A program made the position numbers and the translations under genes. A stretch of 64,000 nt of DNA from positions 284,537 through 348,536 of the forward strand of contig JBIOWE010000006.1 in NCBI GenBank assembly GCA_044868145.1. The letters run 5' to 3'. This document shows positions 1-64,000 of this stretch, piece after piece (the first letter of the stretch is position 1; the number at the start of each line of letters is the position of its first letter). Under the pieces are notes generated by a model. The model was given only the letters and a program-made list of their open reading frames with translations. It did not search any database and was not told where the DNA came from. The stretch comes from Patescibacteria group bacterium (GTDB taxonomy: Bacteria > Patescibacteriota > Patescibacteriia > UBA10025 > JBIOWE01).

Positions 1-686
1 TCATCTCCCCAAAAGACACCCATGTAGGGAAAAATGTTATTATAAAACCTAGTGCGGTGCTTGATGCGGAAAAAGGCCCTATCGTTCTTGAAGATGGAGT
101 CGAAGTAATGCACCAAGCCACACTCATCGGTCCATTGTACATAGGTAAAAAAACAAAAGTAAAGATTGGGGCAAAGTTGTATGGTGGATCCTCGATTGGT
201 CCGGTTTGCAAAATTGGCGGTGAAGTCGAGGAATCGATTATACAAGATTACACGAATAAGCAGCATGAGGGCTTTCTCGGACACGCGTATATTGGTTCGT
301 GGTGCAACTTGGGCGCTGACACGAACAACAGTGACCTAAAAAATAACTACGGAACAGTCGACGTAATGATGAACGGTGAGAAAATTGATACAGGCCAAAC
401 CTTTGTCGGCCTTTTCATGGGTGATCATTCAAAAACCGGTATTAATACGATGTTTAATACTGGAACGGTAGTTGGTTTTTCTTGCAACGTCTTTGGAGCT
501 GGATATTTACCAAAATATATCCCTTCCTTTTCGTGGTTTGACGCGCAGGCGGGCAGCCATACCTATAAACTTGATAAAGCATGTGAAGTCGCAGGGCGAG
601 TTATGGCGCGTCGCGATATCCCTTTTACAGCTTCGCAAAAAAAGTTATTTGACACGATTTACAAACTAACAGAGAAGGAGCGATGA
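1..686 (+). CDS. 3-prime part of a gene truncated by the window start. It is a left-handed beta-helix (hexapeptide-repeat) C-terminal domain of a sugar-phosphate nucleotidyltransferase/acyltransferase (GlmU/RmlA-like)
   Basis: The frame is open from nt 3 with no stop upstream of the GTG at 57. Repeated hexapeptide-like motifs (VGKNVIIKPSAV, IGAKLYGGSSIGPVCKIGGEVE) are typical of LbH domains. Confidence 0.55.
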   Translation, partial: ISPKDTHVGKNVIIKPSAVLDAEKGPIVLEDGVEVMHQATLIGPLYIGKKTKVKIGAKLYGGSSIGPVCKIGGEVEESIIQDYTNKQHEGFLGHAYIGSWCNLGADTNNSDLKNNYGTVDVMMNGEKIDTGQTFVGLFMGDHSKTGINTMFNTGTVVGFSCNVFGAGYLPKYIPSFSWFDAQAGSHTYKLDKACEVAGRVMARRDIPFTASQKKLFDTIYKLTEKER

Positions 687-1423
687 ACGGTATGAACATC
701 ATTATTGTCAAAGATTACGACGAGGTAAGTCGTAAAGCAGCAGACCTTATAATCGAACAGATTAAACAAAAACCATCTTCCGTTCTCGGTCTCGCGACCG
801 GCTCAACACCAGTGGGCACGTATAAAACCCTTACCAACGCGTTAAAGAAAAAGGAAGTCGACTTTAGCGATATTACTACGTTCAATCTTGATGAGTACTA
901 CCCTATTGACCGTGAACACGACCAAAGTTACTGGTATTTTATGCATACGAACTTGTTTCATCATATAAATATCCGTGAAGGCAGAAAGAACATTCTTAAC
1001 GGAAAAGCGGAAGATGTTGATCAAGAATGCAAAGATTACGAGGCAGCAATTAAAAAAATTGGCGGTATTGATCTACAATTGCTTGGTATTGGGAATAATG
1101 GACATATCGCCTTTAATGAACCCGGCTCTTCCTTTACCTCAAGGACACGACTCGTTGATCTTGATGAAAGTACCATCCAAGCGAATAGCAGGTTCTTCAG
1201 CTCAAAAGACAAAGTTCCTGGCAAAGCGCTTTCAATGGGCCTTGGGACAATCATGGAAGCAAAAAAAATAATACTGCTTGCCACGAGTGAAAAAAAAGCA
1301 AAGGCGGTACGGCTATCTATTGAAGGCCCTCAGTCTGAAGATGTTCCTGCCTCTGTGTTGCAAAAACATACGAACTGTACATTCATAATTGATCAAGCAG
1401 CGGCATCTTTATTAAAAAAATAG
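683..1423 (+). CDS. nagB: glucosamine-6-phosphate deaminase/isomerase (NagB family)
   Basis: Near-colinear similarity to E. coli NagB motifs (GLATGSTP; TFNLDEY; SYWYFMHTNLF; GIGNNGHIAFNEPGSSFTSRTR; ANSRFF). 4-nt overlap with the upstream gene. Confidence 0.8.
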   Translation: MNGMNIIIVKDYDEVSRKAADLIIEQIKQKPSSVLGLATGSTPVGTYKTLTNALKKKEVDFSDITTFNLDEYYPIDREHDQSYWYFMHTNLFHHINIREGRKNILNGKAEDVDQECKDYEAAIKKIGGIDLQLLGIGNNGHIAFNEPGSSFTSRTRLVDLDESTIQANSRFFSSKDKVPGKALSMGLGTIMEAKKIILLATSEKKAKAVRLSIEGPQSEDVPASVLQKHTNCTFIIDQAAASLLKK

Positions 1424-1426
1424 GCT

Positions 1427-2011
1427 ATGCCTGGAAAAAAATATTTCGTGCACGAATCAAGCTTTGTTGATGAACCATGCGAAATTGGTGAAGGAACCAA
1501 AATATGGCATTTTTGTCATATTATGAAAGGTGCGAAAATTGGAAAAAACTGCTCACTTGGTCAGAATGTCAATGTTGGAGGCGGTGCTATTATTGGTAAT
1601 AATGTTAAAATACAGAACAATGTTTCAATATACGACGGCGTTACTCTTGAAGATTATGTTTTTTGTGGACCATCGATGGTTTTTACGAATGACCCCAAAC
1701 CTCGATCTAAATACCCACTCGGACGTGAAAATTACTTACCAACACTCGTTAAGGAGGGCACAAGTATAGGAGCAAATACTACAGTTGTTTGCGGCAATAC
1801 AATTGGTAAGCACGCCTTCATAGGATCGGGATCGGTAATAACAAAAAATGTGCCGGATTATGCATTAGCATATGGCGTACCTGCAAAAGTATGTGGCTGG
1901 GTATGTGAATGTGGCCAAAAACTAGAGTTCAATAATCAAACGGCGCAGTGTGTAAAGTGTTCGCGTAAGTACAGAAAAGAAGGTGAATCAGTAACCTTGG
2001 CCAGCCAATAA
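1427..2011 (+). CDS. hexapeptide-repeat sugar N-acetyltransferase (WbpD/WlbB/QdtC-like) with a C-terminal Cys-rich zinc-ribbon-like tail
   Basis: LbH repeats ([31 protein letters not shown]). C-terminal CGWVCECG...CVKCS. Context next to DegT and Gfo/Idh/MocA genes. Confidence 0.7.
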
Positions 2012-2012
2012 A

Positions 2013-3128
2013 ATGAAATTTGTTGATCTTTACAAACAATATCTTTTAATAAAACCTGATATTGATAAAGCGATTGAAGGCGTAATCAAACGCAGTTCAT
2101 TTATCTTAGGTGAAGATATTACCGAGCTTGAACAAAGAATCGCCAAGTATTGCGGTGTAAAATACGCAGTTGGGCTCAATTCTGGCACGGATGCCTTAAT
2201 TTATTCACTCCGTGCATTAAAAATTCACGAAGGTGATGAAGTTATAACGTCCCCCTTTTCATTTTTTGCGACAGCTGAAGCTATAATGCTTGAGAATGCA
2301 AAACCTGTTTTTGTAGATATTGATCCGCAAACATTTAATATCAACCCACACTTAATAGAAAAAAAAATAACAAAAAGAACTAAGGCAATTATTCCGGTAC
2401 ACCTTTTCGGACAACCAGCTGATATGGACCCAATTATGAAGATCGCACGACGCTATAATCTTTTCGTTATCGAGGACGCAGCACAAGCTATAGGCGCTCA
2501 ATACAAGAACAAAAGGGTTGGTTCGATGGGTCATGTTGGTTGTTTATCTTTTTTTCCTGCAAAAAACCTTGGTTGCTATGGTGACGGAGGAATGATTGTT
2601 ACAAATCAAAAAATTATTGCCGATATGATTAGAAAAATGATTAACCATGGATCTATAAAACGATATTATCACGAATTCGTTGGCGATTCTTCGAGATTAG
2701 ACAATCTGCAAGCAGCGATTCTGAATGTGAAGATTCGTTTTATTGACCGCTGGAACTTATACAGAAGGAAAATAGCAAAGTTATATGAGACATTGCTTGA
2801 TCCGCAATTCATCAAAGCACCAGTTACGCTGCCAAAAACGAAATCAGTTTATCAACAGTATACGGTTCGAATAAAAAACAGAGATAAGATACAACAAGAC
2901 CTCTCTAAGGCTGGTATACCAACGGCTATACATTACCCAATGGCTATCCATCTGCAGCCGGCTTGTAAAAACTTGGGATATAAGAAAGGTATGTTTCCGA
3001 TCTCTGAACAAGCTGCCAACGAAGTTCTCTCACTGCCAATTTATCCAGAATTGTCAAACATCGAAATAAGAAAAATTGCGAATAATGTTAACAAACTAGC
3101 TAGAAAATATGCAGGAAAACAAAATTAA
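2013..3128 (+). CDS. DegT/DnrJ/EryC1/StrS family PLP-dependent sugar aminotransferase (WbpE-like)
   Basis: Family motifs: SGTDAL, DEVITSPFSFFAT, HLFGQPADMD, FVIEDAAQAIGA, SFFPAKNLG. 371 aa. Confidence 0.85.
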   Translation: MKFVDLYKQYLLIKPDIDKAIEGVIKRSSFILGEDITELEQRIAKYCGVKYAVGLNSGTDALIYSLRALKIHEGDEVITSPFSFFATAEAIMLENAKPVFVDIDPQTFNINPHLIEKKITKRTKAIIPVHLFGQPADMDPIMKIARRYNLFVIEDAAQAIGAQYKNKRVGSMGHVGCLSFFPAKNLGCYGDGGMIVTNQKIIADMIRKMINHGSIKRYYHEFVGDSSRLDNLQAAILNVKIRFIDRWNLYRRKIAKLYETLLDPQFIKAPVTLPKTKSVYQQYTVRIKNRDKIQQDLSKAGIPTAIHYPMAIHLQPACKNLGYKKGMFPISEQAANEVLSLPIYPELSNIEIRKIANNVNKLARKYAGKQN

Positions 3129-4104
3129 TGTAGCGGTTATCGGTACCGGGAATATGGGTAGACACCATATTAGAAACTATTTCGAGATTGAGGAATCGAA
3201 CCTAGTAGCAATATGCGACATTGACCCTAAAAAACAAAAATTGTCAAAAAAATTTAAATGTAAATTTTACAAAAATTACAAGCGAATGCTATTGAAAGAA
3301 AAAATTGACGCTCTTTCTATTGCCGTTCCGACAAACGCACATGAAAAAATCGCCCTTTACGTGCTAAAAAGGGGAATACACGTTTTAGTTGAGAAACCTA
3401 TCGCGTCAACTGAAACTGGTGCAAAAAAAATGATTACTCTAGCGAAGCGATCAAATAGTCTTTTGGCTGTTGGCCATATCGAGCGTTTCAATCCAGGAGT
3501 AAAAAAAATGCAGGAACTAATAAAAAAAGGCGCTTTAGGAAAAATAATCTCAATCATTGCGAAAAGAGTAGGACCGTTTGCGCCAAGAATTAAGGAGGCT
3601 GGCGTATTAATTGATTTAGCAGTTCATGACATAGACATAATTAGCTATTTATTCGGTCAAAAACCATCACACGTTTATGTCAACGGGGGCAATGCCATAA
3701 ACAGAAAGATCGAAGACTATGCAGAAATGTTTTTGAAGTTCGGTAGCAGCTCTGGGTATATTCAAGTAAATTGGATTACGCCGGTAATCATTCGTGAATT
3801 ACATGTAACTGGCACCGGGGGGTACGCGCGTTTAAACTATATTACCCAAGAATTAGATTTTTATAAGTCACATTATAAAGAAGACTTCGATGATTACGGC
3901 GATTTCGTCATTCAATTCGGCATTTCTAAAAAAAAGTCGGTCCCAATAAAAACTGAGGAGCCACTCCGTCTTGAACTAAAATCTTTTCTTTCAAACGTTC
4001 AAAATAAAACTAAACCTGAAGTGACGGGCGAACAAGGGCTGCAAGCTTTGAGTGTTGCTCTGAAAGCCTTAAAAAATGTAAAATATGCGAAAGCTGGACA
4101 ATAA
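3109..4104 (+). CDS. Gfo/Idh/MocA family NAD-dependent nucleotide-sugar oxidoreductase (WbpB-like)
   Basis: N-terminal Rossmann segment VAVIGTGNMGRHH with the EKP motif (VLVEKPIA). Typical 331-aa size. Overlaps the upstream DegT gene. Confidence 0.8.
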   Translation: MQENKINVAVIGTGNMGRHHIRNYFEIEESNLVAICDIDPKKQKLSKKFKCKFYKNYKRMLLKEKIDALSIAVPTNAHEKIALYVLKRGIHVLVEKPIASTETGAKKMITLAKRSNSLLAVGHIERFNPGVKKMQELIKKGALGKIISIIAKRVGPFAPRIKEAGVLIDLAVHDIDIISYLFGQKPSHVYVNGGNAINRKIEDYAEMFLKFGSSSGYIQVNWITPVIIRELHVTGTGGYARLNYITQELDFYKSHYKEDFDDYGDFVIQFGISKKKSVPIKTEEPLRLELKSFLSNVQNKTKPEVTGEQGLQALSVALKALKNVKYAKAGQ

Positions 4105-5050
4105 GGCTGTCCTCGTGACAGGTGGCGCCGGTTTTATCGGAAGCCATCTTGTTGATGCCCTAACTCATGAAAACGTTAAAGAAATTATCATTGTGGACAA
4201 CTTTTTTCTAGGGAAGCGCAGAAACCTTCTCGAGGCAAAGCAAAGTTTTAAAAAGTTGGAAATAATAAAACACGATGCCACAGATTATACTTTCATGAGA
4301 GAATTAATCAGTCGTAAAAAAGTTGACGTTATATTCAGTTTGGCTACAAAAGCGCTCCCCTACTCTTTTACTGACGCTGATGACGCCTACTTTGTGAATG
4401 TAAACCTTGCTAATGTTCTCTTACGACTACTACGTGACCGACTGTTTAAAACGTTAATACATTTTTCATCATCAGAAGCTTATGGATCATCAGAAACGAC
4501 AAGAATGTCAGAGAGCCATCCTTTACAGCCTACAACTCCCTATGCAGCTGGTAAGGCCTCTGCCGACCTGCAGCTTTTGGCGTGGCAGAAATTTTTCGAT
4601 TTAGATATCTCTATCGTTAGGCCATTTAATACCTATGGCCCCCGTCAGAATGAGGGATTATACGCCGGAGTTATACCCATCACTATCAAACGCATATTAA
4701 ACAATCAGAAAACCATTTTGCAGGGCGACGGTAAACAAACTCGCGATTTTACCTACGTAACGGATATTGTAAAAGCTGCTGTGAGTATTTACAAAAAAAC
4801 CTCGACAAAAGGTAAGGTCGTCAATATCGCCAGCGGCAAAGAAATTTCGATACGTACTATCCTCAGATATATTATGGAACATTTGCACTATCGTAGGGGG
4901 ATCATCAGAAAGCCGCAAAGAAGATCTGACGTGCGTCGGCATCGAGCTGACATCCAACTTGCGCGTTCTTTAATTAAATACAAACCATTAGTCGATTTAC
5001 GTACTGGCCTTAAGAAAACAATCAACTGGTATAAAGAAAATATACAATGA
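4085..5050 (+). CDS. NAD-dependent epimerase/dehydratase family protein (nucleotide-sugar 4,6-dehydratase/epimerase-like)
   Basis: VLVTGGAGFIGSHLVDAL Rossmann motif. Catalytic YAAGK (YxxxK). 321 aa. Confidence 0.8.
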   Translation: MRKLDNKAVLVTGGAGFIGSHLVDALTHENVKEIIIVDNFFLGKRRNLLEAKQSFKKLEIIKHDATDYTFMRELISRKKVDVIFSLATKALPYSFTDADDAYFVNVNLANVLLRLLRDRLFKTLIHFSSSEAYGSSETTRMSESHPLQPTTPYAAGKASADLQLLAWQKFFDLDISIVRPFNTYGPRQNEGLYAGVIPITIKRILNNQKTILQGDGKQTRDFTYVTDIVKAAVSIYKKTSTKGKVVNIASGKEISIRTILRYIMEHLHYRRGIIRKPQRRSDVRRHRADIQLARSLIKYKPLVDLRTGLKKTINWYKENIQ

Positions 5051-6162
5051 TTCGACTCATTATACCGGATATAAAATTTAGTGACGTTGCAAAGAATTTT
5101 CAAAAAATCCTCAATTCTGGCAGATTGACGCAAGGAGAATACGTCAAGAAATTTGAAAAAGCAGTAGCTGAATTTGTCGGAACTAAATATGCTTTTGCAA
5201 CTACTTCGGCAACTACAGCCTTACACTTGTCTCTTGTGGCATTGGGGATTAAAAAAGGGGACGAAGTGTTAGTTTCCGATTTCACTTTTCCCGCAACTGC
5301 TAATGTTGTTGTACAGGTAGGCGCTCGACCTGTTTTGGTTGACATACGTCTCGATAGTTTTAACATTGATTTAAACGACCTAAAAAAAAAGATCACGAAA
5401 AAAACGAAAGCTATCATTCCGGTTGATGCTTTTGGCCGTCCGGTAGACATGCCCTCAATAATGAGTATTGCGAAAAAACATAAACTTTTTGTTATTGAAG
5501 ATGCTGCGTGCGCCATTGGCGCTTCATTCGACAGAAAAAAAACTGGTAGCCTTGGCACTGTTGGATGCTTCAGTTTTCACCCGCGAAAGTCAATTACTAC
5601 GGGTGAGGGAGGCATGATAACAACCAATGATGAAAAAGTTGCAAAAAATATTCTTATCTTAAGGAACCATGGGGGAATTTTACAAAAGTCAAAAAGGTAT
5701 TATCAGTATGTTATGGCGGGCTTCAATTATCGAATGTCAGAAATTCAAGCAGCGATGGGCTTGCAACAAATGAAAAAAATCAATAATTTGATATCTCAAC
5801 GAATTAAAATAGCGAGTCGAATGACTCAAAAAATTCAACAAATATCTAATTTACGCCCACCCCTAGAATTATTGAATGAGAAGAATGTTTTTCAATCATA
5901 TGTTACGCTTGTATCAGAGGATATCAATAGAGATCTTGTAATAAAGAAAATGCGAAAAAAAGGTATAGAAACGACGCTCGGGACCTACGCGTTACATGCT
6001 CAACCGTTTTTTATCAAGCATTATCATTATAAACCTGGACAATTGAAAAATTCTTACAAAGCTTTTCTGAAAACACTGACTTTGCCGTTGTATAATACAA
6101 TGACAGCTCAACAAATTAAGTATATCACTAACAACTTGAGAGAGATTCTAACAATAAAGTAA
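5047..6162 (+). CDS. second DegT/DnrJ/EryC1/StrS family sugar aminotransferase
   Basis: TSATTALHLSL, FTFPATAN, VIEDAACAIGAS, SFHPRKSITTGEGG motifs. 4-nt overlap with the upstream gene. Confidence 0.85.
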   Translation: MIRLIIPDIKFSDVAKNFQKILNSGRLTQGEYVKKFEKAVAEFVGTKYAFATTSATTALHLSLVALGIKKGDEVLVSDFTFPATANVVVQVGARPVLVDIRLDSFNIDLNDLKKKITKKTKAIIPVDAFGRPVDMPSIMSIAKKHKLFVIEDAACAIGASFDRKKTGSLGTVGCFSFHPRKSITTGEGGMITTNDEKVAKNILILRNHGGILQKSKRYYQYVMAGFNYRMSEIQAAMGLQQMKKINNLISQRIKIASRMTQKIQQISNLRPPLELLNEKNVFQSYVTLVSEDINRDLVIKKMRKKGIETTLGTYALHAQPFFIKHYHYKPGQLKNSYKAFLKTLTLPLYNTMTAQQIKYITNNLREILTIK

Positions 6163-6166
6163 TAAT

Positions 6167-6709
6167 ATGGTGCAACCTATCATTCGAAAATCACATGGAT
6201 CGGGAAAATTTAATAAAAAAGACTTTTCTCATGTAGGAGAGAATGTAATTATCGAACCCGGCGTTTTCGTATTTCATCCAGAGAATATAGTAATTGGCGA
6301 CCATGTTTATATTGGACATTATACAATTCTCAAGGGTTACTATAAAGGTAAAATGGTTATCGGTTCTGGAACATGGATAGGCCAACAATGTTTTTTCCAT
6401 AGCGCGGGTGATATAGAAATTGGCGAGAATGTCGGCATAGGACCAGGAGTAAAAATTCTTACTTCAACCCATTCAATCAACGAACCTGACAAACCGATTA
6501 TACACGCCCAAGAAATGCTTTATAAAAAAGTAATCATTAAACCAGATGCTGACATTGGTGTAAACGCAATTATTTTACCCGGCGTAACAATTGGACGTGC
6601 TGCGCAAATAGGTGCAGGAGCCGTAGTAACCAAAGACGTCCCAGATTATGAAATTTGGGCTGGCGTACCAGCTAAATTCTTAGGCTCAAGGAAGCAAACG
6701 TCGTTATGA
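6167..6709 (+). CDS. hexapeptide-repeat (LbH) acetyltransferase
   Basis: Tandem hexapeptide motifs (IGENVGIGPGVKI, IGVNAIILPGVTIGRAAQIGAGAVV). Confidence 0.7.
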   Translation: MVQPIIRKSHGSGKFNKKDFSHVGENVIIEPGVFVFHPENIVIGDHVYIGHYTILKGYYKGKMVIGSGTWIGQQCFFHSAGDIEIGENVGIGPGVKILTSTHSINEPDKPIIHAQEMLYKKVIIKPDADIGVNAIILPGVTIGRAAQIGAGAVVTKDVPDYEIWAGVPAKFLGSRKQTSL

Positions 6710-7824
6710 TGTGCGTTCGATGCATCTACCATGATAAGATCCCGGGAATTTCTTTTGATTCCGAACGTATTTGCAACTATTGTCGAACTTCTGAACAAAT
6801 GGTAAAAGAGTATCCTGATGGGAAAGAAGGAGAAAAAATATTTTCTCAAATTGTTGAGCAGGTCAAAAAAGATGGTAAAAATCGAAAATACGATTGCGTA
6901 ATTGGAGTAAGCGGAGGCTGCGATTCTTCATATTTGGTTTACATGGCTAAAAAGTTTGGCTTGCGTCCCCTGGCAGCACATTTTGATAATACCTGGAATT
7001 CTTCCATATCTGCTGACAATATAAAAAAAGTTCTTAAAAAACTTAATGTAGATTTATTTACCCATGTGGTGGACAACGAGGAATTCAATGATATGGCTCG
7101 TGCTTTCTTAGAGGCGTCAGTTCCTGAAATTGATGCTCTTTCAGATGTTGCACTTGCCACTGTTCTTTACATGGCTGCCGCGAAGTATAAAGTAAAATAT
7201 ATCTTCGACGGTCATAATTTCCGCACGGAAGGAATGACACCCCTCGGTTGGTTCTACTTCGATGGCAAATACGTTTCTGATATATATAAAAAATTTGGTA
7301 AAGGCAAAATAGTCTCCTACCCAAATTTGTGGTTATCAAAATGGTTGAAGTGGCTGATTATAGACCGGCCCAAAAGAATACGTCCTCTCTACTATTTAGA
7401 TTATAATAAAGAAGAAGTGAAAAAATTTCTTACTAGGGAATTTGGCTGGCAATGGTATGGCGGGCACCACATGGAAAATAAGTATACTATCTTTTGCGAT
7501 AACTATGTAATGCCAAAAAAGTTCAATATAGATTTACGATATGTTGAATTTTCAGCGATGATACGTTCCGGTCAGATGACGAAGGAGCAGGCTCTTAATG
7601 AAATTCAGATACCCCCTGAATGCAAAGATGAGTTAATTCAAGAAGTAAAAAAGCGTTTAGGATATTCTGACGAGGAATTCAATCGTCTCATGGATAAACC
7701 ATTGAAATCTGCAAAAGATTATAAAACGTATCATAATATTTTTAGGGCGATGAAGCCAATTTTTTGGTTTATGCTGCGAGCGGACTTAATTCCAAAAAGT
7801 TTCTACATTAAGTACACCAATTAG
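6706..7824 (+). CDS. N-acetyl sugar amidotransferase, a PP-loop ATPase (WbpG/LPS biosynthesis protein family)
   Basis: N-terminal CxxC...CxxC zinc ribbon. PP-loop SGGxDS (VIGVSGGCDSSY). Immediately followed by hisH-like and hisF-like genes, as in the P. aeruginosa wbpG-hisH2-hisF2 arrangement. Confidence 0.75.
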   Translation: MMCVRCIYHDKIPGISFDSERICNYCRTSEQMVKEYPDGKEGEKIFSQIVEQVKKDGKNRKYDCVIGVSGGCDSSYLVYMAKKFGLRPLAAHFDNTWNSSISADNIKKVLKKLNVDLFTHVVDNEEFNDMARAFLEASVPEIDALSDVALATVLYMAAAKYKVKYIFDGHNFRTEGMTPLGWFYFDGKYVSDIYKKFGKGKIVSYPNLWLSKWLKWLIIDRPKRIRPLYYLDYNKEEVKKFLTREFGWQWYGGHHMENKYTIFCDNYVMPKKFNIDLRYVEFSAMIRSGQMTKEQALNEIQIPPECKDELIQEVKKRLGYSDEEFNRLMDKPLKSAKDYKTYHNIFRAMKPIFWFMLRADLIPKSFYIKYTN

Positions 7825-7887
7825 AACTGTTTTAACAGATAAAATCATAATCAGAATTTATTTTTTATTTTCTATTAGAAAAAGCGC

Positions 7888-8502
7888 ATGATTGTTATTG
7901 TCGATTACCACATGGGTAATGTTGGATCGATAAAAAATATGATAAAAAAACTGGGCAGTGACTCGGTTATATCATCAGATCCAACAACAATTAGAAACGC
8001 TGGCAAGCTAATTCTTCCTGGAGTTGGAGCGTTCGATAATGGCATGGAAAATATCAATAAACTAAATCTTCTCGACATATTAAATGAAAAAGTTTTACAA
8101 AAAAGAACGCCGATCTTAGGGATTTGCTTAGGAATGGAGTTAATAACCAAATCAAGTGAAGAAGGAATACGAGAAGGGTTAGGTTGGATCGACGCAAGCA
8201 CAGTGAAATTTAAGTTTTTGGACAATGTCGAGAATCTAAAGGTACCGCATATGGGATGGAACACAATACAGATAAAGAAACAAAGCCGTATTCTTCTCAA
8301 TATGCGCGAAAATCCAAGGTTTTACTTTGTCCACTCGTATCATCCCGTTTGTAACAACGTAAAAGATGTCGTAGCAGAAACGACATATGGATATCCGTTT
8401 ACTTCTATTTTCGCACATAAAAATATTGTTGGCGTACAATTTCACCCAGAAAAAAGTCATAAATATGGCATGAAGCTTCTTCAGAATTTTATTGAAATGT
8501 AA
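7888..8502 (+). CDS. HisH-like class I glutamine amidotransferase (imidazole glycerol phosphate synthase glutaminase-subunit homolog)
   Basis: MIVIVDYHMGNVGSI start. GICLGMELI catalytic Cys motif. C-terminal VQFHPEKS (His/Glu of the triad). Confidence 0.8.
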   Translation: MIVIVDYHMGNVGSIKNMIKKLGSDSVISSDPTTIRNAGKLILPGVGAFDNGMENINKLNLLDILNEKVLQKRTPILGICLGMELITKSSEEGIREGLGWIDASTVKFKFLDNVENLKVPHMGWNTIQIKKQSRILLNMRENPRFYFVHSYHPVCNNVKDVVAETTYGYPFTSIFAHKNIVGVQFHPEKSHKYGMKLLQNFIEM

Positions 8503-8504
8503 AT

Positions 8505-9266
8505 ATGCTCTCTGCGCGCGTTATTCCTTGTCTTCTAAATAAAGATTCGTCCTTAGTAAAAACGATTAAATTTAATGAAGTTAACTACATAGGTGATCCT
8601 GTAAATACGATCCAGATTTTTAATAATTTTGAGGTTGATGAATTGGTCCTGCTAGATATTGCTGCAACAAATGCACAAAGACCCCCAAAACTTGAATTAA
8701 TACGTAACGTTGCCAATGAGTGTTTTATGCCGCTCGCTTATGGTGGGGGCATCCGTGATATTGAAACAATCAGCAAGATTTTCGGTCTCGGTTCAGAAAA
8801 AGCAATCATTTGTTCTTATGCGGCTGAAAATCCAGAATTTGTCCGACTTGCTTCAAGGAAATTCGGCAATCAAAGTATTATTGTTGCCATTGATGTAAAG
8901 AAAAACTTTTTCGGAAAATATGAAGTCTTTACACACTCAGGAAAGAAAAATACAAAAAAAGACCCTATAGAATTTGCACGATTAATGCAGGAAATGGGTG
9001 CGGGGGAAATTTTTCTTAATTCTATTGACTTAGACGGCACCATGGCGGGTTATGACTTAGGTCTTGTGAACGACATGACCCACGCTATTACTATCCCATT
9101 AATTGCTTGTGGCGGTGCGGGTTCTCACGAAGATCTAAAAAAAGCAATAAAAGCGGGTGCATCGGCAGCAGCTGCTGGCAGTCTTTTTGTTTATCAAGGT
9201 AAAGACCTTGGCGTCTTGATTAATTTCCCCTCGCAAAAAGAGTTAGAAGAAATTCGTTCGATATGA
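8505..9266 (+). CDS. HisF-like cyclase subunit homolog (TIM-barrel partner of the WbpG-type amidotransferase)
   Basis: ARVIPCLLNKD...GDPVN...VDELVLLDI...GGGIR...ACGGAG motifs characteristic of HisF/HisA barrels. Confidence 0.8.
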   Translation: MLSARVIPCLLNKDSSLVKTIKFNEVNYIGDPVNTIQIFNNFEVDELVLLDIAATNAQRPPKLELIRNVANECFMPLAYGGGIRDIETISKIFGLGSEKAIICSYAAENPEFVRLASRKFGNQSIIVAIDVKKNFFGKYEVFTHSGKKNTKKDPIEFARLMQEMGAGEIFLNSIDLDGTMAGYDLGLVNDMTHAITIPLIACGGAGSHEDLKKAIKAGASAAAAGSLFVYQGKDLGVLINFPSQKELEEIRSI

Positions 9267-10270
9267 AGATCCTTCACGCACCATTTAACATAGCTGGCCA
9301 GGCATCAATTATTTCCAGAGCTCAAAGGAAATTAGGAATTCAGAGCGACGTAATGGTTTTTAGTCAAACCTATCTTGAGTACGAAAACGACATTATTTTA
9401 AACATTAATACGAAGCCTTTAGCCTCAAAGTTTGGGGTCGTGTTAAAAAACTTTCTCTATTGCATAAGGACGTATGACATTTTCCATTTTCACTTCGGTT
9501 CAAGCCTTTTGCCGTTTCTCATAGATATGCATATTCTTAAATTGCTTGGGAAACCAATGCTCATGCACTATTGGGGGTCGGACGTTATACAAATTGACAT
9601 TGCAAAGAAGTACACACTGCTCAGCGAGGAAGAATTGAAAGAAATCTTCAAAAGTATTCATAGCAGAAGGCGTAGAAAAAAAATTCGTAGAATCGAAAGC
9701 CTGGCTAACATGACAATAGTTGGCGATTACTCTCTTCAGCGATATTCCCCAAAGAGTATTGTCATCCGCCAGGCAATTGATTTGTCTGCATTACAATTCG
9801 TAGGAGTCCCGACAAAAGAAAATAATATCAACGTTGTTCATGCTCCAACCAACCGTAAAATAAAAGGTACGCATCATGTTATAAGCGTAATAGATGATCT
9901 CAAGAGACAAGGTTATAATATGAATTTACAAATAGTGGAAAACATGCCCAATAAAGAAGCGTTAGAGATATATAAAAAGGCCGACATCGTGATTGATGAC
10001 GTGCTGCAAGGTCCTTACGGTATTTTTGCGATTGAAAGCATGGCTTTGGGAAAACCAGTGCTCGGTTATGTAAGAAACACCGAGCAATATCCAGGATTAC
10101 CAATAATGAACACCAGCCCGAGCTCACTCAAAAACAATATCTTATCTCTTTTTAACAACCGCCCATTACGTATAACCCTCGGCAAGCAAGGTAGAGCCTA
10201 CGTCGAACGTCATCATGATAGCTTAAAGATCGCCCAGCAACTAATAGATATCTACAAAACACTATCGTAA
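9263..10270 (+). CDS. glycosyltransferase (GT-B fold, GT1/GT4-like)
   Basis: C-terminal region (FAIESMALGKPVLGY) resembles the GT-B nucleotide-sugar-binding domain. Sits in the glycan cluster. 4-nt overlap upstream. Confidence 0.5.
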   Translation: MKILHAPFNIAGQASIISRAQRKLGIQSDVMVFSQTYLEYENDIILNINTKPLASKFGVVLKNFLYCIRTYDIFHFHFGSSLLPFLIDMHILKLLGKPMLMHYWGSDVIQIDIAKKYTLLSEEELKEIFKSIHSRRRRKKIRRIESLANMTIVGDYSLQRYSPKSIVIRQAIDLSALQFVGVPTKENNINVVHAPTNRKIKGTHHVISVIDDLKRQGYNMNLQIVENMPNKEALEIYKKADIVIDDVLQGPYGIFAIESMALGKPVLGYVRNTEQYPGLPIMNTSPSSLKNNILSLFNNRPLRITLGKQGRAYVERHHDSLKIAQQLIDIYKTLS

Positions 10271-10286
10271 CGGGAATGTGACTTTA

Positions 10287-11756
10287 TTATGAAGTCGTGC
10301 CCGTTTTTTTATTATTAAATAGTAGACTCTTCATAAATCGGATTTCTTCTACGGAAAATATTCTAAAAATGAAACAAGTGCCAACGTACAAACATCCACC
10401 TACAACACCGGCAATGAGTAGATCAAAAAGCGAGCTAGGTTTCAACAGAGCAATCATAAGGACAATGATCATGCTTGAAATTAAACTCTTTCCAACGATT
10501 ACAAAATCAAACTTAATTATTAGGTATTTTTTTGCAAAATAAGTCACAAGGAAAAAAACAAAAAGATAAGCAATCAATGTGGTAAGTCCCGCCGCAATAA
10601 TGCCTAACCGTGGAACTAGTACAATATTTAACACAACGTTTAATATCCCAGCCAAAATCCACGTCAGAGCTATTATTTTCGTTTTTTTTACCAGAAAAAT
10701 TATTTCGCCAATAATTACAAGGAGTCCATAAAATAAAAAAGATAGTGCGACAGCAGGAGTCACTAAATACGCACTGGTAGCGATTTCACGAGTCGACAAA
10801 ATCTCTAGAATTGGACGCGATAAAAAAGATACTGCAGTTACAGCAGGGATCGCAAGCACAAGAAAATACTTTAAAGAATAATATATATATTTCTGGACTT
10901 CGTCGGTCCTTCTGTTATCGTAAAGATCAGACAAATAAGGGGTTAGGACAAACGAAAAAGGTTCTACAAGCAATAAAATCATAGCGCCTAATGCATACGC
11001 TGGCGAATAATAACCCACCGCGGTAACACCGACGAAATACGCAATAACATAGCGGTCACTTAACTGTACAAACCAGCCCGCAACGTTTGATGGTAAAGAG
11101 GGTAAACTATAATGTAAATAATTTTTTACATTCTGAAATTTTGGCAAGCAGAAACCGATTTGTTTGTAAACAGATAGAGATAAGTAAATAAACAAAAGAG
11201 CCTTAAACACGATAACAGTCCATATTACGGCGGCGATGTGATAGCCTGAAAATACAATCAAAAAAATTATTAATAAACTAGCGTAATTTTCCAATAGTAC
11301 AAAAAACGAATATTTCCCTATTTGCTTGAAGGTTCGAAAATAAGCTAGAAGTATTGTATTTGCCGACTGGAAAATGATGATCAGCGTAACAAGCTTTAAC
11401 AGATCTGCACGATTGTCAAAAAACTTTGCGGCAATAGGACCCGATGCCAAAAAAATAATACAACTGAAAATAATACTCAATACAACAACAATGGTAAACA
11501 CGGAATAAAAACCCTCTTGGATTCTTTTTTTATCAACTTCTGCGGCCAAAAACCGAACTAACGCTCCGTGCAAACCGAGCGAAATTAATGGCAAAAAAAA
11601 CTCAGCTGTGGCAATGATTTGTGACCATAATCCAAATTCATATGGCCCTAGAATTTTGGTCAAAAGAGGAATGAGGAAAAAGGATCGCAGTTGTATTAAA
11701 CCTTGAGTAATTCCAATTAAGCCCAAGTGACGGCCGAAGCTAAAAATATTAACCAT
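10287..11756 (-). CDS. polysaccharide biosynthesis protein / Wzx-like oligosaccharide flippase (MOP superfamily)
   Basis: 489 aa with 12-14 predicted TM helices and no soluble domain. Cluster context. Confidence 0.6.
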   Translation of the reverse strand: MVNIFSFGRHLGLIGITQGLIQLRSFFLIPLLTKILGPYEFGLWSQIIATAEFFLPLISLGLHGALVRFLAAEVDKKRIQEGFYSVFTIVVVLSIIFSCIIFLASGPIAAKFFDNRADLLKLVTLIIIFQSANTILLAYFRTFKQIGKYSFFVLLENYASLLIIFLIVFSGYHIAAVIWTVIVFKALLFIYLSLSVYKQIGFCLPKFQNVKNYLHYSLPSLPSNVAGWFVQLSDRYVIAYFVGVTAVGYYSPAYALGAMILLLVEPFSFVLTPYLSDLYDNRRTDEVQKYIYYSLKYFLVLAIPAVTAVSFLSRPILEILSTREIATSAYLVTPAVALSFLFYGLLVIIGEIIFLVKKTKIIALTWILAGILNVVLNIVLVPRLGIIAAGLTTLIAYLFVFFLVTYFAKKYLIIKFDFVIVGKSLISSMIIVLMIALLKPSSLFDLLIAGVVGGCLYVGTCFIFRIFSVEEIRFMKSLLFNNKKTGTTS

Positions 11757-11773
11757 ATTGACCCATTAGCTTT

Positions 11774-12982
11774 TTATTGGTGGTAGACCTTGCAATTATA
11801 TTGAGCCTCCAAGTAAACTTCTTGATATCTCCGAGATATACTCTGAGGAGTTAGGTTTTTTTTACCAAATTCTACATTGTGAGAAATCAATTTATCACGT
11901 AATTTATTATCGCGTGCCAAATGAACCAACTGAGTACTATAATCTTGAATGTCCAAGGGCGTAAACCCAATACCGCACCCAAAATCCAAGAAATGACTTT
12001 GACTCGGATGACGAGAAATCAGCAACGGGACACCGCAGGCTATTGCCTGTGAAATACTAATAGTCGGAAATAACGCCCAAGTAGCAATATCCGAGGCGTT
12101 GAAAAGCGATGCGAGCTCTTGCTCTTTAACAAATCCTTTTTGAATAACATAGGGCCTAATTCCTAATTCATCAATAAGGTCATTCAACTGATTTGCATAA
12201 TTATATTCACCATCTCCAACGATCAAGAGACGTAAACGTTGCTCATGTTTTATTGAAAACGCAAACGCCTTCAGAAGAACATCGTGTCGTTTAAATGCAT
12301 GCAAACTCCCTGTTGTAATAATTAAGACATGATCATCAGAAATATCGAGCACATTTCTAGTTCTCTTCCTTATTTCTTCGTTACGGGAAAAAAATTCTGT
12401 ATCTGCTCCAAGCGGAATTAGATGCACTCGTCCCCTATCAATTTTGTATTCTTTTTTTAAAAAATCGATACCACCTTTTGTGACGGAAACAATTGAATCT
12501 GCCCAGAAATATGCTCGATTAACGATACGTTTTCTAACAAATTCATATTCTAACTCTACTAATTTTCTATTGTCAAACGAGCGTGTATATTGATGTTGAT
12601 CAATGACAATTGGCGCTTTATGACGGACTATGTTTGCTACCTGCACTGGTAACCCGTGGGATGGTTCATGGAGGTGCCAAATGTCAGCACGAAGATTTTT
12701 TACTATGCTCGCTACGCCCCGACAAAAGTACAAATCTGAGTAATGAAATAATGTTGGTAAAGTAATGATCTTGTTTGCGACACTGTTTTTTTCACTATTG
12801 CGGGTGCCCTCCGCATTCGGGATTTCATTCCTTTTCAAAACTTCTTTCCAGCTTTTGTGGCCAGCCTTTGTTGTAACAAAAATCACGTCGTGTCCTAACT
12901 TTAGCTGGGCCTTCGCTAATAAAGCTTCTTTTTGGCTTACGCCCGATGATACAAGTGTTTTAGTTACATGTACGATTCTCAT
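11774..12982 (-). CDS. glycosyltransferase family 4 (GT-B)
   Basis: MRIVHVT start. C-terminal GT1/GT4 signature region (FPT...ISQAIACGVPLL). Confidence 0.7.
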   Translation of the reverse strand: MRIVHVTKTLVSSGVSQKEALLAKAQLKLGHDVIFVTTKAGHKSWKEVLKRNEIPNAEGTRNSEKNSVANKIITLPTLFHYSDLYFCRGVASIVKNLRADIWHLHEPSHGLPVQVANIVRHKAPIVIDQHQYTRSFDNRKLVELEYEFVRKRIVNRAYFWADSIVSVTKGGIDFLKKEYKIDRGRVHLIPLGADTEFFSRNEEIRKRTRNVLDISDDHVLIITTGSLHAFKRHDVLLKAFAFSIKHEQRLRLLIVGDGEYNYANQLNDLIDELGIRPYVIQKGFVKEQELASLFNASDIATWALFPTISISQAIACGVPLLISRHPSQSHFLDFGCGIGFTPLDIQDYSTQLVHLARDNKLRDKLISHNVEFGKKNLTPQSISRRYQEVYLEAQYNCKVYHQ

Positions 12983-12989
12983 TTGTCGC

Positions 12990-13973
12990 TTATTTTGACA
13001 CTACAATTTCAATGGTATCACCAACATGAAGAAAATTCATGAAATACCTAAATGGTAATAACAAAAAATTAATAATGATATTAAATAACATAAGCTGATC
13101 GTTATAAAGTTTCTTGTTGATTGAAAGTTGACGCTTTTTCCTAAGGGACGCATCGGTAAGGACATTTAAAAAAGATCCTAAAAAACGAAAAGGGTCGGAG
13201 TTATAGTTTAGTTTTGTCACGATGAGCCCCGTTTTATACGCATATAATTTAAGTGTCTTAGGCGAATAATGATATAAATGACGAGGTATTTCCAAATTAA
13301 CCCAAAACTGTTTGAATAATTTAAAAGGCAGTGAACTTACATTTGGAACCGTAACGATTATTGATCCACCGGGCTTTAAAATACGTTTTAGTTCTTGTAA
13401 AAGCAATGTAGGACTCGGGACATGTTCGAAAACATGGTTTAAGGTTATTACATCAAAATAATCTTCTGGAAACTTTGCTGAAAATAAATCTCCTGGAAAG
13501 ATGTTCAAACCATTTTTTTTGGCAAATTCTTTATCAAAACTCCCAGGCTCGACGCCATAAACGTTCATTCTGAGGGAGCGCGCCCTTAATAAAAACTCCC
13601 CCGAGCCGCTTCCCACATCTAAGAAATTTCCTTTGGGCACAACCAAGACTGTTCGTAATAATGGTCGTATCGGCGCAAATAATACACGAAAAAAGAAGTT
13701 TTTCCGATGACTAAAATATAATTTATATATATAATTATTAATCTTCCCTAAAAATGATTTTTTCGTTGGTTGAGTCAGGGAATAGTAAGCTTGTTTAGGA
13801 TAAGCAATATCTAATTCACTTAATTCTATTTGCGGATTTTGCATAATTAAAGAGCACTGCGAACATTGAACAATATCAAAAGATTGTGCATTGTCAAATA
13901 TACGGTCATGGCCAGAAAATAAAAAAATTAAATCGTGGCTTCCACAAAGATCACATTCTGAAATTTGTTTCAT
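12990..13973 (-). CDS. class I SAM-dependent methyltransferase with an N-terminal Cys4 zinc-ribbon
   Basis: CDLCGS...CSQCS pattern. Motif I LDVGSGSGEF. Methyltransferase fold motifs. Confidence 0.7.
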   Translation of the reverse strand: MKQISECDLCGSHDLIFLFSGHDRIFDNAQSFDIVQCSQCSLIMQNPQIELSELDIAYPKQAYYSLTQPTKKSFLGKINNYIYKLYFSHRKNFFFRVLFAPIRPLLRTVLVVPKGNFLDVGSGSGEFLLRARSLRMNVYGVEPGSFDKEFAKKNGLNIFPGDLFSAKFPEDYFDVITLNHVFEHVPSPTLLLQELKRILKPGGSIIVTVPNVSSLPFKLFKQFWVNLEIPRHLYHYSPKTLKLYAYKTGLIVTKLNYNSDPFRFLGSFLNVLTDASLRKKRQLSINKKLYNDQLMLFNIIINFLLLPFRYFMNFLHVGDTIEIVVSK

Positions 13974-14045
13974 AGATAAAATATATTGATATGCTTGTTG
14001 ATCGTTGGATTGATTGTATTTAATACGACCAAAATATATTTCGAG

Positions 14046-14315
14046 TCACGAGAAGTTAATTACTTTTCGAATCAAATAATATAACATATACCAGAAAAGA
14101 ATGTTTAATGGGACGCCGATGATAAGTGTAAATAGCACTAATAAATCAAGGGGCATTTGCAAAGAGAAAGAAATCATTTCTACGACTTTAATCGGAAAAA
14201 GTATAACCCAACTTACCCATGGAGTCTTTTGAAATATTGCCTGGTTGAAACCAATGAAAATTCCGACTACAAGAACCATCAGTAGTAATACTTTCTTTTG
14301 ATCACTGAACTTCAT
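14046..14315 (-). CDS. small membrane protein (hypothetical)
   Basis: 89 aa with three hydrophobic helices. Overlaps the stop of the upstream gene. Confidence 0.35.
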   Translation of the reverse strand: MKFSDQKKVLLLMVLVVGIFIGFNQAIFQKTPWVSWVILFPIKVVEMISFSLQMPLDLLVLFTLIIGVPLNILFWYMLYYLIRKVINFS

Positions 14316-15813
14316 AGACTATAGTTCCCTCGTTTTCGTAAACTTTTTCGAAGTATGGATTGATAAAGGCAAAATTTGAAAATCCCTCATACCCGAGTAC
14401 CTTGAAATTTTGTTCCTCAAAAATAGCTCCCCAAAAAACGTATCGAATATCGTACTTCTTAGACAAACGCGACCGCACGCCGGGGTCTTTATTTGTGAAG
14501 ATACCGACTTTTTCTCCTTCCGGAAACTCGATAAGATTTTCAGTTACAATCGGTAAGAAGTAGCCAAATTGCTGCGCGCCGGTGAAGACGGTACCAGGAG
14601 GTATGTTTTCTCGAATCCACTTATATGCTGCGATATCGCTTTCCGGAATCTGTGTTGGGTGAAGACCGGGGCAACTGCGCACATAACATTTCTTATAATC
14701 TTGCTGTTGAGCCAGTACGAAGGGAAGCAACAGAATAACTAAGAATGCAATGGCCACAAACCGTACCCTACTTTTTCTAATCTGATCCATCAAAAAACAC
14801 ACGCCATACCCGACGATGAACATTATTGGTGCGACGAGAAAAGGCGCAAACCTGTTCGGAAAAAAGGGAGACCCGATCAGGTTTGACTGAGTGAGAAAAT
14901 ATGTTGCAAGAAACCAAAGGCCTAGAACGGTATTTTTTTTAAGAAGAACAAAATAAACGCCTACAAGAAAAAACAAGATGAGCAACGGGTTTCCGAGTGT
15001 AGTATTGAACATATCGGAGAAAGAAAATCCATAATTATCGATGGAAAAACGAGGAAGTATATTCAAACTGCTCGGGGTGAACAAAAAGTAGAAAAGCGTC
15101 AGACCGAGGAATACGCTTGATAACACTATGACTTTTTTACGCATATTTCTTTTTCGAATGTAAAAAAGAAATATATATGTAAGCGTTATCAATAGGGCAA
15201 GGAAAAAGGTCAATACGTGAACAAAAAAAATGATGGCGAGAACCGAATACGCGTACATTAGGTTTGTCCTTCTTTCGGTCTCCTGATGTTTTACGAGAAA
15301 ATAGAGTAACAGAGGCAGGAAAAACATCCCTAAAAGTTCCGCAACGTGACCAAGCCAATACATGCTACCGAAATAGAACGAAAAGAAAAGTAGAACAGTT
15401 ATTAGAACGCTACCGATAAAATTCTTGTAAACATAATAGCTTAATAGAAAGTAGCTTAAGACAGCTAATGCTAATAGGCTCACGAAAAATATTTTACCGA
15501 ATTCGAGACTACCAATGAGGGATGGATCTATGAGATACAAGACGGCAAGCACAATATGGACAGGAAATTCGGTCGAAATAAATGAACCATAGAGGGTTCG
15601 TGTTGACGATGGATTGTATGGTAACTGTGCATCCAACGCGCCATGGGTTGCTATGAGTTTTGACTTCATCAGTGTAATTGCTGTATCACAACACGGGGCG
15701 TACGCATGGTCGCCGCTATAATAAAGAAAAACTAAGGCACTTAAACCGACAACACAGCTTGCCAGAATAACGACTCGCATGAATTTATATCGTGAAGCAG
15801 GTAAAGGTGTCAT
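14302..15813 (-). CDS. large polytopic membrane protein with a C-terminal extracytoplasmic domain. Candidate GT-C-type glycosyltransferase or glycan polymerase
   Basis: About 11 TM helices followed by a ~150-aa soluble C-terminus. Embedded among GT and methyltransferase genes. Confidence 0.5.
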   Translation of the reverse strand: MTPLPASRYKFMRVVILASCVVGLSALVFLYYSGDHAYAPCCDTAITLMKSKLIATHGALDAQLPYNPSSTRTLYGSFISTEFPVHIVLAVLYLIDPSLIGSLEFGKIFFVSLLALAVLSYFLLSYYVYKNFIGSVLITVLLFFSFYFGSMYWLGHVAELLGMFFLPLLLYFLVKHQETERRTNLMYAYSVLAIIFFVHVLTFFLALLITLTYIFLFYIRKRNMRKKVIVLSSVFLGLTLFYFLFTPSSLNILPRFSIDNYGFSFSDMFNTTLGNPLLILFFLVGVYFVLLKKNTVLGLWFLATYFLTQSNLIGSPFFPNRFAPFLVAPIMFIVGYGVCFLMDQIRKSRVRFVAIAFLVILLLPFVLAQQQDYKKCYVRSCPGLHPTQIPESDIAAYKWIRENIPPGTVFTGAQQFGYFLPIVTENLIEFPEGEKVGIFTNKDPGVRSRLSKKYDIRYVFWGAIFEEQNFKVLGYEGFSNFAFINPYFEKVYENEGTIVYEVQ

Positions 15814-16778
15814 GTTCTTTGGTTTTTCCTTAAATACATAAGGTTGTTACGAGAAAACACCCGGTTTACTGCCTCAAAAGAAATTACTTTCCGTTCTTGT
15901 ATTGCCTTCCTTTTCACAAGAAATAATTTCATTTTTTTTAAGCTCTCGAAACGTGCGCTAAGGAGAACGAATACGACACCCTTGAATGTGTAATAGGTGA
16001 AAGAAATGACTTGATAAAAAATAATCGATGGGAGGTTCCGTAATAATAAACCTCCGGAGTAATTTTTTATAATGAACCAAAAATAGTTTCTCTGATTATT
16101 AAATAAGGCGAAGTGCGATCCTCTTTTCTTCGTGGAGATAGCATGGTGGTGCATAACAGGTGCTTCATAAAAACTCACATTATGCCAACCACGCAGTACG
16201 GCGCGGAATCCCAAATCAAGGTCTTCGGAGTAAAATTTGAAATCGCGATCAAAGAGTTCTCCGGATACCTGTAGGAGGTCGCGAAGCATTGCACAAGAAT
16301 ACACTGCGGCGCCTCCGGACGGGCAAAGAATCTGCTCCTGCACACTTTTTGCATTAAAACCAGCACCAGAGCGATGTAACGTAATGCCAAGCGTGTCAAT
16401 CCTCGAGTCGTCAAGCCGAATCATTTTCAAAGCAATCATCCCAGTTCTTTCCGATACCTTACGTAAGAATGACAGAAGCTTTACAAAAAAATCTGCTGTA
16501 ATGAGTGTATCGTTGTTCAACAGTAATACAAACTCATACCTATTAATTAAGCGTTCGAGACCTTTGTTGTAGCCTTCCGCGAAACCAAAATTCTTTTCCA
16601 GCGGAATGACAAAAACTGGCGGAAACGAGCCCTTTACCATCTCGATCGAATTATCCGTTGACCCATTGTCAATAACATACACATCGCTGGCCGGATTCGT
16701 CTGATAAATACTGGATAGACATTCGCGAAGAAGACCCATACCATTCCAGTTGAGAATAGCAACGGCTAATGTCTTCAT
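15810..16778 (-). CDS. glycosyltransferase family 2
   Basis: LNWNGMGLLRECL, VIDNGSTD and NFGFAEGYN motifs of GT-A/GT2. Confidence 0.75.
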   Translation of the reverse strand: MKTLAVAILNWNGMGLLRECLSSIYQTNPASDVYVIDNGSTDNSIEMVKGSFPPVFVIPLEKNFGFAEGYNKGLERLINRYEFVLLLNNDTLITADFFVKLLSFLRKVSERTGMIALKMIRLDDSRIDTLGITLHRSGAGFNAKSVQEQILCPSGGAAVYSCAMLRDLLQVSGELFDRDFKFYSEDLDLGFRAVLRGWHNVSFYEAPVMHHHAISTKKRGSHFALFNNQRNYFWFIIKNYSGGLLLRNLPSIIFYQVISFTYYTFKGVVFVLLSARFESLKKMKLFLVKRKAIQERKVISFEAVNRVFSRNNLMYLRKNQRT

Positions 16779-17554
16779 ACAGACGTTCCTTTCCCTCGAA
16801 AAAAATTAGTTTCATAAGATCTCGAATCTAGAATGGAATGGAAGACTCCATGTTTATTTGTCCGCTCTACTAAGAAAAAGATTGTTACAGAAAGCCCGCG
16901 AAATATCCGACTCAGCGCCTTACTCAAAATAGGCGGAAAAGGATACAAATTAGATCCTCGTGTTTCTAAAACTCGAAAGTAATTATCGGCCTGAATAAAT
17001 CTTTTGAATCCAGGGATGGTGTATCCGCGCACATGTGCACTTAGTATTTCGAGGGAGGTTGGCTGCTCTCCAAATAACAAGAGTAGTCGATTATGGAACG
17101 CTGCGAGATTTGGCATTCCTGCGATGAAAATTCCACCAGACATCAACGCCCTTGAAATCTCCGAACAAATCCAAAAGATTTCCTTCGTGTGTTCCAAAAT
17201 TTGATTCGCAATAACAATGTCAAAAAACATATCCTCAACCGGAATGCGGTCCCGTTCTAAATCGAGAGTGTACACCGTAATTCCTTTTTCTTTTGATTCT
17301 TGAATCGAGCGAGGCACGTATTCAATGCCATACAATTCCACCGTAATAGCAGCGTTCATCGAACGGATCCCTTCTTTGATATTCGCCAAATCGTATCCTT
17401 TTCCACACCCAATATCTAAAATACGAATTGTTTTGCCCGGACGTTGAATAGCGTATGCCTTTGCCCATTTGGCAATAATTTTTCTTCCATAGTTTAAATA
17501 TGTCCACTTTCCTACTAATTTTTCCATTGGCTGTATGACCGTGCGTAATGACAT
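16775..17554 (-). CDS. class I SAM-dependent methyltransferase
   Basis: Motif I ILDIGCGKGYDL. Motif post-I/II IVIANQILEH. Confidence 0.7.
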   Translation of the reverse strand: MSLRTVIQPMEKLVGKWTYLNYGRKIIAKWAKAYAIQRPGKTIRILDIGCGKGYDLANIKEGIRSMNAAITVELYGIEYVPRSIQESKEKGITVYTLDLERDRIPVEDMFFDIVIANQILEHTKEIFWICSEISRALMSGGIFIAGMPNLAAFHNRLLLLFGEQPTSLEILSAHVRGYTIPGFKRFIQADNYFRVLETRGSNLYPFPPILSKALSRIFRGLSVTIFFLVERTNKHGVFHSILDSRSYETNFFRGKGTSV

Positions 17555-17557
17555 ATA

Positions 17558-18670
17558 TTATCCAAGTACTTTCTTCACTAATCGTAAAATGCTTTCCGGC
17601 TGCACCCCTCTCATACACTCAAGTTCCGATAAACCTGCGGGAAATTTGCCCTCATCGTCAGTAAGTGCTCCGGGCAAATCTGGCTTCCATACGTACGTGT
17701 GTCGTAACCCAATTGGTGCCTTTCGCTCTGGATGTACGGGTCCGAAAATAGAGATTACTGGGATGCCCGCAGCGGCTGCCATGTGCATTGGTCCGGAATC
17801 GTGAGTAACAAACACACGACAGTGTTTCATAAGTGCTATAGATTGTTTGATTGATGCTTTTCCAGCCACGTTTTTAACAAAGTTTTCATCTGTTGATTCA
17901 ATGATTCCTTTATTGATTTTTTTGTCTCCAAGTCCCCCGAACATTAGAATCCTAATCTTAGGAAAGCTTTTTAGAAGTAGGCGTGTCAACTCGATAAAGT
18001 GATCTGTCGGCCAGCGACGAATGAGCATTGATTGGCCAGGATTAACCGCACCGCCTGCCATCAATCCGACCACCGCTGCGTTTTGCAAGTTGTGTTCACG
18101 TACAAAATCATTGGCAAAGTGTTTATCCGATTCCGCAAGAAACACTTTCATTCCTTCATACGCTGCCGGCTTACCCAGGGCTCGTAAAAGATCAAGGCTG
18201 TATTCAATTTCATGTCTTATCGGTCCGTAGATAACATTCAAATTATTAGCAAACCCCTCCCCTTTCCTATCGAACCCTATCCTGAACCGAATCCCGCACA
18301 AAAATCCAAACAATGATGCAAAATAATGACGATCAAGAATGAAACCAATATCTATCTTTTCTCTTCTTACCTCCTTAGCCAAGTTCCAAATTTTTAAGTA
18401 GTGGCGATCCCATATAATTTGATCGTCGAATGGAACGAGCGAATCAATGGCTGGGTTTCCCTCAAGCACTGCCTTTGACCAATTGCCTACCACATAGATA
18501 ATGCGTGCGCTTGGATATGCCTTTCGAACATTTTCAAGCAGTGGCGTTGACATCAACACATCACCAATCGCACCAATCTTAATGATGGCAATCGTCTTTG
18601 GATTACTCGGTATGTTTTTGTTTTTGAACAAAAAAGTTAGTTTACCAATTGGTATAACAAGCAATTTCAT
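17558..18670 (-). CDS. glycosyltransferase family 9 (ADP-heptose-dependent heptosyltransferase, RfaF/WaaC-like)
   Basis: IAIIKIGAIGDVLMSTP N-terminal motif. C-terminal HDSGPMHMAAAAGIPVISIFGP typical of GT9. Confidence 0.75.
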   Translation of the reverse strand: MKLLVIPIGKLTFLFKNKNIPSNPKTIAIIKIGAIGDVLMSTPLLENVRKAYPSARIIYVVGNWSKAVLEGNPAIDSLVPFDDQIIWDRHYLKIWNLAKEVRREKIDIGFILDRHYFASLFGFLCGIRFRIGFDRKGEGFANNLNVIYGPIRHEIEYSLDLLRALGKPAAYEGMKVFLAESDKHFANDFVREHNLQNAAVVGLMAGGAVNPGQSMLIRRWPTDHFIELTRLLLKSFPKIRILMFGGLGDKKINKGIIESTDENFVKNVAGKASIKQSIALMKHCRVFVTHDSGPMHMAAAAGIPVISIFGPVHPERKAPIGLRHTYVWKPDLPGALTDDEGKFPAGLSELECMRGVQPESILRLVKKVLG

Positions 18671-19152
18671 ATTCGCGAGCGATAGATTTTCAATATTCTA
18701 TTGATAATATCAGTTGTCGAAAGTAATCTTTTTTGTTTTTTGATAAGAACAAGCTTTCCACCGTATTTTCGAACAGTTGGGGCTTCGACACAGTTTTTCC
18801 CATACTCACTGCTATTTACATGGATATTTGGCCGGACAGTCTCAAGAAAACGTGTTGGATTCGTTTCGGAAAAAACGTACAAATAATCGATGCATCGAAG
18901 CGACGCAAGTAATTTTACTCGCGATGCTTGAGGAATAATAGGTCGATCCTTGCCTTTATACTTTTTAATTGAACTATCACTATTTACTCCAACGATAAGC
19001 ACATCACCGAGTTTTTTGGCACGTTCCAACATGAACACGTGCCCATCATGTAAGATGTCAAAGCTCCCGTTTGTCGTTACGATACGCCTGCGTAATCGCT
19101 TCAAGTCCCTCACTCGTCTCTTTAATTGCTGCTTTGTTAAAATTTTAGCCAT
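18667..19152 (-). CDS. D-glycero-beta-D-manno-heptose 1-phosphate adenylyltransferase (RfaE/HldE domain II, stand-alone)
   Basis: Cytidylyltransferase-like TNGSFDILHDGHVFML motif. 161 aa. Confidence 0.8.
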   Translation of the reverse strand: MAKILTKQQLKRRVRDLKRLRRRIVTTNGSFDILHDGHVFMLERAKKLGDVLIVGVNSDSSIKKYKGKDRPIIPQASRVKLLASLRCIDYLYVFSETNPTRFLETVRPNIHVNSSEYGKNCVEAPTVRKYGGKLVLIKKQKRLLSTTDIINRILKIYRSRI

Positions 19153-19678
19153 GCTGTTTTATCCAAAGACTCGCATCGTAAAGATTTGTTGCTCGATAAT
19201 CTGGGCTCACCTCGTATTGATTGTCCTTTCCCGCTTTACCAGTTTTGACAAGAATCGTCCTGCACCCAAGTAGTGAACCTGCGCGTATATCTTCCGTTTT
19301 ATCACCTATCACAAATGAGGCTTTCGTATCAATCACAAATTCACGTATTGCTTTTTTATAATTTTTTAGTTTCGGCTTTCGACATGTACAATGGGCAGAA
19401 GGCTTATGGGGGCACATGTATTCGGCGTGGATTCGTACACCCTTCGATTTCAAGAAACTTAAAAAATGATTCGTAAACTGCCTATAGTCTCGCAAGGTGT
19501 AATACCCTCGACCGATACCCGATTGATTACTTACGATGATCAACAAATACTTAAAGTCTTGCAATAGTCTCAAGCCACGAACGGCGTTCGGGAGGAACCG
19601 GAGATTCTGTTTCCTATACACATATCCAAAATCAACGTTGATGGTGCCATCACGGTCCATGAAGACTGCACGCCTCAT
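19145..19678 (-). CDS. gmhB: D,D-heptose 1,7-bisphosphate phosphatase (HAD superfamily)
   Basis: FMDRDGTIN HAD motif I. Zinc-binding CPHKPSAHCTCRKP insertion typical of GmhB. Confidence 0.8.
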   Translation of the reverse strand: MRRAVFMDRDGTINVDFGYVYRKQNLRFLPNAVRGLRLLQDFKYLLIIVSNQSGIGRGYYTLRDYRQFTNHFLSFLKSKGVRIHAEYMCPHKPSAHCTCRKPKLKNYKKAIREFVIDTKASFVIGDKTEDIRAGSLLGCRTILVKTGKAGKDNQYEVSPDYRATNLYDASLWIKQHG

Positions 19679-20673
19679 CGACGTATAAACTCAGCCAGTT
19701 CTTTTGTTGAGACCGTTGCCGTCCCTACTTTTTCGATACTTAATTTTGCCGCGATAGAGGCTAAATATGAAACTTCGTAGGGAGTAAGATCGTTGATACC
19801 CATGGCAATAATGGCCGCTACAGTGTCACCGGCACCCGAGACGTCAACCACCTTTTCTGCAAATGATGGTAAATGATACATTCTCTTTTGCTCGTCATAT
19901 AAATCCATTCCTTGGGCGCCACGTGTTACTAAGACATTCCGTATCTTTAAATTCTTTTTTAATTTCCGAATGAGTTGAGGAATTTTTGTATCTGGTACGG
20001 TTTCAAAGAAGCCAAACATGCGCGAAAGTTCAATGTCGTTCGGCGTAATAAAATCAACTCCCAAATACAATTCCGTATGCTCTGGTTTCGGATCAACAAC
20101 AATGGGCACTCGATACGTTTTTTCGACTTCCATAAGCGTTGTCATGACGCGACTGGTAATAACACCTTTGTTATAATCGGAGACCAAAATCGAATCCACC
20201 TTGGGGGCGACCCTTTTGATATACTGGATAAGGTTGTTCTCGATTGTCTTGTTAATTGTGATGGAAGTTTCTTCATCAACTCTGACAATTTGCTGACCCT
20301 GAGAAAGAACACGCATTTTAAGCGTCGTTGGCCTGCTGTGATCAAAAATGACGCCTTCAAGCGGCATCTTACTCTTTTTTAGCGTTTCCAAAAAACTCCT
20401 TCCGAAATCGTCATGCTTATTATGATCGCCAATAACGCCTGCCAAAATGGTAGAGCCCCCTAAAGCTTTAATATTCTCGGCACTGTTTGCCGCGCCACCG
20501 AGTTTGTAATACTTCCGTTGAGCGCGAACAATGATCACGGGAGCTTCTTGCGATACGGAGCGGGGCGGCCCCTCAATGTATAAATCGAGCATTAAATCAC
20601 CAACAACAAGAACTTTTTTCTTTCGGAAAAGTTGCAGTGAGCGAAGCAAGTGGTTTTTGAACGACCTCTGCAT
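19675..20673 (-). CDS. D-beta-D-heptose 7-phosphate kinase (RfaE/HldE domain I, PfkB carbohydrate kinase family)
   Basis: VLVVGDLMLDLY N-terminus. GAGDT anion-hole motif (DVSGAGDTVAA). Confidence 0.8.
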   Translation of the reverse strand: MQRSFKNHLLRSLQLFRKKKVLVVGDLMLDLYIEGPPRSVSQEAPVIIVRAQRKYYKLGGAANSAENIKALGGSTILAGVIGDHNKHDDFGRSFLETLKKSKMPLEGVIFDHSRPTTLKMRVLSQGQQIVRVDEETSITINKTIENNLIQYIKRVAPKVDSILVSDYNKGVITSRVMTTLMEVEKTYRVPIVVDPKPEHTELYLGVDFITPNDIELSRMFGFFETVPDTKIPQLIRKLKKNLKIRNVLVTRGAQGMDLYDEQKRMYHLPSFAEKVVDVSGAGDTVAAIIAMGINDLTPYEVSYLASIAAKLSIEKVGTATVSTKELAEFIRR

Positions 20674-20676
20674 GGT

Positions 20677-21273
20677 TTACTTCTTGTTAAATAGTTTTTG
20701 CTCCGCTAGCTCGCAGATGATGTGCAGAAGCGTAATGTGACCTTCTTGGATCCTCGGCGTGTCCGTGTGAGGGACTACCAAGGCAATGTCCAGATATTCA
20801 AGAATTTTCTTGCTCTTCAGTGATACAAGTCCAATTGTATGTAATTTTTTTTCTCGAGCCGTAATAAGCGCGCGAGCGATGTTTGTCGAATGACCATTTT
20901 TATCCAATGAAATGTCGCTTGTCGTCAGAACAAATAATATATCGCCCGGCTGGCCGAGAGCGTGGATTTGCTTATCAAACACAAAATCAAATCCGGAGTC
21001 GTTACCGATTGAAGTTAGTGCCGAACTATCCGTTGTCAACGCTATCGCCGGCAACGGTGGTCGCTCAATTTTATATCGATTCGTAAACTCGGCGGCAAAA
21101 TGCTGCGCGTCCGCAGCAGAGCCACCATTCCCACAAATAAGTATCTTATGCCCGGAACGGAGGCAATCCATAACGACATCAATCGCTCGTTCAATATCAG
21201 ACGTCATCGTTACGGCCATTTTAGTTTTCACCTTCGCACTCTCTTTCAGAAATTGTTCAATTCGTTCCTTCAT
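20677..21273 (-). CDS. gmhA: phosphoheptose isomerase (SIS domain)
   Basis: ILICGNGGSAADAQHFAAEF SIS motif. 198 aa. Confidence 0.85.
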   Translation of the reverse strand: MKERIEQFLKESAKVKTKMAVTMTSDIERAIDVVMDCLRSGHKILICGNGGSAADAQHFAAEFTNRYKIERPPLPAIALTTDSSALTSIGNDSGFDFVFDKQIHALGQPGDILFVLTTSDISLDKNGHSTNIARALITAREKKLHTIGLVSLKSKKILEYLDIALVVPHTDTPRIQEGHITLLHIICELAEQKLFNKK

Positions 21274-21282
21274 ATCAAAACG

Positions 21283-22389
21283 TTAATCATTGATCATCGT
21301 TTGAGCAACGGATAAAACGTCTGCAACAGTTATCTTTTCCATGGACTGCTCACGATCAATGTCTGGTATGTCACCTTTATGTACGTTAATCACTGGATTT
21401 GTACCTTTGTAAATATATCGGTTGCGTGGGCCATATGGCGCAAATCTCACTGGCGTGTTCGGACCAAATAAACCAAGCGTTGGTACACCTTGGGCGGCTG
21501 CGATATGAATTGGACCGCTATCATTTCCTATAAAAAGGTGAAATTTTGTCATAAGGTAAAAAAGTTCCTTTAATGTAAATTTTCCTGCAGCATTTATTAC
21601 ATTCGGGAGGTCTGCTGCAATCTTTTCGGATACCTGCTTGTCGCTCTGGGCTCCAACAACAATGAAAGTTGTGGGAAAGTCTTCTTGAAATCGTTCTATA
21701 AACGCCCGATAATTGGCCCAATTCCAGCGTCTTCCTTGTGCCGATCCGCCTGAACCAGGGGCAAAACCAATGAGTACCTTATCAATTAAATGATGTTTGC
21801 GTAATAAGTCATCAACCCCTCCCCTTTCGTGTCGTGAGAACCCAAGTGGTATCAGTCGCGAATAATCAGTATGGATTCCGATGGAGCGAGCTAGGTCAAG
21901 ATACGTTTGGACGACGTGTTGCTTATCATTGTAATGTACCTTCACGTCGTAAAGGATTGAGCGAACGCCGTGGCTAAACCCAATCGATCTTTTAGAAAAA
22001 AGAAATGTCAAAATTGCAGAAAGTCGAAAAAATGGTTCGAGGTCAAAGGCAAGGTCGTAATGATGAAAAAAAAGAAAAAAGGATGGGAGCCGGAAAAAGG
22101 TTAAAATGTGTACCGAAGTAATTATCGCATTATCGGTGTACACATCGCTATTTTTCTTTCTCGTGAGTACATCAATCCGAACAAAATCTCCGTATCTCTT
22201 TCGTATTGCATCAATTGTAGGAAGGGTCAGTACACTTTCGCCAATAGCCCATAGTTTGACAAAGAGTATCTTTCTCGGTTCAACCGCTTTGGTAGAATTG
22301 CGAACGAACTTGAGGGGATAAAACAAAAGGCAGAGTAGCCCCCCGATATACTTATCAATGAACTTTTGCAACGCGTTGACACTCATCAA
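21283..22389 (-). CDS. glycosyltransferase family 9 (second heptosyltransferase-like protein)
   Basis: C-terminal GNDSGPIHIAAAQGVPTLGLFGP GT9 signature. Confidence 0.7.
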   Translation of the reverse strand: MMSVNALQKFIDKYIGGLLCLLFYPLKFVRNSTKAVEPRKILFVKLWAIGESVLTLPTIDAIRKRYGDFVRIDVLTRKKNSDVYTDNAIITSVHILTFFRLPSFFLFFHHYDLAFDLEPFFRLSAILTFLFSKRSIGFSHGVRSILYDVKVHYNDKQHVVQTYLDLARSIGIHTDYSRLIPLGFSRHERGGVDDLLRKHHLIDKVLIGFAPGSGGSAQGRRWNWANYRAFIERFQEDFPTTFIVVGAQSDKQVSEKIAADLPNVINAAGKFTLKELFYLMTKFHLFIGNDSGPIHIAAAQGVPTLGLFGPNTPVRFAPYGPRNRYIYKGTNPVINVHKGDIPDIDREQSMEKITVADVLSVAQTMIND

Positions 22390-22739
22390 TGATCAGTCCT
22401 TTCATACTTTTTTTCTTTCTCGTTTACTTTGTCAAGTGCGATACGCCTCACAAGGCTGGTTATCTCCCGTTCGATAAATTCCAACTTAATGTAAATCCGA
22501 AACACCCCGTAAAACAAAACGATAATGGAGAAGTAAACCAGAGCGTCCACGCCTCGCCCCACGCCTACTGTGTTGGCTATTAGATCTGTAAATGCTGGCC
22601 ACCAGGTAAAAAAAACAATAATGGCCCAAACGAGGAACCACGCCGTTAAAGCCAATGGACTGATTGCCTTATTACGGTACTGCAAATATGCGCGTGATGC
22701 CGCAAAAAGCGCAAACAATGTTACAAGGATTTTAACCAT
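22386..22739 (-). CDS. DUF2304-like small membrane protein, as commonly found paired with GT2 genes
   Basis: 117 aa with two TM helices plus a charged C-terminal tail. Sits between the GT2 and GT9 genes. Confidence 0.45.
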   Translation of the reverse strand: MVKILVTLFALFAASRAYLQYRNKAISPLALTAWFLVWAIIVFFTWWPAFTDLIANTVGVGRGVDALVYFSIIVLFYGVFRIYIKLEFIEREITSLVRRIALDKVNEKEKKYERTDH

Positions 22740-23422
22740 TAACGAAGCAGTTTACCTACCAAATACTTAAAAAGAATTTTACCAAAAGAAAGCGAGCTCT
22801 GACCTTTTGCTAACGAATACTCGGAGTAATGAATGGAAACAGGAACTTCTTGGTACGCTAATTTGTGGCGGTGAATCTCGTCGAAGATTTCAGAGGCGTG
22901 CGCCATACGATCTTGATTTAAACGGATAGTTTGAGCCGCACGTCCGGATAATGCCCGTAAACCGTTATGGGTATCCGTAATGTTTACGCCAGAAGCTATC
23001 TTAGTAAAAAAAACTGCAGCGCGCAAAACGATTTTGCGCACAGCGGGCATTGCTATTGAAGGTTTATTGAGAAATCGCGAGCCGAGTACAACTTCAACAC
23101 GCCCTTCTTGAATCGGTTTAACAAGATGTTGAATATCTTCAACAGCATGCTGTCCGTCCGCATCAAATGTTACGATAATGTCCGCACCGTTATTTAACGC
23201 ATATGTGATGCCCGTTTTCAGAGACGCGCCCTGTCCCCGATTGATAATATGCCGTAAAACAACTACGCCGGTATTTTCTGCGATATCGGCGGTATCGTCA
23301 TCTGAACCGTCATCAATAACAACAATGTTCCTGTACCGTGGACGTATTTGGTTGATAACCTCTTTTATTTTTTTTGACTCATTCAGGGCAGGTATAACAA
23401 CGTAGATATTCATTGAAATCAA
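22739..23422 (-). CDS. glycosyltransferase family 2 (Dpm1/polyprenyl-phosphate glycosyltransferase-like)
   Basis: VVIPALNE, VIDDGSDDDT and DADGQH motifs. Confidence 0.75.
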   Translation of the reverse strand: MISMNIYVVIPALNESKKIKEVINQIRPRYRNIVVIDDGSDDDTADIAENTGVVVLRHIINRGQGASLKTGITYALNNGADIIVTFDADGQHAVEDIQHLVKPIQEGRVEVVLGSRFLNKPSIAMPAVRKIVLRAAVFFTKIASGVNITDTHNGLRALSGRAAQTIRLNQDRMAHASEIFDEIHRHKLAYQEVPVSIHYSEYSLAKGQSSLSFGKILFKYLVGKLLR

Positions 23423-23544
23423 TAGAAAAAAGAAATTTGCTAACTACTATATTCTACTGAAAAATTAAGTATTTTGCAAGTACCTCCTTATATGACAAGA
23501 AGAGACTTTAAGCCCCTTTCCAGGGTCCGTCAACGAGCACTCAT

Positions 23545-24849
23545 CTACCGCCCGATCCCTTTGTAGACAATCCCGAGCTTTTGTATTCCGCTCTTGTCAA
23601 GACAATTCTTCCCATCAACAACTACCCGAATCTTGTACTTTTTCAATATCTTTGGTGTAATCTTCTTGAACTCATCGTGGTCTGTCGCAAGAACTATGGC
23701 TTCAGATTTCTTGAGTAAAGACTCGAGGGATTGGACGTTGGAAAGGTTCGGCACAAACGGGTCGTAAATATGCAACGATACACCCAAGCCTTTGAGCAAT
23801 TTTATTATTTTGAGCGAAGGACTTTCACGCAGGTCGGCGATGTTCGCTTTGTAGGAAAGACCGAGTAATCCAACGGCAGTGCCGCGGGCCGGCCTTTTAA
23901 TTGCATTCAAGCTGTCAATCAGTTGGTCTACCGTATACTGCGGCATGCTGTTATTGATCTCGCGCGCAAGTTTCAAGAACGCATGGTTAAATCCCCTTTC
24001 ACGTGCCTTTTCTATTAAATAATATGGATCAACCGGTATACAGTGGCCACCAACGCCTGACGACGGCCAATGAGCCATAAATGCAAAAGGTTTCGTCGAC
24101 GCGCCTTTAATCACGTCTACCACGTCAATGCCAAGTGTATCAAACGATTTTGCCAACTCGTTCACGAACGCTATGTTAATATCGCGAAATGAGTTTTCGA
24201 CGATCTTAGTCGCCTCCGCTTCCTTAAGCGATTTCATCGGCAGAATCTCAGCTTCGATGATAGTTCGATAGAACTTCAAAGCGCGTTTCAATCCCCGCTC
24301 GTTGTAGGCACCAACGACGCGCGGGATATTACGAACGTTCCACTTTTTATCGCCCGGATTGATGCGTTCAGGGCAATGCGCCAAGTCAAAGTCCTTGCCA
24401 GCCTTCAGGCCGGACTTTTCTAGAATGGGCACCATAACCTCTTCGCATACGCCAGGGTTCACGGTCGATTCCATGATGATGAGCTGACCTTTTCGCAAAT
24501 TTTTGCGAATCCCCTCTGTCGCGGATATCACTGGCCGCAGATCGGGATGATAGAGTGCGTCAACGGGCGTGGGCACGCAAACGCAAATTATGTCCGCCTT
24601 TCGAAGAACTCGATAATCCGTTGTCGCTTCTATTTTTACGCGTTTCAACCATTCGCTCAATTCCTGGTCATGGATAGGGCTTACTCCCTTGTTGATGAGG
24701 TTGAGCTTCTTGCGGTCTTTTCCGATGCCATAGGTCTTATACCCTTTTTCCGCGCAAAGGCAAGCTAGGGGCAACCCAACGTAGCCAACGCCGATAACTG
24801 CAACCGCTTCTTTTCTTCGCTTTAATGTTTTACGCTTCATTGTTTTCAT
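23545..24849 (-). CDS. UDP-glucose/GDP-mannose dehydrogenase family nucleotide-sugar dehydrogenase (Ugd/WbpA/WecC-like)
   Basis: VIGVGYVGLP NAD motif. Catalytic region GGHCIPVDPYYL. The start is set at the internal MKTMKRK; the longer ORF to 24906 overlaps the upstream gene. Confidence 0.8.
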   Translation of the reverse strand: MKTMKRKTLKRRKEAVAVIGVGYVGLPLACLCAEKGYKTYGIGKDRKKLNLINKGVSPIHDQELSEWLKRVKIEATTDYRVLRKADIICVCVPTPVDALYHPDLRPVISATEGIRKNLRKGQLIIMESTVNPGVCEEVMVPILEKSGLKAGKDFDLAHCPERINPGDKKWNVRNIPRVVGAYNERGLKRALKFYRTIIEAEILPMKSLKEAEATKIVENSFRDINIAFVNELAKSFDTLGIDVVDVIKGASTKPFAFMAHWPSSGVGGHCIPVDPYYLIEKARERGFNHAFLKLAREINNSMPQYTVDQLIDSLNAIKRPARGTAVGLLGLSYKANIADLRESPSLKIIKLLKGLGVSLHIYDPFVPNLSNVQSLESLLKKSEAIVLATDHDEFKKITPKILKKYKIRVVVDGKNCLDKSGIQKLGIVYKGIGR

Positions 24850-25753
24850 ACCATTCCCACGTTTTTTTAATCCCTGTCTGCAATGTGGTGCGTGGCTTCC
24901 AACCAAGTAATGACTTGGCCCTTACATAGGACAAGGCACTTCGGCGTTGTTCGTCCGCAAGAGCAGGGCCGTGTTTCACTCCAGGGGTCTTATGTGAAAC
25001 CTCCTGCATAACAGTTAGTAATTGGTTAATTGATGTTTCCCTGCTTGTTCCAATGTTCACCGAACCAAGCGCAGTATTCTTCAATGCTCGCAGCGCAGCG
25101 TCCACCGCGTCCTGCACGTAGACGAAATCACGGGTTTGCTTGCCGTCGCCGTTGATAATAACTCGTTGACCATGCAAAAGACGCTTTGCAAAAATCGCAA
25201 CAACGCCAGCTTCCCCCTGCGGATCCTGACGCGGGCCATACACGTTTGCGTAGCGCAGTGCGACATATGGTAACTTAAATGTTCGCCAGTAAAAATTCAG
25301 ATATTGTTCAACAGAATACTTTGCAATACCGTACGGTGTTACCGGACGGCACTCGGTTTGTTCCGTTGTCGGTACCTTGGCGTCAAAACCGTACGCGCCC
25401 CCGGTCGAGGCAAACACGATTTTCCTGGCTCGATGCCGCTTTGCAATATCCAAGATATTAAGCGAGCCGATGATATTCTGTTCAGCATCAAAGATCGGAC
25501 GCTCGATTGACAGACGAAGACTTTTTTGTGCTGCGAAGTGAAAAACGTATTGGGGACGGCGTTTTTGAAAAATTGTTGCAATGGCTCTCGACCGTACGTC
25601 AACACGATAAAATAGAGCATTGGCATGAACATTGCTCCGCTTACCCGAGGATAAGTTATCAATCACAACCGTTCTGTACCCTCTGCGAATAAGGAGATCG
25701 ACAAGATGTGAGCCAATGAACCCCGCGCCGCCAGTCACCAGTACTGTACGCAT
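24830..25753 (-). CDS. NAD-dependent epimerase/dehydratase (UDP-hexose 4-epimerase-like)
   Basis: VLVTGGAGFIGSHLVDLL. YGIAKYSVE catalytic YxxxK. Confidence 0.8.
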   Translation of the reverse strand: MRTVLVTGGAGFIGSHLVDLLIRRGYRTVVIDNLSSGKRSNVHANALFYRVDVRSRAIATIFQKRRPQYVFHFAAQKSLRLSIERPIFDAEQNIIGSLNILDIAKRHRARKIVFASTGGAYGFDAKVPTTEQTECRPVTPYGIAKYSVEQYLNFYWRTFKLPYVALRYANVYGPRQDPQGEAGVVAIFAKRLLHGQRVIINGDGKQTRDFVYVQDAVDAALRALKNTALGSVNIGTSRETSINQLLTVMQEVSHKTPGVKHGPALADEQRRSALSYVRAKSLLGWKPRTTLQTGIKKTWEWYENNEA

Positions 25754-25756
25754 ACG

Positions 25757-26773
25757 TTAATTCGCTCCAAGGTCCAAGGATTTCCTGCCCTTCATGTATG
25801 CAATCGTTTGGGTCAATCCATCCTCTAACGAAGTTACCGGAAGCCATCCGAGTCGTTCTTTCGCAAAAGCAAGGTCTGGGACTGGCTGACGTGAAAATTC
25901 TTGACGTGATTCCTCGTAGATAACCTCGGATCGTGACTCACACATCTTGATGATGAGTCGCGCAACATCTTCTATCGTATACTCTTTGACGCCGCCCATA
26001 TTGACTGGACCTGACTCACTCGTCCGTATAAATTTCATTACGCCATCCATGATATCGCTCACGTAGCAAAAAGTGATCTTCGTATTGGGCTTAGCGGTAA
26101 TGACAATGGATTTACCCATGAGTGCCCGATGGATAAATTCCGGAATCATCCGACCGTCATCTAGCTTCATCCCCGGACCATAGGCATTAAAAATACGAAC
26201 GATCTTCGCATCAAAATTGTGGAGCTTTCGATATTGAAACGTCAAGTTTTCCGCGAAACGCTTACCCTCGCCGTATACGCTCCTGTCCGCGAGTGGGTCA
26301 AGAAACCCCCAGTAAATTTCGGGGATCGGCTTGTCTTCAATCGGTTCACCGTAGATTGCCGCCGACGAAAACAGCATAAACTTCGCATTGTATTTTTCCG
26401 CAACGTCCAAAGCGTGCTTTGTTCCAAAGGCGTTTGCGAGAAGCGTTTCAATCGGATATCGCACATAGTCACGCGGAGAGGTCGGGCTTGCCAAATGATA
26501 GACCTCCTGAACGCCCTGGAAGGAAATTTTGAATACCTCAAGTTCATCAAAACGCTCGAGATCAATGGGTTTGGTCACGTCGTGGCGAATAAATTTGAAA
26601 TCAGGATACTGCAGCAAATGATTAATGTTCTCCAAGTTCCCGGTCAGGAAATTATCAACGCAAATGACTTTGGCGTCTTTCAAAAGTAATTCGCAAAGAT
26701 GAGATCCAAGAAACCCCGCCCCCCCGGTGATGAGAACATTCTTTTTTTCGAAAATTGGTCGTTGTGTAGCCAT
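25757..26773 (-). CDS. UDP-glucuronate decarboxylase (UDP-xylose synthase / ArnA decarboxylase-domain-like)
   Basis: VLITGGAGFLGSHLCELL. YGEGKRFAE catalytic motif. IVRIFNAYGPGM, characteristic of the UXS family. Confidence 0.7.
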   Translation of the reverse strand: MATQRPIFEKKNVLITGGAGFLGSHLCELLLKDAKVICVDNFLTGNLENINHLLQYPDFKFIRHDVTKPIDLERFDELEVFKISFQGVQEVYHLASPTSPRDYVRYPIETLLANAFGTKHALDVAEKYNAKFMLFSSAAIYGEPIEDKPIPEIYWGFLDPLADRSVYGEGKRFAENLTFQYRKLHNFDAKIVRIFNAYGPGMKLDDGRMIPEFIHRALMGKSIVITAKPNTKITFCYVSDIMDGVMKFIRTSESGPVNMGGVKEYTIEDVARLIIKMCESRSEVIYEESRQEFSRQPVPDLAFAKERLGWLPVTSLEDGLTQTIAYMKGRKSLDLGAN

Positions 26774-26775
26774 AG

Positions 26776-27480
26776 TTATACGTGACGAAAACGTAGCTGA
26801 AGGAGCGTGAAAAACATCCGAGCGCTTGTAAGAAGTAATTTCAGAGGTGATCCGAGCAGCGCTGAACTTGACTGATCAACCCAGATTGTTGGTGCTTCGC
26901 GGATGCGGAAGCCGCGCTTCCAGGCAAGATAGAGGAGTTCAACATCGAAAACCATGTTCGTAATGCGTAAATCCGGGAGAAGACGATCGATGACTGTGCG
27001 TCGAAACAGTTTTGCGCCGCATTGCGTATCGCGAAACGGCAGGCGAAAGAGTAAAAAAACGCAGATACGGAATAAACGGCTGACTATGGTCCGGACAAAG
27101 GATCGGTCTGAAACCTTCGCGCCGGCTACCCACCGGGAAGCTATAACGCCATCAAACGCATCAAGTGATTGGAGTAGTTTTTTTAATTCAGTAGCGCTCG
27201 TTGCGCCATCCGCGTCAACAAAACCGATAATGTCTCCACGTGACTCAGCAAACCCTCGACGCACCGCGGCGCCTTTGCCGGCTTTTTCCGGGATGTTGAT
27301 TAAACGAACAATGGGGTTGGCTCTTTCAACTGCTTGAACGATTTTAACCGTGTGATCAGTGCACCCGTTTGTGACCACAAGAATTTCGACATCGCGCTGG
27401 AAAACTGACAAAAAATCTTCAAGGGTTTTGCGAATACGTCGTTCCTCATTATATGCGGGAATCGTCAATGACAAGAGCAT
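26776..27480 (-). CDS. GT2 polyprenyl-phosphate glycosyltransferase (ArnC/Dpm1/GtrB-like)
   Basis: LTIPAYNE, DADG and ASRW motifs. Followed by a GtrA-family gene. Confidence 0.75.
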   Translation of the reverse strand: MLLSLTIPAYNEERRIRKTLEDFLSVFQRDVEILVVTNGCTDHTVKIVQAVERANPIVRLINIPEKAGKGAAVRRGFAESRGDIIGFVDADGATSATELKKLLQSLDAFDGVIASRWVAGAKVSDRSFVRTIVSRLFRICVFLLFRLPFRDTQCGAKLFRRTVIDRLLPDLRITNMVFDVELLYLAWKRGFRIREAPTIWVDQSSSALLGSPLKLLLTSARMFFTLLQLRFRHV

Positions 27481-27524
27481 AGCGTGCTTGTATTATAGAA
27501 AAAAAGAGGACTGCGCACAAGGTG

Positions 27525-27980
27525 CTATTCTCGCTCGGTCGGACGGAAGGTCCAGAACTTATTCCCAAAGAAGTTACTAAACAGAACGAGAGAGATTGCA
27601 ACCGCCTTGGCAAAAAAATCCTCTCCGCTCCCAAATAACCGCTCTGCGTGCGTGTACTCAACAACTGCATACGTTATGCCGACATTCAAAAAATAGTTTA
27701 CCGTGCTGACAAGTAAGAATTTGCCGTACTCAATACGGCCGCGACCGCTTTGCCCCTGCTGAAACGTCCAGTATTTATTGAGAAAGAAATTGTTCAGGAT
27801 TGCGAGGAAAACGCTTATTGCTGTCGCATCAATGTAGTACAGTCCTACGCCCCGCGTCAGCAATGTGTAGACTCCAAAATCGATAACTGTTCCGGTCAGG
27901 CCGACAACCGAAAATTTCGCAAACTCATAAAGCGAGGGGTGCCGCTGAAAGAATTGTATGTTGTCAATTCTTTTGAACAT
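27525..27980 (-). CDS. GtrA family membrane protein (lipid-linked sugar translocation-associated)
   Basis: 151 aa with 4 TM helices. FKFSVVGLTGTVIDFGVY and NKYWTF motifs. Confidence 0.7.
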   Translation of the reverse strand: MFKRIDNIQFFQRHPSLYEFAKFSVVGLTGTVIDFGVYTLLTRGVGLYYIDATAISVFLAILNNFFLNKYWTFQQGQSGRGRIEYGKFLLVSTVNYFLNVGITYAVVEYTHAERLFGSGEDFFAKAVAISLVLFSNFFGNKFWTFRPTERE

Positions 27981-27985
27981 ATAGA

Positions 27986-30121
27986 TTAACGGGCAACTAC
28001 TCCGACAAACACGCCGCCACGAAACGCCAAAGTGTAGGCGAAGAATTGTCCAAGGACCTTGCCGGTTAGGTTAAAAAGACGAACTTGTGGTCCGCCACCA
28101 TACCCCGCACCCGCAACAATATCGTCTGTACCATCATTATTCACATCCCCAGCGGCAACATGAACGCCACCGCGAAAGGTTGATGCATACGCGAAGAATT
28201 GCCCAAGGACCGTTCCCGACTTCGTGAATATGCGGACGTGCGGGCCTCCGTTGGAAAAAGGACCTGTGACGATTTCATCCACCCCGTCACCGTTCACATC
28301 ACCGGAAGCCACGGAGACGCCACCCCGAAAGGTCGCGGCGTAGGCAAGAAATGGCACATACTTCCGCGTGCCAAACCGGTCAAAAATGCGTACCTCGGGA
28401 ACTGTGCCAACGCCTGCGCCAGCGATAATTTCATCTACCCCATCACCATTAACATCGCCGGCAGCGACGAAAACGCCGCCACGCTGCGCCTGATCAAAGG
28501 CAAAGAATCCCGGGGTGAACTTCGGCTTGCCATAACGGTCAAACACGCGCACCTGGGGTCCGCCGCCGTTGCCCGGACCGGTGATTATTTCATCCATCCC
28601 GTCGCCATCAAGATCTCCGACTGCAACATGCACACCGTTGCGAAATGTCGAGGCGTAAGCGAAAAACCCCGGCGTGAAGACTGCCGATCCGTTGGTTCGG
28701 AACACACGTACCTGAGGGCCGCCGCCAGGCCCTACGCCGGTAATAAGTTCCGAGGTACCGTCGCCGTTTACGTCGCCAGACGCTACTTCAACGCCTCCCG
28801 GAAACGTGGTTGCGTACGCGAAAAATTCAGATGCTACATTTCCTGATGCGTTGAGGAGGCGAACGTGGGGGCTGCCACCCGGGCCTGCACCCGTTACAAT
28901 GAGGTCGGACAGCACAATCGCTTGCTCGCTGTTAATGCTTTTTGCCAGGTTCACGCGTCCAGCGCCCAACTGACCCGCGTACGATGGATTACCCGCATCC
29001 AAATCATCTGACCCCTGAAACAGAACATCAGACACTTCAGAAAAAAATAGAAGGGGGTTTTTCGCCATGATGAGTGACAGGGCGCCGGCAATAACAGGGC
29101 TTGCGACCGACGTTCCGTACCATCCAGACTGATAGTAATCCGTAAACCCCTGGCCAGGAGAATAAAAAACCGTGCTGGTCATGTTAATGCCAGGGGCTGA
29201 AATATCGATACAGGGTCCATAGTTAGAAAAGCTTGTTTTGTGATCCAGCTCATCCGTGGCCGCAACACCGATAACATTGTCATTACACACCGGATATTGG
29301 GGTGTCGTGGCAAGGTTCACATTGTTATTACCGGCGGCGGCAACGACCAGGGCACCATGCTGCGCGGCATTGGTGATCGCCTCTTGAAGTACCTGACTAT
29401 TCGTTGATCCCACGAGGCTGAGATTGATAATATCAGCGCCCTTTGCAACAGCGTAGTTCACTCCTTCAGCAATAGTCAGAGTATCCCCCAGCCCGCTCCC
29501 GTCAAGCACGCGAACGGACATAACCCTACTGGTCCATACAACACCGCTTATGCCTGCCGCATTATTGCCTACTGCCGCCGCTATGCCAGCGACGACAGTG
29601 CCGTGACTCATGCCCGTGTCAGTCCACGCACCATCAAATTTCGGATTTGGATCAGCACTCCCTTGCACAAAATCCCAGCCATGAACGTCATCAATAAACC
29701 CATTCAGGTCATCATCAATACCGTTGCCAGGTATTTCTCCTGTGTTCATCCAAATATTCCCGGCCAGGTCCGGATGGTCAAGATCAACGCCGGAGTCAAG
29801 AACCGCGATAACGACGTCTTGTGATCCCGTTGTAACGTCCCAGGCAGTTGGCGCTTGAAGGGGTGAAAAATACCATTGGCTTGCATACAGCGAATCATCA
29901 GGCACTGTGGCCATCGAAAAACTCGCCAACGGTTCACGGATGGTGGCTCCATCATGTTCCATGATAATGGTATTGCCGTCCATACGGTAACTCACCCGAT
30001 CAAGATGATGAGGGCGACGGGAGACGTTATAACCAACGCTTGCCTCAACTGGATAAAACAAAAAGCACAGTACAAAGCACAGCGCAGTTAACGATCGTAT
30101 GGATGAGCAGCGCGCTGCCAC
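27986..30121 (-). CDS. secreted subtilisin-like serine protease (peptidase S8) fused to a C-terminal FG-GAP repeat beta-propeller
   Basis: N-terminal signal peptide. S8 triad motifs VLDSGVD (Asp), HGTVVAGI (His), GTSVASPVIAG (Ser). The C-terminal ~310 aa hold six ~44-aa repeats (GDVNGDGxDEIxxGxGxGGGPQVRxF...FFAY), with a possible degenerate seventh. GTG start 1 nt after the upstream stop. Confidence 0.85.
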   Translation of the reverse strand: MAARCSSIRSLTALCFVLCFLFYPVEASVGYNVSRRPHHLDRVSYRMDGNTIIMEHDGATIREPLASFSMATVPDDSLYASQWYFSPLQAPTAWDVTTGSQDVVIAVLDSGVDLDHPDLAGNIWMNTGEIPGNGIDDDLNGFIDDVHGWDFVQGSADPNPKFDGAWTDTGMSHGTVVAGIAAAVGNNAAGISGVVWTSRVMSVRVLDGSGLGDTLTIAEGVNYAVAKGADIINLSLVGSTNSQVLQEAITNAAQHGALVVAAAGNNNVNLATTPQYPVCNDNVIGVAATDELDHKTSFSNYGPCIDISAPGINMTSTVFYSPGQGFTDYYQSGWYGTSVASPVIAGALSLIMAKNPLLFFSEVSDVLFQGSDDLDAGNPSYAGQLGAGRVNLAKSINSEQAIVLSDLIVTGAGPGGSPHVRLLNASGNVASEFFAYATTFPGGVEVASGDVNGDGTSELITGVGPGGGPQVRVFRTNGSAVFTPGFFAYASTFRNGVHVAVGDLDGDGMDEIITGPGNGGGPQVRVFDRYGKPKFTPGFFAFDQAQRGGVFVAAGDVNGDGVDEIIAGAGVGTVPEVRIFDRFGTRKYVPFLAYAATFRGGVSVASGDVNGDGVDEIVTGPFSNGGPHVRIFTKSGTVLGQFFAYASTFRGGVHVAAGDVNNDGTDDIVAGAGYGGGPQVRLFNLTGKVLGQFFAYTLAFRGGVFVGVVAR
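27990..28920 (-). repeat. about six tandem ~132-nt degenerate coding repeats (FG-GAP blades) inside the subtilase gene
   Basis: Periodic protein repeat. The plus-strand antisense ORF 28199..28846 is an artifact of this repeat. Confidence 0.6.
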
Positions 30122-30122
30122 C

Positions 30123-31349
30123 TTAGAGAATTTCTAATTCAATTTTGAGATCAAGTGCGATGCCATCTCGGAGAATAGACGCTGTCACGATCGTACCTGG
30201 CGCGAGCGCCTGGATAAGGTCGGGCAGCGAAACTTGCGTATCAAGCTTTGTACCGTTAATCGCCACAATAATGTCGTTTTCCTTGATGCCCGCTTTTTGC
30301 GCTGGACTGCCTTTCTGAACTGCCAAACGATCTGGTCTACTGCTGGCGACGAGCGCACCTTCTTTTCTACCCTGCGTAAGGTCCGAAGCAATATTCGGGT
30401 TTCTTGCAAGGTCAATATAGTTCACACCCAGGAACGCACGAGAAACTTCTTTTAACCCCAGCACCTGATCAAGGGCAACACGCATATAGCGGATGGGCAG
30501 AATAGTATCATTATCGAGAAAAATACCAAGGAGCTTACCATCTTGAGTTACTGCGCTGAGCCCGTCTAGTTGAGTCGTCGCTTGAGTACCAATGCGATAA
30601 TGCGTTGGCACCTGCTCAGAAGTGAACGTAAGATCTTCTACCGATTTTGTGTCACTATACAGCTTGTCTGCTACGAATGAGCTGAAAAAGGCTTGGTGCG
30701 GGCCAACCGCGAATTGAGGAAAGGCGTACACCTGGCTGCCGTTTTGGACAGCGTCGTCTGTAACGAACGAAAGTGCAATGGTTTTGTTGGTTGCAATATG
30801 AAAGAAACGAACCTTGGTGAGAGGGTCAACTTGAATATGATCCACAGAAAAAATGGAACCGTCCGATGCCATAGCCACATAATCAATAGAAATATCGTCT
30901 AGTACTTTTTCCGTCGTCGCGCAAACGCCGTCATTGGTGAGCGTAGCCGCAAACCCCAGCCGATCCGCGTCAAGATAAACAGGCGCAAACACGTTATCAG
31001 TACTTTGCTTCTTGCGAAATAATTGAATTGTTCCCCGTTGCATATTGCCTGCAAGCTCTTTGAGTTGGGCTGTCGTGTCCTTTGAACTCCCAAGACTCAA
31101 CGTCGTTTCGACATTACGCAGACTCAATCCAGGAATGTTCAGCTGCTCGCCGTACAGAAGAACAAGGGCGCACCCGATGACACCGGAAAGTAAGCCTATA
31201 AGCATGGCGAAGAAAAAAGCAGAGAACGACAGAGTAGAGCGTTTACGCTGAGGATGATTGAAATCCGAGGAATCAGTTAACAACGCACCGGGAATCTCTT
31301 TGTTACTCGGACGTTGTTTGGGCGAAGTTGGAGTTAACTTTGGCTTCAT
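30123..31349 (-). CDS. membrane-anchored PDZ-domain protein (no recognizable protease triad)
   Basis: Basic cytoplasmic N-terminus, one TM helix (FFFAMLIGLLSGVIGCALVLLYG), C-terminal PDZ-like segment (VQKGSPAQKAGIKENDIIVAINGTKL). No GNSGG motif. Its stop lies 1 nt before the subtilase start. Confidence 0.6.
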   Translation of the reverse strand: MKPKLTPTSPKQRPSNKEIPGALLTDSSDFNHPQRKRSTLSFSAFFFAMLIGLLSGVIGCALVLLYGEQLNIPGLSLRNVETTLSLGSSKDTTAQLKELAGNMQRGTIQLFRKKQSTDNVFAPVYLDADRLGFAATLTNDGVCATTEKVLDDISIDYVAMASDGSIFSVDHIQVDPLTKVRFFHIATNKTIALSFVTDDAVQNGSQVYAFPQFAVGPHQAFFSSFVADKLYSDTKSVEDLTFTSEQVPTHYRIGTQATTQLDGLSAVTQDGKLLGIFLDNDTILPIRYMRVALDQVLGLKEVSRAFLGVNYIDLARNPNIASDLTQGRKEGALVASSRPDRLAVQKGSPAQKAGIKENDIIVAINGTKLDTQVSLPDLIQALAPGTIVTASILRDGIALDLKIELEIL

Positions 31350-31352
31350 AGA

Positions 31353-32117
31353 TTATACCCAGCGCGCAGTAAGAAAAACAATCAAAATCATCATAACCGA
31401 AACCAGCAGGTAGCGCCGAAAACTCGCTGGCTGAAAATTCTTGCGTAATGCATCGCGTATGGTTAAAAGAGATACATAATATACGGCAGTCAGAATAAAC
31501 GCGTCAACGAAGAAAGATGTGGGCAAGTATGTTGCGACGTAAAAAATCTCCATCGTCAACAGCGATAATGACACAATCGCATGTCGTCCTTCTCGCCATG
31601 AAATCTTGCTCACCCAAAAGAACAAATACGTGCTCAATCCGGTAAAAACGAACGACGCGGGAAGAAACATAAGAACGCGAGTATTAAAATAGAGTAGCAC
31701 ACCGTAGATACTGCAATAATAAAAGAATGTTGCAGTAAGCAAACTATAGGTTGTAATGTTTTCAAGCGCATAGGGTTGGTACAAATCGTGTTCTCGGGAG
31801 AAAAAAAGCACATTGCGTAATATCAACAATACCATTAATGAAGTAAGGAAGCCGACGAACTGTTGTAACAAAGGATGTTCAATAAAAAAGAAAAAAGCAA
31901 ACCCTGAACTGGTGAGGAGAACTACAATGAGAAAAAAATGAAAAAAGTTTCTTGAGAGATAGTTCTTCCCGGTAATGTACCAAACAAGAAAAGCGAGAAG
32001 GAAAAGGACTGCCGGAGCAACAACAATGATAGACTTTGGAGCCAGAAGCGCGACCTCAAACGCAATAAGGACGCTAAAGGCAGCTGCATAAATAAATGTT
32101 CTCTGGACGATAAACAT
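31353..32117 (-). CDS. polytopic membrane protein (hypothetical)
   Basis: 254 aa with about 8 TM helices. 3-nt gap to the PDZ gene. Confidence 0.45.
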   Translation of the reverse strand: MFIVQRTFIYAAAFSVLIAFEVALLAPKSIIVVAPAVLFLLAFLVWYITGKNYLSRNFFHFFLIVVLLTSSGFAFFFFIEHPLLQQFVGFLTSLMVLLILRNVLFFSREHDLYQPYALENITTYSLLTATFFYYCSIYGVLLYFNTRVLMFLPASFVFTGLSTYLFFWVSKISWREGRHAIVSLSLLTMEIFYVATYLPTSFFVDAFILTAVYYVSLLTIRDALRKNFQPASFRRYLLVSVMMILIVFLTARWV

Positions 32118-32119
32118 AA

Positions 32120-32644
32120 TTAACGTTGTTGCGTCTTTTGGTTGCTCTTACGCTCTTCGCGGAGTTCGCGGATCAGTTCCTGCACGCGTTCGGGATATTT
32201 AATCCCTGAAAGCTCAATAGTTACCGTTGGCGCGCCAGTTTGTAACACGAGCGTTCCGTAATGAAACAGCGTGCCGAACATACCGCGGATCTGAATGGTC
32301 ATATCTTCAATTTTATCATATTCGATTTCCGAGACCGTTCTGCGAAAAAAACCCTGCTGATCAACGTCAACGATGCGCTCGTTGGTAATAACCAGTGCGT
32401 TCAGCGAATACAGCATAACGGCACGGACGATGAGCGCCACACCAAAGACTAACGCAATAAGAAAAATGACCATGCCAACCGTTCGCAACCGAATCAGCGG
32501 GTAGAAAAAAAAGAAAAGTGCTATAATAAACAATGCGCCGAATGCAAAAGGTCCAAGGAAGACCAGCGGGTCCTTACGAACAACGCGAATGACCCGTTCG
32601 TCCGGGCGCAGGGCAATATGCTTAAATAATGACTGGTCTAACAT
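32120..32644 (-). CDS. bacterial PH-domain (bPH_2/YdbS-like) membrane protein
   Basis: Two N-terminal TM helices, then a ~90-aa domain with the pattern typical of membrane-flanked PH domains. Confidence 0.5.
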   Translation of the reverse strand: MLDQSLFKHIALRPDERVIRVVRKDPLVFLGPFAFGALFIIALFFFFYPLIRLRTVGMVIFLIALVFGVALIVRAVMLYSLNALVITNERIVDVDQQGFFRRTVSEIEYDKIEDMTIQIRGMFGTLFHYGTLVLQTGAPTVTIELSGIKYPERVQELIRELREERKSNQKTQQR

Positions 32645-32748
32645 GTATGGTATATGGCAAAACGTAAAACCTTGCGAGTCATCTGGCTTATTATCGTGAT
32701 TATCGGGGTATTAAGCATGATTTTTTTTACAATCTTGCCCGGACTCTC

Positions 32749-34593
32749 CTAGCCACGCTCCTTGAGCACTGCGAGGTACGCTTCCTGGGGAATCGTCACC
32801 TTCCCAAACAGGCGCATCCTTTTTTTGCCTTTCTTTTGCTTTTCCAACAATTTCTTTTTTCTCGTAACGTCTCCCCCATAGAGGGGCGCGGTAACGTCTT
32901 TTCGCATAGGCGAGATCCGGGCTGAGGCAATAATCTTGCCGCCAATGAGTGCCTGAATTTTTACTTCGAATTGTTGCCGAGGCAATATGTTTTTGAGCCG
33001 CTCACAAATTTTCCTGCCCGATCGCTGCGCGTTCTCTTCATATACGATGGTCGAAAGCTCTGGGACAAGTTCGTCGGCAACAAGAATGTCGAGTCGCACA
33101 ACTTGGGTAAGACGGTACTCAAAAAACTCGTAATGCAGTGATGCGTACCCTGATGTAACGCTCTTCATTGTATCATAAAAATCAACGATAATCGAGGCGA
33201 GCGGCAGCTCCGCACGAACGAGCAATCGGTCAGGATTTAAGTACTCAGTTGTTCGATAGATACCACGCCGTTCTTGAATAACATTGAGTATTTGTCCTAC
33301 AGACGTTGACGGCGAAATGATTTCGGCGTTTACCCATGGTTCTTCGATACGCTCGATCTGTGACGTTTCTGGCAACTCATGCGGATTAGAGATGAACAAT
33401 GCATCCGGCATTTTCTCTGGGGAAAGTTTTTTTCTTTTCTGAAGCGAGCGACGCCCTTGCTCGTTCAAAACGATTTTATAGGCGACGGACGGTACCGTGA
33501 GAATCACTGAAAGACCATACTCCCTGGTGAGTCGTTCTTGTACTATCTCGACGTGCAAAAGACCGAGGAAGCCACACCGAAAGCCGAAACCGAAGGCCTG
33601 CGATGAGTCGGGTTCATACACAAGGCTCGAGTCGTTGAGTTGCAGGCGCTCCATCGCCTGCCGTAGTTTCGGAAAATCATCACCTGACATACAATAGATG
33701 CCAGCAAATACCATTGGCTCAATCCGCTTATAGCCGGGAATCGGTCGGCTTGTGGGTTTGCCCGCATTCGTCATCGTATCGCCGACTCGCAAGTCCTGAA
33801 TATTTTTCAATCCGGTCACAACATATCCAATTGCCCCTGATCCCAATTCTTCTCGCGAAGAAAGTTTTGGTTTAAAGACGCCTACGTCAAGTACATCAGA
33901 TTCCTTCCCTGTTGCCATCATCTGAATCTTATCTCCCGCGGCTACCCGACCATTCATGACACGCGTGTACGCTATCACTCCTTTATAGTCATCAAACGCC
34001 GAATCAAATACGAGAGACTGCAAAGATGCGTCGTTATCCCCTCGCGGAGAAGGAACGCGTTTGATAACTTCTTGCAAAAGCGCTTCCACTCCTTGGCCTG
34101 TCTTTGCGGATACAAGCATTACGGATTCTTCTGCGACCTTAAGGAGCGTCGCGAGCTCCTGCCGAGTTTTTGCAACCTCGGCATTCTGTAAATCAATCTT
34201 GTTAATAACCGGAATGATTTGGAGATGCAACGACTGGGCAACATGCAGATGCGCAACAGTTTGTGCTTGAATACCCTGCGTGGCGTCCACGAGCAAAATT
34301 GCACCCTCACAGCAAGCAAGTGATCGCGATACTTCATAGCTAAAGTCCACGTGGCCAGGGGTATCGATAAGATTAAGCACATAACTCTGATACAACATTT
34401 GCACAGGCGCAAGCTTGATGGTAATGCCGCGCTCGCGCTCCAAATCCATTTGGTCGAGAAATTGGTCCTTCATCTCTCGCTTAGATACTGTGCCGGTAAG
34501 TTCAAGCAAACGGTCCGCGAGCGTTGACTTGCCGTGGTCGATATGGGCAATAATGCAAAAATTGCGAATCAATTGTTGCTCGTTATTTGCCAT
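32749..34593 (-). CDS. lepA: translation elongation factor 4 (LepA)
   Basis: IRNFCIIAHIDHGKSTLADRLL G-domain. DLERERGITIK. 614 aa. Full-length colinearity with LepA. Confidence 0.92.
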   Translation of the reverse strand: MANNEQQLIRNFCIIAHIDHGKSTLADRLLELTGTVSKREMKDQFLDQMDLERERGITIKLAPVQMLYQSYVLNLIDTPGHVDFSYEVSRSLACCEGAILLVDATQGIQAQTVAHLHVAQSLHLQIIPVINKIDLQNAEVAKTRQELATLLKVAEESVMLVSAKTGQGVEALLQEVIKRVPSPRGDNDASLQSLVFDSAFDDYKGVIAYTRVMNGRVAAGDKIQMMATGKESDVLDVGVFKPKLSSREELGSGAIGYVVTGLKNIQDLRVGDTMTNAGKPTSRPIPGYKRIEPMVFAGIYCMSGDDFPKLRQAMERLQLNDSSLVYEPDSSQAFGFGFRCGFLGLLHVEIVQERLTREYGLSVILTVPSVAYKIVLNEQGRRSLQKRKKLSPEKMPDALFISNPHELPETSQIERIEEPWVNAEIISPSTSVGQILNVIQERRGIYRTTEYLNPDRLLVRAELPLASIIVDFYDTMKSVTSGYASLHYEFFEYRLTQVVRLDILVADELVPELSTIVYEENAQRSGRKICERLKNILPRQQFEVKIQALIGGKIIASARISPMRKDVTAPLYGGDVTRKKKLLEKQKKGKKRMRLFGKVTIPQEAYLAVLKERG

Positions 34594-36187
34594 CAGCGTG
34601 ATTTCCGTTGATTATTTGCCGTCTTACCCTTACCAACCAATCAGTAATGATTTTGATTTCATCGCATCGTAGCAGCATGGCAAAAACAAGGTACGCGGTG
34701 ATGCCGACGACAGCAGCCACCGCTCCTTGGAGAAAGATACCAACAAACGTCTGCATATTCACTCCCTGCGCGATAACATATTTCGCCACCCAGATCACGC
34801 CCCCCATCGCGAGGGATGCGAGACTAATTTTCAGAACAGATTTGATAATTTTTGTGTCGTCCATATATCCAACTCGCTTGCGAAGAAATCCGAGTAACAG
34901 TAGCATTTGCAAGATGCTTGCAATGGAAAACGAAAGCGCAAGCCCGGTAACGGGATCCGACATAACTCGAGTTAAAATAAGCGCGCCAGTCAAATTAGCA
35001 ACAACCGAAACGCTTGCGATGAGCACCGGAGTTTTCGTGTCATGAAACGCGTAGAAGGACCTCGCGAGCAAAGGTATGACGCTTTGAGCGAACAACGACA
35101 CGGAAAAAAAGCCAAGCGTCTGGGCAGTAAGAAACGTATCTTCCCAATCGAAATTGCCGGTACCCAGAATAACGCGGACGATTTGGGCTCGCAATAAAAG
35201 GATGACCACGGAAAGCGGGATAATAAGAAACAGGATTCGACGAAAGCTCACGGAGAATTGCACGACAAACTTTTCAGTGTTCTTTTGAGCGAACGCTTCG
35301 GAAAAAATCGGAAACGAGGCTATGGCGAGCGAAACGCCGACAACGCTAATTGGAAAACTTCCCAAGTTATTCGCCAGGTTAAATACCGCGACACTGCCGA
35401 CAGCGAGCGTTGATCCGATTATTATGCTAACCATTTGTTCGATTTGACCTACCCCCAACCCAAAAGCGCGCGGAACCATCAAACGGCCAATCTTACGTAC
35501 GCCTGCGTGCGTGGAATCAAGAATGATCTTGTAACGAAACCCCAGCCGGCGAACCGCGGGTAGCTGAATCAGCACGTGTAAAATGGACCCCAACACAACA
35601 CCATAGGCGACCCCATATATTCCGTACTTTGGGGCCAACAACATAATACCGGCTATAATGCCGAGGTTATATAGAACAGGCGCAAAAGCAAAATTAACAT
35701 ATCGTTTGTACGAATTCAGCAGTCCGGTGAAAATATTTGAAATAGTAAAAAACAACACGGACAAAAGCATAATCCGCGTTAAATGGGCAGTGATCAATTG
35801 CTTGTCAGGAGAAAACCCTGGTGCAATAACTCCCGCGAGCTGCGGCGTGAACAGAAAAAAAATGCCGCCGAGCACAAGCACGCCGAGCAAGAGAATATTC
35901 AGCAATGAGTTGGCGATATGCCACGCTTCTTTGCCATTCTGTTCCCTATACTGTATGAAAACCGGAAGAAATGCCGATGACAAGGCCCCCAAAACGAGAA
36001 TGTTGACGATAAAATCTGGTATCTTGAACGCGGCGTAGTACATGTCGAGTTGGTCACCAGCACCAAATGTTGCAGCGAGTAAACGATCGCGCACAAGACC
36101 AAGCAACCGACTCACAATGGACGCTGTCGCTATAATAATTGCACCACCAGTTACGGTGGTGACGAGTTTCCGCCAAATTCTATTCCA
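34583..36187 (-). CDS. murJ: lipid II flippase MurJ (MviN)
   Basis: N-terminal SRLLGLVRDRLLAATFGAGDQLDMYYAAFKIPDF and 14-TM MOP topology. The start is set at the internal MWNRIW..; the ORF extension to 36370 is probably non-coding. The 3-prime end overlaps the lepA start by 11 nt. Confidence 0.8.
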   Translation of the reverse strand, partial: WNRIWRKLVTTVTGGAIIIATASIVSRLLGLVRDRLLAATFGAGDQLDMYYAAFKIPDFIVNILVLGALSSAFLPVFIQYREQNGKEAWHIANSLLNILLLGVLVLGGIFFLFTPQLAGVIAPGFSPDKQLITAHLTRIMLLSVLFFTISNIFTGLLNSYKRYVNFAFAPVLYNLGIIAGIMLLAPKYGIYGVAYGVVLGSILHVLIQLPAVRRLGFRYKIILDSTHAGVRKIGRLMVPRAFGLGVGQIEQMVSIIIGSTLAVGSVAVFNLANNLGSFPISVVGVSLAIASFPIFSEAFAQKNTEKFVVQFSVSFRRILFLIIPLSVVILLLRAQIVRVILGTGNFDWEDTFLTAQTLGFFSVSLFAQSVIPLLARSFYAFHDTKTPVLIASVSVVANLTGALILTRVMSDPVTGLALSFSIASILQMLLLLGFLRKRVGYMDDTKIIKSVLKISLASLAMGGVIWVAKYVIAQGVNMQTFVGIFLQGAVAAVVGITAYLVFAMLLRCDEIKIITDWLVRVRRQIINGNHADGK

Positions 36188-36614
36188 CATACGCCAGATT
36201 ATTCTAACATTTTTTTCGACTTTCCGCAAGTATGGAAGAATCATCGCGAGCTTTGGGTCTCGTGGGTTCCCAAAGCGAGCGATACAAAAGATTTTGCGAA
36301 AAGCGTCGAAAAATACTTTTTTAAAAAGGGTTTTTCGAAATAAAAAAGCTGTCAGGAAAAAACAACGCATTGACGCGAATTATTCGCATAGAATCCTGAA
36401 TGAATCAGGACGAGGAGAGAGGTTCGGTCCCCGAAGGGACATTCTATACTTATAGCTCGATCTCCGTCATTGCCATTCCTAACAGCTTTTTTGCGACAAG
36501 CTTGATGATTGAAAGGGAGCATTCCGTATCTTTGATAGACGAAACACGTTTATCGACCAAAGATACGGGGAAAGGAAGTATTATCTTTTCCTTTCCCTGA
36601 TGAATGCCCGGATA

Positions 36615-36944
36615 TCATTTTCCCATCCTGTGGTCCACCATGAATGGGAATCGATATGATTCGGCCAGTTCTTTGAGAGCCTTCAAATTCTCTGGGCAAG
36701 GCGTGGAGTTTTGCATTTGGCATACTACCACGGCATCGTCCCCATAAACCTTGAATGGCCCTGCTTCCGGCAGTTTTGGCGTGCATTCAATAAACTGTAG
36801 CAGTGCAATGAGCGAACGATATGAAGCTTCAGTAGGCGTTACTGATAATTGATCGACCGCCTTAGATTCAATACCAAGTTCAGGGATGCTGAAGGTAGCA
36901 AGAAAAACCTTCTTACGCTGCATCGCAGCAAAGTAGCATTTCAT
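36615..36944 (-). CDS. hypothetical protein (109 aa)
   Basis: Strong RBS AAGGAGGG 6 nt upstream of the ATG. No recognizable domain. Confidence 0.4.
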   Translation of the reverse strand: MKCYFAAMQRKKVFLATFSIPELGIESKAVDQLSVTPTEASYRSLIALLQFIECTPKLPEAGPFKVYGDDAVVVCQMQNSTPCPENLKALKELAESYRFPFMVDHRMGK

Positions 36945-37070
36945 TGTGACCCTCCTTTCGATGAAAGGAACTATTTACCTTAGATTCAATAGATGGTTAT
37001 AGAATCTCAGGAAAATGGGAGAGGCGTGTCATTGCATATCGCAACATCGCGCCTCTCCAAATCTGATAGC

Positions 37071-37340
37071 TTACTGCCAGTACGCTCCGTTTGTCTCATG
37101 GAGTGTTGGTGGCTTGCGCTCAACACGCAGTAATTGGTAAAAATGTTCAGGTACTTTCTCTCCTTGTTGCTCCAACGCGCGTACAATTCTCACGGCGTTA
37201 TGGTAATTTGCTTCGCTTTCTCGCAAACTTTCGCTCTCGGTGAACCGTTCGAGTTGTTCCAATAGCCTCCCTTTCGGAACCCCGCTTGCAGAAAGCTTTT
37301 TCTTGAATTTCTTGATGACTACTTCTACAAGGTTCTCCAT
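37071..37340 (-). CDS. hypothetical small helical protein (~89 aa)
   Basis: GGAGG RBS 4 nt before the ATG at 37340 (MENLVEV); the ORF could alternatively start at 37358. Hairpin terminator downstream. Conserved leader motif upstream. Confidence 0.4.
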   Translation of the reverse strand: MENLVEVVIKKFKKKLSASGVPKGRLLEQLERFTESESLRESEANYHNAVRIVRALEQQGEKVPEHFYQLLRVERKPPTLHETNGAYWQ

Positions 37341-37377
37341 AAAGCCTCCAATGTTCAATGTGCAAAGTTTCTCCCTC

Positions 37378-37419
37378 TTCTGAACCTGCCAGCTTGTGAC
37401 TACCAGGCTCGGAAGAGAA
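37378..37419 (-). promoter_or_regulatory. conserved 5-prime leader motif, copy 1 (upstream of the 37071..37340 gene)
   Basis: Shares about 80% identity over ~41 nt with copy 2 (37937..37984). The pairwise consensus on the plus strand is GAACC.G..AGCTT.TGAC.ACCAGGCTC..AAGAG. Confidence 0.5.
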
Positions 37420-37455
37420 GCGGGTTTTGGAACCTACCCGCTGGAGGTAAAAGAG

Positions 37456-37896
37456 CTACGGACTGTGGTATGCGGCAAACGGACTGTAGAAATGAACCTG
37501 TAATATCTCAATGTCTCCGGAATGGTATTTATTCATTCTCTTAAACGTGTCATTCAACCGATCAACAAAGTGTCGACGGGTCTCACTACCTTCTTTTAGG
37601 CCTTTAAACTCGTAAAGGCCGCAGAGGTCCTTAACAAAATCAAGTTCGATGTAAAGGTTTGACAATCGTGCACTTGAGGTATCCATCGCCGTTCGCAATC
37701 GGATTAACACCGGGACCTCTGCCCTGTCTTGGAATGTAACACGCATTGTGGCGAAGTATTGTGGTGAGTAGTCTTCAAACTGTACTGCTATTGTCGAACC
37801 TCGTGCAGGCAGCAAAATATAGAGCATTATTGACATCAGTCCTGACACCAATAATGTTGACATTAACATACCCAGCCAACCTGACCATTTTTTCAT
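37456..37896 (-). CDS. hypothetical membrane-anchored protein (146 aa)
   Basis: N-terminal TM helix. RBS GAGGAGG before the ATG. Conserved leader motif upstream. Confidence 0.45.
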   Translation of the reverse strand: MKKWSGWLGMLMSTLLVSGLMSIMLYILLPARGSTIAVQFEDYSPQYFATMRVTFQDRAEVPVLIRLRTAMDTSSARLSNLYIELDFVKDLCGLYEFKGLKEGSETRRHFVDRLNDTFKRMNKYHSGDIEILQVHFYSPFAAYHSP

Positions 37897-37936
37897 TGAT
37901 CCTCCTCGTTAAATTTAATGAACTTTTTTGATTCTT

Positions 37937-37984
37937 TTTTGAACCCGTTAGCTTATGACCACCAGGCTCAAAAGAGAGGAAGAG
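37937..37984 (-). promoter_or_regulatory. conserved 5-prime leader motif, copy 2 (upstream of the 37456..37896 gene)
   Basis: See copy 1. Located ~40-90 nt upstream of the start codon. Confidence 0.5.
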
Positions 37985-38080
37985 CGCAGAGTGACGTTTG
38001 AGCATACCCTGAAGGTATCCTCTCATCTGCAGATTTTTGCTATGGCTCTCCGCAATAGTCATAGCGCTCTTCCAAGAATG

Positions 38081-38143
38081 AATAAAAAAGAACAAGGCGG
38101 ATAGTTGGACGTATACTTCTCGCCCGCAAGGTGCCTTGTTCTT
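38081..38143 (-). terminator. putative intrinsic terminator after the 38167..38490 gene
   Basis: 11-bp stem AAGAACAAGGC/GCCTTGTTCTT around a long loop, followed by a T-run on the minus strand (and an A-run upstream). Confidence 0.45.
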
Positions 38144-38166
38144 TTTGATTGTAAAGTACAAACTAC

Positions 38167-38490
38167 CTAGCCTTGCGCTCGCGCCTTGAGCGGGTCTTGT
38201 GGGAAACCTCGAGCGAAGTTCTTGAGCTGAAAGGCAAACTGCTTCCGTCCGCGGTTATTCATCTGCTTAGGCTCTATAGGCAGGTATCGAAGAACCATCT
38301 TGTCCTCGCCGCTCAACTCCGTCACACTACAACCCATAAGCACTGATACAGCTACAGAAAACCCTTTGCGCAGATACAGCTCAGGGAAAACTCGCTTGCG
38401 GTACTCCCAGTCTGACTCGCCATCTTGCCTCGGAATACCAAGGCCCTCGAGGTTTCGCGTCAGGGCGTCTCCTTCATAGAAACTCGACAT
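38167..38490 (-). CDS. hypothetical protein (107 aa)
   Basis: RBS GGAGGTG before the ATG. Hairpin in the 5-prime UTR. Terminator downstream. Confidence 0.45.
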   Translation of the reverse strand: MSSFYEGDALTRNLEGLGIPRQDGESDWEYRKRVFPELYLRKGFSVAVSVLMGCSVTELSGEDKMVLRYLPIEPKQMNNRGRKQFAFQLKNFARGFPQDPLKARAQG

Positions 38491-38635
38491 TGTACACCTC
38501 CATTGATTTTCAAAGTCTCATATTATAAATCCGCTAGCATTTCTAACGAACTTGTAAATGAGGGGAACCGGAAGATATGTTGTGCATACTCCAGATTAAG
38601 GTTCCCCGATAGTATGTGATGAGTCAAATAGCTGA

Positions 38636-38833
38636 CTATTTTCCAAGATTGCTAAGAGCTATCGAAGCTAGAAAGAATGTGCAAGGAGCAATTAGCCAAT
38701 TAATTGACTCGGGCAGATTGGTTTGCCCCGTGAAGCCCCTGATTGCAGTGACCGATAGACAGCCGATCAGCAATATTATCCCAATAAACCAGAATCCCTT
38801 TGCTAAATCCTTCATCTCATCCTCCTTTGTCAA
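38636..38833 (-). CDS. hypothetical small two-TM membrane protein (59-65 aa)
   Basis: Two hydrophobic helices. A possible alternative start at the internal Met is preceded by AAGGAGG. Confidence 0.3.
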   Translation of the reverse strand: MTKEDEMKDLAKGFWFIGIILLIGCLSVTAIRGFTGQTNLPESINWLIAPCTFFLASIALSNLGK

Positions 38834-39544
38834 TGTATCCTTCCCTTCAGCCCATTATGTTGATAATAATGTGGCTCAAGGAAAGAGGGAAGGAGTGAAG
38901 GAGATTGTGCGGGTAGTACGTACATACGTTATGGTATGCGTACTGTTATAAACCGGCACGGCATCTACAGGGCCTTCCCCTCTTGAACTTGCTGATAAAG
39001 AACAGTTCGAGTAGTCAAGGACATTCGTCCTGGATAATTGCAATCTTTTTGCAAAAAGATTTTTTCATGCCCAATGGGCGCGTTCCTTTGGCAATGTTCC
39101 AAAGAAAGATCTGGAGGTGAGATGCTCGACCTAAGCCATACGGCCCTGCCGAGCGAAGAATGAATTGTAGTATACTCTTAGTTTACACCAAGAATAATTA
39201 CTTTTCATCCTTTTTATCTAACCCCTCCATATCCCACTTTGAAACAAAAAACGGATTGCTCGAGTAGAGAATCCGCCTTTTGTTAGCCGCCGGGATTTTC
39301 ATCGTCCGCGGCTCAACAATTGATTAATGCATTAAAGGCTTTTCAGCCTGCCCTTTTGTTCCTGTTCAGAGGCGCAAAAAGGCAAACCGTCTCTCTCGCT
39401 TTAAACCTTTTGATTGTTTTAAAAAACAAAATTAACAATACAGCATATACCTCTATGGTTTTCCTGTCAAGAGGGATATCCACATTGTATGGTTATTTTT
39501 GCGTTAAGCTAGCAAAAAAACATGTACATTTGAGTACAGGCACT

Positions 39545-39621
39545 TTGGGTAACCGCCAATCCTCAGATTGGCGGACCACGGTTTCCCACATTACGCCCGA
39601 TCTGAGGATCGGGTGTTACCC
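39545..39621. repeat. dual-hairpin structured element, copy A (outer stem GGGTAAC/GTTACCC; hairpin 1 CCGCCAAT-CCTCAG-ATTGGCGG; hairpin 2 CCCGATC-TGAG-GATCGGG)
   Basis: Read directly. A second copy at 51721..51787 has an identical hairpin 1, and compensatory substitutions in the outer stem and hairpin 2. Confidence 0.6.
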
Positions 39622-39630
39622 GCGAAAAAA

Positions 39631-41877
39631 CTACTGCCTTTCAATCAGTGCGGTGTATATTTGATCAGACGTGAGGTCAGCGGAAAACTTGAGCTGATTT
39701 TGAGAAGACTCCCCGCTTTGGCTCCACGCGAGCACGTATTGAGAGGGCAGTCGAAGGAACGAAACCAAGCCTGTCGGCGCAGAACCAGGCTGGCGTTGCA
39801 CGAGAAGAGAATAGGTATCAGTCGGGTGCGTCAAAAAACCCGTTCGTAAGCTAAACGGAAGTTTATAGGAAACTTCGACTGTTGCCTGCTGACCAGGACG
39901 CACAACAACCCAGTTGCCGAACACCGTTTTGCCAAATTCATGTGTTACGCGGGTTTGCGTTCGTTCATCGAGTGAAGGATTTTTCTCAATTGCCAAGAGA
40001 TCTTCGTCTTGCCCCGCATCAAGGTCAGGTTCTTTAAACCTGGATTGCGGAATGACGCTAAATCCTTGAGCGTCAATAAGCTCGCTGCCTTCGGGAACGT
40101 AGAATCGAACGTAGGAGACGTTATCAACGCCCGCAAAAGCATCATTCTTCGAACCGTTATGCACGCGTGTCAATTTAACTGTATCGATAATGGAGCCATC
40201 GTCAAGAACGCGAGCTTCATGGAGAATCAATTGTTGCATTGACGCGTCCGTTTTGCCGCCGCCAATGTTCGTCGTCACCACGGAAAGAAAATCTTTTTCA
40301 GCGGGCAGAATCGCCCCGGACCAACGAAGGTCCTCGATGCGCTGCTGCGTTTCTTGATTTTTGCTGAACAGCAGGAGGTCGCGCTGATCAAAGGAGGTGC
40401 TCAAAGCTCCTAACAAATCAACCAACTTATCAGGACTAACGGAGAAGAGCTTATTTAAAAGCACAGGCAGAAGATCAGCGATGAACGCTTTTGGCTCGCC
40501 ACTCTCTCGATGAGCGTCCGAATAGGATTGTGCGTACGCAACAAAATTTGATGCACTGATGACAGTGCCGTATGGGTCGCGCATATCAATGGACCCGGTT
40601 ACGTCAAGGAGGCGCTCAATAAATGTTGGTGTAAGCGCGATAACACCGTCAACGGACGGTCCGCCGCTTTTTTCGTAAAACCACATTACTTTTTTCGCGC
40701 TCGTAGGAAAATCCGGGAACCAATTCGCGTCTTGGATGTTCCAATACGGATTCACGAGGTGGAGCGGATTCGGGGACACAATCTTTTCAGGAAATTGGCC
40801 GGCGATGTCATAACTTCCGCCGCGTGGCACCTCAATCCTCTCTACTGCGCCCTGGTAAACGTCAATGAGCGCGAGGGAGCCGATAAACCCGCCCGTAGGC
40901 CGAAGCTCACGATTATTTTCAAAAAGCACCAAGTAACGTTGCTGCGTATGTGCGCCAAGCACCGAAAGAAGGGCCTGGGAAGCCTTTTCCAAATAACTGA
41001 AATTGTCCCGAAGGGCTGGCAGTACGCCGGCAAGCGTCTGGAACGTTTCGCGACTAGACTCCGGAATATCTTCAGGGCGAACCAGTGAAAGGTTATCGAT
41101 CGTCACGCGCACGTAATGTTCCAGCAGAGGCAAACGTTCGGTCAAAACCGAAAAGTCCCGTGTTACGGTTTCGTCGGAACCCGGGACGCGCGTATCAATG
41201 GCTTGCAACAAGCTCGCCAATTCCTCCCCTGCTTTACTCATATACTCTCCGGCGGTCAACAAATGCTCTGCGCTACGCGATTCGCTGGAAGCCGCCTTTA
41301 CGATATCAGTTGTGAGCCCGCCGAAGCTGCGGAATTCTTCTTGGGCTGCGACGAAGCCGTTCTTCGCCTGCTCAAAGGTTGATGAGGCTTTATCGTACTG
41401 CTGGGAGGCAATATACTGGGAGGCATCAATGAATTGACCGTATGCATCCGTGCTGGCGCCGAGTACCTTACCTTTCACTTCTTTGGCTTTTTGAATTGCC
41501 GAAACGACAAAAAACGGCACAAGCAATGCGCATAAGAGCAAAACAAACACCAGAAGATGTTTGAACCGGGGCGTAGACAACTTCCATGAAATGTCAGAAT
41601 GATTTTCTTTTCGTTTTTGACCTCCGCGCGGCCGCCGGTGCACAGGCGCGTCTTCTGCCGGCACGGTAAGGTGATGAATGGCTTTCCCCACTGTTTGCGT
41701 GCCCGCGCTAAAAAAGTTTTCCAACGCTGACTGGCGCACTGTCTGCTTCGGCTGCGAAGATTTGTCAGTCATTTTGCGAAGATTCAAAACATTTTCCTCG
41801 GGGACGCCAATCCCGGCGCGCGGCTTTTGAATACGCACGCTCCGTGAACCGTTTGTTTTGTGATTAGTCCGATTCAT
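39631..41877 (-). CDS. DUF4012-domain extracytoplasmic protein, membrane-anchored (cell-envelope polysaccharide locus protein)
   Basis: N-terminal basic region plus one TM helix. Core motif QRYLVLFENNRELRPTGGFIGSLALIDV, characteristic of DUF4012. 748 aa. Confidence 0.6.
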   Translation of the reverse strand: MNRTNHKTNGSRSVRIQKPRAGIGVPEENVLNLRKMTDKSSQPKQTVRQSALENFFSAGTQTVGKAIHHLTVPAEDAPVHRRPRGGQKRKENHSDISWKLSTPRFKHLLVFVLLLCALLVPFFVVSAIQKAKEVKGKVLGASTDAYGQFIDASQYIASQQYDKASSTFEQAKNGFVAAQEEFRSFGGLTTDIVKAASSESRSAEHLLTAGEYMSKAGEELASLLQAIDTRVPGSDETVTRDFSVLTERLPLLEHYVRVTIDNLSLVRPEDIPESSRETFQTLAGVLPALRDNFSYLEKASQALLSVLGAHTQQRYLVLFENNRELRPTGGFIGSLALIDVYQGAVERIEVPRGGSYDIAGQFPEKIVSPNPLHLVNPYWNIQDANWFPDFPTSAKKVMWFYEKSGGPSVDGVIALTPTFIERLLDVTGSIDMRDPYGTVISASNFVAYAQSYSDAHRESGEPKAFIADLLPVLLNKLFSVSPDKLVDLLGALSTSFDQRDLLLFSKNQETQQRIEDLRWSGAILPAEKDFLSVVTTNIGGGKTDASMQQLILHEARVLDDGSIIDTVKLTRVHNGSKNDAFAGVDNVSYVRFYVPEGSELIDAQGFSVIPQSRFKEPDLDAGQDEDLLAIEKNPSLDERTQTRVTHEFGKTVFGNWVVVRPGQQATVEVSYKLPFSLRTGFLTHPTDTYSLLVQRQPGSAPTGLVSFLRLPSQYVLAWSQSGESSQNQLKFSADLTSDQIYTALIERQ

Positions 41878-41885
41878 AAGCTATA

Positions 41886-43004
41886 TTATATCTGCAAATA
41901 CAAGGATTGGGTAGTGGTAGCAAGCTTATCCCAACTAAATAGGGAAACGCGCTTTAAGCCCCGTTGAATCATTATCTGGCGTACGTTGGCGTCTTCTAAA
42001 ACGGCATAAATCGCAGCGGCGATATCTTCCTCGCTTTGAGGATCGCAATATCGCGCGGCGTCACCAAGCACTTCAGGCAGAGACGAGCTTCGCGCCGCCA
42101 CAACCGGGACGCCGTGCGCCATCGCTTCCAACGGAGGCAAACCGAACCCCTCGAGCAGTGAGGGAAACGTATAAACGGAGGCATGTTCATAGATCGCCGG
42201 CAAGTCCTTATCCGTCACAAAACCAGGAAACAAAACCCGGCCCTGCAAATTGAGCAAGGCAACTTCTTTTTTCAGACGCTCGTAAAAGTAATCATGCTTC
42301 CCCACAAGAACAAGATAATGCGACACCCCCGACTCAATTAATAGTTTATAGGCACAGATCAGGCGCTCAAGATTTTTGTGCGGATATGCATTACCCACGT
42401 ACAAGATGTACGGCTTCTTGATCCGGTACTGGTTCAGAACGGTTTGCGATACCGTCGCTATGCTGCTCTGTTCTGGATCGACCGCCTCATGCGTCACGAC
42501 GATTTTGTGTGCAGGCAGCCGAAAAGATTCAATCAGCTGCGCTTTCGTGTACTCGGAGACAGTCAAAAGAGCTCGTGCGCGCCGGACAGCGCGGCGAATC
42601 ACCCAACGATACCCAAAAAGCTTCATCGCATACATCAGCGGGCCAAGGGTGGTCGCTCGTTTTGTCGGATATTGCAAGAGAATAAGATCGTGAATCGTTA
42701 CGATAAATTTACCGAAATACAAAATCGGCACGTTAAAATGCGGAAAATGCATAACCTGAATACGCTGTTTATAAATCGCCAAGGGCAGGTACACTTGTTC
42801 TTTCACGGTGTACCATCGGTAATCGGCAAGAACTTTCCGAAAACGAGGGTTACGCGGCTGATAATCCGCCCAGTTGTCTCCCCGCAGGAAGATAACATAA
42901 TCGTTCGCCGTATCAAGCCGTTCAAGATTCTCTATCAGTTTTTGCGTATAACGACCAAGGCCTTTGCCTATGGGTCCATAAAATCGTGCATCTATCCCTA
43001 TGCG
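41886..43004 (-). CDS. glycosyltransferase family 4
   Basis: MRIGIDARF start. C-terminal [20 protein letters not shown]4 signature. The ORF extension to 43064 is rejected. Confidence 0.75.
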
Positions 43005-43012
43005 CATAGTCG

Positions 43013-44149
43013 TTACGATGAAAAAGAAAAAATCCCGAGCGTTTCCCTGGCTGTTCGATCCCAAGTATATTGTTTTGACCGGTCCCTGCCTTTGGCTATG
43101 AGAGCGCGACGGACTCGCTCATCAGACAACACTGTGTCGAGCGCACGAGATACCTCCGCGACGTTTGTTGGATCAACCACGAGCCCTGCATCACCAACGG
43201 TTTCAACCAGTGAAGACGTGGCTGAGACAATAACCGGTACACCGGAAGCCATCGCCTCAAGTGGCGGTAAGCCAAACCCTTCGTACAACGACGGATAAAG
43301 GAATGCGCTACTATTGCGGTACAAGCTAGGCAAGCTGCGCTCTTCCCTGTACAACAAGAACTGGATGTCTTCACGTTCATTGACGAACCTTTTCAGATGC
43401 TGAAAGTAACCATGCGAATGAGCGTACGGATCGCCGATAAGCAACAGACGAAGCGTCCCCTTATGCGTCTTTTTATAACTCATAAAAGACTGCAGGAGAA
43501 ATTCAATATTTTTCCTTGGCTCGATATTTCCGACGTACAGCACGTAGGGCATCGGCGAATCTATTGGTTTTGGTGTTTGTGCATTATTTTCAGCCGAGAA
43601 ATAAGCTGTATCAACCCCGAGCGGCGTGATTCGGATTTTTTTCTCATCAACGTTGTACGCACGTACGAGGTCATGCTTGGTTTGCTCGCTCGGCACAAGG
43701 ATTGCATCAGCTTTGTTCAAAAGATGACGCGGGCGGATAAACCAATGCCACAGACGCCGTTTCCAAGGATACAATGCCGGGAAAAAGCGAAAAGAAAGGT
43801 CGTGAACAGTCAGGATAAAACGTACGCGTTTACTCATAGATAAGAAACCGACATTTGGCGCAAACAAAATATCAACCCCACCCAGCATTCGATCGAGCGA
43901 TGGCCAGTTGAACAAAACAAAAAAAGCATGTAATGCTTTATTGGGGTAACGCAGGTGACGTAACTGAACGCGGCTGCCTTCGAACCGTTTTAACCAAGGC
44001 AGGTCAGCATGGCGTATGCCTGTGTAAAACAAAATGTATGAGTTATCAGTGTCAATTGCCAGCAAGTGTTCCAGTAGATGTTTTGTATAGTAACCAACGC
44101 CGCTTACGCGAGAATCGACCAAGGAAGAAATATCAACGGCAATGCGCAT
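43013..44149 (-). CDS. glycosyltransferase family 4
   Basis: [10 protein letters not shown] start. [20 protein letters not shown] signature. Confidence 0.75.
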
Positions 44150-44781
44150 TAGACTCCTTCACGGTTGGGTCCTCCGCGAAGATAATATGCGATGCCGAGC
44201 ACGGCAAGACTGAGCAAGAAACCAACGACCCCACCGATGAGCGTGGTAACCCAAACCATTGGACTTTTTTGTACAATAACAGGCTCTGACCCAACAACAT
44301 TAAATAGTCCTTGGCCTTCTTCCGACTGGTTTGAGGCGACCGCTTTGTCCTGAACAATTTTAATGATTGCCTGCGAAAGAGTCGCCGCAGTCTGATGGTC
44401 GCGTTCTTTGAAACGGACAACAATATTTTGCGGGGAAAATTGCTTTGTTTTGAAGCGAGACGTAAACCCTTCAATGCTCGAGATCTGCGGATCAATGTTG
44501 GCCGCATGGTAAATCTCAAGCAACACGGATGGAGTCATGAACCAACTCATTACCGTTTGCGAAAAAAGATCGGACGCTTGTATGGCATAATACCCATCGT
44601 ACTGGTAGGCCGAGGTGTTCTGACGAATTGTGCGGTTGATGGAAAACGAAATAGAAGTATCGTACACCGGCGCACGAGTTGATGAAACGAAAAACGAAAT
44701 GCCCGCGCCAGCGATCGTCAAAACGACAACTATCCAAGTCGCCTTTTTGAAATATTGTCGGAACTGCGTATTGATAGTCAT
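44149..44781 (-). CDS. Wzz/chain-length-determinant-like protein (two TM helices flanking a periplasmic domain)
   Basis: N-terminal TM (WIVVVLTIAGAGISFFV) and C-terminal TM (VTTLIGGVVGFLLSLAVLGIAYYL). Cluster context. Confidence 0.45.
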   Translation of the reverse strand: MTINTQFRQYFKKATWIVVVLTIAGAGISFFVSSTRAPVYDTSISFSINRTIRQNTSAYQYDGYYAIQASDLFSQTVMSWFMTPSVLLEIYHAANIDPQISSIEGFTSRFKTKQFSPQNIVVRFKERDHQTAATLSQAIIKIVQDKAVASNQSEEGQGLFNVVGSEPVIVQKSPMVWVTTLIGGVVGFLLSLAVLGIAYYLRGGPNREGV

Positions 44782-44797
44782 ATGGATTCAGTATAGA

Positions 44798-45895
44798 TTA
44801 TTTTGAAAATTCTTTCCACTTTGTTCCAATAAAGTCACTGATGCGTTGTCGAAAGGATGCCTCATCGAATGTTTCCGCGTGCTGACGCAAAACTGAAGGG
44901 TCAAACTGATGAGGCTTGAACCGAATGACTGCATCAGCGAGCGCCTCCCATGATTGCTCGTCAAACAAAACTCCTGTTTTTCCCGGGATAACACTTTCAA
45001 CAGCGCCGCCAGACCCATAGGCAATAACCGGCTTACCCGAAGCCATTGCTTCAAGGGGTGTTATGCCGAAGTCTTCCTCTTGCGGATGCAAAAGCGCTTT
45101 TGCACCAGCGAGGAGTTTTTTCTTTTCCGCGTCGCTCACATGGCCGAGAAACGTAATATTACTTTTTGCCATTTCGCGTAGGCGTTCCTCCTCCTCGCCC
45201 GTGCCCACGATTTTTAAGGGCATGTTCAACTGATTAAACGCTTGCACAGCGAGATCGACGCGCTTATACGGCCGCAATCGCGAGATAAGAAGAAAATACG
45301 CACCGGGCTCGGTGCTCATCTGGTAATCGGCCACGCGAATCGGCGGGTAGATAACGTCACTCTTTCGCTTGTAATATTTTTCAATGCGCCGGGCGATAAA
45401 ATGAGAATTCGCAATAAACGCGTCAACCCGATCAGCGGCCTGTCGATCCCAAACCCGAAGATAACTACGATACAACTGCGAAAACCGTCCGACAAGGCGC
45501 TTACGCTCAAGAGCGTCAATCACGATCGTATGGTCACTCCACAAATACCGCGTTGGCGTATGGCAATAGCAGATATGCAACGTGCGAGGCCCTGTGATCA
45601 CGCCTTTTGCTAGGCCTGAACTGTCGGACAGGACAACGTCATAATCAGAAAGATCATAACTTTCTGTGGCTGAAATCATAAGGGGCAAGTACCAGCGAAA
45701 CTTTTTCCGAGCAAACGGCATATGAGCCAAAAATGACTCTCGTACATCTTTCCCTTCGAAAAGCCGATGCGTCCCCGCTTGGTCGTAAATCAACGTAAAA
45801 ATAGGGCTTTGGGGAAACATATCGGAAAAAACCTTCAGGACCCGTTCCGCCCCTCCTAATTGATTTAAATGATCATGCACCAACGCAACTTTCAT
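44798..45895 (-). CDS. glycosyltransferase family 4
   Basis: MKVALVHDHL start. [21 protein letters not shown] signature. Confidence 0.75.
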   Translation of the reverse strand: MKVALVHDHLNQLGGAERVLKVFSDMFPQSPIFTLIYDQAGTHRLFEGKDVRESFLAHMPFARKKFRWYLPLMISATESYDLSDYDVVLSDSSGLAKGVITGPRTLHICYCHTPTRYLWSDHTIVIDALERKRLVGRFSQLYRSYLRVWDRQAADRVDAFIANSHFIARRIEKYYKRKSDVIYPPIRVADYQMSTEPGAYFLLISRLRPYKRVDLAVQAFNQLNMPLKIVGTGEEEERLREMAKSNITFLGHVSDAEKKKLLAGAKALLHPQEEDFGITPLEAMASGKPVIAYGSGGAVESVIPGKTGVLFDEQSWEALADAVIRFKPHQFDPSVLRQHAETFDEASFRQRISDFIGTKWKEFSK

Positions 45896-45901
45896 AGATA
45901 A

Positions 45902-47293
45902 TTATGCCGCGGAACGAGCCAAGAAAACGACGAATGGTGTTTTCGCTAAAATTCGTAAATCGAACGCGAGGCTCCAGTTCTCAATATAGTAAATATCCAG
46001 TTTCGCTTCGTCTTCAAACTTTAGCTCCGATCGACCAGATATTTGCGCGAAGCCCGTCAGCCCGGGTTTAATGGTTAGCAACTTTTTGTGGCTCTTTTCA
46101 TACTTGTCCACCTCTTCCGGCTCATGCGGTCTTGGACCCACAAGACTCATCTCACCTTTTAGCACGTTAAAAAGCTGCGGCAACTCATCAAGACTTGATT
46201 TCCGCAGCAGTCGGCCGAATCGCGTGATGCGCGGATCATTTTTTATTTTAAATAGTGGGCCGTCGGATCGCTCGTTAAAATTTACCAGTTGCTTTTTGAG
46301 CGCATGCGCGTCTTTAATCATTGAACGAAATTTGTATAAGGTAAATCTATTGCCCCGCTCTCCCACGCGCTCGAGCTTTACGAAAATTGGTCCTTCGGAA
46401 TCAATGCGAATGAAGAGCGCTATCAAGAGAAAGATAGGCGTAAGAACCAAGAGCAAAAAGGAAGAAAAAACGAGATCAAAAATCCGCTTCAAGATTCGAC
46501 CCCATCCGTCAAGTTTGGTCCGTTTCACCTCAATCAATGGGATGTCGGCAATTGTGGTGACTTCAACGTTCGTTGCTTGAGTTTCGTACAGGTCGGCGGC
46601 GTATTTAAAAACAACATGATGCTCATCGCAAAAACCTTTGATTTGTAACATCTGCTGTTTGGAAAGAGCGGGGTCGGCCACAATGACTTCATCGACCGGC
46701 TGGAGCTTCATGCGCTCCTTCAGCGTGGTAATCGTTGCATCATCGACAGTAGAAAAACGGTCAATAACCTTGTACCCATAGGACGAATTGCGATGCAAGA
46801 TGGTAAGAACGTTTTCCGTTATTTCATCGTTCCCAATGATAATCACTTGATGACTGCCCACGCCTCTTCGCAAAAGCGCGTGCTGCACCAATCGTATTGC
46901 AAGCCGTCCAAGACTAACGAGTACAATAGAAAAAATCCAGCCGGCGATGATGATAAAACGAGAAGAGAAAAGCTCTCGTTGGAAGAAAATGACCAGAACT
47001 ACGACCGTAATGCTTGCCGTGCATGCGATGAAGATTTTTCCGAGTTCAATATTTCGCTTGCCAAACGAGTGAGCCGCATACAAACCTGAAATCGCGAAAA
47101 TACTCAAAAAAATCACTCCAACAACAAGAGTGATCCGCAAAAATTCTGAGAACGCAATATCATAGAAAACCGGACGAATGCCGGTTACTATCGGGGTAAA
47201 CCGCAGACTATATGCTGCAATGCCGGCGAGGAGAACCATGCAAAAATCGATCGGTACGAGAATTGCCGTAAAAAATAATTCAGATTTCTTCAT
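45902..47293 (-). CDS. initiating polyprenyl-phosphate sugar phosphotransferase (bacterial sugar transferase family, WbaP/ExoY/CpsE-like)
   Basis: N-terminal TM helices. C-terminal catalytic domain motifs (RFTLYKFRSM, DELPQLFNVLKGEMSLVGPRP). The start is set at MKKSELFF; the 5-prime ORF extension to 47632 is antisense to rnpB and rejected. Confidence 0.8.
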   Translation of the reverse strand: MKKSELFFTAILVPIDFCMVLLAGIAAYSLRFTPIVTGIRPVFYDIAFSEFLRITLVVGVIFLSIFAISGLYAAHSFGKRNIELGKIFIACTASITVVVLVIFFQRELFSSRFIIIAGWIFSIVLVSLGRLAIRLVQHALLRRGVGSHQVIIIGNDEITENVLTILHRNSSYGYKVIDRFSTVDDATITTLKERMKLQPVDEVIVADPALSKQQMLQIKGFCDEHHVVFKYAADLYETQATNVEVTTIADIPLIEVKRTKLDGWGRILKRIFDLVFSSFLLLVLTPIFLLIALFIRIDSEGPIFVKLERVGERGNRFTLYKFRSMIKDAHALKKQLVNFNERSDGPLFKIKNDPRITRFGRLLRKSSLDELPQLFNVLKGEMSLVGPRPHEPEEVDKYEKSHKKLLTIKPGLTGFAQISGRSELKFEDEAKLDIYYIENWSLAFDLRILAKTPFVVFLARSAA

Positions 47294-47344
47294 AATACTG
47301 CTTACCCCTTTGTATGTGTAAAGGGGGTGCTGGAAAAACGTTAA

Positions 47345-47753
47345 TGCCAAGGTAAGCCTGTAAGCCGAATTCTGTTCTCCTACTTGCAAGCAAGCGGAAG
47401 AGATAATTATCTCTCTGGGACCGCCATTGCTGGCGGCCTCTAGCGCCCGTTCGGGCTTGCACCGGAGAGGGTTTTCCACGCTCCTATCTCGCGATAGGTG
47501 CGCGTGAGCTCTTACCTCACGATTTCGCCATTGCCTGATCCCACCTCGTCGGCGGGCCATTGGCTGTGTATTTTCTGTTGCACTTTCCCTGGGCTTCAAT
47601 GCTTTACAGTTCTCGAGAGATCCGCAAAGCACCTACTCCCGGTCGCCGTTAGCGACTCTCCACTTCTCGCCTCGTCGGCGAGGGTGTTCGGACTTTCCTC
47701 CCCACCTTCCCCTTGCGGAAAAAGGCGAAGCAATTATCCAACTTACCTTGGCA
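47345..47753 (-). ncRNA. rnpB: RNase P RNA, bacterial type A
   Basis: The minus-strand sequence contains GGGGAGGAAAGUCCGAACACC (P4 5-prime strand), AGUGCAACAGAAAA, GGGAUCAGGCAAUGGCGAAAUCGUGAGGUAAGAGCUCACGCGCACC and ACAGAAUUCGGCUUA (P4 3-prime strand). P1 forms by pairing of CCAAGGUAAG with CUUACCUUGG. About 408 nt. Confidence 0.85.
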
Positions 47754-47757
47754 TGGT

Positions 47758-47790
47758 ATAGAGTAACGAAAATAAGGTATTTTGTCAATA
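47758..47790 (-). promoter_or_regulatory. putative sigma70-type promoter for rnpB
   Basis: Minus strand reads TTGACA-17 nt-TACTCT, ending ~7 nt before the predicted RNA 5-prime end. Confidence 0.4.
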
Positions 47791-47835
47791 CAAGATAAAA
47801 TAAAAAGCGTGACACATATTTCTTGTTATCACGCT
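47790..47835 (-). terminator. intrinsic terminator of plsC
   Basis: The minus-strand hairpin AGCGTGA..TCACGCT includes the stop codon and is followed by TTTTATTTTATC. Confidence 0.55.
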
Positions 47836-48452
47836 TTTAGTCTATAAATCGCATCGTACGCTTTTTGGGCTGCAGCCTCGTATGAACCTCCAAGCTCTTC
47901 AGACTCAATCGGTTGTCCAAAACGAATCTCAAGAGAGCCACGACCAATGAGCCAACGCAGGATCATAGACATCCATCCACGAAAGGTAATTTGGCGCTTG
48001 TAGCCATCCACATCAATAAATACGGGTACAACAGGCCGCTGCGACTGTAAAGCAATCAGTCCGACACCGGCATGGAGCTTTTTGTGCTCGGGCCTCGAGG
48101 AACCTTCGGGAAAGATCAGCGCCCATTCTCCGTTCTGCACCAACTTCACCACTCGGCGCAGTAAACCAATGTCGCTTTTCCCTTTTGCAACGTACAGGAC
48201 GCGCATCCCTGCGAAAAGCCGGCGGGCAAGCCAATTCCGACCAAGGTCAGCCCTCGCGAGAAAATAGATCTTACGGCGCGTTGCTTTATAAATACAGTAG
48301 CCAATCGCCGGCGGGTCAAAATACGATTCGTGGTTAGAAGCAATAATACATCCGCCCGCGTGCGGAAGGTTTTCTGCACCAATGATGCGAAATTTCTTAA
48401 AGGACACATCAAACACCAATCGTATCAAAAACAGCGATACGGAATAAATCAC
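47829..48452 (-). CDS. plsC: 1-acyl-sn-glycerol-3-phosphate acyltransferase (lysophospholipid acyltransferase family)
   Basis: HxxxxD motif (ASNHESYFD). FPEGSSRP motif. Confidence 0.75.
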   Translation of the reverse strand: MIYSVSLFLIRLVFDVSFKKFRIIGAENLPHAGGCIIASNHESYFDPPAIGYCIYKATRRKIYFLARADLGRNWLARRLFAGMRVLYVAKGKSDIGLLRRVVKLVQNGEWALIFPEGSSRPEHKKLHAGVGLIALQSQRPVVPVFIDVDGYKRQITFRGWMSMILRWLIGRGSLEIRFGQPIESEELGGSYEAAAQKAYDAIYRLKA

Positions 48453-48480
48453 GTCTCACCTCCTTTGTTGACGCTCTTTC

Positions 48481-48897
48481 TTACCGAGAACTCATCTGCT
48501 TGTCAAGCTCCTTATTCACGAGTTTGTCGGCTTCTTTATTTTTTTCTCGAGGAATCACACGGAAATCAACGCGCCTGAATCCAATCATCATATTCCAGCA
48601 TTTGACGAATAAGGAACCGAGCTCAACGTTTTTTATCTTGGCCTGACGCGAGAGCTGTGTCGCGATAAGCTCGCTGTCCACATAAAAATCAAGTTCACTT
48701 GCTTTCAAGCGCTTCGCCTGCTCCAGCCCAAATAAAACGGCATGATATTCAGCTTGGTTATTCGTCGCCTCGCCGATGTATTTTGAATAAGAGCCAACAA
48801 GAGTATTGCCATTCCAAATTACTACGCCAACGGCAGCTGGGCCGGGGTTTCCACGTGCGCCACCGTCAGTATAAATCTCAAGTTTTTTATTTTCCAT
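48481..48897 (-). CDS. rnhA: ribonuclease HI
   Basis: IYTDGGARGNPGPAA, NNQAEYHAVLFGL, and the DSELI and EKNKEAD catalytic motifs. 138 aa. Confidence 0.85.
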   Translation of the reverse strand: MENKKLEIYTDGGARGNPGPAAVGVVIWNGNTLVGSYSKYIGEATNNQAEYHAVLFGLEQAKRLKASELDFYVDSELIATQLSRQAKIKNVELGSLFVKCWNMMIGFRRVDFRVIPREKNKEADKLVNKELDKQMSSR

Positions 48898-48965
48898 GGA
48901 TACAGTGTATCATTTTGCGCGACGCTTTGACAAATGCACGTGGGACATGACTCCCAAATTCATCA

Positions 48966-48994
48966 TTGACAAAAAGATACGAGACTATTACTAT
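48966..48994 (+). promoter_or_regulatory. putative sigma70-type promoter of the 49026 gene
   Basis: TTGACA-17 nt-TACTAT, ~30 nt upstream of the RBS AAGGAGGAGG. Confidence 0.45.
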
Positions 48995-49025
48995 AAACAA
49001 AATAGAACCTTAAAAAGGAGGAGGC

Positions 49026-49409
49026 ATGTACGAACAATTCGAACGCATGGTATTTTTCGCCCTTGCTGCGATGTTTTTGTTGTTTGGAGGCATTTTTGCT
49101 TTCTGGCACGACAACCTGGCGAGCGTTACGTCAATAATGACGGGCATAAGCGTTTTGTTCTATTATGCGGCCATTCAAAGGCGACACCATGTTATTATCC
49201 GATTCTTCTTCTGTTGTGGATGGGCAGCCTTTCACGCTATCGCAATGATCTCGGCATTGTCCAAGACGCCAAACATCCGAGCAACAATATGGTTTACGCT
49301 CTTGGGATTGCTTATGCCTATAGCGGGTTTAATCTTTGGACATCGGCAATCTAAAAACATGGCAAATAGTATTTTGCCCCTCAAACAAAACCAAAAGCTG
49401 GATGAATAA
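49026..49409 (+). CDS. hypothetical membrane protein (4 TM helices, 127 aa)
   Basis: Strong RBS. Four hydrophobic helices. Terminator overlapping the stop. Confidence 0.5.
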   Translation: MYEQFERMVFFALAAMFLLFGGIFAFWHDNLASVTSIMTGISVLFYYAAIQRRHHVIIRFFFCCGWAAFHAIAMISALSKTPNIRATIWFTLLGLLMPIAGLIFGHRQSKNMANSILPLKQNQKLDE

Positions 49410-49428
49410 TATCTCCAGCTTTTTTATT
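49394..49428 (+). terminator. intrinsic terminator
   Basis: AGCTGGA..TCCAGCT stem followed by TTTTTTATTTT. Confidence 0.6.
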
Positions 49429-49491
49429 TTACTCCTTGACAAGACAACGAACGCGTGCTAGGCTAGACTATTCAAAACAAAAGGAGGAAAG

Positions 49492-49926
49492 TTGAAAAAA
49501 TATGTTCTTTACACATTAACTGTACTGATGTTTGTTCTGCTCATTGTTAGTGCCCTGAACTTACCGCACAAATATTCGGAGTACGAACACACATTAAGAA
49601 ACATACCCTTTTACTTTTGGGGTGACCAAGAAGGGGCATGGACATCGCTACAATACACTCGGGAAGAACTCCTTGTTCCTATTGGCGGCAACAAAGAAGT
49701 GCTGGTATGTATTTTTGAACGTTCTGGCAAAGGCAACGAATTGTTGTATGTGGTCATTCCGGGATATATCAGTGGATCTGGTCACAAAAAAGAGAGTAAC
49801 AACTTTGTTTCCAGAGTTCAGATCATCCACAGCTATCATAAAATCTTCATAGAGCCGCTGATTATCAGATATCTCAAAGCCCACCCACAGTACTATACCG
49901 AAGGTATGCCGATTAACTATTGGTAA
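49492..49926 (+). CDS. hypothetical secreted/membrane-anchored protein (144 aa)
   Basis: RBS AAGGAGGA. TTG start. N-terminal hydrophobic signal/anchor. Confidence 0.45.
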   Translation: MKKYVLYTLTVLMFVLLIVSALNLPHKYSEYEHTLRNIPFYFWGDQEGAWTSLQYTREELLVPIGGNKEVLVCIFERSGKGNELLYVVIPGYISGSGHKKESNNFVSRVQIIHSYHKIFIEPLIIRYLKAHPQYYTEGMPINYW

Positions 49927-49940
49927 TGCCGAGGTTCGAA

Positions 49941-49971
49941 AGCTGAGACGAAATATTCTCAGCTTTTTTTA
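49941..49971 (+). terminator. intrinsic terminator
   Basis: AGCTGAGA..TCTCAGCT stem followed by TTTTTTT. It abuts the recJ stop on the opposite strand. Confidence 0.65.
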
Positions 49972-51711
49972 TTCGTTTGATGCGTGCTTTAAGTCCTTCA
50001 CTTTGAGCTGCAGCTGTCGTTCGCTATTCCATTCGTTGACGGAAACTTCAAACACAATATCCACTTTGTCGCCGACGTTGAGCTTGTCGCCCCAGGAGTT
50101 CGCAAAACCGAAAGCGATAAGCTTATGCGGTTGCCCCGTCCCTTGCTCCACAAGTAATCGCAGATGCTTCCCATCGTTTCCAACGCGGTCTATGCTCGTT
50201 ACCGTCAAGCCCTCGGTTAAGAGGGTTGGTCGAGGATTTTTTTCACCAAATGGCTCAAGCTTTTCCAGCGTTTCCCAGATGTCCCAATGGATATCGGCGA
50301 GTTTGACCTGCGCGTCAATCATCATGCGAGGAACAAGGTCCTCCTTACCGAGCTGTTTATGCGCGTATTGTTCAAGACTCTCCTGAAAAACTGAAAGATT
50401 GCTTTTTGCCATGCTAAACCCGCATGCCTGGCTATGGCCTCCATATTTTTCAAAAAGCTTTTCGTGATGTACGAGCGCTTGCGTGATGTCGAACGCCGGA
50501 ATGCTGCGTCCTGACGCGACGATTGTTTTGTCTTTCAACGTCATAGCAAACGCGGGTCGATAATAATGGTTTGCCAGCTTGCCTGCAATCAATCCGAGTA
50601 ATCCGGCAGGCCAGTCTTTTTGAAACGCTGTAACCATTCGGATATCCGGGGGGAGCTCGCCGATTTGTTTTTTTGCCTGCTCAACGACCTTCTCCGTCAT
50701 TGTCTGGCGTTCCTGGTTCTTCTTATTGAGCTCCTGGCTGATTTGTTCAGCTGCCAATTCATCCTGAGTTTCTAAGAGCTCAAATGCCGTGTTCGCGTGG
50801 TCCATCCGGCCAGCAGCGTTCAAGCGCGGTGCAATCTGGAATCCGATGGAATAGGTGTCGATTCGCTCTGGCCGTATCCCGGCAAGGTCAATGAGTTTTT
50901 GCAAGCCCACTCTGCGGGTTTTCCGCAGGACAACAAGGCCATACTTCACGAGGGTGCGGTTTTCGCCGACGAGTCGCATCATGTCTGCAACAGTACTGAT
51001 AGCGACCAAGTCGAGCAGCCATTTTTCATATCCATCAAGTAAACGCTTCCCTTTGTCCTCCACGCATAACGCTTGCACAAGTTTATACGCCACACCGCCT
51101 GCTGCGAGATATTTAAACGGATATGTCTCACGCTTGAACTGCGGATTTAAAATCGCGTAAGCGGCAGGTTTCGTCGTTGGCTCTTCGTGATGGTCCGTTA
51201 CAATTACATCCATTCCCTTCTCATTCGCTAGCGCGATTTCAGGGGCGTTGCTTGTGCCACAGTCACAGGTGATAATCAATTTGGTTCCGCCTTTGGCGAT
51301 TGTCGTGACGGAATTCATATTCAGCCCGTACCCCTCGCGTTCGCGATGCGGCAAATACACCTCAACGGAATTGGCGCCAAGCTTTTTTAACGTTTCAACG
51401 AGCATCACTGATGCGCACACGCCGTCCGCGTCGTAATCCCCGTGCACCGTGATCTTCTCTTTTTTTTGAACGGCTTCGAAGATTCTCTTGACCGCTTTTT
51501 TCATGTCCACGAATAAAAAAGGGTCATGGATATCCTGACCGTAATCCGGATTCAAAAACTCGTCAATGGCTTTTTGATCGCGTATGTTGCGATTGAACAG
51601 CAACTGGAGAATAATCGGATCTATTTCTGGGAATTGCGCTTGAAATGCCGCTGGAACTTTCTTTGCAACAAGCCATTTACGAGTCATAGTTGGATGTATT
51701 GTATCATACAT
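49969..51711 (-). CDS. recJ: single-stranded-DNA-specific exonuclease RecJ
   Basis: DHH family motifs (VHGDYDADGVCAS, IVTDHHE), DHHA1 region and a C-terminal OB-fold. The start is set at the internal MYDTIHPT, because the longest ORF start overlaps the structured element at 51721. Confidence 0.85.
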   Translation of the reverse strand: MYDTIHPTMTRKWLVAKKVPAAFQAQFPEIDPIILQLLFNRNIRDQKAIDEFLNPDYGQDIHDPFLFVDMKKAVKRIFEAVQKKEKITVHGDYDADGVCASVMLVETLKKLGANSVEVYLPHREREGYGLNMNSVTTIAKGGTKLIITCDCGTSNAPEIALANEKGMDVIVTDHHEEPTTKPAAYAILNPQFKRETYPFKYLAAGGVAYKLVQALCVEDKGKRLLDGYEKWLLDLVAISTVADMMRLVGENRTLVKYGLVVLRKTRRVGLQKLIDLAGIRPERIDTYSIGFQIAPRLNAAGRMDHANTAFELLETQDELAAEQISQELNKKNQERQTMTEKVVEQAKKQIGELPPDIRMVTAFQKDWPAGLLGLIAGKLANHYYRPAFAMTLKDKTIVASGRSIPAFDITQALVHHEKLFEKYGGHSQACGFSMAKSNLSVFQESLEQYAHKQLGKEDLVPRMMIDAQVKLADIHWDIWETLEKLEPFGEKNPRPTLLTEGLTVTSIDRVGNDGKHLRLLVEQGTGQPHKLIAFGFANSWGDKLNVGDKVDIVFEVSVNEWNSERQLQLKVKDLKHASNE

Positions 51712-51720
51712 CTCACCACA

Positions 51721-51787
51721 TTGGGTAGGCGCCAATCCTCAGATTGGCGGCCCACATCGGCCGGATCTGAGGATCCGGCCTACCCAA
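51721..51787. repeat. dual-hairpin structured element, copy B (outer stem TTGGGTAGG/CCTACCCAA; hairpin 1 CGCCAAT-CCTCAG-ATTGGCG; hairpin 2 GCCGGATC-TGAG-GATCCGGC)
   Basis: Read directly. It is a paralog of copy A at 39545..39621. Confidence 0.6.
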
Positions 51788-51832
51788 GGGATGATAAGCA
51801 AGGAGTCGCCTCCATGCCAGCTTTCTTTATTA

Positions 51833-51925
51833 TGGGTAGTCTCGGGTCCCCCGCCCGCTTCGCGTTGCGAAGCAAGGCGGGCGGGCTTGACCCGAGGCGA
51901 GGTCAAGGGACCTCGCCTACCCGCT
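51833..51925. repeat. GC-rich nested palindromic element (GGGTAG..CTACCC outer; CTCGGGTC..GACCCGAG; CCCGCCCGC..GCGGGCGGG; GGCGAGGT..ACCTCGCC)
   Basis: Read directly. GC content is far above the local average. It shares the CCCGCCCG/CGGGCGGG stem with the element at 57296..57346. Confidence 0.5.
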
Positions 51926-51928
51926 GGA

Positions 51929-51957
51929 TTGACAGCAAGCGATGCACCATGTACTGT
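51929..51957 (+). promoter_or_regulatory. putative sigma70-type promoter of the 51987 gene
   Basis: TTGACA-17 nt-TACTGT, upstream of the RBS AAGGAGGTG. Confidence 0.35.
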
Positions 51958-51986
51958 AGGTACTATCAAAACAAAAAGGAGGTGCC

Positions 51987-52265
51987 ATGAGACCTGTTCG
52001 CTTTGACCTTTTAATTCACGTAGAGCGGAAGGAGGAGCTTCAAAAAGTAGTTGAATTTCCGGCATTCGGCTATACAGTATCCATTGTAAGAGGAAATGAC
52101 GAGGCTTTCCTGGATCAAGAAAAAAGAACCATTCAAATTGGCATTACGGAAAAAACGGTAAATGAGCTGCCAGGTGTTTTAAAAGTACAATTTCATAATC
52201 TATCTGATGGTTCTCTAAAATCGGGGGTTTACGTGCCAAGGGGTGGTAATGAATCAGGAACGTAA
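51987..52265 (+). CDS. hypothetical small protein (92 aa), possibly with a P-II/GlnB-like ferredoxin fold
   Basis: Strong RBS, and a terminator immediately downstream. The alternating hydrophobic pattern is weakly reminiscent of the P-II fold, but this is not secure. Confidence 0.45.
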   Translation: MRPVRFDLLIHVERKEELQKVVEFPAFGYTVSIVRGNDEAFLDQEKRTIQIGITEKTVNELPGVLKVQFHNLSDGSLKSGVYVPRGGNESGT

Positions 52266-52271
52266 TACCAT

Positions 52272-52305
52272 AAACGCTGGCACACCCTACCAGCGTTTTT
52301 TTATT
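52272..52305 (+). terminator. intrinsic terminator
   Basis: AACGCTGG..CCAGCGTT stem followed by TTTTTTTTATTT. Confidence 0.7.
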
Positions 52306-52411
52306 TATGCCCATTAACCGAGCGCAGGCCGCTGTGCCTGCGATCGGTTCACTTCAATTGATTGCACGTCGCACCCACAGCGGGGTGCTCTGGGCTTTTC
52401 GTACACTTACC

Positions 52412-53281
52412 TTACATAAGACCACTCATCAACGGGCCGATATCTCTTTTCGTGGCATCCTGTTTCACAAGCGGCTGCTCTATGATTTGCGGCAGCTCAT
52501 CTTCATAGCTCAATCTGTCTTCCCGTTTGTAAAAAATCCCGATCGGCATTTTGTCTGGCCCTTCTTGAGACTTTTCCCACGCTTTGTTTTTGTCCGTCGG
52601 TTTGTAGCTTTCCTTTTCAAGCTCGTACACGCGGCGATAGAACCACTGGAAAGTGTTCAGTTTGTTGAACGTCACGCATGGCTGCAAAACGTCAATGAGC
52701 GAGAAACCGCGGTGTCGCATCGCCTGCACCATCAGGTTCGTCAAATGCTTGGTGTTTCCGGCAAACCCACGAGCGATAAACGACGCGCCTGCACCGAGCG
52801 CAAGCGCGATCGGGTTTACGGGCTCCTCGATCACTCCCATCGGCGTTGACTTTGCTTTCACGCCTTTCATAGCAGTCGGCGAGTTTTGGCCAGTGGTCAA
52901 GCCGTACACTTGGTTATCATGCACGATAAGCGTGATGTCATGATTGCCCCGAATCGCATTCAAGAAGTGGTTCATACCTTCGCCATAGGTATCCCCATCG
53001 CCGGCAATGACCACGACGGGCAATTTGTGGTTCGCCATTTTCGCGCCTTCGGCAACCGGCAAAGGCCTACCGTGCAAACCATGGAATCCATACGCTTTCA
53101 CGAAACTCGCCATGTTGCCGGAACAACCAACGCCAAACACAATGAGCATCTGGTCAGGCGAAATGCTGAGCTCTACAAGCGCGTTCTTGAGAGCCGTCCA
53201 AATCCCAAAATCACCGCAACCCGGGCACCAGGTCGGGAATTGCGATGTTTCATAATCCTTGACGTTCAAAGGCGCGCTCAT
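52412..53281 (-). CDS. korB: 2-oxoacid:ferredoxin oxidoreductase beta subunit (TPP-binding; PFOR/KOR family)
   Basis: WCPGCGDFG motif. TPP-binding GDGD (VVIAGDGDTYGEGMNH). 289 aa. Confidence 0.85.
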   Translation of the reverse strand: MSAPLNVKDYETSQFPTWCPGCGDFGIWTALKNALVELSISPDQMLIVFGVGCSGNMASFVKAYGFHGLHGRPLPVAEGAKMANHKLPVVVIAGDGDTYGEGMNHFLNAIRGNHDITLIVHDNQVYGLTTGQNSPTAMKGVKAKSTPMGVIEEPVNPIALALGAGASFIARGFAGNTKHLTNLMVQAMRHRGFSLIDVLQPCVTFNKLNTFQWFYRRVYELEKESYKPTDKNKAWEKSQEGPDKMPIGIFYKREDRLSYEDELPQIIEQPLVKQDATKRDIGPLMSGLM

Positions 53282-55020
53282 AGAAGTTTTTTTGTTTTAC
53301 GAGCTAATTCTTCGGCATAGAACGGACGGCCGTCCGTTTTTAATATACGTTTTTCAACCAAAACACCGGTGTGCTCACGAATCAGTCCACCAAGCTGGCC
53401 AGTGCCGTTGTTCTCCACGAGAATTGGATTCTTGACTCTTTTCAATAGTTGCTCAACTGCTTTCGCAGGAAAAGGATGTAAAAAGATTGGACGCAAATGG
53501 TTGATGGTCATACCTTCCTTGCGCAATAAAGAAGCTGCTTCCATAATCGGTCCTTTGGTCGAACCCCAGCTTACGAACGTAACGTCTGCTTTTGCGTCAC
53601 CAAGCAATTTTGGCTGAGGTAATTCCTTCGCAATTTTCTCCAGCTTCCGCATTCGCTTGCCTTGTTGTTCATTCCGATTTGCTATTTCTTCATTCGCTAA
53701 GCCATACGGGTCATGCTCATCGCTATTCGCAACAAACACGCCATGCTTCATGCCAGGCAACGTTCGCGGTGACACGCCAGTTGGGGTTGGCGCATAGCGC
53801 AAATACTGTTTCGCTTCCGATAGCTCACCCTCGCGAACGATCGCGCCCCGATCAATGGTAATCTTCGACGGATCGAATGGCTCAAGCGTTGTGTTGCTTT
53901 CTTGCAAATACTTGTCCGTCAGCACAAACACAGGAATTTGATATTTGTCAGCTAGGTTGAACGCGTCAGCCATAAGATAGAAACATTCCGTAACATCGCC
54001 TGGCGCGAATACCACGCGTGGAAATTCTCCCTGCGCTGCGTGGATAACAAATCGCAAGTCGCCTTGTTCGGTCCACGTCGGCAACCCAGTCGCCGGGCCG
54101 GGGCGCATCGCTTCGACAATGACAAGGGGCGTCTCGGTTATACCTGCTAAGCCAACAGCTTCCACCATCAGTGAAAAACCGCCGCCGGACGTGGCAATCA
54201 TCGAGCGCACTCCCATAAATGAAGCGCCGATCGCCATGTTGATTACCGATATTTCGTCTTCCGCATGTTTCACGATCGCGTTATACTTTGGCGCTTCTTT
54301 TGCCACGTAGTGCAGAAGCGGCGAGGATGGCGTCATCGGGTAGCCAGCGTAAAACTGCATGCCAGCCGCAAGCGCGCCCATGCCCATGGCTTCTGTGCCG
54401 GAAAGGACCATGCGTTTTGGTGCGCCCTTCACTGGCGTGAGTCTCCAGCCAAAGGGTTTTTTCCAATGTTGTTGAACATAATCATAGCCGGCCCGGGCGG
54501 TTTTGATATTGGTTTCGTACACGTCTTTACCTTTTCGCTCGAATTCGCTCTTGATAACGCTCTCGATATACTCGAACGGATAGCCAACGAGTGCGAATGA
54601 TGCGCCGAGCGCGACCGTGTTTTGCATGAGCTTTTGTCCGCCTACTTGAACTGCGAGCTCGATAAACGGAACGTGAACCAGCTCAGCGTCTTTGCGGACT
54701 TTTTGCGACGGGTCATTTTTAATAACCGCAGGGTCGTACATAACCGCCGCACCTTGCGTTAACTCGTCAGCGTGGCGATCGATTGTTTCCTGATTCAAGG
54801 CAACGAGCAAATCCGTTGGCTCGCCTTGGACGTGGACCGGCTTGTCGGAGACTGTCACTTCGTACGCGTTGTGACCCCCGCGAATGAGCGATGGATATTC
54901 CGTGTAATCAAAAATCTGCAATCCTCCGCGACTGCAGATTTTCGCGAACATCATTCCAATAACCTTAATGCCATACCCCGCCTCCCCGCCGATTTTCCAA
55001 TTAAAATGGTTGACTCTCAT
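53278..55020 (-). CDS. korA: 2-oxoacid:ferredoxin oxidoreductase alpha subunit with a fused N-terminal gamma domain
   Basis: Gamma-like N-terminus (GGEAGYGIKVIG..IRGGHNAYEV), then the alpha-subunit core. 580 aa. 4-nt overlap with korB. Confidence 0.85.
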   Translation of the reverse strand: MRVNHFNWKIGGEAGYGIKVIGMMFAKICSRGGLQIFDYTEYPSLIRGGHNAYEVTVSDKPVHVQGEPTDLLVALNQETIDRHADELTQGAAVMYDPAVIKNDPSQKVRKDAELVHVPFIELAVQVGGQKLMQNTVALGASFALVGYPFEYIESVIKSEFERKGKDVYETNIKTARAGYDYVQQHWKKPFGWRLTPVKGAPKRMVLSGTEAMGMGALAAGMQFYAGYPMTPSSPLLHYVAKEAPKYNAIVKHAEDEISVINMAIGASFMGVRSMIATSGGGFSLMVEAVGLAGITETPLVIVEAMRPGPATGLPTWTEQGDLRFVIHAAQGEFPRVVFAPGDVTECFYLMADAFNLADKYQIPVFVLTDKYLQESNTTLEPFDPSKITIDRGAIVREGELSEAKQYLRYAPTPTGVSPRTLPGMKHGVFVANSDEHDPYGLANEEIANRNEQQGKRMRKLEKIAKELPQPKLLGDAKADVTFVSWGSTKGPIMEAASLLRKEGMTINHLRPIFLHPFPAKAVEQLLKRVKNPILVENNGTGQLGGLIREHTGVLVEKRILKTDGRPFYAEELARKTKKLL

Positions 55021-55024
55021 GTTT

Positions 55025-55327
55025 TTATGAAATAGATGCGAGATACGATTGAATGCGCTCTGCTTCTGCCTCTACTATCTCGCCGTCGTATTGGCCGGAA
55101 TGCGCGTGGCTTCCCGGATAGGACGGCTGCTTTTCATCAAGATGCACGCTAAACTCCGTGCCGTCGTTCCGTAATTTAAGATACACGTGAAAGCGCGGGT
55201 AGTTCCCTGTTCCAAGGCGCCTGCTGTAGCTCACTTGGCTTTCTCGATTCGCGAACTGATGATAGCCCAACCGAATCATGAGCACCTTGGGGTTCAGCTT
55301 CAACCTACCAGCCACGAAAAATGTCAT
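55025..55327 (-). CDS. hypothetical protein (100 aa) between acs and korA
   Basis: Tightly packed within the operon (gaps of 4-6 nt). No recognized domain. Confidence 0.4.
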   Translation of the reverse strand: MTFFVAGRLKLNPKVLMIRLGYHQFANRESQVSYSRRLGTGNYPRFHVYLKLRNDGTEFSVHLDEKQPSYPGSHAHSGQYDGEIVEAEAERIQSYLASIS

Positions 55328-55333
55328 CCTGCG

Positions 55334-57265
55334 TTAATCCTCGAGTGAACTGACGTCGCCAAGCGGCTGGCCAAGCTCCTGTGCTTTAAGAACGCGCCGC
55401 ATAATCTTGCCACTCCTGGTCTTTGGCAGTTTGTCCACGAACGCGATTTCTTCAACAATGGCGAGAGGGCCCATGGTATGACGTACGTGTTTTTTTAATT
55501 CGTCCTTGAGCATGTCAGACGGTTCAAATCCTTTTTTTAATATGAGGAACGCTTTTGCAACAGTTCCTTTCACCGGATGGGGTTTGCCGATAACGCCAGC
55601 CTCCGCAACAGCGTGATGCGAAACGAACGCGCTCTCGATCTCCGCGCTGCCGATCCGGTGGCCAGAAATGTTCATGACATCATCTGACCTACCTTGGATC
55701 CAAAAATAGCCGTCTTTGTCCTTGGTCGCGATGTCACCGCTCAAATACACGCCTGGAATCTTTTCCCAGTACGTTTCAAGATATCGTTTTGGATTTTTGT
55801 ACACGGTTTTCAACATCGCGGGCCATGGATTACGAATAACGAGATGACCACCTTTTCCCACTGGCACTGGTTTGCCATCTTTGTCCACGACATCCGCTTG
55901 AATACCGGGGAAAGGTTTGGTCGCGGAACCGGGCTTCAATGGCAACACAGGTAGAGGCGCAATCATAAACATGCCCGCTTCCGTTTGCCACCACGTATCC
56001 ATAATAGGGCATCGTTCGCGTCCAACAACTTTATAGAACCACCGCCACGCCTCCGGATTTATCGGCTCACCGACGGATCCCAGCAAACGAAGACTTTTCA
56101 TGTTGTGCTTCTTTGGCCATTCGTCGCCATATTTCATCATCATGCGCACAAGAGTCGGCGCCGTGTAGAGAATTGTCACGTTATGTTCTTCCACCATTGA
56201 CCAAATTCTATCGGGTTGAGGATAGTCCGGAACGCCAGCATATAAAATCGTTGTTGCCCCAAGCATTAATGGCCCATAGACTGCGTAGCTATGGCCGGTG
56301 ATCCAGCCCGGATCAGCCGTACACCAGTAAACGTCGACGTCCTGAACGTCCAGCACCCACTGAAGCGTTCGACTGACGCCCACCATGTAGCCACCATGCG
56401 CGTGAACAATGCCTTTCGGTTTCGCCGTTGTCCCAGACGTATAAAGAATGAAAAGCGTGTCCTCCGCGTCCATTACCTCAGTTTCAACCTGTTCACTGCT
56501 CATTTTCATGACGTCTTCCATCCAGACGTCCTTGCCTTTTTGAAACGCGACGTCAATACCCGCATATTTGCACACAACCACATGTTCAACCGAGGGGCAT
56601 CCTTCAGCAACTGCTTTGTCGACCGTGTCTTTCAGGGCAATCGGTTTACCTCGACGCGTCGCGCCGTCCGCCGTAATAACTACTTTTGACTCTGCATCTT
56701 GAATACGATCTCTCAATGCGAGATATGAAAAACCCGCGTAGACAAGCGAGTGGATGGCGCCGAGCTTCGCACAGGCCAGCATGGCCATGGCGACTTCCGG
56801 AATGTTCGGCATATAAATACTGACACGGTCACCGCGCTTCACGCCTAACGCACGCAGACCGGCAGCCAATTGATTGACATGGTCAGCGAGCTCACGATAC
56901 GTAAAGGTTCTGGTATCACCGTTTTCCGCCACGCCAATAATCGCCGCTTTGTCCCGCGTCGACGTCTTTTGATGGCGATCAAGAGCGTTCTGTACGATAT
57001 TGCACTTGCCGCCTTTAAACCAGCTATAAAATGGGGCCTTGCTCGCATCAAGGACTGTTACCCAGGGCTTAAACCATTCAAGCTCCTTCGCGGCCTCAGC
57101 CCAAAATCCCTGCGGATCGCTTGCCGCATGAGCCGCGACTTTCTCGTAATTCTTTACGTTCGCGACCTTCAGTACTTCTTTCGACGGTTTATACCATTCC
57201 GATTCTTTCATCAGGACTTCCGTCACATCCCCTTCTTCTGTGTTTTTCTTTTTTTCTTCTGGCAT
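55334..57265 (-). CDS. acs: acetyl-CoA synthetase (AMP-forming)
   Basis: AMP-binding signature YTSGTTAKPKG. 643 aa. Full-length Acs architecture including the C-terminal lysine region (SGKIMRR). Confidence 0.9.
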   Translation of the reverse strand: MPEEKKKNTEEGDVTEVLMKESEWYKPSKEVLKVANVKNYEKVAAHAASDPQGFWAEAAKELEWFKPWVTVLDASKAPFYSWFKGGKCNIVQNALDRHQKTSTRDKAAIIGVAENGDTRTFTYRELADHVNQLAAGLRALGVKRGDRVSIYMPNIPEVAMAMLACAKLGAIHSLVYAGFSYLALRDRIQDAESKVVITADGATRRGKPIALKDTVDKAVAEGCPSVEHVVVCKYAGIDVAFQKGKDVWMEDVMKMSSEQVETEVMDAEDTLFILYTSGTTAKPKGIVHAHGGYMVGVSRTLQWVLDVQDVDVYWCTADPGWITGHSYAVYGPLMLGATTILYAGVPDYPQPDRIWSMVEEHNVTILYTAPTLVRMMMKYGDEWPKKHNMKSLRLLGSVGEPINPEAWRWFYKVVGRERCPIMDTWWQTEAGMFMIAPLPVLPLKPGSATKPFPGIQADVVDKDGKPVPVGKGGHLVIRNPWPAMLKTVYKNPKRYLETYWEKIPGVYLSGDIATKDKDGYFWIQGRSDDVMNISGHRIGSAEIESAFVSHHAVAEAGVIGKPHPVKGTVAKAFLILKKGFEPSDMLKDELKKHVRHTMGPLAIVEEIAFVDKLPKTRSGKIMRRVLKAQELGQPLGDVSSLED

Positions 57266-57295
57266 ATTATATAGTAAATTTCTAATTTCTAAACC

Positions 57296-57346
57296 CCCGC
57301 CCGACTCGCTGCAGACGCAGCTCTTGTCAAAGCGGGCGGGCTAATT
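57296..57346. repeat. GC-rich palindromic element CCCGCCCG-N29-CGGGCGGGC in the gpmI-acs intergenic region
   Basis: Read directly. It shares the stem sequence with the element at 51849..51884. Confidence 0.5.
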
Positions 57347-57436
57347 TCTAAAAATTGGTTATTGGTAATTGGGATTTGATTAGACATTAGGTCAATTAGT
57401 AATGAGAAATTAATCACCAATAGTATATCACAGGAT

Positions 57437-59026
57437 TTAGTTCGCCAGAAGGGGTTGCCCGGTCATTTCTGGCGGTTTCGGTAAATGCATTTTCTCCAAG
57501 ATAGTCACCGTGACGTCGGACAAAACGCCCGCGGGCTGGAGCAAACTTAAATCGTGCGCCATGATCATATCTTTGAACGGGGTAACACCTTCTAAATCCT
57601 TGCTGACAGCAATAAAGGGCACAGGATTAACGCTGTGCTCTTTATCCATGACGCCGGTTTGAACATTCAAAAGCTCTTCCGCGTTGCCGTGGTCGGAGGT
57701 AATAAACGCAATGCCGTCGAATTGCAACGTCGCGTCCACTATTTGCCCGACGCATTCGTCAACAACTTCGATTGCCTTGAGCGTCGCTTGAATGTTGCCG
57801 GTGTGAGCCACCATGTCCGGGTTCGCGAAGTTGACGACGATAAATCCGTATTTGCCTTTTTTCATTTCCTTAATTAAGCGATCGGTGATTTCGTAAGCGC
57901 CCATTTCAGGTTTTTGGTCGTAGGATGAAACGCTGGGGGAAGGAATGAGCACGTTGTCCTGGTCGTCAAATGGCTTCTCCCGGCCGCCGTTCAAGAAATA
58001 GGTGACGTGCGCATACTTTTCCGTTTCTGCGATATGTAATTGCGCAATCTTTGCCTGCGCAATCACCCATGCGAGCGGTTGCTCGATGTATTGCGGCTTG
58101 AACGCGACGATTACCGGTAAGTCTCTATCGTATTCGGTCATCGTCACGAAAAACAAATTACGCATGTAGGTCGCGCGCGGAAATTTCTCGAATCCGGGAA
58201 GGATAAAAGCTTTCGTCAATTGGCGCGAGCGGTCGGGACGAAAATTGAAAAAAATCACCGCGTCCCCGTCTTGTACGGTTGCGACCGGCTTGCCGCCCTC
58301 CTGAATAACGGTTGGTAAAAACTCCTCATCGAAGTTTTGCTGAGCATACGATTTTTCGATCGCATGCAACGGGTTTGCGTCAACACGGTCGCCGACGCCA
58401 TCCACCATTGCTCGGTACGCTTTTTCTTCACGATCCCAACGATTATCTCGATCCATCGCGTAGTACCGACCAACAAGCGTAGCAATTTTTCCAACTTTTA
58501 CCTGCTTTATCTTCGTATTCAATTTCTGTACGAAATTGACTCCGCTCTGCCGAGGCGCGTCTCTACCGTCGAGTATCGCATGGATTGCCACGCGCGAAAG
58601 TTTTTGCTTCTTGCAGAATTCCAGCAAAGCGAACAAATGCTCGAGAGAGCTGTGGACGCCGCCCGCGCTCAACAACCCAATAAGATGCAGGGTGGATTTT
58701 CGTTTCCGCGCATGATTCGCGGCTTGCAAAAAAGCTTCATTCTCAAAAAACGATCCATCAGTGACAGAACGGGAGATCCGGGGCAGATCCTGGTAAACAA
58801 TTTTCCCCGCGCCGAGGTTCAAGTGACCCACCTCGGAATTTCCCATTTCTCCCCACGGAAGTCCGACTGCTTCGCCTGAGGCGTGCAGCGTCATGGTTGG
58901 ATAGCGATCAATCAGGCTATCGATGTATTCCGTATTGGCCACGGAAAGAGGATTGCCCTTTGAAGGAGGCGCGATGCCCCACCCGTCAAGAATAATCAAT
59001 ACCGTTGGTTTTACGACTTTTGGCAT
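57437..59026 (-). CDS. gpmI: 2,3-bisphosphoglycerate-independent phosphoglycerate mutase
   Basis: ILDGWG N-terminus. Catalytic Ser motif GNSEVGHLN. DGRD, SDHGN and DMVAH metal-binding motifs. 529 aa. Confidence 0.9.
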   Translation of the reverse strand: MPKVVKPTVLIILDGWGIAPPSKGNPLSVANTEYIDSLIDRYPTMTLHASGEAVGLPWGEMGNSEVGHLNLGAGKIVYQDLPRISRSVTDGSFFENEAFLQAANHARKRKSTLHLIGLLSAGGVHSSLEHLFALLEFCKKQKLSRVAIHAILDGRDAPRQSGVNFVQKLNTKIKQVKVGKIATLVGRYYAMDRDNRWDREEKAYRAMVDGVGDRVDANPLHAIEKSYAQQNFDEEFLPTVIQEGGKPVATVQDGDAVIFFNFRPDRSRQLTKAFILPGFEKFPRATYMRNLFFVTMTEYDRDLPVIVAFKPQYIEQPLAWVIAQAKIAQLHIAETEKYAHVTYFLNGGREKPFDDQDNVLIPSPSVSSYDQKPEMGAYEITDRLIKEMKKGKYGFIVVNFANPDMVAHTGNIQATLKAIEVVDECVGQIVDATLQFDGIAFITSDHGNAEELLNVQTGVMDKEHSVNPVPFIAVSKDLEGVTPFKDMIMAHDLSLLQPAGVLSDVTVTILEKMHLPKPPEMTGQPLLAN

Positions 59027-60582
59027 AGGTTCGTCTTTCGCATAACGGACGGCGGATCAATGCCCATGAGCGATAAAATTGTTGGCGCGACGTCCGCGAG
59101 AATGCCGTGCCGTTTCAATCGCACGTTGCGGAATCGCTTTGAGATGACGAAAAACGGTACTGGATTCATGGAGTGCTTCGTTTCAATTTCGTCGCTATCA
59201 GCATAAAGCATCTGCTCGATATTTCCATGGTCAGCAGTCAAGATGATTGTCCCGCCTTTCGCGTTTGTGGCCGGCACAACTTGTTTCAAGTAAGAATCAA
59301 CGTACTCGCACGCTTTCACCGCAGCCTTGAGATTACCACTATGGCCAATCATATCCAGGTTCGGATAGTTCACAAGGATAAAATCATGCATTTTGCTTTG
59401 AATCGCCTTCAGCAGCGTGCGGGTCAACTTTGCGCCACTCATTTGCGGAACTTGATCATACGATTGGACGGAAGGCGATTTAATCATAATACGCTCTTCT
59501 CCCGCGACTGGCTGCGCATAGCCGCCGTTAAAAAAATACGTGACATGCGCAAACTTCTCCGATTCTGAAATGAACAATTGGCGCCTGCCGGAGAGCACAA
59601 TCGGTAAACTTTTTTCAACGCGCACGCTGGGAAAGGCGCAGAGGATGTTCGGCAGATCTGGGCCAACTTCCGTCAATGTCACGAATAAAAAATTTTTCAA
59701 TATTTTTTTTCGCGCGAATCCGGCAAATGTCTTCTTATCCTGCGTGAACGCTTTTGTGAGTTGGCGCACGCGGTCGGACCGCAAATTAAAGAAAATAGCT
59801 GCATCGTTGTCCGCAATGCGTGGAAAAATTCGACTGTTATGGCGCAAGACGGTTGGCGTTAAATACTCGTCACTTTCTCCACGGTTATACCCGCGAACAA
59901 TTGCTTTCTCCACGTTGCCGGCGCGCAAGCCCTCACCAAGCACAAGCGCGTCGTACGCTTGCCTCGTGCGTGACCACTCTTTAATCCGGTCCATCGCATA
60001 ATACCGGCCCATCACTGTCCCGATTTTGTAATCACTCGGCAAGATACGGCTGAATTTTCTAAGTGTTGCGACGGAAGCGTACTTCGGCGCGTCGCGACCG
60101 TCCGTGAACAAGTGCAAATACGCATTCTTCACGCCGGAGACCCGAGCCAGCGAAATCAGTGCAAGCAGGTGGTCCGGATCCGCATGCGCGCTTTGGTCGC
60201 CGGTAAAGAGCCCTATCAAATGCAAATTCGATTTGTATTTCTTCACGTGCATGATGGCGGCATGGAGCGCTGCGTTCTTAAAAAATGTTCCATCGTTTAT
60301 GCTGTGGGAAATCCGCATCGCGTCCTGTTCAACTATCCGCCCGGCGCCAATATTCAAATGCCCGGCTTCGGAGTTCCCTGCTTGATTTACCGGCAAACCA
60401 ACTGCTCTCCCCGATGCCTCCAAGAGCGCGAAGGGATGACGTTCGAACAATGAATCAAGAAAGGGTGTTTTTGCTTGTGTAAAGGGGTTGCCGCGCTTCT
60501 CTTTTGTATAGCCCCAACCGTCAAGAATAACAAGAACGAACGGTTTTTTAGTACGGCCACTTTTTTTCATACGAGTTCCCAC
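59011..60582 (-). CDS. gpmI: second 2,3-bisphosphoglycerate-independent phosphoglycerate mutase paralog
   Basis: ILDGWG, GNSEAGHLN, DGRD, ADHGN and DMIGH motifs, all intact. Overlaps the downstream paralog by 16 nt. Confidence 0.85.
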   Translation of the reverse strand: MGTRMKKSGRTKKPFVLVILDGWGYTKEKRGNPFTQAKTPFLDSLFERHPFALLEASGRAVGLPVNQAGNSEAGHLNIGAGRIVEQDAMRISHSINDGTFFKNAALHAAIMHVKKYKSNLHLIGLFTGDQSAHADPDHLLALISLARVSGVKNAYLHLFTDGRDAPKYASVATLRKFSRILPSDYKIGTVMGRYYAMDRIKEWSRTRQAYDALVLGEGLRAGNVEKAIVRGYNRGESDEYLTPTVLRHNSRIFPRIADNDAAIFFNLRSDRVRQLTKAFTQDKKTFAGFARKKILKNFLFVTLTEVGPDLPNILCAFPSVRVEKSLPIVLSGRRQLFISESEKFAHVTYFFNGGYAQPVAGEERIMIKSPSVQSYDQVPQMSGAKLTRTLLKAIQSKMHDFILVNYPNLDMIGHSGNLKAAVKACEYVDSYLKQVVPATNAKGGTIILTADHGNIEQMLYADSDEIETKHSMNPVPFFVISKRFRNVRLKRHGILADVAPTILSLMGIDPPSVMRKTNLCQKS

Positions 60583-61826
60583 GCGTCGATCTCAAGGAGT
60601 CGGTTATATTTCACGAGTCGCTCCCCACGCGAGAGTGACCCAGCTTTGATGTAATCCGCGCCGACGGCGACGGCGAGGTCAGCGATGGTCGTATCAGTCG
60701 TTTCGCCAGAACGATGGGAAACCACCACGCGATAGTTGTTTTTTTGAGCAAGTTTGATACACTCGATTGTTTCGGAAAGCGAGCCTATCTGGTTCACCTT
60801 GATCAAAATTGCGTTCGCCGCTCTTTGGTCAATGCCGCGTCGCAGTCGTTCAGTGTTCGTTACGAACAAATCGTCCCCCACGAGCATAACAGACGAACCG
60901 AGCGAGCTCGTGATCTGACGCCAACTATTCCAGTCATCTTCCGCGAATGGATCCTCAATCGACGCGAGGTGATAATTGCGCATCCACTCTTTATATAAAC
61001 CTTGCAAACTATCAGGCGTCAACTTGCTGCCTTCTGGCTTCAGTACATACGCGTTGCCCTGCGGCTGGTAAAATTCAGACGAAGCCGCGTCAATGCCGAG
61101 TACAGCATCCGTGCCAGGTTTGTAGGACGCGTTTTTTATAGCCTCGAGGATGATGGAGAATGCCTGGTTGTGCGATGAAAGTTTCGGCGCAAATCCGCCC
61201 TCATCGCCAACGAGCGTAGAAAGGTTTCGACGGGTGAGCAGGTCTTTTAAGCTGTGAAAAACCTCCGACCCAAGACGCACATTTTCTTGAATCGTTTTTT
61301 TTTTCGGAATGAGCAAAAATTCTTGCACGGAGAATCCGGAGTCCGCGTGCTTGCCGCCGTTCAAAATGTTAAACATAGGTACGGGCATGCGCATTGGCTT
61401 TGGGAACTTATACGTGAAGCGTAGATACTCGTGGAGCGGCATGTTCTTACTGATCGCGGACGCATGGGCAACAGCAAGCGATACACCAAGAATCGCGTTT
61501 GCTCCAAGTCGCGATTTATTCGGCGTTCCGTCGAGCTCAATGAGTGTCTTGTCAACCGCTTGCTGATCGAACGGGTTTTTCTTTGCGAGCGCTTTGGCAA
61601 TATCAACTTCCACGTGTCGCGCCGCGTTGCGAACACCCCTTCCGAAAAAGCGTTTTGGATCTTTATCCCGGAGCTCAAGCGCTTCATGCGTGCCCGTTGA
61701 TGCGCCGGACGGAACGCAGGCAATGCCAACGCTTCCGTCAGCCAGGGTAACGCGTATTTCAAGAGTGGGATTACCGCGGGAGTCCAGTATCTCGAGTGCC
61801 TGAATTGATTTAATGGTAACTGTCAT
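60567..61826 (-). CDS. eno: enolase (phosphopyruvate hydratase)
   Basis: ILDSRGNPT and GASTG motifs. Catalytic-loop SHRSGETTDTTIADLAVA. 419 aa. Confidence 0.95.
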   Translation of the reverse strand: MTVTIKSIQALEILDSRGNPTLEIRVTLADGSVGIACVPSGASTGTHEALELRDKDPKRFFGRGVRNAARHVEVDIAKALAKKNPFDQQAVDKTLIELDGTPNKSRLGANAILGVSLAVAHASAISKNMPLHEYLRFTYKFPKPMRMPVPMFNILNGGKHADSGFSVQEFLLIPKKKTIQENVRLGSEVFHSLKDLLTRRNLSTLVGDEGGFAPKLSSHNQAFSIILEAIKNASYKPGTDAVLGIDAASSEFYQPQGNAYVLKPEGSKLTPDSLQGLYKEWMRNYHLASIEDPFAEDDWNSWRQITSSLGSSVMLVGDDLFVTNTERLRRGIDQRAANAILIKVNQIGSLSETIECIKLAQKNNYRVVVSHRSGETTDTTIADLAVAVGADYIKAGSLSRGERLVKYNRLLEIDAWELV

Positions 61827-61892
61827 CTTGAAAAAATTAAAAAGTAAAAGTCAAAAAGTAAAAAATAATGTAAAGAAATTTTCCTAAACTTT

Positions 61893-63089
61893 TCATTTTT
61901 CGTTTTTACTTTTTACTTTCTTCATAAGCGGCGCGATTCCGGGAAGCGTTTTGCCTTCCAGGAATTCGAGCATCGCGCCTCCGCCTGATGATAGAAAAGA
62001 AAAACGCTTTCCAAGTCCGAGGCCGTGTATTGCGTCAAGCGTTTCGCCGCCCCCAGCGACAGAAAACGCTTTTGTGCTCGCGACGGCTGATGCGATTTTT
62101 TTCGTGCCGTTCGAAAAACGTTCAAGTTCAAACCAACCCATTGGTCCGTTCCAAACAACAGTTTCCGCCTTGTAGATTATCGTTTGAAATAAATTGATTG
62201 TGTCTGGCCCGACGTCGAGAATCGTTTCATTTTCCCCAACATTCGCGACTGCGCACGTTCGCCCATGTGCCCGTTCACTGGCTTCTTGAGCGACAACCAC
62301 ATCAACAGGGATATGCAATTTGTTATCAGTGAGAGGCAAATGTTTCGCTTGCTCCATCATGGTTTCTTCGATCAATGATTTTCCAACCTGTAATCCTTGC
62401 GCTTTCAGAATGGTGTTCGCGAGCGCGCCGCCAAGCAACAAGTAATCAACTTTTTTCAACAACTCTTTGATCACTCCGAGCTTCGTGGAAATCTTCGCGC
62501 CACCGATAATGCCGACGTATGGCCGCTTCGGTGCGCCAACGAGCTTCGACAGCTCAGCGACCTCATGCGCCAACAGAAATCCCGCGTAACTCGGCAAGGT
62601 GGCTGCGATGCCCGCTGTCGAGGCATGCGCTCGGTGTGCTGAGCCAAAAGCGTCATTCACGTACACATCGCCGAGACGAGCCAACTCGCGGATAAAACCA
62701 GGGTCATTCGTTTCTTCGCCTTCGCAAAATCGTATGTTCTCAAGCAAGAGGATTTGTGATTCTTGTAACGCGCCTACGGCGTGTTCCGCTTCTTCCTCGC
62801 CAGCGCAGTGCGGCACATAGCTTATAGACTGTCCGGACAGAAGTGCTCTTAGTGTATCAAAAACAGGCTCCAACCGATATTTGCCTTGTCTGGTTCCGTC
62901 GGGCCTGCCTAAATGACTCAACAGTATTATTTTTGCTTTCTGTTTCACGAGATACTGGATCGTCTCCAAGGCCGCCCGAATCCGCATGTCGTCATCAACC
63001 TTGCCGTTACTGATCGGGACATTAAAATCCACTCGCACGAGCACACGCTTTCCTGCCACGTCCGCTTCTTGTATTGTCCGCAACTTCAT
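61893..63089 (-). CDS. pgk: phosphoglycerate kinase
   Basis: KRVLVRVDFNVP N-terminal signature. LSHLGRP. GGGA motifs. The start is set at MKLRT. Confidence 0.9.
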   Translation of the reverse strand: MKLRTIQEADVAGKRVLVRVDFNVPISNGKVDDDMRIRAALETIQYLVKQKAKIILLSHLGRPDGTRQGKYRLEPVFDTLRALLSGQSISYVPHCAGEEEAEHAVGALQESQILLLENIRFCEGEETNDPGFIRELARLGDVYVNDAFGSAHRAHASTAGIAATLPSYAGFLLAHEVAELSKLVGAPKRPYVGIIGGAKISTKLGVIKELLKKVDYLLLGGALANTILKAQGLQVGKSLIEETMMEQAKHLPLTDNKLHIPVDVVVAQEASERAHGRTCAVANVGENETILDVGPDTINLFQTIIYKAETVVWNGPMGWFELERFSNGTKKIASAVASTKAFSVAGGGETLDAIHGLGLGKRFSFLSSGGGAMLEFLEGKTLPGIAPLMKKVKSKNEK

Positions 63090-63116
63090 GGAGTAAAACA
63101 AAAATTTCTACCATAA

Positions 63117-63145
63117 ATTATAGCAGAAATTTGAAGAAAAGTCAA
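63117..63145 (-). promoter_or_regulatory. putative sigma70 promoter of the pgk-eno-gpmI operon
   Basis: Minus strand reads TTGACT-17 nt-TATAAT, ~30 nt upstream of the pgk start. Confidence 0.55.
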
Positions 63146-63292
63146 AACCGAATCAGTGGCAACTGATTCGTATTCGAATTGTTATGTACCGAAAAAACCC
63201 TTTCCGAAATCAGGAGGGGTAGATTCTAGTCACTTAATTTTTTTGGATAGTAGCGTCTTTCGCGGACCACCTTGATCCGTGATTATATTACA

Positions 63293-64000
63293 TTAATACT
63301 TTGGTCGCGGCATTCCAACCTTTGTCGGCCCTAGCAATCCTGCGTTATCTACTGGCGTTCTTTGGAGTTTCGGATTACCCGAAGGAAGTGAGTAACTATT
63401 CAAGGCACCTCCAACAATTTCATCTCTCACCTCTCCAGCAATGTCTCTAGCTATATCTCGAGTGGTATTGGGGGGTCCGATAACTTTCATCGCACGTAGT
63501 GCCCCCAGAAACGGAATTGCTGCTGAGACGACATTATAGGCATCACCCCAAGTTCCCTTGCCCTGGGCTATCTTGTAAATTGATTCTCCTGCACCGGCTA
63601 TACCCATGATAAGGCTTGCTCCAGCGAAGGGTAGATTATTAATAAAATCGTCAGAATCAATTCGACCACTCTTCGCAAGGTCGCTAGCACTCTTATGGCG
63701 CGCAAAATACTGTCCAAGATTCATTGCCGCAGCTAAGCTGGGCTGTCCATAGGCATAGGGTTGCTCCGGCGACATACTAGTGGTTTTCGATAGTCTGGCA
63801 ACCGTCTCCATGTGGATTCCCCCACTTATTGCTAAGCTCTGTGCCAGGCTCGTAACGAAAGAGGTTGGCATTGCTACCGCATCTATTGTCGCCGTTATTA
63901 CAACTTCCTGAAGCACGGTAGTTCCAATTACGGGAGTAAACCCTGGCAATTCCTGAAACCCGGTCGGGTCAATGAAGTTGGTCGGGCTATTGTTGACGTA
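63293..64000 (-). CDS. C-terminal end (5-prime truncated by the window edge) of an RHS/YD-repeat or polymorphic-toxin-like protein. It carries the DPxG(L/F) boundary motif, then a ~220-aa variable C-terminal domain with glycine-zipper segments
   Basis: The frame is open to the window edge. YVNNSPTNFIDPTGF matches the conserved RHS core-end motif (Y..NNP...IDPxGL). The downstream domain is Gly/Ala-rich (LIMGIAGAGESIY, IPFLGALRAM). Confidence 0.5.
   Translation of the reverse strand, partial: YVNNSPTNFIDPTGFQELPGFTPVIGTTVLQEVVITATIDAVAMPTSFVTSLAQSLAISGGIHMETVARLSKTTSMSPEQPYAYGQPSLAAAMNLGQYFARHKSASDLAKSGRIDSDDFINNLPFAGASLIMGIAGAGESIYKIAQGKGTWGDAYNVVSAAIPFLGALRAMKVIGPPNTTRDIARDIAGEVRDEIVGGALNSYSLPSGNPKLQRTPVDNAGLLGPTKVGMPRPKY

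Follow-up and report, generated by a model that had tools for sequence, protein, structure and literature searches.

Integron attC sites carry R'' (RYYYAAC) and R' (GTTRRRY) cores at the base of their hairpin; integrons recombine the bottom strand, and clusters of attC sites that lack an integrase are known as CALINs. REP/BIME elements occur throughout a genome in hundreds of copies, which face either way and frequently form inverted pairs, with a GT[AG]G head and a RAYT (Y1) transposase. The early and late mRNAs of phage T7 carry intercistronic hairpins that are processed by RNase III. PeSLs (promoter-early stem-loops) are regulatory cassettes of the hyperplastic regions of T4-type phages, and their conserved part is a consensus sigma-70 promoter with a -35 box, a -10 box and an AT-rich upstream region (Arbiol et al. 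2010, PMC2839356; Comeau et al. 2014, PMC4122927).

Here we describe a hairpin, B, that lies next to a second, cassette-specific hairpin, A, at junctions between small genes in a CPR (Patescibacteria) chromosome. Like a PeSL, the A and B module is short, conserved and intergenic, and extends from the stop codon of one small ORFan to the SD and start of the next. It includes a G-tract/C-tract terminator-like stem-loop (hairpin A, present at 30 of 33 junctions, for which a terminator role is predicted) and lies in a hypervariable region, where the module marks the limits of the indels and replacements that distinguish close relatives. What is conserved in a PeSL is a promoter, whereas B is a second, covarying hairpin without a recognisable promoter; the host of PeSLs is a phage with several hyperplastic regions, that of B a CPR chromosome with one fixed locus.

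The array of B hairpins shares with integrons and CALINs small co-oriented ORFan cassettes with one imperfect hairpin at their junctions, a structure that is kept while the sequence and length of its top vary, repeats that are homogeneous within a genome and cassettes that differ between strains. Judged by architecture only (co-oriented unrelated ORFs, one structured-repeat family, strain-variable content), it is an integron-like cassette array. However, B has no R''/R' cores (the window copies read TCTGAAC on the + strand, but their other arm is without GTT); no IntI was detected among the window ORFs checked or the genes called in the loci of relatives; and the coding strand folds, in place of a bottom strand with extrahelical bases. 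Unlike in integrons, B stays put and hairpin A travels with the cassette.

With the T7 hairpins B has in common that related hairpins are repeated between cistrons, on the sense strand, with about two helical turns of dsRNA and an internal mismatch or loop; the predicted B fold (about 20–22 bp of dsRNA, an internal loop, sense, between cistrons) has an RNase III-type architecture. The T7 sites differ in that they lie in one long transcript with no preceding terminator-like hairpins, and have no sequence similarity to B. REP/BIME elements resemble B as 35–55-nt extragenic imperfect palindromes with a conserved mismatch, located after genes and with a candidate role in mRNA stability, but B was found at one locus and in one orientation within 242 kb, with no GT[AG]G head and no Y1 transposase. 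B has no counterpart in Rfam and is no canonical attC site, REP or sigma-70 promoter, and no recombinase was found nearby among the ORFs checked.

Copies of the hairpin in the window

The window, i.e. the whole 64-kb stretch of DNA that was analysed, includes a variable island of small genes. A preliminary description had reported one block shared by the leaders of its 37071 and 37456 genes, 40–90 nt upstream of the starts and in otherwise unrelated surroundings, and all of this was borne out. A repeat search of the window found two direct copies, the cores of W1 and W2 in Table 1 (44 nt each, 80% identical), which begin 78 and 81 nt and end 35 and 38 nt upstream of the ATGs of the 89-aa and 146-aa ORFs, respectively; apart from the SD sequences their flanks are unrelated. 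The consensus pattern has exactly two matches in the window (+ strand, 37382–37417 and 37941–37976), and still two when three mismatches are allowed; it was matched in 0 of 100 shuffled sequences, and none is expected by chance. Read from the sequences, W1 and W2 differ at nine positions, every one by a transition. These changes run in both directions and are not adenine-specific, and a diversity-generating retroelement was therefore rejected as their source.

Table 1 Features of the variable island and its gene junctions in the window
Feature	Position	Strand	Remarks
Variable island	36371..39630	-	Between the DUF4012 gene (39631–41877) and murJ (34583 to about 36190)
109-aa island ORF	36615..36944	-	39% identical to a 235-aa ORF in the L028 island, of which it is a truncated homologue
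A-only junction	37018..37058	-	After the 89-aa ORF, no B; GGAGAGGCG...CGCCUCUCC hairpin, then CAUUUUCC; read from sequence
89-aa ORFan	37071..37340	-	Downstream of W1; start ATG 37340 preceded by GGAGG
Hairpin B, copy W1	37370..37421	-	Core 37375–37418; copy 1 of the preliminary description
Hairpin A at W1	37419..37442	-	Cassette-specific, AGCGGGU-loop-ACCCGCU; directly abuts W1; starts 13 nt past the stop codon of the 146-aa ORF
146-aa ORFan	37456..37896	-	Downstream of W2; start ATG 37896 preceded by GAGGAGG; N-terminal hydrophobic segment
Hairpin B, copy W2	37929..37980	-	Core 37934–37977; copy 2 of the preliminary description
Hairpin A upstream of W2	37985..38031	-	Ends 4 nt before W2; -18.9 kcal/mol
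Canonical terminator-like hairpin and U-run	38081..38150	-	After the 107-aa ORF; 18-nt arms, 94% complementary; GCCUUGUUCUUUUUUAUU
107-aa island ORFan	38167..38490	-	No B hairpin upstream
59-aa small membrane ORF	38636..38815	-	Downstream of W3; SD AAGGAGG
Possible third, divergent hairpin B, W3	38836..38888	-	From a regex scan; 20–25 nt upstream of ATG 38815

Two covariance models of B were used, R1 and R2, the latter built without any window sequence. W1, which reads CUUCUCUUC-C-GAGCCUG...CAGGUUC-A-GAAGAGGG, folds on the gene-sense strand with an MFE of -26.4 kcal/mol (z = -3.6), and W2 with -19.2 kcal/mol (z = -4.1); on the + strand folding of the two blocks is weaker (z = -1.3 and -1.5). 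W1 scores 47.6 bits with R1 and 20.8 bits (E = 0.005) with R2, the top match in the whole window. W2 scores 42.4 bits with R1 and only 10.7 bits with R2, and its place in the B family rests on its 80% identity to W1 together with the same architecture and context. W3 is weak (fold -24.1 kcal/mol; R1 16.4 bits, E = 0.17; R2 12.1 bits) and has no adjoining A hairpin; with the independent model R2, neither W2 nor W3 is significant on its own. The window copies form a divergent subtype, with GAGCC..GGUUC instead of CAGCG..UGCUG. A resemblance of the CACAAG loop of W1 to a 69-nt repeat of L024 was rejected as homology, since that repeat is an A-type hairpin and the likeness is coincidental.

The ORFs of the island are small, co-oriented and, by all-against-all blastp, mutually unrelated, and the idea that the repeats derive from a tandem family of paralogous genes was rejected for this reason. 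The 89-aa ORF starts at ATG 37340 rather than at TTG 37358; it has no Pfam, NCBIfam, PHROG or PADLOC match and, among 5.8 billion proteins, matches itself only. A database search with the 146-aa ORFan likewise gave a self match only. The 107-aa and 109-aa genes of the island are both without B. PHROG and PADLOC searches of the island ORFs gave no matches, and three B-type patterns compared with viral contigs gave two chance matches (10–13 bits); a phage origin was rejected. Pfam searches of the window ORFs (those at 19145–22739 excepted) revealed no domain of an integrase, a transposase or any other recombinase, and the genes called in nine related loci include no recombinase or integrase. ORFs called across the B hairpin, such as a 76-aa call over W2 and a 77-aa call in L029, are spurious.

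Distribution and covariation of hairpin B

Since the 89-aa and 146-aa ORFs have self matches only, relatives were reached through MurJ synteny. The DUF4012-murJ arrangement is kept in L024–L034, and the B family is present in the syntenic island of nine related Patescibacteria (Kerfeldbacteria-like) sequences. Matches were also found in genomes that were outside model building (L024, L031, L032 and L033/L034). All of the copies (about 35 of 35) are on the gene-sense strand, inside the island and between unrelated small ORFs. A search of both strands of about 242 kb, comprising the window and about 20 kb around murJ per genome, gave significant matches only on the gene-sense strand within the DUF4012-murJ island. 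B copies resemble each other more within one genome than between genomes, and even genomes with a MurJ no more than 60–68% identical to that of the window keep the architecture, with compensatory changes.

At gathering threshold, Rfam 15 gave RNase P as the sole match in the window and none for B, so that the Rfam scan proposed in the preliminary description yielded no known family; when the islands of the window and of L026 were scanned by E-value, only noise was returned. Wider copies of the window-type motif AGCTTNTGACNACCAGGCTC were rejected, as its 6 GTDB genome, 15 JGI metagenome and 0 IMG/VR matches all have unrelated flanks and are within chance (about 17 genome-collection matches by hand estimate).

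Read on the gene-sense strand, B is a hairpin of about 52 nt with an 8-bp lower stem, whose 5' strand is CU-rich and 3' strand GA-rich (YCUCUUYC / GAARAGRG at the base), a C.A mismatch, an AGC/GCU core and a variable top. The helix has 8 + 12–14 pairs (20–24 in total). Its only conserved irregularity is the 1x1 C.A loop, beside which the AGC/GCU core is invariant. The top may consist of a few nt or exceed 50 nt, and whole elements measure 48 to 113 nt.

RNAalifold predicts the B hairpin, with compensatory changes in 13 of 15 pairs. For a 20-pair structure, 92.7% of the cells are paired, versus 72% in shuffles and 42–50% in slid controls, and both sides have changed in 17 of the 20 pairs. When the window sequences are omitted (24 sequences), 94.1% of the cells are paired and the count of such pairs is again 17 of 20. 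The covariation that the preliminary description had suggested looking for is therefore present in the relatives' copies, and the B hairpin is under selection for structure. In 28 unique copies the pair cells include 419 Watson-Crick, 75 G.U, 16 C.A and 23 other combinations, and the preponderance of G.U over C.A indicates that only the gene-sense (coding, top) strand folds. Sense-strand matches also score about twice as high as their reverse complements with R1.

Junction layout and cassette exchange

Hairpin A, which is cassette-specific, GC-rich and terminator-like, ends within ±4 nt of B in 30 of 33 copies. B mostly lies 28–72 nt past the upstream stop codon, and the distance from B to the next SD and start is mostly 19–63 nt, reaching 238 nt. 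B is therefore coupled to the upstream hairpin A and not to the downstream start. Every B copy found is at a gene junction and in gene orientation, but not every junction has a B (as at 37018–37058 and at the 107-aa ORF). On their 5' side the copies have CC or an A hairpin, on their 3' side GGGAA, and these flanks are not duplications.

A scan for intrinsic terminators did not call B, which is followed by GGGAA or other purines and no U-run. Taken together, hairpin A and the CU-rich 5' strand of B resemble a terminator, with a true U5–U7 run in L032 only. The hairpin with a U-run at 38081–38150 shows that the place of W2 is not just a gap between two cistrons of a read-through transcript. Should hairpin A terminate efficiently, transcription of B would need a promoter of its own, and no such promoter was found: sigma-70 boxes with proper spacing are absent upstream of, within and after B. 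Upstream mini-ORFs for which the GA-rich 3' strand could provide the SD occur in about 5 of 33 copies and were rejected as a general feature.

Exchange of a cassette was seen in one strain pair, L030 and L031, whose MurJ proteins are identical and whose flanks are 96.6% and 99.8% identical. Positions 7181–8161 of L030 are replaced by 6996–7589 in L031, the ORFs carried are unrelated, and homology stops at the 3' end of one B and restarts at the first base of the next. B is where cassettes are exchanged between strains.

Roles considered for hairpin B

We hold it about evenly probable that B is the conserved half of a generic two-hairpin (A + B) junction module that separates independently acquired small genes in the hypervariable DUF4012-murJ array of Kerfeldbacteria-like CPR, and that it acts in RNA and also serves as an exchange point for cassettes. 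Action in RNA is most likely in view of the strand asymmetry, which a same-strand ssDNA hairpin would equally show. We infer a mechanism in which the CU-rich 5' strand of B would serve as a pyrimidine tail for hairpin A. In read-through or longer transcripts, the full B helix (20–24 pairs, AGC/GCU core, C.A mismatch) may be recognised by a general RNA-binding or RNA-processing factor. Such a putative factor would insulate, process or stabilise the neighbouring cistrons, as at the intercistronic RNase III hairpins of phage T7. Because it is the sole sequence common to all cassettes, B could also provide portable homology for swapping them, as PeSL elements do in T4-type phages.

It is conceivable, though doubtful, that B is a dedicated site-specific recombination site, active as ssDNA or cruciform in the manner of an integron, with a recombinase encoded elsewhere and leader-ORF-hairpin A cassettes moved by B x B recombination. 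This role would fit an array in which the ORFans are small, co-oriented and unrelated to each other, with a single structured repeat of constant orientation at the junctions. It would also fit the structure that persists while the hairpin top varies from a few nt to over 50 nt, the greater likeness of copies within a genome than between genomes, as in Vibrio VCRs, and the strain-level replacement bounded exactly by B; moreover, the invariant core beside the mismatch (AGC/GCU + C.A) resembles a protein recognition site. However, B shows neither a RYYYAAC / GTTRRRY core pair nor an extrahelical-base pattern, the checked window ORFs and the genes called in the relatives' loci include no recombinase domain, and it is the coding strand that folds, in contrast to the bottom-strand recombination of integrons. 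Homologous recombination between 55-nt repeats accounts for the swap equally well. A broader version seems to us improbable, namely that the DUF4012-murJ island is a previously undescribed, integron-independent cassette system in which B is the recombination site, its AGC/GCU core and C.A mismatch are read by host Xer- or HUH-type enzymes or by a recombinase whose gene lies elsewhere, and small ORFans are captured and shuffled downstream of cell-envelope polysaccharide genes.

The preliminary description took the block for a regulator-binding site or a small cis-acting RNA that ties the two genes into one regulon. A real, selected cis element it is, and the RNA option fits better in view of covariation and sense-only folding. 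A duplex-DNA operator is unlikely, since the spacing of the AGC and GCU half-sites varies widely with the length of the top, which a dimer on duplex DNA would not tolerate. That B binds one specific trans-acting regulator, protein or sRNA, with the island genes as its regulon, we consider unlikely. Its gene-proximal position and fixed orientation, its invariant core with a conserved mismatch, its frequent location 26–63 nt upstream of an SD and start and the predicted fold of both window leaders, in which the SD is paired as well, with a CU-rich stretch upstream, would all suit such a site. Against it stand the coupling of B to hairpin A while the distance to the downstream start varies from 19 to 238 nt, downstream genes that are unrelated ORFans and differ between strains, and the 107-aa and 109-aa island genes that have no B. 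A specific regulon of the two genes disagrees with the presence of the same hairpins at junctions of dozens of unrelated small ORFs in nine sequences, and with the attachment of B to the upstream hairpin A instead of the downstream start codon. A common regulon of the two genes is only partly supported.

If B were or contained the promoter of the downstream cassette gene, the module would be a true PeSL-type terminator-promoter composite, which we regard as very unlikely. B does sit where a promoter would, between a terminator-like hairpin and the SD; TTGCTG is found in the 3' arm of many copies, and a TTGA[ACG]A box lies 1–12 nt past B in about 12 of 33. Most copies, however, have no -10 box 16–18 nt from either candidate -35 box, and no properly spaced sigma-70 hexamers were found in or after B. 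Several copies end 19–32 nt before the ATG, with no space left for a promoter, and the window copies have no TTGCTG. Selection acts on base pairing and not on hexamers, and this lineage has an ordinary sigma-70-like promoter before murJ (TTGACG-N17/18-TAGAAT). A sigma-54 promoter was rejected, since CTGGTAGTCACAAGCT has one base too few between GG and GC for the TGGCAC-N5-TTGC consensus.

We give hardly any weight to B as a selfish REP- or MITE-type repeat or a remnant of local duplication with no function of its own, for although it is short, palindromic, extragenic and homogenised within genomes, and a 374-nt tandem duplication in L030 includes A and B, all of the about 35 copies in the 242 kb searched have the same orientation and lie at a single locus, the architecture is kept with compensatory changes across genomes as distant as their MurJ indicates, GTAG head, TIR/TSD signature and Y1 transposase are absent, and similarity in the window is limited to the hairpin, with flanks and ORFs unrelated. 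The dispersed MITE-type repeat without gene-proximal bias that the preliminary description had named as its own counter-case does not describe B, whose position is gene-proximal, whose orientation is strict and whose flanks are not duplications.

In CPR (Patescibacteria) genomes are tiny, and few systems of regulation or mobile elements are known. The site described here is fixed in a cell-envelope biosynthesis locus and holds an array of small ORFans, membrane or secreted, that varies between strains and has its junctions marked by a strongly covarying hairpin. ORF calls that cross this hairpin should be treated as spurious in annotation, and R1 and R2 provide a searchable marker for such arrays. 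If B is a recombination site, it would represent a new way of gene capture. If B is the RNA processing or insulation signal that we propose, it would offer a first handle on post-transcriptional organisation in uncultured episymbionts. B also points to fast-evolving small proteins that may mediate host interaction.

The duplicated block and its locus

The consensus of the repeated block matches the 64-kb window at exactly two positions, 37382-37417 and 37941-37976. The count stays at two when three mismatches are permitted, and none of 100 shuffled sequences contains a match. The pair can be extended to 44 nt at 80% identity (37375-37418 and 37934-37977), and all nine differences between the copies are transitions. 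In the flanks only the Shine-Dalgarno (SD) sequences can be aligned. The preliminary description of a duplicated block upstream of two small genes, set in unrelated surroundings, is therefore confirmed. The blocks end 35 nt and 38 nt upstream of the ATG of an 89-aa and a 146-aa ORF, respectively. A search of 5.8 billion proteins returned only the 89-aa and 146-aa proteins themselves, and the five small ORFs of the island, the variable stretch between the DUF4012 gene and murJ, gave no significant Pfam match and no NCBIfam, PHROG or PADLOC match.

Both blocks lie in a 3.3-kb stretch (36371-39630) bordered by the DUF4012 gene on one side and murJ/lepA on the other, embedded in a large cell-envelope polysaccharide locus. 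Since the 89-aa and 146-aa proteins of this Patescibacteria (CPR) bacterium are ORFans, related genomes were reached through its MurJ, which shares 60-68% identity with MurJ proteins from metagenome-assembled genomes carrying the labels 'Patescibacteria group' and 'Candidatus Kerfeldbacteria'; each relative contributed about 20 kb around murJ. The gene order GT4 genes, DUF4012, variable stretch, murJ, lepA is kept in nine related sequences (L024/L025, L026, L027/L028, L029, L030, L031, L032, L033/L034). Their variable stretches span 2 to >10 kb and hold small ORFs without Pfam domains, in L028 together with one Na/Ca-exchanger gene.

Several further features of the locus were observed. The listed murJ ORF (595 aa, beginning at 36370) is over-extended, as homologues begin about 60 codons later, near 36190. 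A long hairpin without a U-run (39547-39621; 25-nt arms, 84% complementary, 25-nt loop) directly follows the DUF4012 stop codon, and the 0.7 kb after it (38900-39630) contains no convincing ORF; in the relatives this region is 72-75% conserved over 340-800 nt and likewise lacks a large ORF. The 109-aa ORF (36615-36944, minus) is a truncated homologue of a 235-aa ORF in the L028 island (1627-2334), with 39% identity across 106 aa; inspected by eye, the sequence is reminiscent of an RNase H-like fold, and Pfam gives no match. An exact 14-nt direct repeat, CCTTAGATTCAATA, lies at 36861-36874 and 36978-36991 (plus), one copy within this ORF and the other in its upstream leader. The relatives' islands carry a second repeat family, AGAAAAGGAGGRCUAGA followed by about 140 nt, with two to three copies per island (L026 4628-4664, 7765-7801, 8855-8891; L024 7576-7714, 8615-8759); it resembles the beginning of a small conserved ORF and does not occur in the window.

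Between the island and murJ lies a conserved and strongly structured element, 137-154 nt in length. Its closing stem measures 16-18 bp (AAAAAAGCUGUCGAC...GUCGGCAGCUUUUUU), its 3' end carries a U-run, and a CU-rich loop (AAUCUCUCUCCUC) is conserved and unpaired; the MFE ranges from -42 to -61 kcal/mol. Of the 36 predicted pairs, 13 are compensatory, and Rfam gives no match. The 5' half contains a sigma-70-like TTGACG-N17/18-TAGAAT. The element may serve as a large terminator of island transcripts that also houses the murJ promoter, or may be a new ncRNA or leader.

Elsewhere in the window, positions 1-23000 have a G+C of 0.33-0.44 (0.45-0.57 in the remainder), coinciding with a cluster of sugar-modification and glycosyltransferase genes, among them DegT aminotransferases, hexapeptide transferases, a Wzx-like flippase, methyltransferases and a GT9; this may be a horizontally exchanged surface-polysaccharide module. 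Tandem cofactor-independent phosphoglycerate mutase paralogues (57437-59026 and 59011-60582, minus) lie beside enolase and PGK, a stand-alone RNase H / RVT_3 gene is present (48481-48897, minus), and a class A RNase P RNA (47345-47749, minus) overlaps the ORF listed as 45902-47632 at its 5' end.

A covarying hairpin family

In gene direction the first block reads CUUCUCUUC-C-GAGCCUG-G-UAGU-CACAA-GCUG-G-CAGGUUC-A-GAAGAGGG. Both copies fold in this direction (MFE -26.4 and -19.2 kcal/mol, z = -3.6 and -4.1, for the first and second copy). Several of the pairs are G.U, so the plus strand folds poorly (z = -1.3 and -1.5). No Rfam 15 family matched the block, at the gathering threshold or at permissive E-values. 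Each related island has its own repeated hairpins, and these share their folded architecture with the window copies. The common hairpin, B, has an 8-bp lower stem with a pyrimidine-rich 5' strand (YCUCUUYC) and a purine-rich 3' strand (GAARAGRG), a 1x1 internal loop (C.A in 22 of 28 unique copies, U-A in six) and an upper stem opening as [C/G]AGC...G[C/U]U[G/C]. Its top varies, giving a full length of 48-113 nt, and its 3' flank is GGGAA.

The covariation check proposed in the preliminary description was made with copies from the relatives, and 17 of 20 pairs change on both sides whether the window sequences are included (21 copies, A3) or excluded (24 copies, A7); many aligned copies share one genome and are hence non-independent, and the compensatory changes set at least six genomes apart. 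RNAalifold predicted the hairpin from A3, with compensatory changes in 13 of 15 pairs. Our 20-pair structure has 92.7% of cells paired in A3, against 72.0% in shuffles (0/500 at or above the observed value) and 42-50% with partners slid; in A7 the figure is 94.1%. Owing to this covariation, a 76-aa gene call running straight over the hairpin of the second window block (37775-38005, minus) and a 77-aa call likewise spanning a B hairpin in L029 (8800-9033) are probably spurious.

A covariance model built from A3 (R1), run over 177 kb and then a further 65 kb, matched only in islands and only on the gene-sense strand, apart from weaker reverse-strand echoes of the same hairpins; it recovered B in copies and genomes outside the seed. 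With a model lacking window sequences (R2), the first block is the top match of the entire window (20.8 bits, E = 0.005); a possible third copy at 38836-38888 reaches only 12.1 bits and the second block only 10.7 bits. The window copies therefore form a divergent B subtype (GAGCC..GGUUC, not CAGCG..UGCUG), with the first block an independently significant member and the second a member through its 80% identity to the first. The third copy is a candidate only.

The 28 unique sense copies contain 419 Watson-Crick, 75 G.U, 16 C.A and 23 other pair cells, so B folds on the gene-sense strand, either as transcript or as single-stranded DNA. A duplex-DNA operator is unlikely, since the half-site distance is set by a top of widely varying length. 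Of the proposed regulator-binding site or cis-acting RNA, what stands is a real, gene-proximal, structured cis element, with RNA likelier than an operator.

Features of the island and its relatives
Feature	Position	Strand	Remark
89-aa ORF	true start ATG 37340	minus	GGAGG in front
146-aa ORF	start ATG 37896	minus	GAGGAGG in front
Hairpin A	37419-37442		precedes first block
Hairpin A	37985-38031		precedes second block
A-type hairpin without B	37018-37058, then CAUUUUCC		junction after 89-aa gene
Classical U-run terminator	38081-38150		end of 107-aa gene
B	L024 7857-7911		R1 58 bits, non-seed
B	L026 6625-6717 and 8170-8262		R1, non-seed
B	L031, three copies		R1, non-seed
B	L032 6092-6146 and 8054-8108		R1 60-61 bits, non-seed
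B	L033 8114-8161		R1 39.5 bits, non-seed
Island-murJ element	window 36342-36492	minus	
Island-murJ element	L024 9128-9281; L026 9245-9384; L028 7724-7861; L030 9683-9819; L032 9727-9863		

Position at gene junctions and cassette exchange

B lies 28-72 nt behind the upstream stop codon in most cases, and mostly 19-63 nt (elsewhere up to 238 nt) before the next SD and start. In 30 of 33 copies a second hairpin, A, lies upstream and ends within +-4 nt of B. Hairpin A is GC-rich, cassette-specific and unlike B, typically GGGAG..loop..CUCCC with 8-13 bp; the 59 nt upstream of B have a mean MFE of -16.8 kcal/mol, compared with -9.1 for random windows of the same loci. These positions and the adjoining hairpin A place B with the 3' end of the upstream unit and not with the downstream start. 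B itself is not an intrinsic terminator, as no U-run follows it. Hairpin A could use the CU-rich 5' strand of B as its tail, which would explain why this strand is pyrimidine-rich in every genome; in L032 it is a true U5-U7 run. The suggested regulon of two genes is not upheld, B being a generic junction feature of the array across related genomes.

The small island ORFs are mutually unrelated by blastp, save for near-identical strains and two weak pairs. A clean cassette swap was seen in only one strain pair, L030 and L031, which have the same MurJ sequence and flanks of 96.6% and 99.8% identity. Between two B hairpins, L031 has segment 6996-7589 in place of L030 7181-8161, with unrelated ORFs of 172 and 157 aa; homology is lost where the left B ends (3') and regained with the first base of the right B. 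The same pattern holds for L024 and L026, in which shared and unshared blocks start at B hairpins. B copies are more alike within than between genomes.

Possible roles of the B hairpin

The main rival explanation treats B as a true site-specific recombination site in an integron-like system, with the recombinase encoded elsewhere. The swap boundaries at B fit such a site. Neither the relatives' loci nor the window ORFs checked, which lie outside 19145-22739, yielded a recombinase or transposase domain. If true, this reading would be the more novel outcome. A canonical attC was rejected: RYYYAAC/GTTRRRY cores are absent, the wrong strand folds and the loci and ORFs checked hold no integrase. 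As a sigma-70 promoter B fails: in most copies no correctly spaced -10 box accompanies either candidate -35 box, TTGCTG within the 3' arm or TTGA[ACG]A after about 12 of 33 copies, and several copies end merely 19-32 nt ahead of the ATG; the lineage possesses a normal-looking promoter upstream of murJ. REP or MITE elements are ruled out by the single locus and single orientation across the roughly 242 kb searched and by the absence of a GTAG head and Y1 transposase, and a phage-borne origin by the lack of PHROG matches and by viral scans yielding only chance matches.

The best-supported reading is that B is one half of a composite junction module, A plus B, separating independently acquired small genes. 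Its helix of 20-24 pairs makes about two turns and holds an invariant AGC/GCU core beside the C.A mismatch. B most likely works in the sense transcript, as a hairpin for general recognition; by analogy with the intercistronic RNase III hairpins of phage T7, it would insulate, process or stabilise neighbouring cistrons. As the only sequence common to the cassettes, B would also be the place where they are swapped. The closest described counterpart is the PeSLs of T4-type phages, small terminator/promoter cassettes between ORFans in hyperplastic regions, where genes are shuffled by recombination between PeSLs (PMC2839356, PMC4122927). The conserved part of a PeSL is the promoter, whereas here it is a covarying hairpin, and the host is a CPR chromosome instead of a T4-type phage.

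Follow-up and report, generated by a model that had tools for sequence, protein, structure and literature searches.

GTAG-tagged REPs have stems of 6-13 bp and short loops and often occur as head-to-head dimers with the GTAG termini outside; heterodimers are common among these dimers, the halves of which can fold individually or pair into one large stem-loop (Di Nocera, De Gregorio and Rocco 2013, PMC3733652). In E. coli the head-to-head dimers are known as BIMEs, and in Pseudomonas as REPINs (Bertels and Rainey 2011, PMC3116915). In Group 3 REPs, GTAG is combined with an 8-bp perfect stem and a 3-nt loop. The RAYT / TnpA-REP HUH enzyme binds the folded single-stranded unit and requires the tag for cleavage at a nearby CT, and in the S. 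maltophilia system cleavage is lost when the fourth tag position is changed (PMC8266576). Published REPs are found mostly downstream of genes, between convergent or co-directional ORFs. The GTAG-tagged class is characterised by tens to hundreds of dispersed extragenic copies per genome and by a cognate RAYT / TnpA-REP gene (a HUH Y1 transposase, Pfam Y1_Tnp) that is often flanked by REPs, and hairpin-preserving co-variation between the arms is expected in it.

Patescibacteria (CPR) genomes are small and tightly packed and are thought to be nearly free of repeats. Because of this compactness, persistent repeat families are unexpected in the phylum, and no reports of REPs from Patescibacteria were found in the literature searched. 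The DNA analysed here, a 64-kb stretch referred to as the window, comes from a Patescibacteria (CPR) bacterium whose RecJ and DUF4012 homologues are labelled Patescibacteria or Kerfeldbacteria, the nearest RecJ being only 59-60% identical. Two intergenic elements in this window, A and B, probably represent pairs of the REP/REPIN type, a known class in a phylum for which no such report was found. If complete genomes confirm this, GTAG-tagged palindromic repeats would gain Patescibacteria as a host phylum, and the question would open whether CPR bacteria carry a RAYT-like enzyme or another maintainer.

Sequence and folding of elements A and B

Element A occupies positions 39547-39621 and element B positions 51721-51787. 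The original prediction had described a dual-hairpin element that is present twice and is not a random palindrome, and both points hold; the folds of A and B beat 200 of 200 shuffles (-41 to -51 kcal/mol on either strand, z -5.4 to -6.4, 0/200 shuffles as good) and the common core is seen only at A and B. Both copies lie at the sites originally given for them (39545-39621 in the case of A). The core, CGCCAATCCTCAGATTGGCGG, is identical in both copies as had been claimed, with a length of 21 nt instead of 22 nt, and its two exact occurrences in the window lie at 39554-39574 and 51730-51750; a search of the 64-kb window with up to three mismatches gave no match beyond A and B (expected 0 from 100 shuffles). 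A repeat finder delimited a common block of 39 nt with 90% identity between the copies and identified the whole of A as an inverted repeat with 25-nt arms that are 84% complementary.

The outer stems (GGGTAAC/GTTACCC in A, TTGGGTAGG/CCTACCCAA in B) and the second hairpins (CCCGATC/GATCGGG in A, GCCGGATC/GATCCGGC in B) are as originally described. Hairpin 1 has an 8-bp stem in both copies and its loop is CTCA, not the longer CCTCAG that had been read from the sequence. The paired substitutions noticed earlier amount to three fully compensatory base-pair changes between A and B, with no disruptive change. The hairpin cores ATCCTCAGAT and ATCTGAGGAT are indeed reverse complements of each other, and the long-range pairing that had been offered as an alternative on this ground is itself the minimum-energy RNA fold: on both strands of A and B, hairpin 1 pairs with hairpin 2 in a single long hairpin, and the dual-hairpin Y shape is less stable by 2-9 kcal/mol. 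Under DNA parameters the long and the dual form of A differ by no more than about 2 kcal/mol, while in B both forms are identical, the dual-hairpin form itself being the minimum-energy fold.

Element A begins 9 nt, rather than 10 nt, past the stop codon (39631-39633) of the DUF4012 gene, which lies on the minus strand at 39631-41877, and is flanked by CACTTT on the left and GCGAAAAAA on the right. The predicted location of B upstream of recJ (49969-51687, minus strand) was also borne out; the element ends 33 nt upstream of the recJ ATG (51687), in the region from which recJ (minus) and ORF92 (plus) diverge. The presence of two GATC sites in each hairpin, which had been pointed out, carries no special weight since GATC occurs at its expected frequency in the window (229 observed, 245-259 expected), and a Dam/GATC significance was rejected on the same basis.

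Tagged units in the window

Both arms of A, both arms of B and the right arm of a further element, C, are built on one plan, GGGTA(G/A) followed by 0-2 nt and a perfect GC-rich stem of 7-9 bp around a 4-nt loop (CTCA or CCTT), with a total unit length of 24-26 nt. MAFFT misregistered the hairpins, both when the short units were aligned and when A was aligned with B. The units were therefore identified by an explicit tag-plus-stem scan, with composition-matched shuffles of the window as control; a unit had to combine GTA[AG] with five or more GC pairs in a perfect stem of 7 bp or longer. The scan detected five strong units in the window, compared with 0-1 in shuffles (30 shuffles, mean about 0.2). 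They start at 39549(+) and 39596(-) in A, 51725(+) and 51760(-) in B and 51897(-) in C, all five are preceded by GG, and all five are extragenic. Allowing one mismatch added only two weak intragenic matches, which corresponds to chance level.

In A, the left unit (39549-39574, plus strand) carries the tag (GG)GTAA and the stem CCGCCAATC/GATTGGCGG, and the right unit (39596-39619, minus strand) the tag (GG)GTAA plus CA and the stem CCCGATC/GATCGGG. In B, the left unit (51725-51749, plus strand) carries (GG)GTAG plus G and the stem CGCCAATC/GATTGGCG, and the right unit (51760-51783, minus strand) carries (GG)GTAG directly before GCCGGATC/GATCCGGC; the loop is CTCA in all four. In both elements the units stand head to head, with GTAA tags and a 21-nt spacer in A and with GTAG tags and a 10-nt spacer in B. 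The units alternate in orientation with the tags outside and occur at two intergenic sites only. Because the units are inverted and the tags lie outside, the tags form what had been seen as the outer stem, and the hairpin cores are mutually reverse-complementary. The two units of a pair form a heterodimer, their stems being related without being identical (CGCCAATC versus CCGGATC or CCCGATC).

Element C (51834-51922), which was found by a search for GGGTA...TACCC closures, lies 46 nt to the right of B. It is closed by GGGTAG/CTACCC and folds into a Y shape of -67 kcal/mol. Its right arm is the GTAG-tagged unit at 51897-51920 (minus strand; stem GCGAGGTC/GACCTCGC, loop CCTT), and its left arm contains a nested GC-rich hairpin, CCCCCGCCCGC...GCGGGCGGG. 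The same module stands alone at 57293-57343 as CCCCCGCCCG...CGGGCGGG, with the 9-nt direct repeat AATTTCTAA on both sides. An independent Logan assembly is broken inside C; if the REP/REPIN assignment is confirmed, such elements would explain some assembly breaks and some of the unannotated structured intergenic stretches in CPR genomes from metagenomes.

Across about 73 kb (the 64-kb window and the 9 kb to its right, where no further copy or tagged unit was detected), the A/B family is represented twice and tagged units number five. If the window is typical, there would be roughly one unit per 10-13 kb, which is about the REP density of E. coli.

Comparison with GTAG-tagged REPs

The anatomy of A and B is that of published GTAG-tagged REPs, and on this basis we consider it probable that they are two copies of a lineage-specific REP family, arranged as head-to-head heterodimers in the manner of REPINs or BIMEs, of which five tagged units are seen in about 73 kb. 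Like the dimers described by Di Nocera, De Gregorio and Rocco (PMC3733652), they show a terminal tag (GTAG, or GTAA in A) beside a short GC-rich stem-loop, stems of 7-9 bp with very short loops, inverted units with the tags outside and a spacer of 10-21 nt, separate or joint folding, heterodimers and alternating clusters, an extragenic position, no target-site duplication and hairpin-preserving co-variation. All five units have the dimensions of the class (palindromes of 20-40 bp with short loops and stems of 6-13 bp), and inverted pairs that can adopt either separate folds or a single large one, close to each other in energy, are seen in A, B and C. The Group 3 REPtrons of S. maltophilia and Marinomonas with their TnpA-REP are similar in having GTAG, 0-2 nt, a perfect stem of 5-8 bp and a loop of 3-4 nt (Corneloup et al. 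2021, PMC8266576); in those systems, which comprise hundreds of REPs per genome, the enzyme recognises the REPs as folded single-stranded DNA (PMC8266576). Unit anatomy, alternating orientation, heterodimers, the availability of both conformations, the lack of target-site duplication and presence/absence polymorphism all argue for the REP assignment, and so do the compensatory changes, the recurrence of the architecture with other inner sequences in relatives, the absence of the A/B core from the collections searched and the break of the Logan assembly inside C. A simple repetitive palindrome or the repeat of a known mobile element had been named in advance as the outcome that would speak against the original prediction, and the evidence points close to it, although only two A/B copies are seen in about 73 kb.

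The elements also differ from the PMC3733652 dimers in several respects. Their conserved tag is longer (GGGTAR) and reads GTAA in copy A, few copies are seen, and most of them are located between divergent genes beside promoters and not downstream of genes. In addition, sequence blocks of the related element C are common across genera, the host phylum Patescibacteria is outside the eight phyla with reported tagged REPs, and no RAYT gene was found in the sequence searched. Pfam searches for a transposase (RAYT, Y1 or other) gave none in the window genes at 1-26773 and selected genes at 37456-53281, none in the precomputed Pfam annotation of Logan contigs covering 29631-73089, and none among the small ORFs beside the elements of relatives; the roughly 64 kb of the window compare with 397 kb for the source contig alone.

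On this assignment, each element consists of two slightly different units of about 25 nt, inverted around a short spacer and each with a C/T-rich tetraloop. Two inverted units account for the folding of each half alone (the dual hairpin), for the pairing of the halves with each other (the long hairpin) and for the outer stem, which arises from the outward tags. By analogy with the described systems, each unit would fold into its own hairpin on single-stranded DNA, and a structure-specific enzyme, classically a RAYT / TnpA-REP HUH tyrosine transposase reading the hairpin plus GTAG, would recognise the folded unit and would copy or maintain the elements, with no target-site duplication. Propagation would stop for elements that lose the hairpin, and surviving copies would differ by paired changes. 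The compensatory differences between A and B could be accounted for by this need to keep both each hairpin and the arm-to-arm pairing. The earlier suggestion of a protein-recognised DNA structure may well be right for A and B.

The same sites in related genomes

Four relatives, L039, L043, L046 and L047, belong to one genus, with RecJ proteins 87-90% identical to each other. Upstream of recJ, L039 (RecJ 59% identical to that of the window) contains a head-to-head pair, GGGTAAA-ACCCGAGC-CCTC-GCTCGGGT ... TCGGAGC-GAGG-GCTCCGA-CCTACCC, the inner sequence of which is unrelated to the window elements. The tagged units of L039 lie at 9857(-), 9899(+) and 9937(-), the third standing beside the pair in opposite orientation, and a dispersed singleton with the same GAGCCCTCGC core is found at 12444, 2.5 kb away. 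At the corresponding site L043 has a single tagged hairpin and nested GC-rich hairpins, L046 has a 20-nt hairpin only, and L047 as well as the more distant but syntenic L042 are empty; comparison of L043 with L046 and L047 reveals a hairpin nested within a hairpin. Directly after the DUF4012 stop, L049 carries the head-to-head pair GTAA-GTGGAGAT-CCCT-ATCTCCAC ... GGCGGAAAT-GGGG-ATTTCCGCC-TAC, and this site is empty in L050. Elements with the same layout and other inner sequences thus stand at the same two places, upstream of recJ and after DUF4012, and the architecture recurs in relatives.

Both tag variants are present among these genomes. GTAG is carried by both units of B, the right unit of C and the units at L039 9857 and 9937, L043 5675 and L049 4970, and GTAA by both A units, L039 9899 and L049 4929; GTAA is outside the degenerate variants listed in PMC3733652. 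Element A and the reverse complement of element D, from L039, also have common flanks, with CACTTT directly before GGGTA... and (G/A)CGAAA(A/G)AAA directly after ...TACCC. The shared flanks mean either that the conserved unit extends a few bases beyond the palindrome or that there is a target preference.

The search for more copies, which had been proposed as a check, gave the third element with the same closure, C, and the recurring layout in relatives, while the A/B core itself was not detected in species-representative genomes, JGI metagenomes or IMG/VR. In the species-representative genomes, a gapped pattern over both hairpin cores gave 29 matches, all of them unrelated perfect hairpins and none with the core. 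Searches of the JGI metagenomes with a 20-mer of the core and of IMG/VR with an 18-mer returned chance matches only, and two C motifs in IMG/VR gave either chance matches in high-GC phages or none. This absence from the collections fits a lineage-specific repeat.

Element C has a counterpart at L043:5536-5700, which is 72% identical and shares the exact blocks TTGGGTAG, GGTCCCCCGCCC, AAGGCGGGCGGGCTTGACC, GGTCAAGGGACC and CTACCC. Read off the alignment, four base pairs in two stems are changed on both sides, and an 84-nt AT-rich insert lies in the apical loop. The conservation of such blocks between genomes with only 59% RecJ identity argues against the REP assignment, as does the location of B, C and D, all between divergently transcribed genes, and so do the GTAA tags of both A units, the low number of copies seen and the negative transposase search. 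Together with a TACCC end that lies 35-38 nt before the recJ ATG, the blocks common across genera suggest a host-level constraint and not only selfish spread. Perhaps these elements are more than selfish REPs and belong to a Patescibacteria-wide modular system of nestable GC-rich hairpins with GGGTAR/YTACCC ends, which either were exapted as insulators or promoter elements or are spread by some enzyme that is not a RAYT. Such a system is suggested by the same promoter-proximal and post-DUF4012 positions across genera, the blocks common at 59% RecJ identity and similar hairpin inserts in the RNase P RNA gene of a relative; it is improbable in our judgement.

Promoter context

All promoters discussed here are consensus-based predictions. 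The left end of B overlaps the -35 position of a predicted extended -10 promoter of recJ (TGATACAAT, 51698-51706). The distance from the TACCC end to the recJ ATG downstream is 35 nt in the window and 38 nt in both L039 and L043, and in all three this end coincides with the -35 position relative to predicted TGn-extended -10 boxes (TGATACAAT in the window, TGCTAAAAT in L039 and TGGTAAAAT in L043). On the opposite side, C ends 5 nt upstream of the predicted -35 box of ORF92 (TTGACA, 51928-51933).

These positions are compatible with a host DNA element at promoters, in which the GGGTA...TACCC palindrome would act as a cruciform or protein-bound insulator or as an upstream -35 element that responds to supercoiling. 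B and C fill the space between the two divergent promoters, the TACCC end sits at the predicted recJ -35 position in the window, L039 and L043, and just as C ends 5 nt before the predicted TTGACA of ORF92, the L043 counterpart at 5536-5700 ends 3 nt from a TTGACA on the other strand. However, A is not adjacent to a promoter, being 77 nt upstream of the nearest predicted -35 box, and in L046 and L047, members of the same genus, recJ is driven from a different promoter region that is free of the element. The spacing between the arms ranges from 53 to 79 nt around differing inner sequences, unlike the site of a dimeric regulator, and the promoters themselves are consensus predictions only. We consider a role as a host promoter element unlikely.

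A REP/REPIN-type pair could nevertheless affect its host. A might provide a stable 3' hairpin on the DUF4012 transcript, and B and C, which abut the -35 boxes of the two divergent promoters, might insulate or tune them. The fixed placement next to promoters makes such a host function (insulation or promoter tuning) testable.

Structured RNA and other classes of element

The structure-preserving variation had originally been taken as a sign of a functional RNA or a protein-recognised DNA structure. The variation itself stands, whereas a dedicated dual-hairpin RNA does not agree with the lack of an Rfam match and with the REP anatomy, and the proposal of a new structured RNA is only partly supported. 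A cis-acting or small RNA with a functional Y or long-hairpin fold, for example a 3'-UTR stabiliser or terminator of DUF4012 or a regulator of recJ or ORF92, would explain the very stable folds (z about -5 to -6), the compensatory changes between copies and across genera, the position of A on the sense strand 9 nt past a stop codon, and the elements of the same layout that L049 carries after DUF4012 and that L039 and L043 carry upstream of recJ. Yet the Rfam check that had been recommended gave no family match for any of the elements A, B and C, not even with the E limit raised to 10, where the best hits (E 0.006-10) belonged to unrelated families and were far below gathering scores; at gathering score only RNase P RNA was detected in the whole window, and likewise only RNase P in the relatives. 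Neither hairpin is followed by a U-tract on either strand, and the terminator scan called none. The inner sequences are unrelated between genera, with the termini alone kept, and close relatives are entirely without the element. Since B lies upstream of the consensus-predicted transcription start of a nearly leaderless recJ transcript, it is predicted to be outside that transcript, and between divergent promoters it need not be transcribed. Finally, the mismatches in the inverted-repeat arms of A have no strand bias and no strand-specific G-U signal, which also speaks against a structured RNA. A functional RNA of this kind is accordingly a doubtful explanation.

A DDE-type MITE is very improbable and was rejected: the inverted-repeat termini are conserved among elements with different interiors, presence/absence polymorphism exists among relatives and the separate GC-rich hairpin module at 57293-57343 does have 9-nt flanking direct repeats, but the terminal inverted repeats of A-D are not accompanied by target-site duplications (flanks CACTTT / GCGAAA for A, CACA / GGGATG for B, TTATTAT / GCTGGA for C and TTTCGT / AAAGTG for D), the elements are merely 63-89 nt long and made wholly of two short stem-loops, and no transposase gene with matching ends was found in the sequences examined.

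Several further identities were discarded. An intrinsic terminator was rejected because there is no U-tract and none was called at A or B on either strand, the sequence after the hairpins being GCGAAAAAA or AAAGTGCC for A and AAGGGATG or AATGTGGT for B. As to an integron attC site, GGGTAAC...GTTACCC of A does not fit the Y/R positions of RYYYAAC ... GTTRRRY, GGGTAGG...CCTACCC of B is without AAC/GTT, and no integrase was found in the annotated neighbourhood of the elements. The motif CUGAGGA resembles the CUGANGA core of the hammerhead ribozyme, which was rejected given that the motif lies inside a stem-loop, has no GAAA junction and is absent from D. A tRNA-like reading of the 7-bp closing stem was dismissed, as ARAGORN finds no tRNA or tmRNA.

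Other hairpin elements

Very small mobile hairpin repeats of cyanobacteria, associated with Elhai and co-workers in 2008 and Vioque in 1997, reportedly insert into other repeats and into the helices of structural RNAs. The elements described here are similar to these in their nested GC-rich hairpins, such as the CCCCGCCCG module inside C, and in the hairpin inserts within the RNase P RNA gene of L042, while the sequences and the host phylum differ.

When all 64 kb were folded in sliding windows, stability was highest, RNase P RNA aside, at C, B, positions 52308-52396 and A. The stretch at 52308-52396, 16 nt past the stop of the PFOR beta gene, is a related GC-rich two-hairpin element, in the closure of which GCCCA/TGGGC takes the place of a GTAG tag. 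The recJ-upstream regions of L046 and L043 also contain its first hairpin, AACCGAGCGCAGGCCGCTGTGCCTGCGATCGGTT.

Nested hairpin modules near recJ

The hairpin AACCGAGCGCAGGCCGCTGTGCCTGCGATCGGTT within window positions 52308-52396 is nearly identical to AACCAAGCGCAGGCCTCTGAGCCTGCGATTGGAG, which lies upstream of recJ in L046 (2878-2911), a relative that belongs to one genus with L043 and L047. L043 (6880-6950) has that hairpin too, with a further one inserted into the loop, and the corresponding site in L047 reads CCAAG followed directly by ATTGG, with no insert. The pattern looks like hairpin modules that were nested by stepwise insertion or, in the opposite direction, deleted stepwise.

Nesting is also seen with a stand-alone GC-rich hairpin, ACCCCCGCCCG...GCGGGCGGGCT, located in an AT-rich spacer at 57293-57343. 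Its CCCGCCCG...CGGGCGGG module is found again within element C, the GGGTAG/CTACCC-closed element at 51834-51922, and further copies occur in L043 (twice) and in another relative, L050 (about 13220-13260). The 9-nt direct repeat AATTTCTAA on either side of the 57293-57343 hairpin looks like a target-site duplication.

Between the cluster of elements B and C on one side and the 52308-52396 element on the other lies a 92-aa ORF (ORF92; 51987-52265, plus strand), whose product has no match in Pfam. A promoter is predicted for it, its ribosome-binding site (AAAGGAGG) is strong, and a clean terminator follows at 52274-52300. Its position is occupied by other genes in syntenic relatives. ORF92 may be a small inserted cassette with palindromic elements at both sides.

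De Bruijn graph assemblies are broken by these palindromes. In the Logan assembly of SRR30692719, the locus is split over two contigs of 60,948 and 71,194 nt that overlap by only 22 nt (window 51857-51878), in the apical hairpin of element C.

Apparent hairpin inserts in an RNA gene and a further palindrome family

The RNase P RNA gene of the syntenic relative L042 (14707-15321) is 615 nt long, whereas the window's own copy (47345-47749) measures 405 nt and the model has 367 positions. It contains two long hairpins that are similar to each other, CCCAGCACCACTTTTG...CAAAAGTGGTGCTGGG at 14949-15000 and CTCCAGCACCGCTTTTG...CAAAAGCGGTACTGGAG near 15240. A palindromic repeat appears to have been inserted twice in a structural RNA gene.

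Another palindrome family, CCCCACACCAAT...ATTGGTGTGGGG, is shared by L050 (three copies in 530 nt, 3960-4488) and L039 (one copy, 7551-7657). The L050 copies are intergenic and upstream of a Bac_transf gene, the same place in which L042 has the RNase P RNA.

Putative small RNA and further coding features

Downstream of DUF4012, a promoter-like block is conserved in three distant genomes (window 39484-39246, minus strand; L049, 5140-5365; L050, 12384-12615, each range including the unit that follows). The block consists of TGTGGATAT, 5-6 nt, TTGACA, 17 nt and TATNNT, and is followed by a unit of 176-190 nt that contains a GAGGAGAGAG-like motif. An intrinsic terminator closes the unit, and its loop, UCUCUUC..AAGG, is conserved. 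In all three genomes the unit sits in a gap of ~1.1-1.25 kb without genes. It has no match in Rfam, and a consensus fold of the three sequences recovered the terminator as the sole structure. This unit may be an undescribed small RNA.

A small ORF of ~59 aa (38636-38814, minus strand; ATG at 38814) follows a strong ribosome-binding site, AAGGAGG, and encodes a hydrophobic peptide (MKDLAKGFWFIGIILLIGCLSV...); the Logan contig's gene table does not include it.

Six tandem copies of a repeat of about 153-159 nt (51-53 codons), with 64-73% identity to the reference copy, occupy 28003-28826, where the GC content (57%) is higher than in any other kilobase of the window. They lie inside a 711-aa ORF (27986-30121, minus strand). 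The array points to a repeat-domain protein.

Follow-up and report, generated by a model that had tools for sequence, protein, structure and literature searches.

The DNA analysed here, a 64-kb stretch hereafter called the window, carries recJ on its minus strand and, divergently oriented, an open reading frame (ORF) for a 92-aa protein, likewise predicted as a gene on the Logan contig (Table 1). A strong ribosome-binding site serves this ORF and a hairpin with a T-run comes after it, so that the GC-rich block found next to it lies in a divergent intergenic spacer, between recJ and the ORF, where the original prediction had placed it. The hairpin with the T-run occupies 52272-52302 (AAACGCTGG-N9-CCAGCGTTTTTTT), and the interval from there to the convergent PFOR beta gene, the product of which is on record on one contig only, contains a second inverted repeat, with 26-nt arms (52318-52394). 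The best homologues of RecJ are at most 59% identical to it, and those that are named belong nearly all to Patescibacteria, Kerfeldbacteria or Parcubacteria. The window shares with such genomes the gene order PFOR alpha, PFOR beta, one variable gene and recJ, with a glycosyltransferase/DUF4012 block approximately 8-10 kb further on, and it therefore most likely derives from a candidate-phyla-radiation bacterium.

The longest ORF that contains recJ spans 49969..51735 on the minus strand and begins with a TTG at 51735. It had been proposed that this frame is too long, which holds, and that translation starts at an internal methionine at 51711, which does not. The N-termini of 40 RecJ homologues follow the pattern M-x-[RK]-K-W-(L/V/I)..., which is matched by MTRKWLVAKK at the ATG at 51687, and therefore the start of recJ is this ATG, neither 51711 nor the TTG at 51735.

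Two palindromic elements occupy the region 51721-51925. The first (copy B) reads GGGTAGG, a hairpin CGCCAATC-CTCA-GATTGGCG, a short spacer, a hairpin GGCCGGATC-TGAG-GATCCGGCC and TACCC, and its palindrome reaches outwards to TTGGGTAGG...CCTACCCAA (51721-51787). The second is the GC-rich block itself, which reads GGGTAG-T-CTCGGGTC-C-(CCCGCCCGC-N18-GCGGGCGGG)-CTT-GACCCGAG-GCGAGGTC-AAGG-GACCTCGC-CTACCC. Both elements (51723-51785 and 51834-51922) are thus closed by GGGTAG...CTACCC. Copy B and all the stems listed for the block in the original prediction were present in the sequence; its estimate of a block of about 90 nt was accurate (89 nt), while the gap between the two elements, given as at most 45 nt, measures 48 nt. 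The G+C content reaches 72% in the block and 67% in copy B, against 45% in the window and 49% locally, and so the block does lie far above the window average, as had been claimed.

The region 51715-51930 folds with a predicted energy of -125.5 kcal/mol on the plus strand and -130.8 kcal/mol on the minus strand (z = -8.8 and -10.2, respectively), a stability attained by none of 200 shuffled sequences. Perfect arms consisting of GGTA followed by a hairpin of at least 7 bp occur five times within the elements of the window, against 0.73 expected per shuffled window, and only three strong structures closed by GGGTA...TACCC exist in the 64 kb, namely copy B, the GC-rich block and a further element at 39547-39621 (copy A). 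Tandem Repeats Finder reported no arrays in the window.

Table 1 Coordinates of the features discussed in the text. Positions refer to the window unless a locus is named; feature names follow the interpretation favoured in the text.
Feature	Position	Strand	Description
recJ	49969..51687	-	572 aa; Pfam DHH, DHHA1, RecJ_OB
Candidate extended -10-like motif TGATACAAT	51698..51706	-	10 nt upstream of recJ ATG; read from the sequence, not listed by promoter scan
REPIN B (copy B), type a	51723..51785		two inverted REP arms, heads outward, 9-nt spacer 51750-51758
Left REP arm of B	51723..51749	+	head GGGTAG(G) 51723-51729; stem CGCCAATC 51730-51737; loop CTCA 51738-51741; stem GATTGGCG 51742-51749
Right REP arm of B	51759..51785	-	GGGTAG-GCCGGATC-CTCA-GATCCGGC-C; 9-bp stem, 4-nt loop
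Spacer between the two REPINs	51786..51833		48 nt
REPIN G, type b (GC-rich nested palindrome)	51834..51922		two inverted arms, heads outward, no spacer, 89 nt
Left REP arm of G	51834..51896	+	head GGGTAG 51834-51839; T; stem CTCGGGTC 51841-51848; stem GACCCGAG 51889-51896
Nested 36-nt GC hairpin CCCGCCCGC-N18-GCGGGCGGG	51850..51885		in CCTT loop of left arm of G; boundary ambiguous by 1 nt (C run)
Right REP arm of G	51897..51922	-	GGGTAG-GCGAGGTC-CCTT-GACCTCGC-C
Divergent 92-aa ORF	51987..52265	+	Shine-Dalgarno AAGGAGGTG; followed by hairpin and T-run; no Pfam family
REPIN A (copy A), type a	39547..39621		heads GGGTAA; 9 nt downstream of stop of DUF4012 gene 39631..41877 (-)
Type-a doublet in frame in threonyl-tRNA synthetase gene	L123 11932-11989		ORF 11627..13426
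REPIN-carrying RAYT genes	L122 507-1133; L125 7372-8073; L128 10001-10588; L130 10001-10696; L230 108-692; L231 699-1307		
Chloroflexota repeat examples (in L002-L121)	L009 6287-6880; L011 150-360; L052 5000-5260; L095 3480-3690		

The internal organisation of both elements follows one plan. Each is made of two inverted arms with their heads outward, and each arm consists, from outside to inside, of GGGTAG, 0-1 nt, a GC-rich stem of 8-9 bp and a pyrimidine-rich 4-nt loop. In copy B, the left arm has a perfect 8-bp stem and a 4-nt loop, and the two hairpins are mutual reverse complements at the apex (ATCCTCAGAT and ATCTGAGGAT; the apex we call type a, ATC-CTCA-GAT), so that the element consists of two inverted copies of one unit. 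In the GC-rich block the apex is of a second type (type b, GGTC-CCTT-GACC / GGTC-AAGG-GACC) and the left arm is an atypical long form, an 8-bp foot carrying a 36-nt hairpin, its loop C...CTT being split by this insert. When 51850-51885 is removed, the left arm reads GGGTAG-T-CTCGGGTC-CCTT-GACCCGAG, a canonical type-b arm; the CCCGCCCGC...GCGGGCGGG stem is therefore an insert nested in the loop of the arm. The GC-rich block and copy B therefore represent one kind of element in two versions that differ only in the type of hairpin, a kinship that the original prediction had not noted.

The nested hairpin occurs once in the window and is absent from loci L001-L226. A count of CCCGCCCG..CGGGCGGG palindromes, which had been proposed as a check, was run on the same material and gave one in the window and none in these loci, and the piece that had been singled out for counting turned out to belong to the nested insert and not to the repeated unit. 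The public Logan contig L001, which carries the same sequence, stops at window position 51858, inside the nested GC hairpin, which could be explained by the repeat or by poor coverage.

This architecture is that of repetitive extragenic palindromes (REPs). Published rules define a REP by a GTAG or GTGG tag placed 0-2 nt 5' of a hairpin with a stem of 7-20 bp, a loop of 2-5 nt and a GC-rich foot, or of a long bulged hairpin (PMC6006769, PMC2817692), and REPs often occur as inverted pairs (dimers or REPINs), clustered as BIMEs (PMC3733652). In the region 51723-51922, GTAG lies 0-1 nt from the foot of the hairpin in all four arms, and three of the arms have perfect stems of 8-9 bp, 4-nt loops and at least three G/C among the first four pairs. 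The arms are paired in inverted orientation with heads outward, as in a REPIN, the spacer being 9 nt in copy B and absent from the block, and the four of them alternate in orientation (+,-,+,-) within 200 nt, which is the regularly spaced, alternating cluster that characterises a BIME. The original prediction had offered a regulatory RNA, a REP-like element and the target of a DNA-structure-binding protein as readings; the REP-like element was the right one, since both elements are inverted pairs of GTAG-tagged hairpins. We therefore consider it very probable that 51721-51925 holds two adjacent REPINs (hereafter REPIN B and REPIN G), that is, inverted GTAG-tagged REP doublets of a family that has cognate REP-associated tyrosine transposases (RAYTs) in related contigs.

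Three doublets were found in the 64 kb, and arms of identical type occur in other contigs. Copy A has a left hairpin identical to that of REPIN B and a closing stem in which changes are compensated; its GTAA heads fall outside the GT[AG]G rule. No further copy of REPIN B within three mismatches was found besides the exact match. As a possible DNA-uptake signal, the 10-nt core was rejected: only four exact cores are present in the 64 kb, all of them within the two type-a doublets. A scan of metagenomes in which the GGGTA tag was required returned the low-GC contigs L122-L125, which have the same architecture with wholly different, yet paired, stems, and the architecture of REPIN B matches that of elements in L122-L125 and L130. 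Doublets of the type of REPIN G also recur, in L124 (247-309 and about 7639-7701) and inside transposase genes of L128, L230 and L231. The 27-nt right arm of REPIN G, GGGTAGGCGAGGTCCCTTGACCTCGCC, has two exact copies in L124 and is also found unchanged within the L128 transposase gene.

An alignment of 16 type-a arms had 98.4% of its cells paired, with changes on both sides in five of the eight base pairs; none of 500 shuffles reached the score and no slid register came close to it. For the eight type-b arms the paired fraction was likewise 98.4%, and four of the eight pairs had changed on both sides. In a scan of viral contigs the type-b arm pattern had no matches and the type-a half pattern had 96 single matches, none with a matching hairpin and most of them representing one conserved phage sequence. 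A full-text literature search for the core sequences retrieved unrelated primer matches only.

Members of the family occupy a variety of positions: copy A follows a gene at its 3' end, REPINs B and G sit between divergent genes, and in L123 a doublet lies in frame in a threonyl-tRNA synthetase gene, to which it adds about 19 residues, read in the same frame as the doublets inside transposase genes described below. REPs are known to be mostly extragenic and sometimes to lie in frame in genes, notably those for DNA repair and tRNA synthetases, and the varied contexts seen here match this published behaviour; in the genomes surveyed, the divergent promoter region was the least favoured location for a REP (PMC3733652).

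In related contigs the family is physically linked to a transposase. Doublets are present inside Y1 transposase genes in L122, L125, L128/L129, L130, L230 and L231, and also just 3' of the gene in L122 and L130. In L122, a type-a doublet lies in frame in a 208-aa ORF (Pfam Y1_Tnp; 117 bits on NF047646) and an identical copy follows the stop codon of that ORF. Five of the linked proteins score 97-136 bits on the NCBIfam model NF047646 'REP-associated tyrosine transposase' (cut-off 80) and fail the IS200 model (21-34 bits against a cut-off of 55), and their homologues are annotated as Patescibacteria transposases or RayT. A search of the PDB identified E. coli TnpA(REP) (4ER8) as the only solved relative, and alignment to this structure shows that the insert falls within the linker immediately ahead of the IWQP-F motif. 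An insert of type a or type b occupies this same position in at least 17 protein clusters, and short homologues (P0155, P0170) are without it. The gene in L130 has two REPINs in tandem and P0126 has several, and just downstream of the L130 transposase gene there are single GGGTA-tagged hairpins of a third type. Two RAYT ORFs (P0124, P0128) end prematurely in the embedded type-a doublet, which may be due to frameshifts within the repeat or to contig ends.

Between contigs, the arms embedded in these genes share 73-96% identity, against only 55-73% for the transposase coding sequence on their flanks, and we found no published description of REPINs in frame in RAYT genes. One possibility, which we put forward tentatively, is that a clade of RAYTs, the named members of which are all labelled Patescibacteria, carries its own REPIN maintained in frame, and that free copies such as those next to recJ descend from it or are kept matched to it. 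The inserts that best match the type-b arms of the window belong to P0134 and P0158, both from samples other than that of the window, and no RAYT gene was found within the 64-kb window (tblastn; profile built from 91 RAYTs). A RAYT is presumably encoded in this genome and would have moved the copies described here.

How such movement could proceed is suggested by the E. coli enzyme, for which hairpin and GTAG tag are both required to bind single-stranded DNA and to cleave it at a CT dinucleotide (PMC3479197). A doublet can adopt either of two shapes, a pair of local hairpins closed by GGGTAG/CTACCC or a single long hairpin, and minimum-energy folds of REPINs B and G give either form. By analogy with E. 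coli REP/TnpA(REP), the arms would fold on single-stranded DNA, and a RAYT, an HUH/Y1 enzyme, would bind the hairpin together with the GTAG tag and cut and rejoin the strand, by which copies would be spread into non-essential DNA.

Conservation upstream of orthologous recJ genes had been proposed as a check on the elements, and the outcome went against a bond with this gene. In two relatives with the same gene order and a RecJ 56% identical (L228, L229) there is no such element upstream of recJ. The closest relative (L227, RecJ 59% identical) has, 40-150 nt upstream of recJ, three GGGTA-tagged REP arms of other types. These arms (9850-9965, e.g. GGGTAGGTCGGAGCCCTCGCTCCGACC) have a near-identical counterpart just 3' of the L130 transposase gene. 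The elements are thus not conserved with recJ in the three related loci, a result that speaks against their being a leader or operator dedicated to this gene. That REPs recur at the recJ position, in L227 and in the window, may be a coincidence or may reflect a favoured landing site. The two doublets most likely represent neutral or mildly modulating insertions rather than a dedicated regulator of recJ, whatever effect they may have on its expression.

A stronger version of such an effect would be that the elements are REPINs by origin and have now acquired a local role, as the -35 region or part of the leader of recJ, as insulators of the two promoters through cruciform formation or supercoiling, or as binding sites for nucleoid proteins, as in E. 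coli BIMEs. The arrangement of the spacer offers some arguments in its favour: REPIN B ends 35 nt before the ATG of recJ, its TACCCA end sits at the -35 position relative to the candidate extended -10-like motif TGATACAAT, a putative promoter on the minus strand in the spacer between the REPINs (CTGGCA-18-TATCAT, 51820 to 51791) would make REPIN B part of the recJ leader, and a TTGACA lies 6 nt after REPIN G. Moreover, the closest RecJ relative also has REPs, of other types, just upstream of recJ, and REPs have been reported as protein-binding sites and RNA elements (PMC3733652, PMC2817692). However, these promoter motifs agree only weakly with the consensus, no such element is present at two related recJ loci and the same elements are found in unrelated contexts, and we therefore regard an acquired local role as rather unlikely.

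Chances are slimmer still for a dedicated cis-regulatory RNA (a leader, riboswitch or small RNA, in which the CUCA/UGAG loops would kiss) or a recJ-specific DNA operator. The structure is very stable, the type-a loops are complementary and the element adjoins recJ, but the complementarity of the loops arises because copy B is made of two inverted copies of one hairpin, and the dyad symmetry gives the same reading on both strands, as expected of a repeat at the level of DNA. A search of the whole window against Rfam at the gathering score found only RNase P, and relaxing the threshold to an E-value of up to 10 for 51600-52450 returned nothing relevant, the best hit being a microRNA model with 25.7 bits against a threshold of 90. 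A regulatory RNA specific to recJ, as one of the original readings would have it, is not supported either: relatives have no such element, or one of another type, in front of recJ, and the element is found 3' of an unrelated gene and in frame inside coding regions elsewhere.

The short, palindromic and repeated nature of the elements and their conserved ends, GGGTA/TACCC, are also features of a miniature element of the MITE type, with terminal inverted repeats as its recognition sites and target-site duplications as the trace of its insertion. We give this very little credence: the flanks of the listed elements contain no direct repeat, no parent or full-length insertion sequence with these ends was found in any locus, and the only physically linked transposase is the RAYT. 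Furthermore, the conservation of tag and hairpin, with stems that drift with compensation, indicates recognition of structure. Least credible of all are intrinsic terminators or chance GC-rich palindromes, for although the hairpins are strong and a stop codon precedes copy A by 9 nt, no arm is followed by a T-run, a terminator scan of 51500-52450 found none, both neighbouring genes have the block on their upstream side, the terminator reading is already contradicted for B and G, and chance is excluded by the covariation and by the 27-nt identity to elements of other contigs.

If the elements are read as REPINs, their closest counterparts are the REP/BIME/REPIN-RAYT systems described for E. coli (yafM), for Pseudomonas fluorescens and by Di Nocera et al. 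(2013), with which they share the GTAG tag at the foot, a GC-rich stem of 8-9 bp, a short loop, inverted heterodimer arms, clustered and mostly extragenic doublets, compensatory changes in stems and, in related contigs, a linked NF047646 protein. Similar-looking REPs have been published for Salmonella (TGTAGGCCGGATAAG...) and H. parasuis (GTAGGGTGGGTCTTGACCCACC) (PMC2817692). The differences concern the host, which appears to belong to Patescibacteria, the tag, of which the truly conserved portion is GGGTA followed by G, C or A, and the arrangement around the transposase: a classical RAYT gene, to which REPs are linked, has one REP on each flank (PMC2817692), whereas the linked RAYT genes of other contigs hold a doublet in frame or 3'.

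Two other systems share single features with this family. Rickettsia palindromic elements (RPEs) and intragenic REPs resemble it in that some members (L123, RAYT genes) are in frame inside genes and add about 21 residues, in line with descriptions of RPEs and of REPs in repair and tRNA synthetase genes; unlike RPEs, REPINs B and G are extragenic, and RPEs are longer, some of them belonging to a CGTC super-family without a known transposase. The subterminal hairpins of IS200/IS605 elements and of their non-autonomous derivatives are likewise recognised on single-stranded DNA by an HUH/Y1 enzyme that uses a hairpin and a 5' guide tetranucleotide, but the proteins linked to this family fail the IS200 model, and the doublets are symmetric instead of forming distinct left and right ends around a gene.

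The type-a apex has a wider distribution. When one genome per species was scanned for ATCCTCAGAT-N10-40-ATCTGAGGAT, at least 120 loci were obtained, and among the matches listed about a hundred were in Chloroflexota (Anaerolineae, Caldilineae, Ardenticatenia), often several per genome. The half-units of these repeats have the consensus G.GGAGT..GC-ATCCTCAGAT-GC and form dyads, with many copies per genome among the matches listed; they lie outside long open frames in 60% of cases, compared with 13% for random positions, and some loci contain tandem arrays of halves with periods of 48 nt, about 45 nt and 91 nt. The Chloroflexota repeats and type a share the identical 10-nt apex ATCCTCAGAT in both arms, the dyad layout and a G-rich tag 4-7 nt outside the apex. 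In contrast to the elements of the window, the tag of the Chloroflexota repeats is GGAGT instead of GGGTA, their apex is flanked by GC...GC, and they are found in genomes of high G+C content.

Searches by tblastn and with a profile built from 91 RAYTs detected no RAYT beside these repeats among the 120 loci listed, the one in L058 having a different REP. In that locus (Anaerolineae, 2740-3900), a classical REP, GTAGGACGGGTTGCCAACCCGTCC, stands on either side of a RAYT-like ORF (about 2816-3447), which is followed by a long array of this REP; the REP differs in type from the ATCCTCAGAT element 2.2 kb away. We found no published name for the GGAG-tagged repeats and treat them as a related but separate family. 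That type a has exactly the same apex as more than a hundred of the Chloroflexota copies listed could reflect a conserved recognition code, or the passage of a REP-transposase pair between Chloroflexota and candidate-phyla-radiation bacteria.

Descriptions of REP-RAYT systems concern mainly Proteobacteria, along with a few other phyla, and candidate-phyla-radiation bacteria are known for their small genomes. A literature search for REPINs or RAYTs together with Patescibacteria found none, the two terms co-occurring only in an unrelated study of rRNA primers. That canonical GTAG-tagged doublets, together with RAYT genes that match them, are present in contigs assigned to candidate-phyla-radiation bacteria widens the range of REP-RAYT systems, and types a, b and c would make up a compact, sequence-defined set of hairpin/enzyme pairs. 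If kept by selection, a REPIN embedded in the gene for a transposase would be a new way for repeat and enzyme to stay linked. For annotation, the block is best labelled as repeat elements and not as a recJ leader, with recJ starting from 51687. Such repeats also break short-read assemblies, which matters for genomes recovered from metagenomes; the public contig ends in the block.

Some other features of the window were recorded. Bacterial RNase P RNA class A is encoded at 47345-47749 on the minus strand (205 bits), and an AT-rich inverted repeat, with 46-nt arms that are 74% complementary and lie 4 nt apart, is found at 61829-61924. The G+C content is 36-42% in positions 1-23000 and 44-57% in 24000-64000, which may mark an island or a cell-surface gene cluster. 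The highest local value in the window, 57%, coincides with six diverged direct repeats with a period of 153-159 nt (28003-28826), which lie inside an ORF of 711 aa (27986..30121, minus strand) and suggest that its product is a protein with repeats of about 52 residues.

Follow-up and report, generated by a model that had tools for sequence, protein, structure and literature searches.

Introduction

The WapA protein of Bacillus subtilis is a Sec-exported, wall-associated RHS toxin, and this single-membrane bacterium uses no dedicated secretion machine for it. WapA has wall-binding repeats and a tRNase tip, and wapI lies immediately downstream. Type VI Rhs effectors also have a downstream immunity gene, and the tip of one of these effectors, Tse5, is a pore former.

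In Tc toxins, the conserved cleavage motif of TcC is PxxxxDxxG, and the catalytic residues of TccC3 are D651 and D674 (PMC7861908). Almost all TcC variable regions (97.9%) are 201-400 amino acids long, and 65.5% of the clusters of these variable regions have no recognizable domain; Tc loci did not yield any immunity proteins (PMC7861908). More broadly, where a polymorphic-looking toxin lacks an immunity gene, it has been read as a weapon aimed at a different species (bioRxiv 10.1101/2025.01.14.632903).

The host interactions of organisms from the candidate phyla radiation are poorly understood. A published example of an RHS protein from this group is the 2487-aa predicted secreted RHS/YD protein of 'T. 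rhizospherense' (Saccharibacteria), which contains PA14 and galactose-binding domains and whose immunity gene is encoded next to it (PMC6031116).

Here we describe an RHS protein from the Patescibacteria; homologs of the window's enolase that carry an organism name come almost entirely from this group. RHS or TcB-TcC-like shells with swappable and unrecognizable tips are already familiar, and its architecture is ordinary. We think it likely that its C-terminal tip is the autoproteolytically released cargo of a Sec-exported toxin that resembles a fused TcB-TcC ('BC') protein and that is aimed at another species.

Architecture of the RHS protein

The window (the whole 64,000-nt stretch of DNA that we analyzed) ends within an open reading frame on the minus strand. 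This ORF runs from the window's edge at 64000 to a TAA stop codon at 63293-63295, has 235 codons, and begins with YVNNSPTNFIDPTGF. The contig L001 shares 12,108 nt with the window (0 mismatches) and extends it upstream, and it identifies the partial ORF as the C-terminal end of a 2254-aa RHS protein. Positions 64000-63296 of the window correspond to amino acids 2020-2254 of the full protein (tblastn). Just two identical copies of the gene were found, in the NCBI and Logan assemblies.

From the N- to the C-terminus, the protein has a signal-peptide-like N-terminus, an SpvB/TcB-like region, FG-GAP, RHS/YD repeats, an Rhs-associated core, and a 220-aa tip. In the full protein, Pfam finds SpvB (E = 1.8e-16) and four stretches of FG-GAP_3 (E = 4.2e-16). 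The only other Pfam family is RHS_repeat, and we found no PAAR or VgrG-interacting N-terminal domain in the full protein. The NCBI protein that is identical to ours (P0001) has a precomputed annotation of TcdB_toxin_midN (PF12256). Among sequences in the PDB, the RHS part of the protein matches Tse5, RhsA, and Tre23, and the N-terminal part matches SpvB and YenB (aa 71-132). The signal-peptide-like N-terminus is also kept in the homologs P0002, P0003, and P0004.

The first-pass annotation had proposed, from the partial ORF, that this was the end of an RHS core with its tip, in which case RHS or YD repeats should lie upstream. The upstream extension does contain them (RHS_repeat PF05593 from Pfam, E = 3.5e-27; YD_repeat TIGR01643 from NCBIfam, E = 6.6e-10), along with the full Rhs-associated core, which strongly supports the proposal. 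The core (Rhs_assc_core, TIGR03696 from NCBIfam) matches at amino acids 1947-2033, with E = 2.7e-16 and 59.8 bits (the cutoff is 32.5), and it terminates exactly at DPTGF, directly before the tip. Its last 15 codons, for amino acids 2020-2034, are the YVNNSPTNFIDPTGF that begins the partial ORF (63956..64000, minus strand), as placed by the translation, TIGR03696, tblastn, and an alignment to a protein structure, PDB 8h8a. In this alignment, the motif at the end of the core matches the end of 8h8a residue for residue, and the deposited chain of 8h8a stops at ...IDPTGF. A longer chain, 8h8b, has APTGF at the same position, and its sequence runs past the motif.

The end of the core also contains a TcC-type cleavage motif, P-TNFI-D-PT-G. 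We predict from this motif, PxxxxDPxG(F), that the protein undergoes autoproteolysis, with the cut after F2034. D2003 and D2030 are candidates for the catalytic residues of the aspartyl-protease core.

The tip comprises a conserved linker and a variable module

The ~220 aa that follow the core had been taken as a single domain, which missed a division: a conserved hydrophobic linker of 65 aa is followed by a variable, basic module of 155 aa.

The linker, QELPGFTPVIGTTVLQEVVITATIDAVAMPTSFVTSLAQSLAISGGIHMETVARLSKTTSMSPEQ, is amino acids 1-65 of the tip and 2035-2099 of the protein (63761..63955, minus strand). It has a pI of 4.6 and a GRAVY of +0.45. The closest homolog, P0002, has the linker as well (HMMER E = 2.1e-16 over amino acids 1-81 of the tip, and 84% identity in a 50-aa window from aa 2051). 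The linker's motif Q-x-[LI]-P-G...L-[QE]-E-V-V-I is present in P0005 too.

The variable module is amino acids 66-220 of the tip and 2100-2254 of the protein (63296..63760, minus strand), and its start is placed by a drop in the identity to P0002, which past aa 2101 falls to 22, 16, 14, and 3%. The module has a pI of 9.4, is rich in small residues, and has two moderately hydrophobic segments and a tail that is rich in Pro and Gly. Taken as a whole, the tip has a pI of 8.1, versus 4.8 for the shell, so a basic cargo is paired with an acidic shell. When we ran AlphaFold2 on the single sequence of the 220-aa tip, it returned an all-helical model of low confidence (mean pLDDT of 36 and pTM of 0.27), with no usable fold. 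The GC content of the module (48.3%) does not contrast with that of the core (50.3%), and base composition thus gives no sign of a recent transfer of the tip. The clean junction between the linker and the variable module could guide experiments on the packaging or translocation of the cargo.

The module has no known relatives, and close homologs have other tips

In an exhaustive HMMER search of 1.84e9 representative proteins, we found 0 credible relatives of the variable module. With the entire tip as the query, the matches were P0002 (over the linker) and P0121 only. We rejected P0121 (E = 4.5e-4) as a relative: what matches is a 28-aa motif (DI.G.V.D.IVGG....Y..P.G) in an unrelated 1005-aa surface protein, and the score is inflated because the motif matches three tandem repeats. 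A word-indexed search of 5.8e9 clusters with the tip found nothing, and a scan of JGI metagenome contigs with the variable module found 0 relatives. Comparing the tip to PDB chains with phmmer gave nothing below E = 0.3. Pfam and NCBIfam gave nothing meaningful for the tip either (the best were DUF6733, with E = 0.21, and rOmpA, with 12.8 bits versus a cutoff of 2600).

Two more specific leads were rejected as well. First, a segment of the tip, IAQGKGTWGD...IPFLGA, suggested a PT-TG pre-toxin domain, but the module and the tips of P0002-P0005 had 0 Pfam matches to this domain at E <= 10. Second, the Halobacteriovorax locus L006 matched only at the core motif and just beyond it (33% over 71 aa). 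The tip there is a different one, has an 84-aa membrane ORF after it, and is not related to ours.

The tips of the homologs are modular. In P0002, our linker leads into a different module, which is weakly related to the tip of P0004 (blastp E = 2e-6, with a database of five sequences) and, via P0004, to the tip of P0003. Our tip is not related to those of P0003, P0004, and P0005. In particular, we rejected the module as a divergent member of the family of tips from P0002, P0003, and P0004: blastp gave E values of at least 0.059 (again with five sequences in the database), and aligning the module to these tips with hhalign gave a probability of 0.2%. The tips of the close homologs are of similar length (185-220 aa), and among the best 120 homologs, several have known toxin tips (WHH, Colicin-DNase, Tox-REase, Ntox35, GH-E, NlpC/P60, and M23). 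Neither the window nor eight loci contained additional RHS fragments, orphan tips, or copies of the tip.

These results document a clade of SpvB-FG-GAP-RHS proteins in genomes from the candidate phyla radiation, with tips that lie outside of every known toxin family. The 155-aa module, a singleton, is a candidate for a new effector, and if it is proved to be toxic, it would represent a new toxin fold or activity. We call the module a putative toxin solely because of its position in the architecture.

Composition of the tip

The tip had also been described as rich in Gly and Ala, with zipper segments of the GxxxG type, and had been likened to membrane-active toxin domains. The first part of this description stands. 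Gly makes up 10.5% of the tip and Ala 12.3%, or 22.7% together (25.8% for the variable module), as compared to a mean of 14.1 +/- 3.2% for the window's 38 long ORFs. The enrichment is genuine but only moderate, as the tip's value is equaled or exceeded in 49 of the 779 windows of 220 aa (6%). The zippers, on the other hand, were not found: the tip has 0 instances of GxxxG, versus 2.4 expected from its glycine content; neither of the published glycine-zipper patterns, (G/A/S)xxxGxxxG and GxxxGxxx(G/S/T), is present in the tip; and it has 0 matches to Pfam's glycine-zipper families even at E <= 10. What the tip does have is two moderately hydrophobic stretches, NNLPFAGASLIMGIAGAGESI and VVSAAIPFLGALRAMKVIG, in which small residues are abundant. 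Over 19 aa, their mean Kyte-Doolittle hydropathy is 1.3-1.55; the Eisenberg <H> rises as high as 0.61, and the hydrophobic moment is low. Both are under the usual thresholds for transmembrane segments, and they are interrupted by charged residues.

Might the variable module still be a glycine-zipper toxin that forms pores or depolarizes membranes, in the manner of those type VI Rhs effectors whose tips form pores? Besides the content of Gly and Ala and the two hydrophobic segments, the module's high pI and the all-helical model from AlphaFold2 (which is of low confidence) would fit this activity, and the RHS part of the protein resembles Tse5. Given that both the motif and the family tests for a glycine zipper failed, that the hydrophobic segments are broken and below threshold, and that the tip's sequence does not match any PDB chain, we consider a pore-forming module of this kind to be unlikely. 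It would affect only the activity of the module, and it is compatible with our preferred explanation of a released cargo. The tip may act on membranes in some form, and judging from composition alone, our leading guess is that the effector would perturb membranes.

The downstream region and the missing immunity gene

The RHS gene is followed by pgk (phosphoglycerate kinase; 61893..63089, minus strand), which is supported by the gene call with PF00162 and by the ORF list. The gap from the RHS stop codon to pgk is 191 nt if pgk starts with the TTG at 63101, or 203 nt if it starts with the ATG at 63089, which agrees with the gene call on record. The first-pass annotation had noted this short gap and the lack of an obvious immunity gene, and had wondered about a small overlooked ORF in 63102-63292. 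This region has no ORF of 20 aa or more on the minus strand, and the sole ORF inside the gap is a 39-aa ORF with a GTG start, on the opposite strand. Instead, the gap contains a hairpin that resembles a terminator, CGAATCAGT-TGCC-ACTGATTCG then GTTTTGACTT (63139..63170, minus strand, with the hairpin at 63170-63149), which has a 9-pair stem, a 4-nt loop, and a T-rich tail. This hairpin probably ends the transcription of the RHS gene. The gap also contains a sigma-70-like promoter for pgk-eno-iPGM-iPGM (63117..63145, minus strand; TTGACT-17-TATAAT with a TG extension, matching at 11/12 positions). So the first reading of the gap was borne out: the place expected for an immunity gene is taken by a housekeeping gene, pgk. 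The nearby genes that were scanned or annotated are for glycolysis, a pyruvate oxidoreductase, a glycosyltransferase, and a kinase.

Related RHS genes from the candidate phyla radiation give a similar picture. Downstream of P0004, in a Saccharibacteria genome, are a gene of the RibD_C/DHFR family, a helicase, and BipA; downstream of P0059, in a Levybacteria genome, the genes are convergent. Neither has a candidate for an immunity gene. Because immunity genes are missing here and beside these two related genes, the target is most likely another species (a host bacterium, a competitor, or a grazer) and not sibling cells. More broadly, where the context is readable, this clade lacks immunity genes, which points to use against other species.

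A different reading is that the RHS protein is a classical contact-dependent polymorphic toxin that acts within the species, of the WapA or Rhs-CT/RhsI type, and that the immunity gene is elsewhere in the genome or is the gene just upstream. The architecture and the swapping of tips do fit polymorphic toxins, and the published Saccharibacteria RHS toxin has its immunity gene next to it (PMC6031116), so the lack of an immunity gene is not general in this group. There are also two genes to consider. P0005 has an unannotated 158-aa gene downstream. The gene upstream of ours (L001:2146-2901) encodes a 251-aa single-pass membrane protein with no family assignment; it overlaps the stop codon of a histidine kinase gene and therefore looks coupled to the kinase, not to the RHS gene. 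We rejected it as a conserved accessory or immunity gene, as it has no counterpart beside the related RHS genes. The immunity genes of Rhs, WapA, and CdiA sit directly downstream, where we find a terminator, a promoter, and pgk; and the window has no orphan cassettes for tips or immunity proteins. Along with P0004 and P0059, this makes a within-species toxin quite unlikely.

Proposed mechanism

Based on what is known about Rhs and Tc proteins, the preferred explanation, a BC-like toxin with a released cargo, might work as follows. The RHS protein would be exported by Sec via its N-terminal signal peptide, and the C-terminal 220 aa would be enclosed in a closed shell formed by the RHS repeats. 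Cleavage after F2034 by the aspartyl-protease core would leave the cargo free within the shell, and contact with the target would release it. The 65-aa hydrophobic linker, which is common to different cargo modules, is most likely for packaging or translocation, and the 155-aa basic module is the putative effector.

A more ambitious version, which we consider to be very unlikely, is that an epibiont from the candidate phyla radiation relies on a self-contained, Sec-exported, BC-type RHS shell to carry effectors to its host bacterium, either onto the cell or into it, without TcA, a type VI system, or an immunity gene. The linker would then be a built-in element for membrane entry, and the module would belong to a new class of effectors that act on membranes or otherwise manipulate the host. 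If this is true, then Patescibacteria have host-directed weapons with a new delivery route.

Another very unlikely reading is that the tip is not toxic or has decayed, with a teneurin-like surface adhesin or scaffold whose C-terminal 220 aa are a structural plug or a degenerating remnant: the module has no homologs, its predicted fold is of very low confidence, there is no immunity gene, FG-GAP and SpvB domains are found in adhesion-type proteins as well, and cells from the candidate phyla radiation live attached to hosts, but the frame stays open for 220 codons past the core (the random chance is ~(61/64)^220 = 3e-5), the cleavage motif is complete and neither of the candidate aspartates has been lost, cargo and shell differ in charge as expected for an encapsulated cargo, and the modular swapping of tips of similar length among the close homologs implies selection for diversity, not decay.

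Comparison with known systems

The type VI Rhs effectors (the 'putative Rhs-family protein' of 8h8a/8h8b, Tse5, RhsA, and Tre23) align with our protein over the RHS repeats and the core and likewise have a variable C-terminal toxin, and the ...IDPTGF boundary of our protein is identical to the end of the 8h8a chain. In contrast to these effectors, our protein has a signal-peptide-like N-terminus, SpvB, and FG-GAP, with no PAAR or VgrG-binding domain detected, and it is not followed by an immunity gene. WapA, which likewise has no dedicated secretion machine, also combines RHS repeats with a Sec signal peptide and a C-terminal toxin that varies. However, our protein has SpvB and FG-GAP in place of wall-binding repeats, and it has neither a tRNase tip nor an immunity gene directly downstream.

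The protein from 'T. rhizospherense' is also a large, predicted secreted RHS/YD protein from a bacterium of the candidate phyla radiation. Ours differs from it in having SpvB and FG-GAP and in lacking an immunity gene. The CdiA-CT, with an N-terminal entry domain and a C-terminal toxin, is analogous to our two-part tip, and our linker is also found in P0002 with a different module. By this parallel, we infer that the linker may be an entry domain. The two are unrelated in sequence, and our protein has an RHS shell, while CdiA is a filamentous protein of two-partner secretion.

We also compared the protein to the TcB-TcC cocoon of Tc toxins (YenB/YenC of Yersinia entomophaga, TcdB2-TccC3 of Photorhabdus, and natural B-C fusions). 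Our protein differs from these in being one fused chain that begins with a putative Sec signal peptide, in coming from a bacterium of the candidate phyla radiation instead of an insect pathogen, and in having a two-part tip with a conserved hydrophobic linker. Also, we saw no TcA-like partner or other delivery machine in 73 kb (the window and L001, with ten other ORFs from the window scanned with Pfam); the largest ORF in the window, besides the RHS gene, is at most 748 aa. What it shares with the Tc cocoon is an SpvB-like N-terminus, TcdB_toxin_midN, a propeller region made of FG-GAP, the RHS shell, and the PxxxxDxxG motif, followed by a cargo with no recognizable domain and no immunity gene, whose 220 aa lie inside the typical range for TcC.

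A complete RHS gene ends beside pgk

The minus-strand ORF at the window's edge, which starts with YVNNSPTNFIDPTGF and is open at 64000, has 235 codons and ends at a TAA stop (63293-63295). The next minus-strand gene downstream is pgk, with an ATG at 63089, in agreement with the recorded gene call, or an alternative TTG start at 63101. The spacer from the RHS stop to pgk is 191-203 nt (TTG versus ATG start). It includes a terminator-like hairpin (63170-63149, minus strand) and a promoter, TTGACT-17-(TG)TATAAT (63145-63117; 11/12 positions match). It has no minus-strand ORF of at least 20 aa, and the sole ORF within it is a 39-aa GTG ORF on the opposite strand. The first-pass annotation was therefore right about the motif and coordinates of the partial ORF and about the lack of an immunity ORF before pgk.

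By exact match of its product, pgk was traced to a 60.9-kb Logan contig (L001). Positions 9090-21197 of L001 are identical to 64000-51893 of the window (12,108 nt, no mismatches, no gaps), so L001 can validly extend the sequence upstream by 9.1 kb. In full, the RHS gene (L001:3033-9797) encodes 2254 aa: a signal-peptide-like N-terminus (MKVANCFVLATFLIITLVPSSIQAPEAQA), an SpvB domain (aa 81-251, E = 1.8e-16), TcdB_toxin_midN (precomputed for an identical NCBI protein), four stretches of FG-GAP_3, RHS_repeat (E = 3.5e-27), YD_repeat, and Rhs_assc_core (aa 1947-2033, 59.8 bits versus a cut-off of 32.5). The reading of the partial ORF as an RHS/YD tip depended on such repeats being present upstream, and both kinds were found.

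The identical protein (P0001) is on a 397,665-bp NCBI contig, which also carries an identical enolase. P0001 is annotated from Met100 (2155 aa), which leaves out L001:3033-3329 (aa 1-99), including the signal-peptide-like N-terminus. This public start is probably too late, because the dropped N-terminus is conserved in three homologues (P0002, P0003, and P0004).

Organism and gene neighborhood

Apart from the identical enolase on the 397,665-bp contig, the best homologues of the enolase are 55-61% identical, and nearly every named one belongs to Patescibacteria (Uhrbacteria, Magasanikbacteria, Moranbacteria, Pacebacteria). Among RHS relatives, P0004 is from a Saccharibacteria genome bin and P0059 is from a Levybacteria bin. 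The surroundings of the RHS gene are housekeeping: pgk, eno, two iPGM genes, acetyl-CoA synthetase, pyruvate oxidoreductase, RecJ, and a glycosyltransferase cluster. No ORF in the window has the size of a TcA partner (outside the RHS gene, none exceeds 748 aa), and we found no further RHS fragment there.

Some of these neighbors deserve comment. The pgk-eno-iPGM-iPGM cluster has two tandem paralogous genes for cofactor-independent phosphoglycerate mutase (57437-60582, minus strand; 529 and 523 aa, overlapping by 16 nt; Metalloenzyme and iPGM_N), a duplication that is unusual for a small genome. A polysaccharide-synthesis cluster (39631-47632, minus strand) encodes a DUF4012 protein (748 aa), three family-4 glycosyltransferases, and a Bac_transf priming transferase, with an acyltransferase gene just past it (47829-48452, minus strand), which is an ordinary cell-surface context. 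An RNase P RNA of bacterial class A (47345-47749, minus strand; 205 bits, E = 4.9e-65) overlaps the mechanical ORF at 45902-47632 over its initial ~96 codons. Since the Bac_transf domain is at that ORF's C-terminus, the sugar-transferase gene probably begins further downstream than the ORF does.

The tip is a linker plus a variable module

The Rhs core ends with ...RYSYVNNSPTNFIDPTGF, whose last residue is F2034. In a search of the PDB, this core end aligns with a solved Rhs-family protein. Chain 8h8a, as deposited, terminates at ...IDPTGF, while the longer chain 8h8b has APTGF at the same position and then runs on. We infer that 8h8a is a protein that cleaved itself and 8h8b a mutant unable to do so, as this is the pattern expected of such a pair. 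In TcC proteins, PxxxxDxxG is a conserved motif ahead of the cleavage site, and the catalytic aspartates of TccC3 are D651 and D674 (PMC7861908). The RHS protein has the motif (P2025-TNFI-D2030-PT-G2033) and an aligned upstream aspartate (D2003). Because of these features, and because 8h8a ends there, we predict a cut after F2034.

Beyond F2034 lies a tip of 220 aa. We compared the RHS protein to its closest non-identical homologues (P0002, 57% identity; P0003, 58%; P0004, 49%; P0005, 44%). Across aa 1955-2100, identity to P0002 is 74-88%; beyond that, it is 22, 16, 14, and 3%. The tip therefore has two parts: an acidic linker (aa 2035-2099, 65 aa, GRAVY +0.45), which is common to P0002 and whose opening motif is also in P0005, and a variable module (aa 2100-2254, 155 aa, pI 9.4). 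P0002 has the same linker with a different module. Judging by these alignments, this is modular tip exchange, a defining trait of polymorphic toxins.

The P0002 module is weakly related to the P0004 tip (blastp, 2e-6), and the P0004 tip in turn to the P0003 tip (1e-3; each value from a five-sequence database). The tips of P0002, P0003, and P0004 (L002:6631-7242; L004, gene end) thus make up a separate family, weakly related within itself, that has no Pfam match and shares a C-terminal tail, GG(T/V)xLPxKxGPxxPIEST(R/H). We rejected our module as a member of this family (hhalign probability 0.2%).

The module has no recognizable relatives. A word-indexed search of 5.8e9 clusters gave 0 matches, and exhaustive HMMER against 1.84e9 representatives gave only P0002 (via the linker) and a surface protein that is unrelated; we rejected this latter match, 28 aa long, because repeats inflated its score. 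Pfam and NCBIfam had nothing meaningful for the tip or module, PDB sequences had no match below E = 0.3, JGI metagenome contigs had no relative, and the window and eight loci had no further copy. Run on the single sequence, AlphaFold2 produced no usable model (mean pLDDT 36). By composition, the module is basic, and small residues are abundant in it; it has a Pro/Gly-rich tail, two moderately hydrophobic segments (tip aa 104-125 and 141-160), and one candidate for a strongly amphipathic helix (TRDIARDIAGEVRDEI).

The tip had been described as Gly/Ala-rich with GxxxG-type zippers. It is richer than average (22.7% Gly+Ala, versus a mean of 14.1 ± 3.2% for the window's 38 long ORFs), but only moderately so, as 6% of the 220-aa windows of those ORFs reach its value. 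The zipper has to be given up: the tip has 0 GxxxG (2.4 expected by chance), lacks both published glycine-zipper patterns, and does not match Pfam's glycine-zipper models at E ≤ 10. A true G-x3-G-x3-G stretch is present in the P0004 tip (GGIAGGIFSGIF) and absent from ours.

Immunity genes

We found no immunity gene downstream of the RHS gene. The P0004 gene is followed, after 138 nt, by genes for a RibD_C/DHFR-family protein, a helicase, and BipA; the P0059 gene is followed by convergent genes. The contexts of P0002 and P0003 are uninformative because both sit at contig ends. Upstream, between a HisKA_7TM histidine-kinase gene (whose stop its start overlaps) and the RHS gene, L001:2146-2901 encodes a membrane protein of 251 aa that spans the membrane once and has low-complexity stretches rich in Asn and Thr. 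It has no family assignment, and we found no counterpart near related RHS genes.

P0005 belongs to a tandem pair of SpvB-RHS genes (L007:1-12414; 2160 and 2137 aa), downstream of which are a 158-aa gene without annotation and then secretin, T2SSE, PilN, and T2SSM genes; in that organism, such RHS proteins may be linked to an apparatus of the pilus or secretin type. Immediately upstream of P0003 (L003:1-5888) are genes resembling those of type IV pili (T2SSE, T2SSF, N_methyl/LVIVD proteins), along with three small genes that have no annotation.

A survey of Tc loci turned up no immunity proteins, consistent with targets in species other than the producer's (PMC7861908), and the usual interpretation of polymorphic-looking toxins that lack immunity genes is that they are aimed at other species (bioRxiv 10.1101/2025.01.14.632903). 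A different RHS toxin from Saccharibacteria is accompanied by a neighboring immunity gene (PMC6031116).

Proposed mechanism and comparison with known systems

The RHS protein would be exported by Sec, and its repeats would fold into a shell (pI 4.8) around the basic tip (pI 8.1 for the cargo). The shell would then cut itself after F2034, and the cargo would be freed at a target of another species. By analogy with CdiA-CT entry domains, a role in packaging or translocation is probable for the conserved linker. Our leading guess for the module's activity, membrane perturbation, is a doubtful one.

The RHS architecture is of an already known kind, because RHS toxins were noted in candidate-phyla-radiation genomes (PMC6031116) and cargo domains without recognizable identity are the majority case among TcC proteins (PMC7861908). 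The potential interest hinges on the singleton module and the shared linker having new activities, if they do.

By its N-terminal architecture, the RHS protein is not a type VI Rhs effector, and neither motif nor model makes its tip a glycine-zipper protein. Unlike the classical Rhs, WapA, and CdiA systems, it has no immunity gene next to it. With that exception, the RHS protein has the testable features of an RHS polymorphic toxin and would work like one; within that group, its closest resemblance is to a fused TcB-TcC component.
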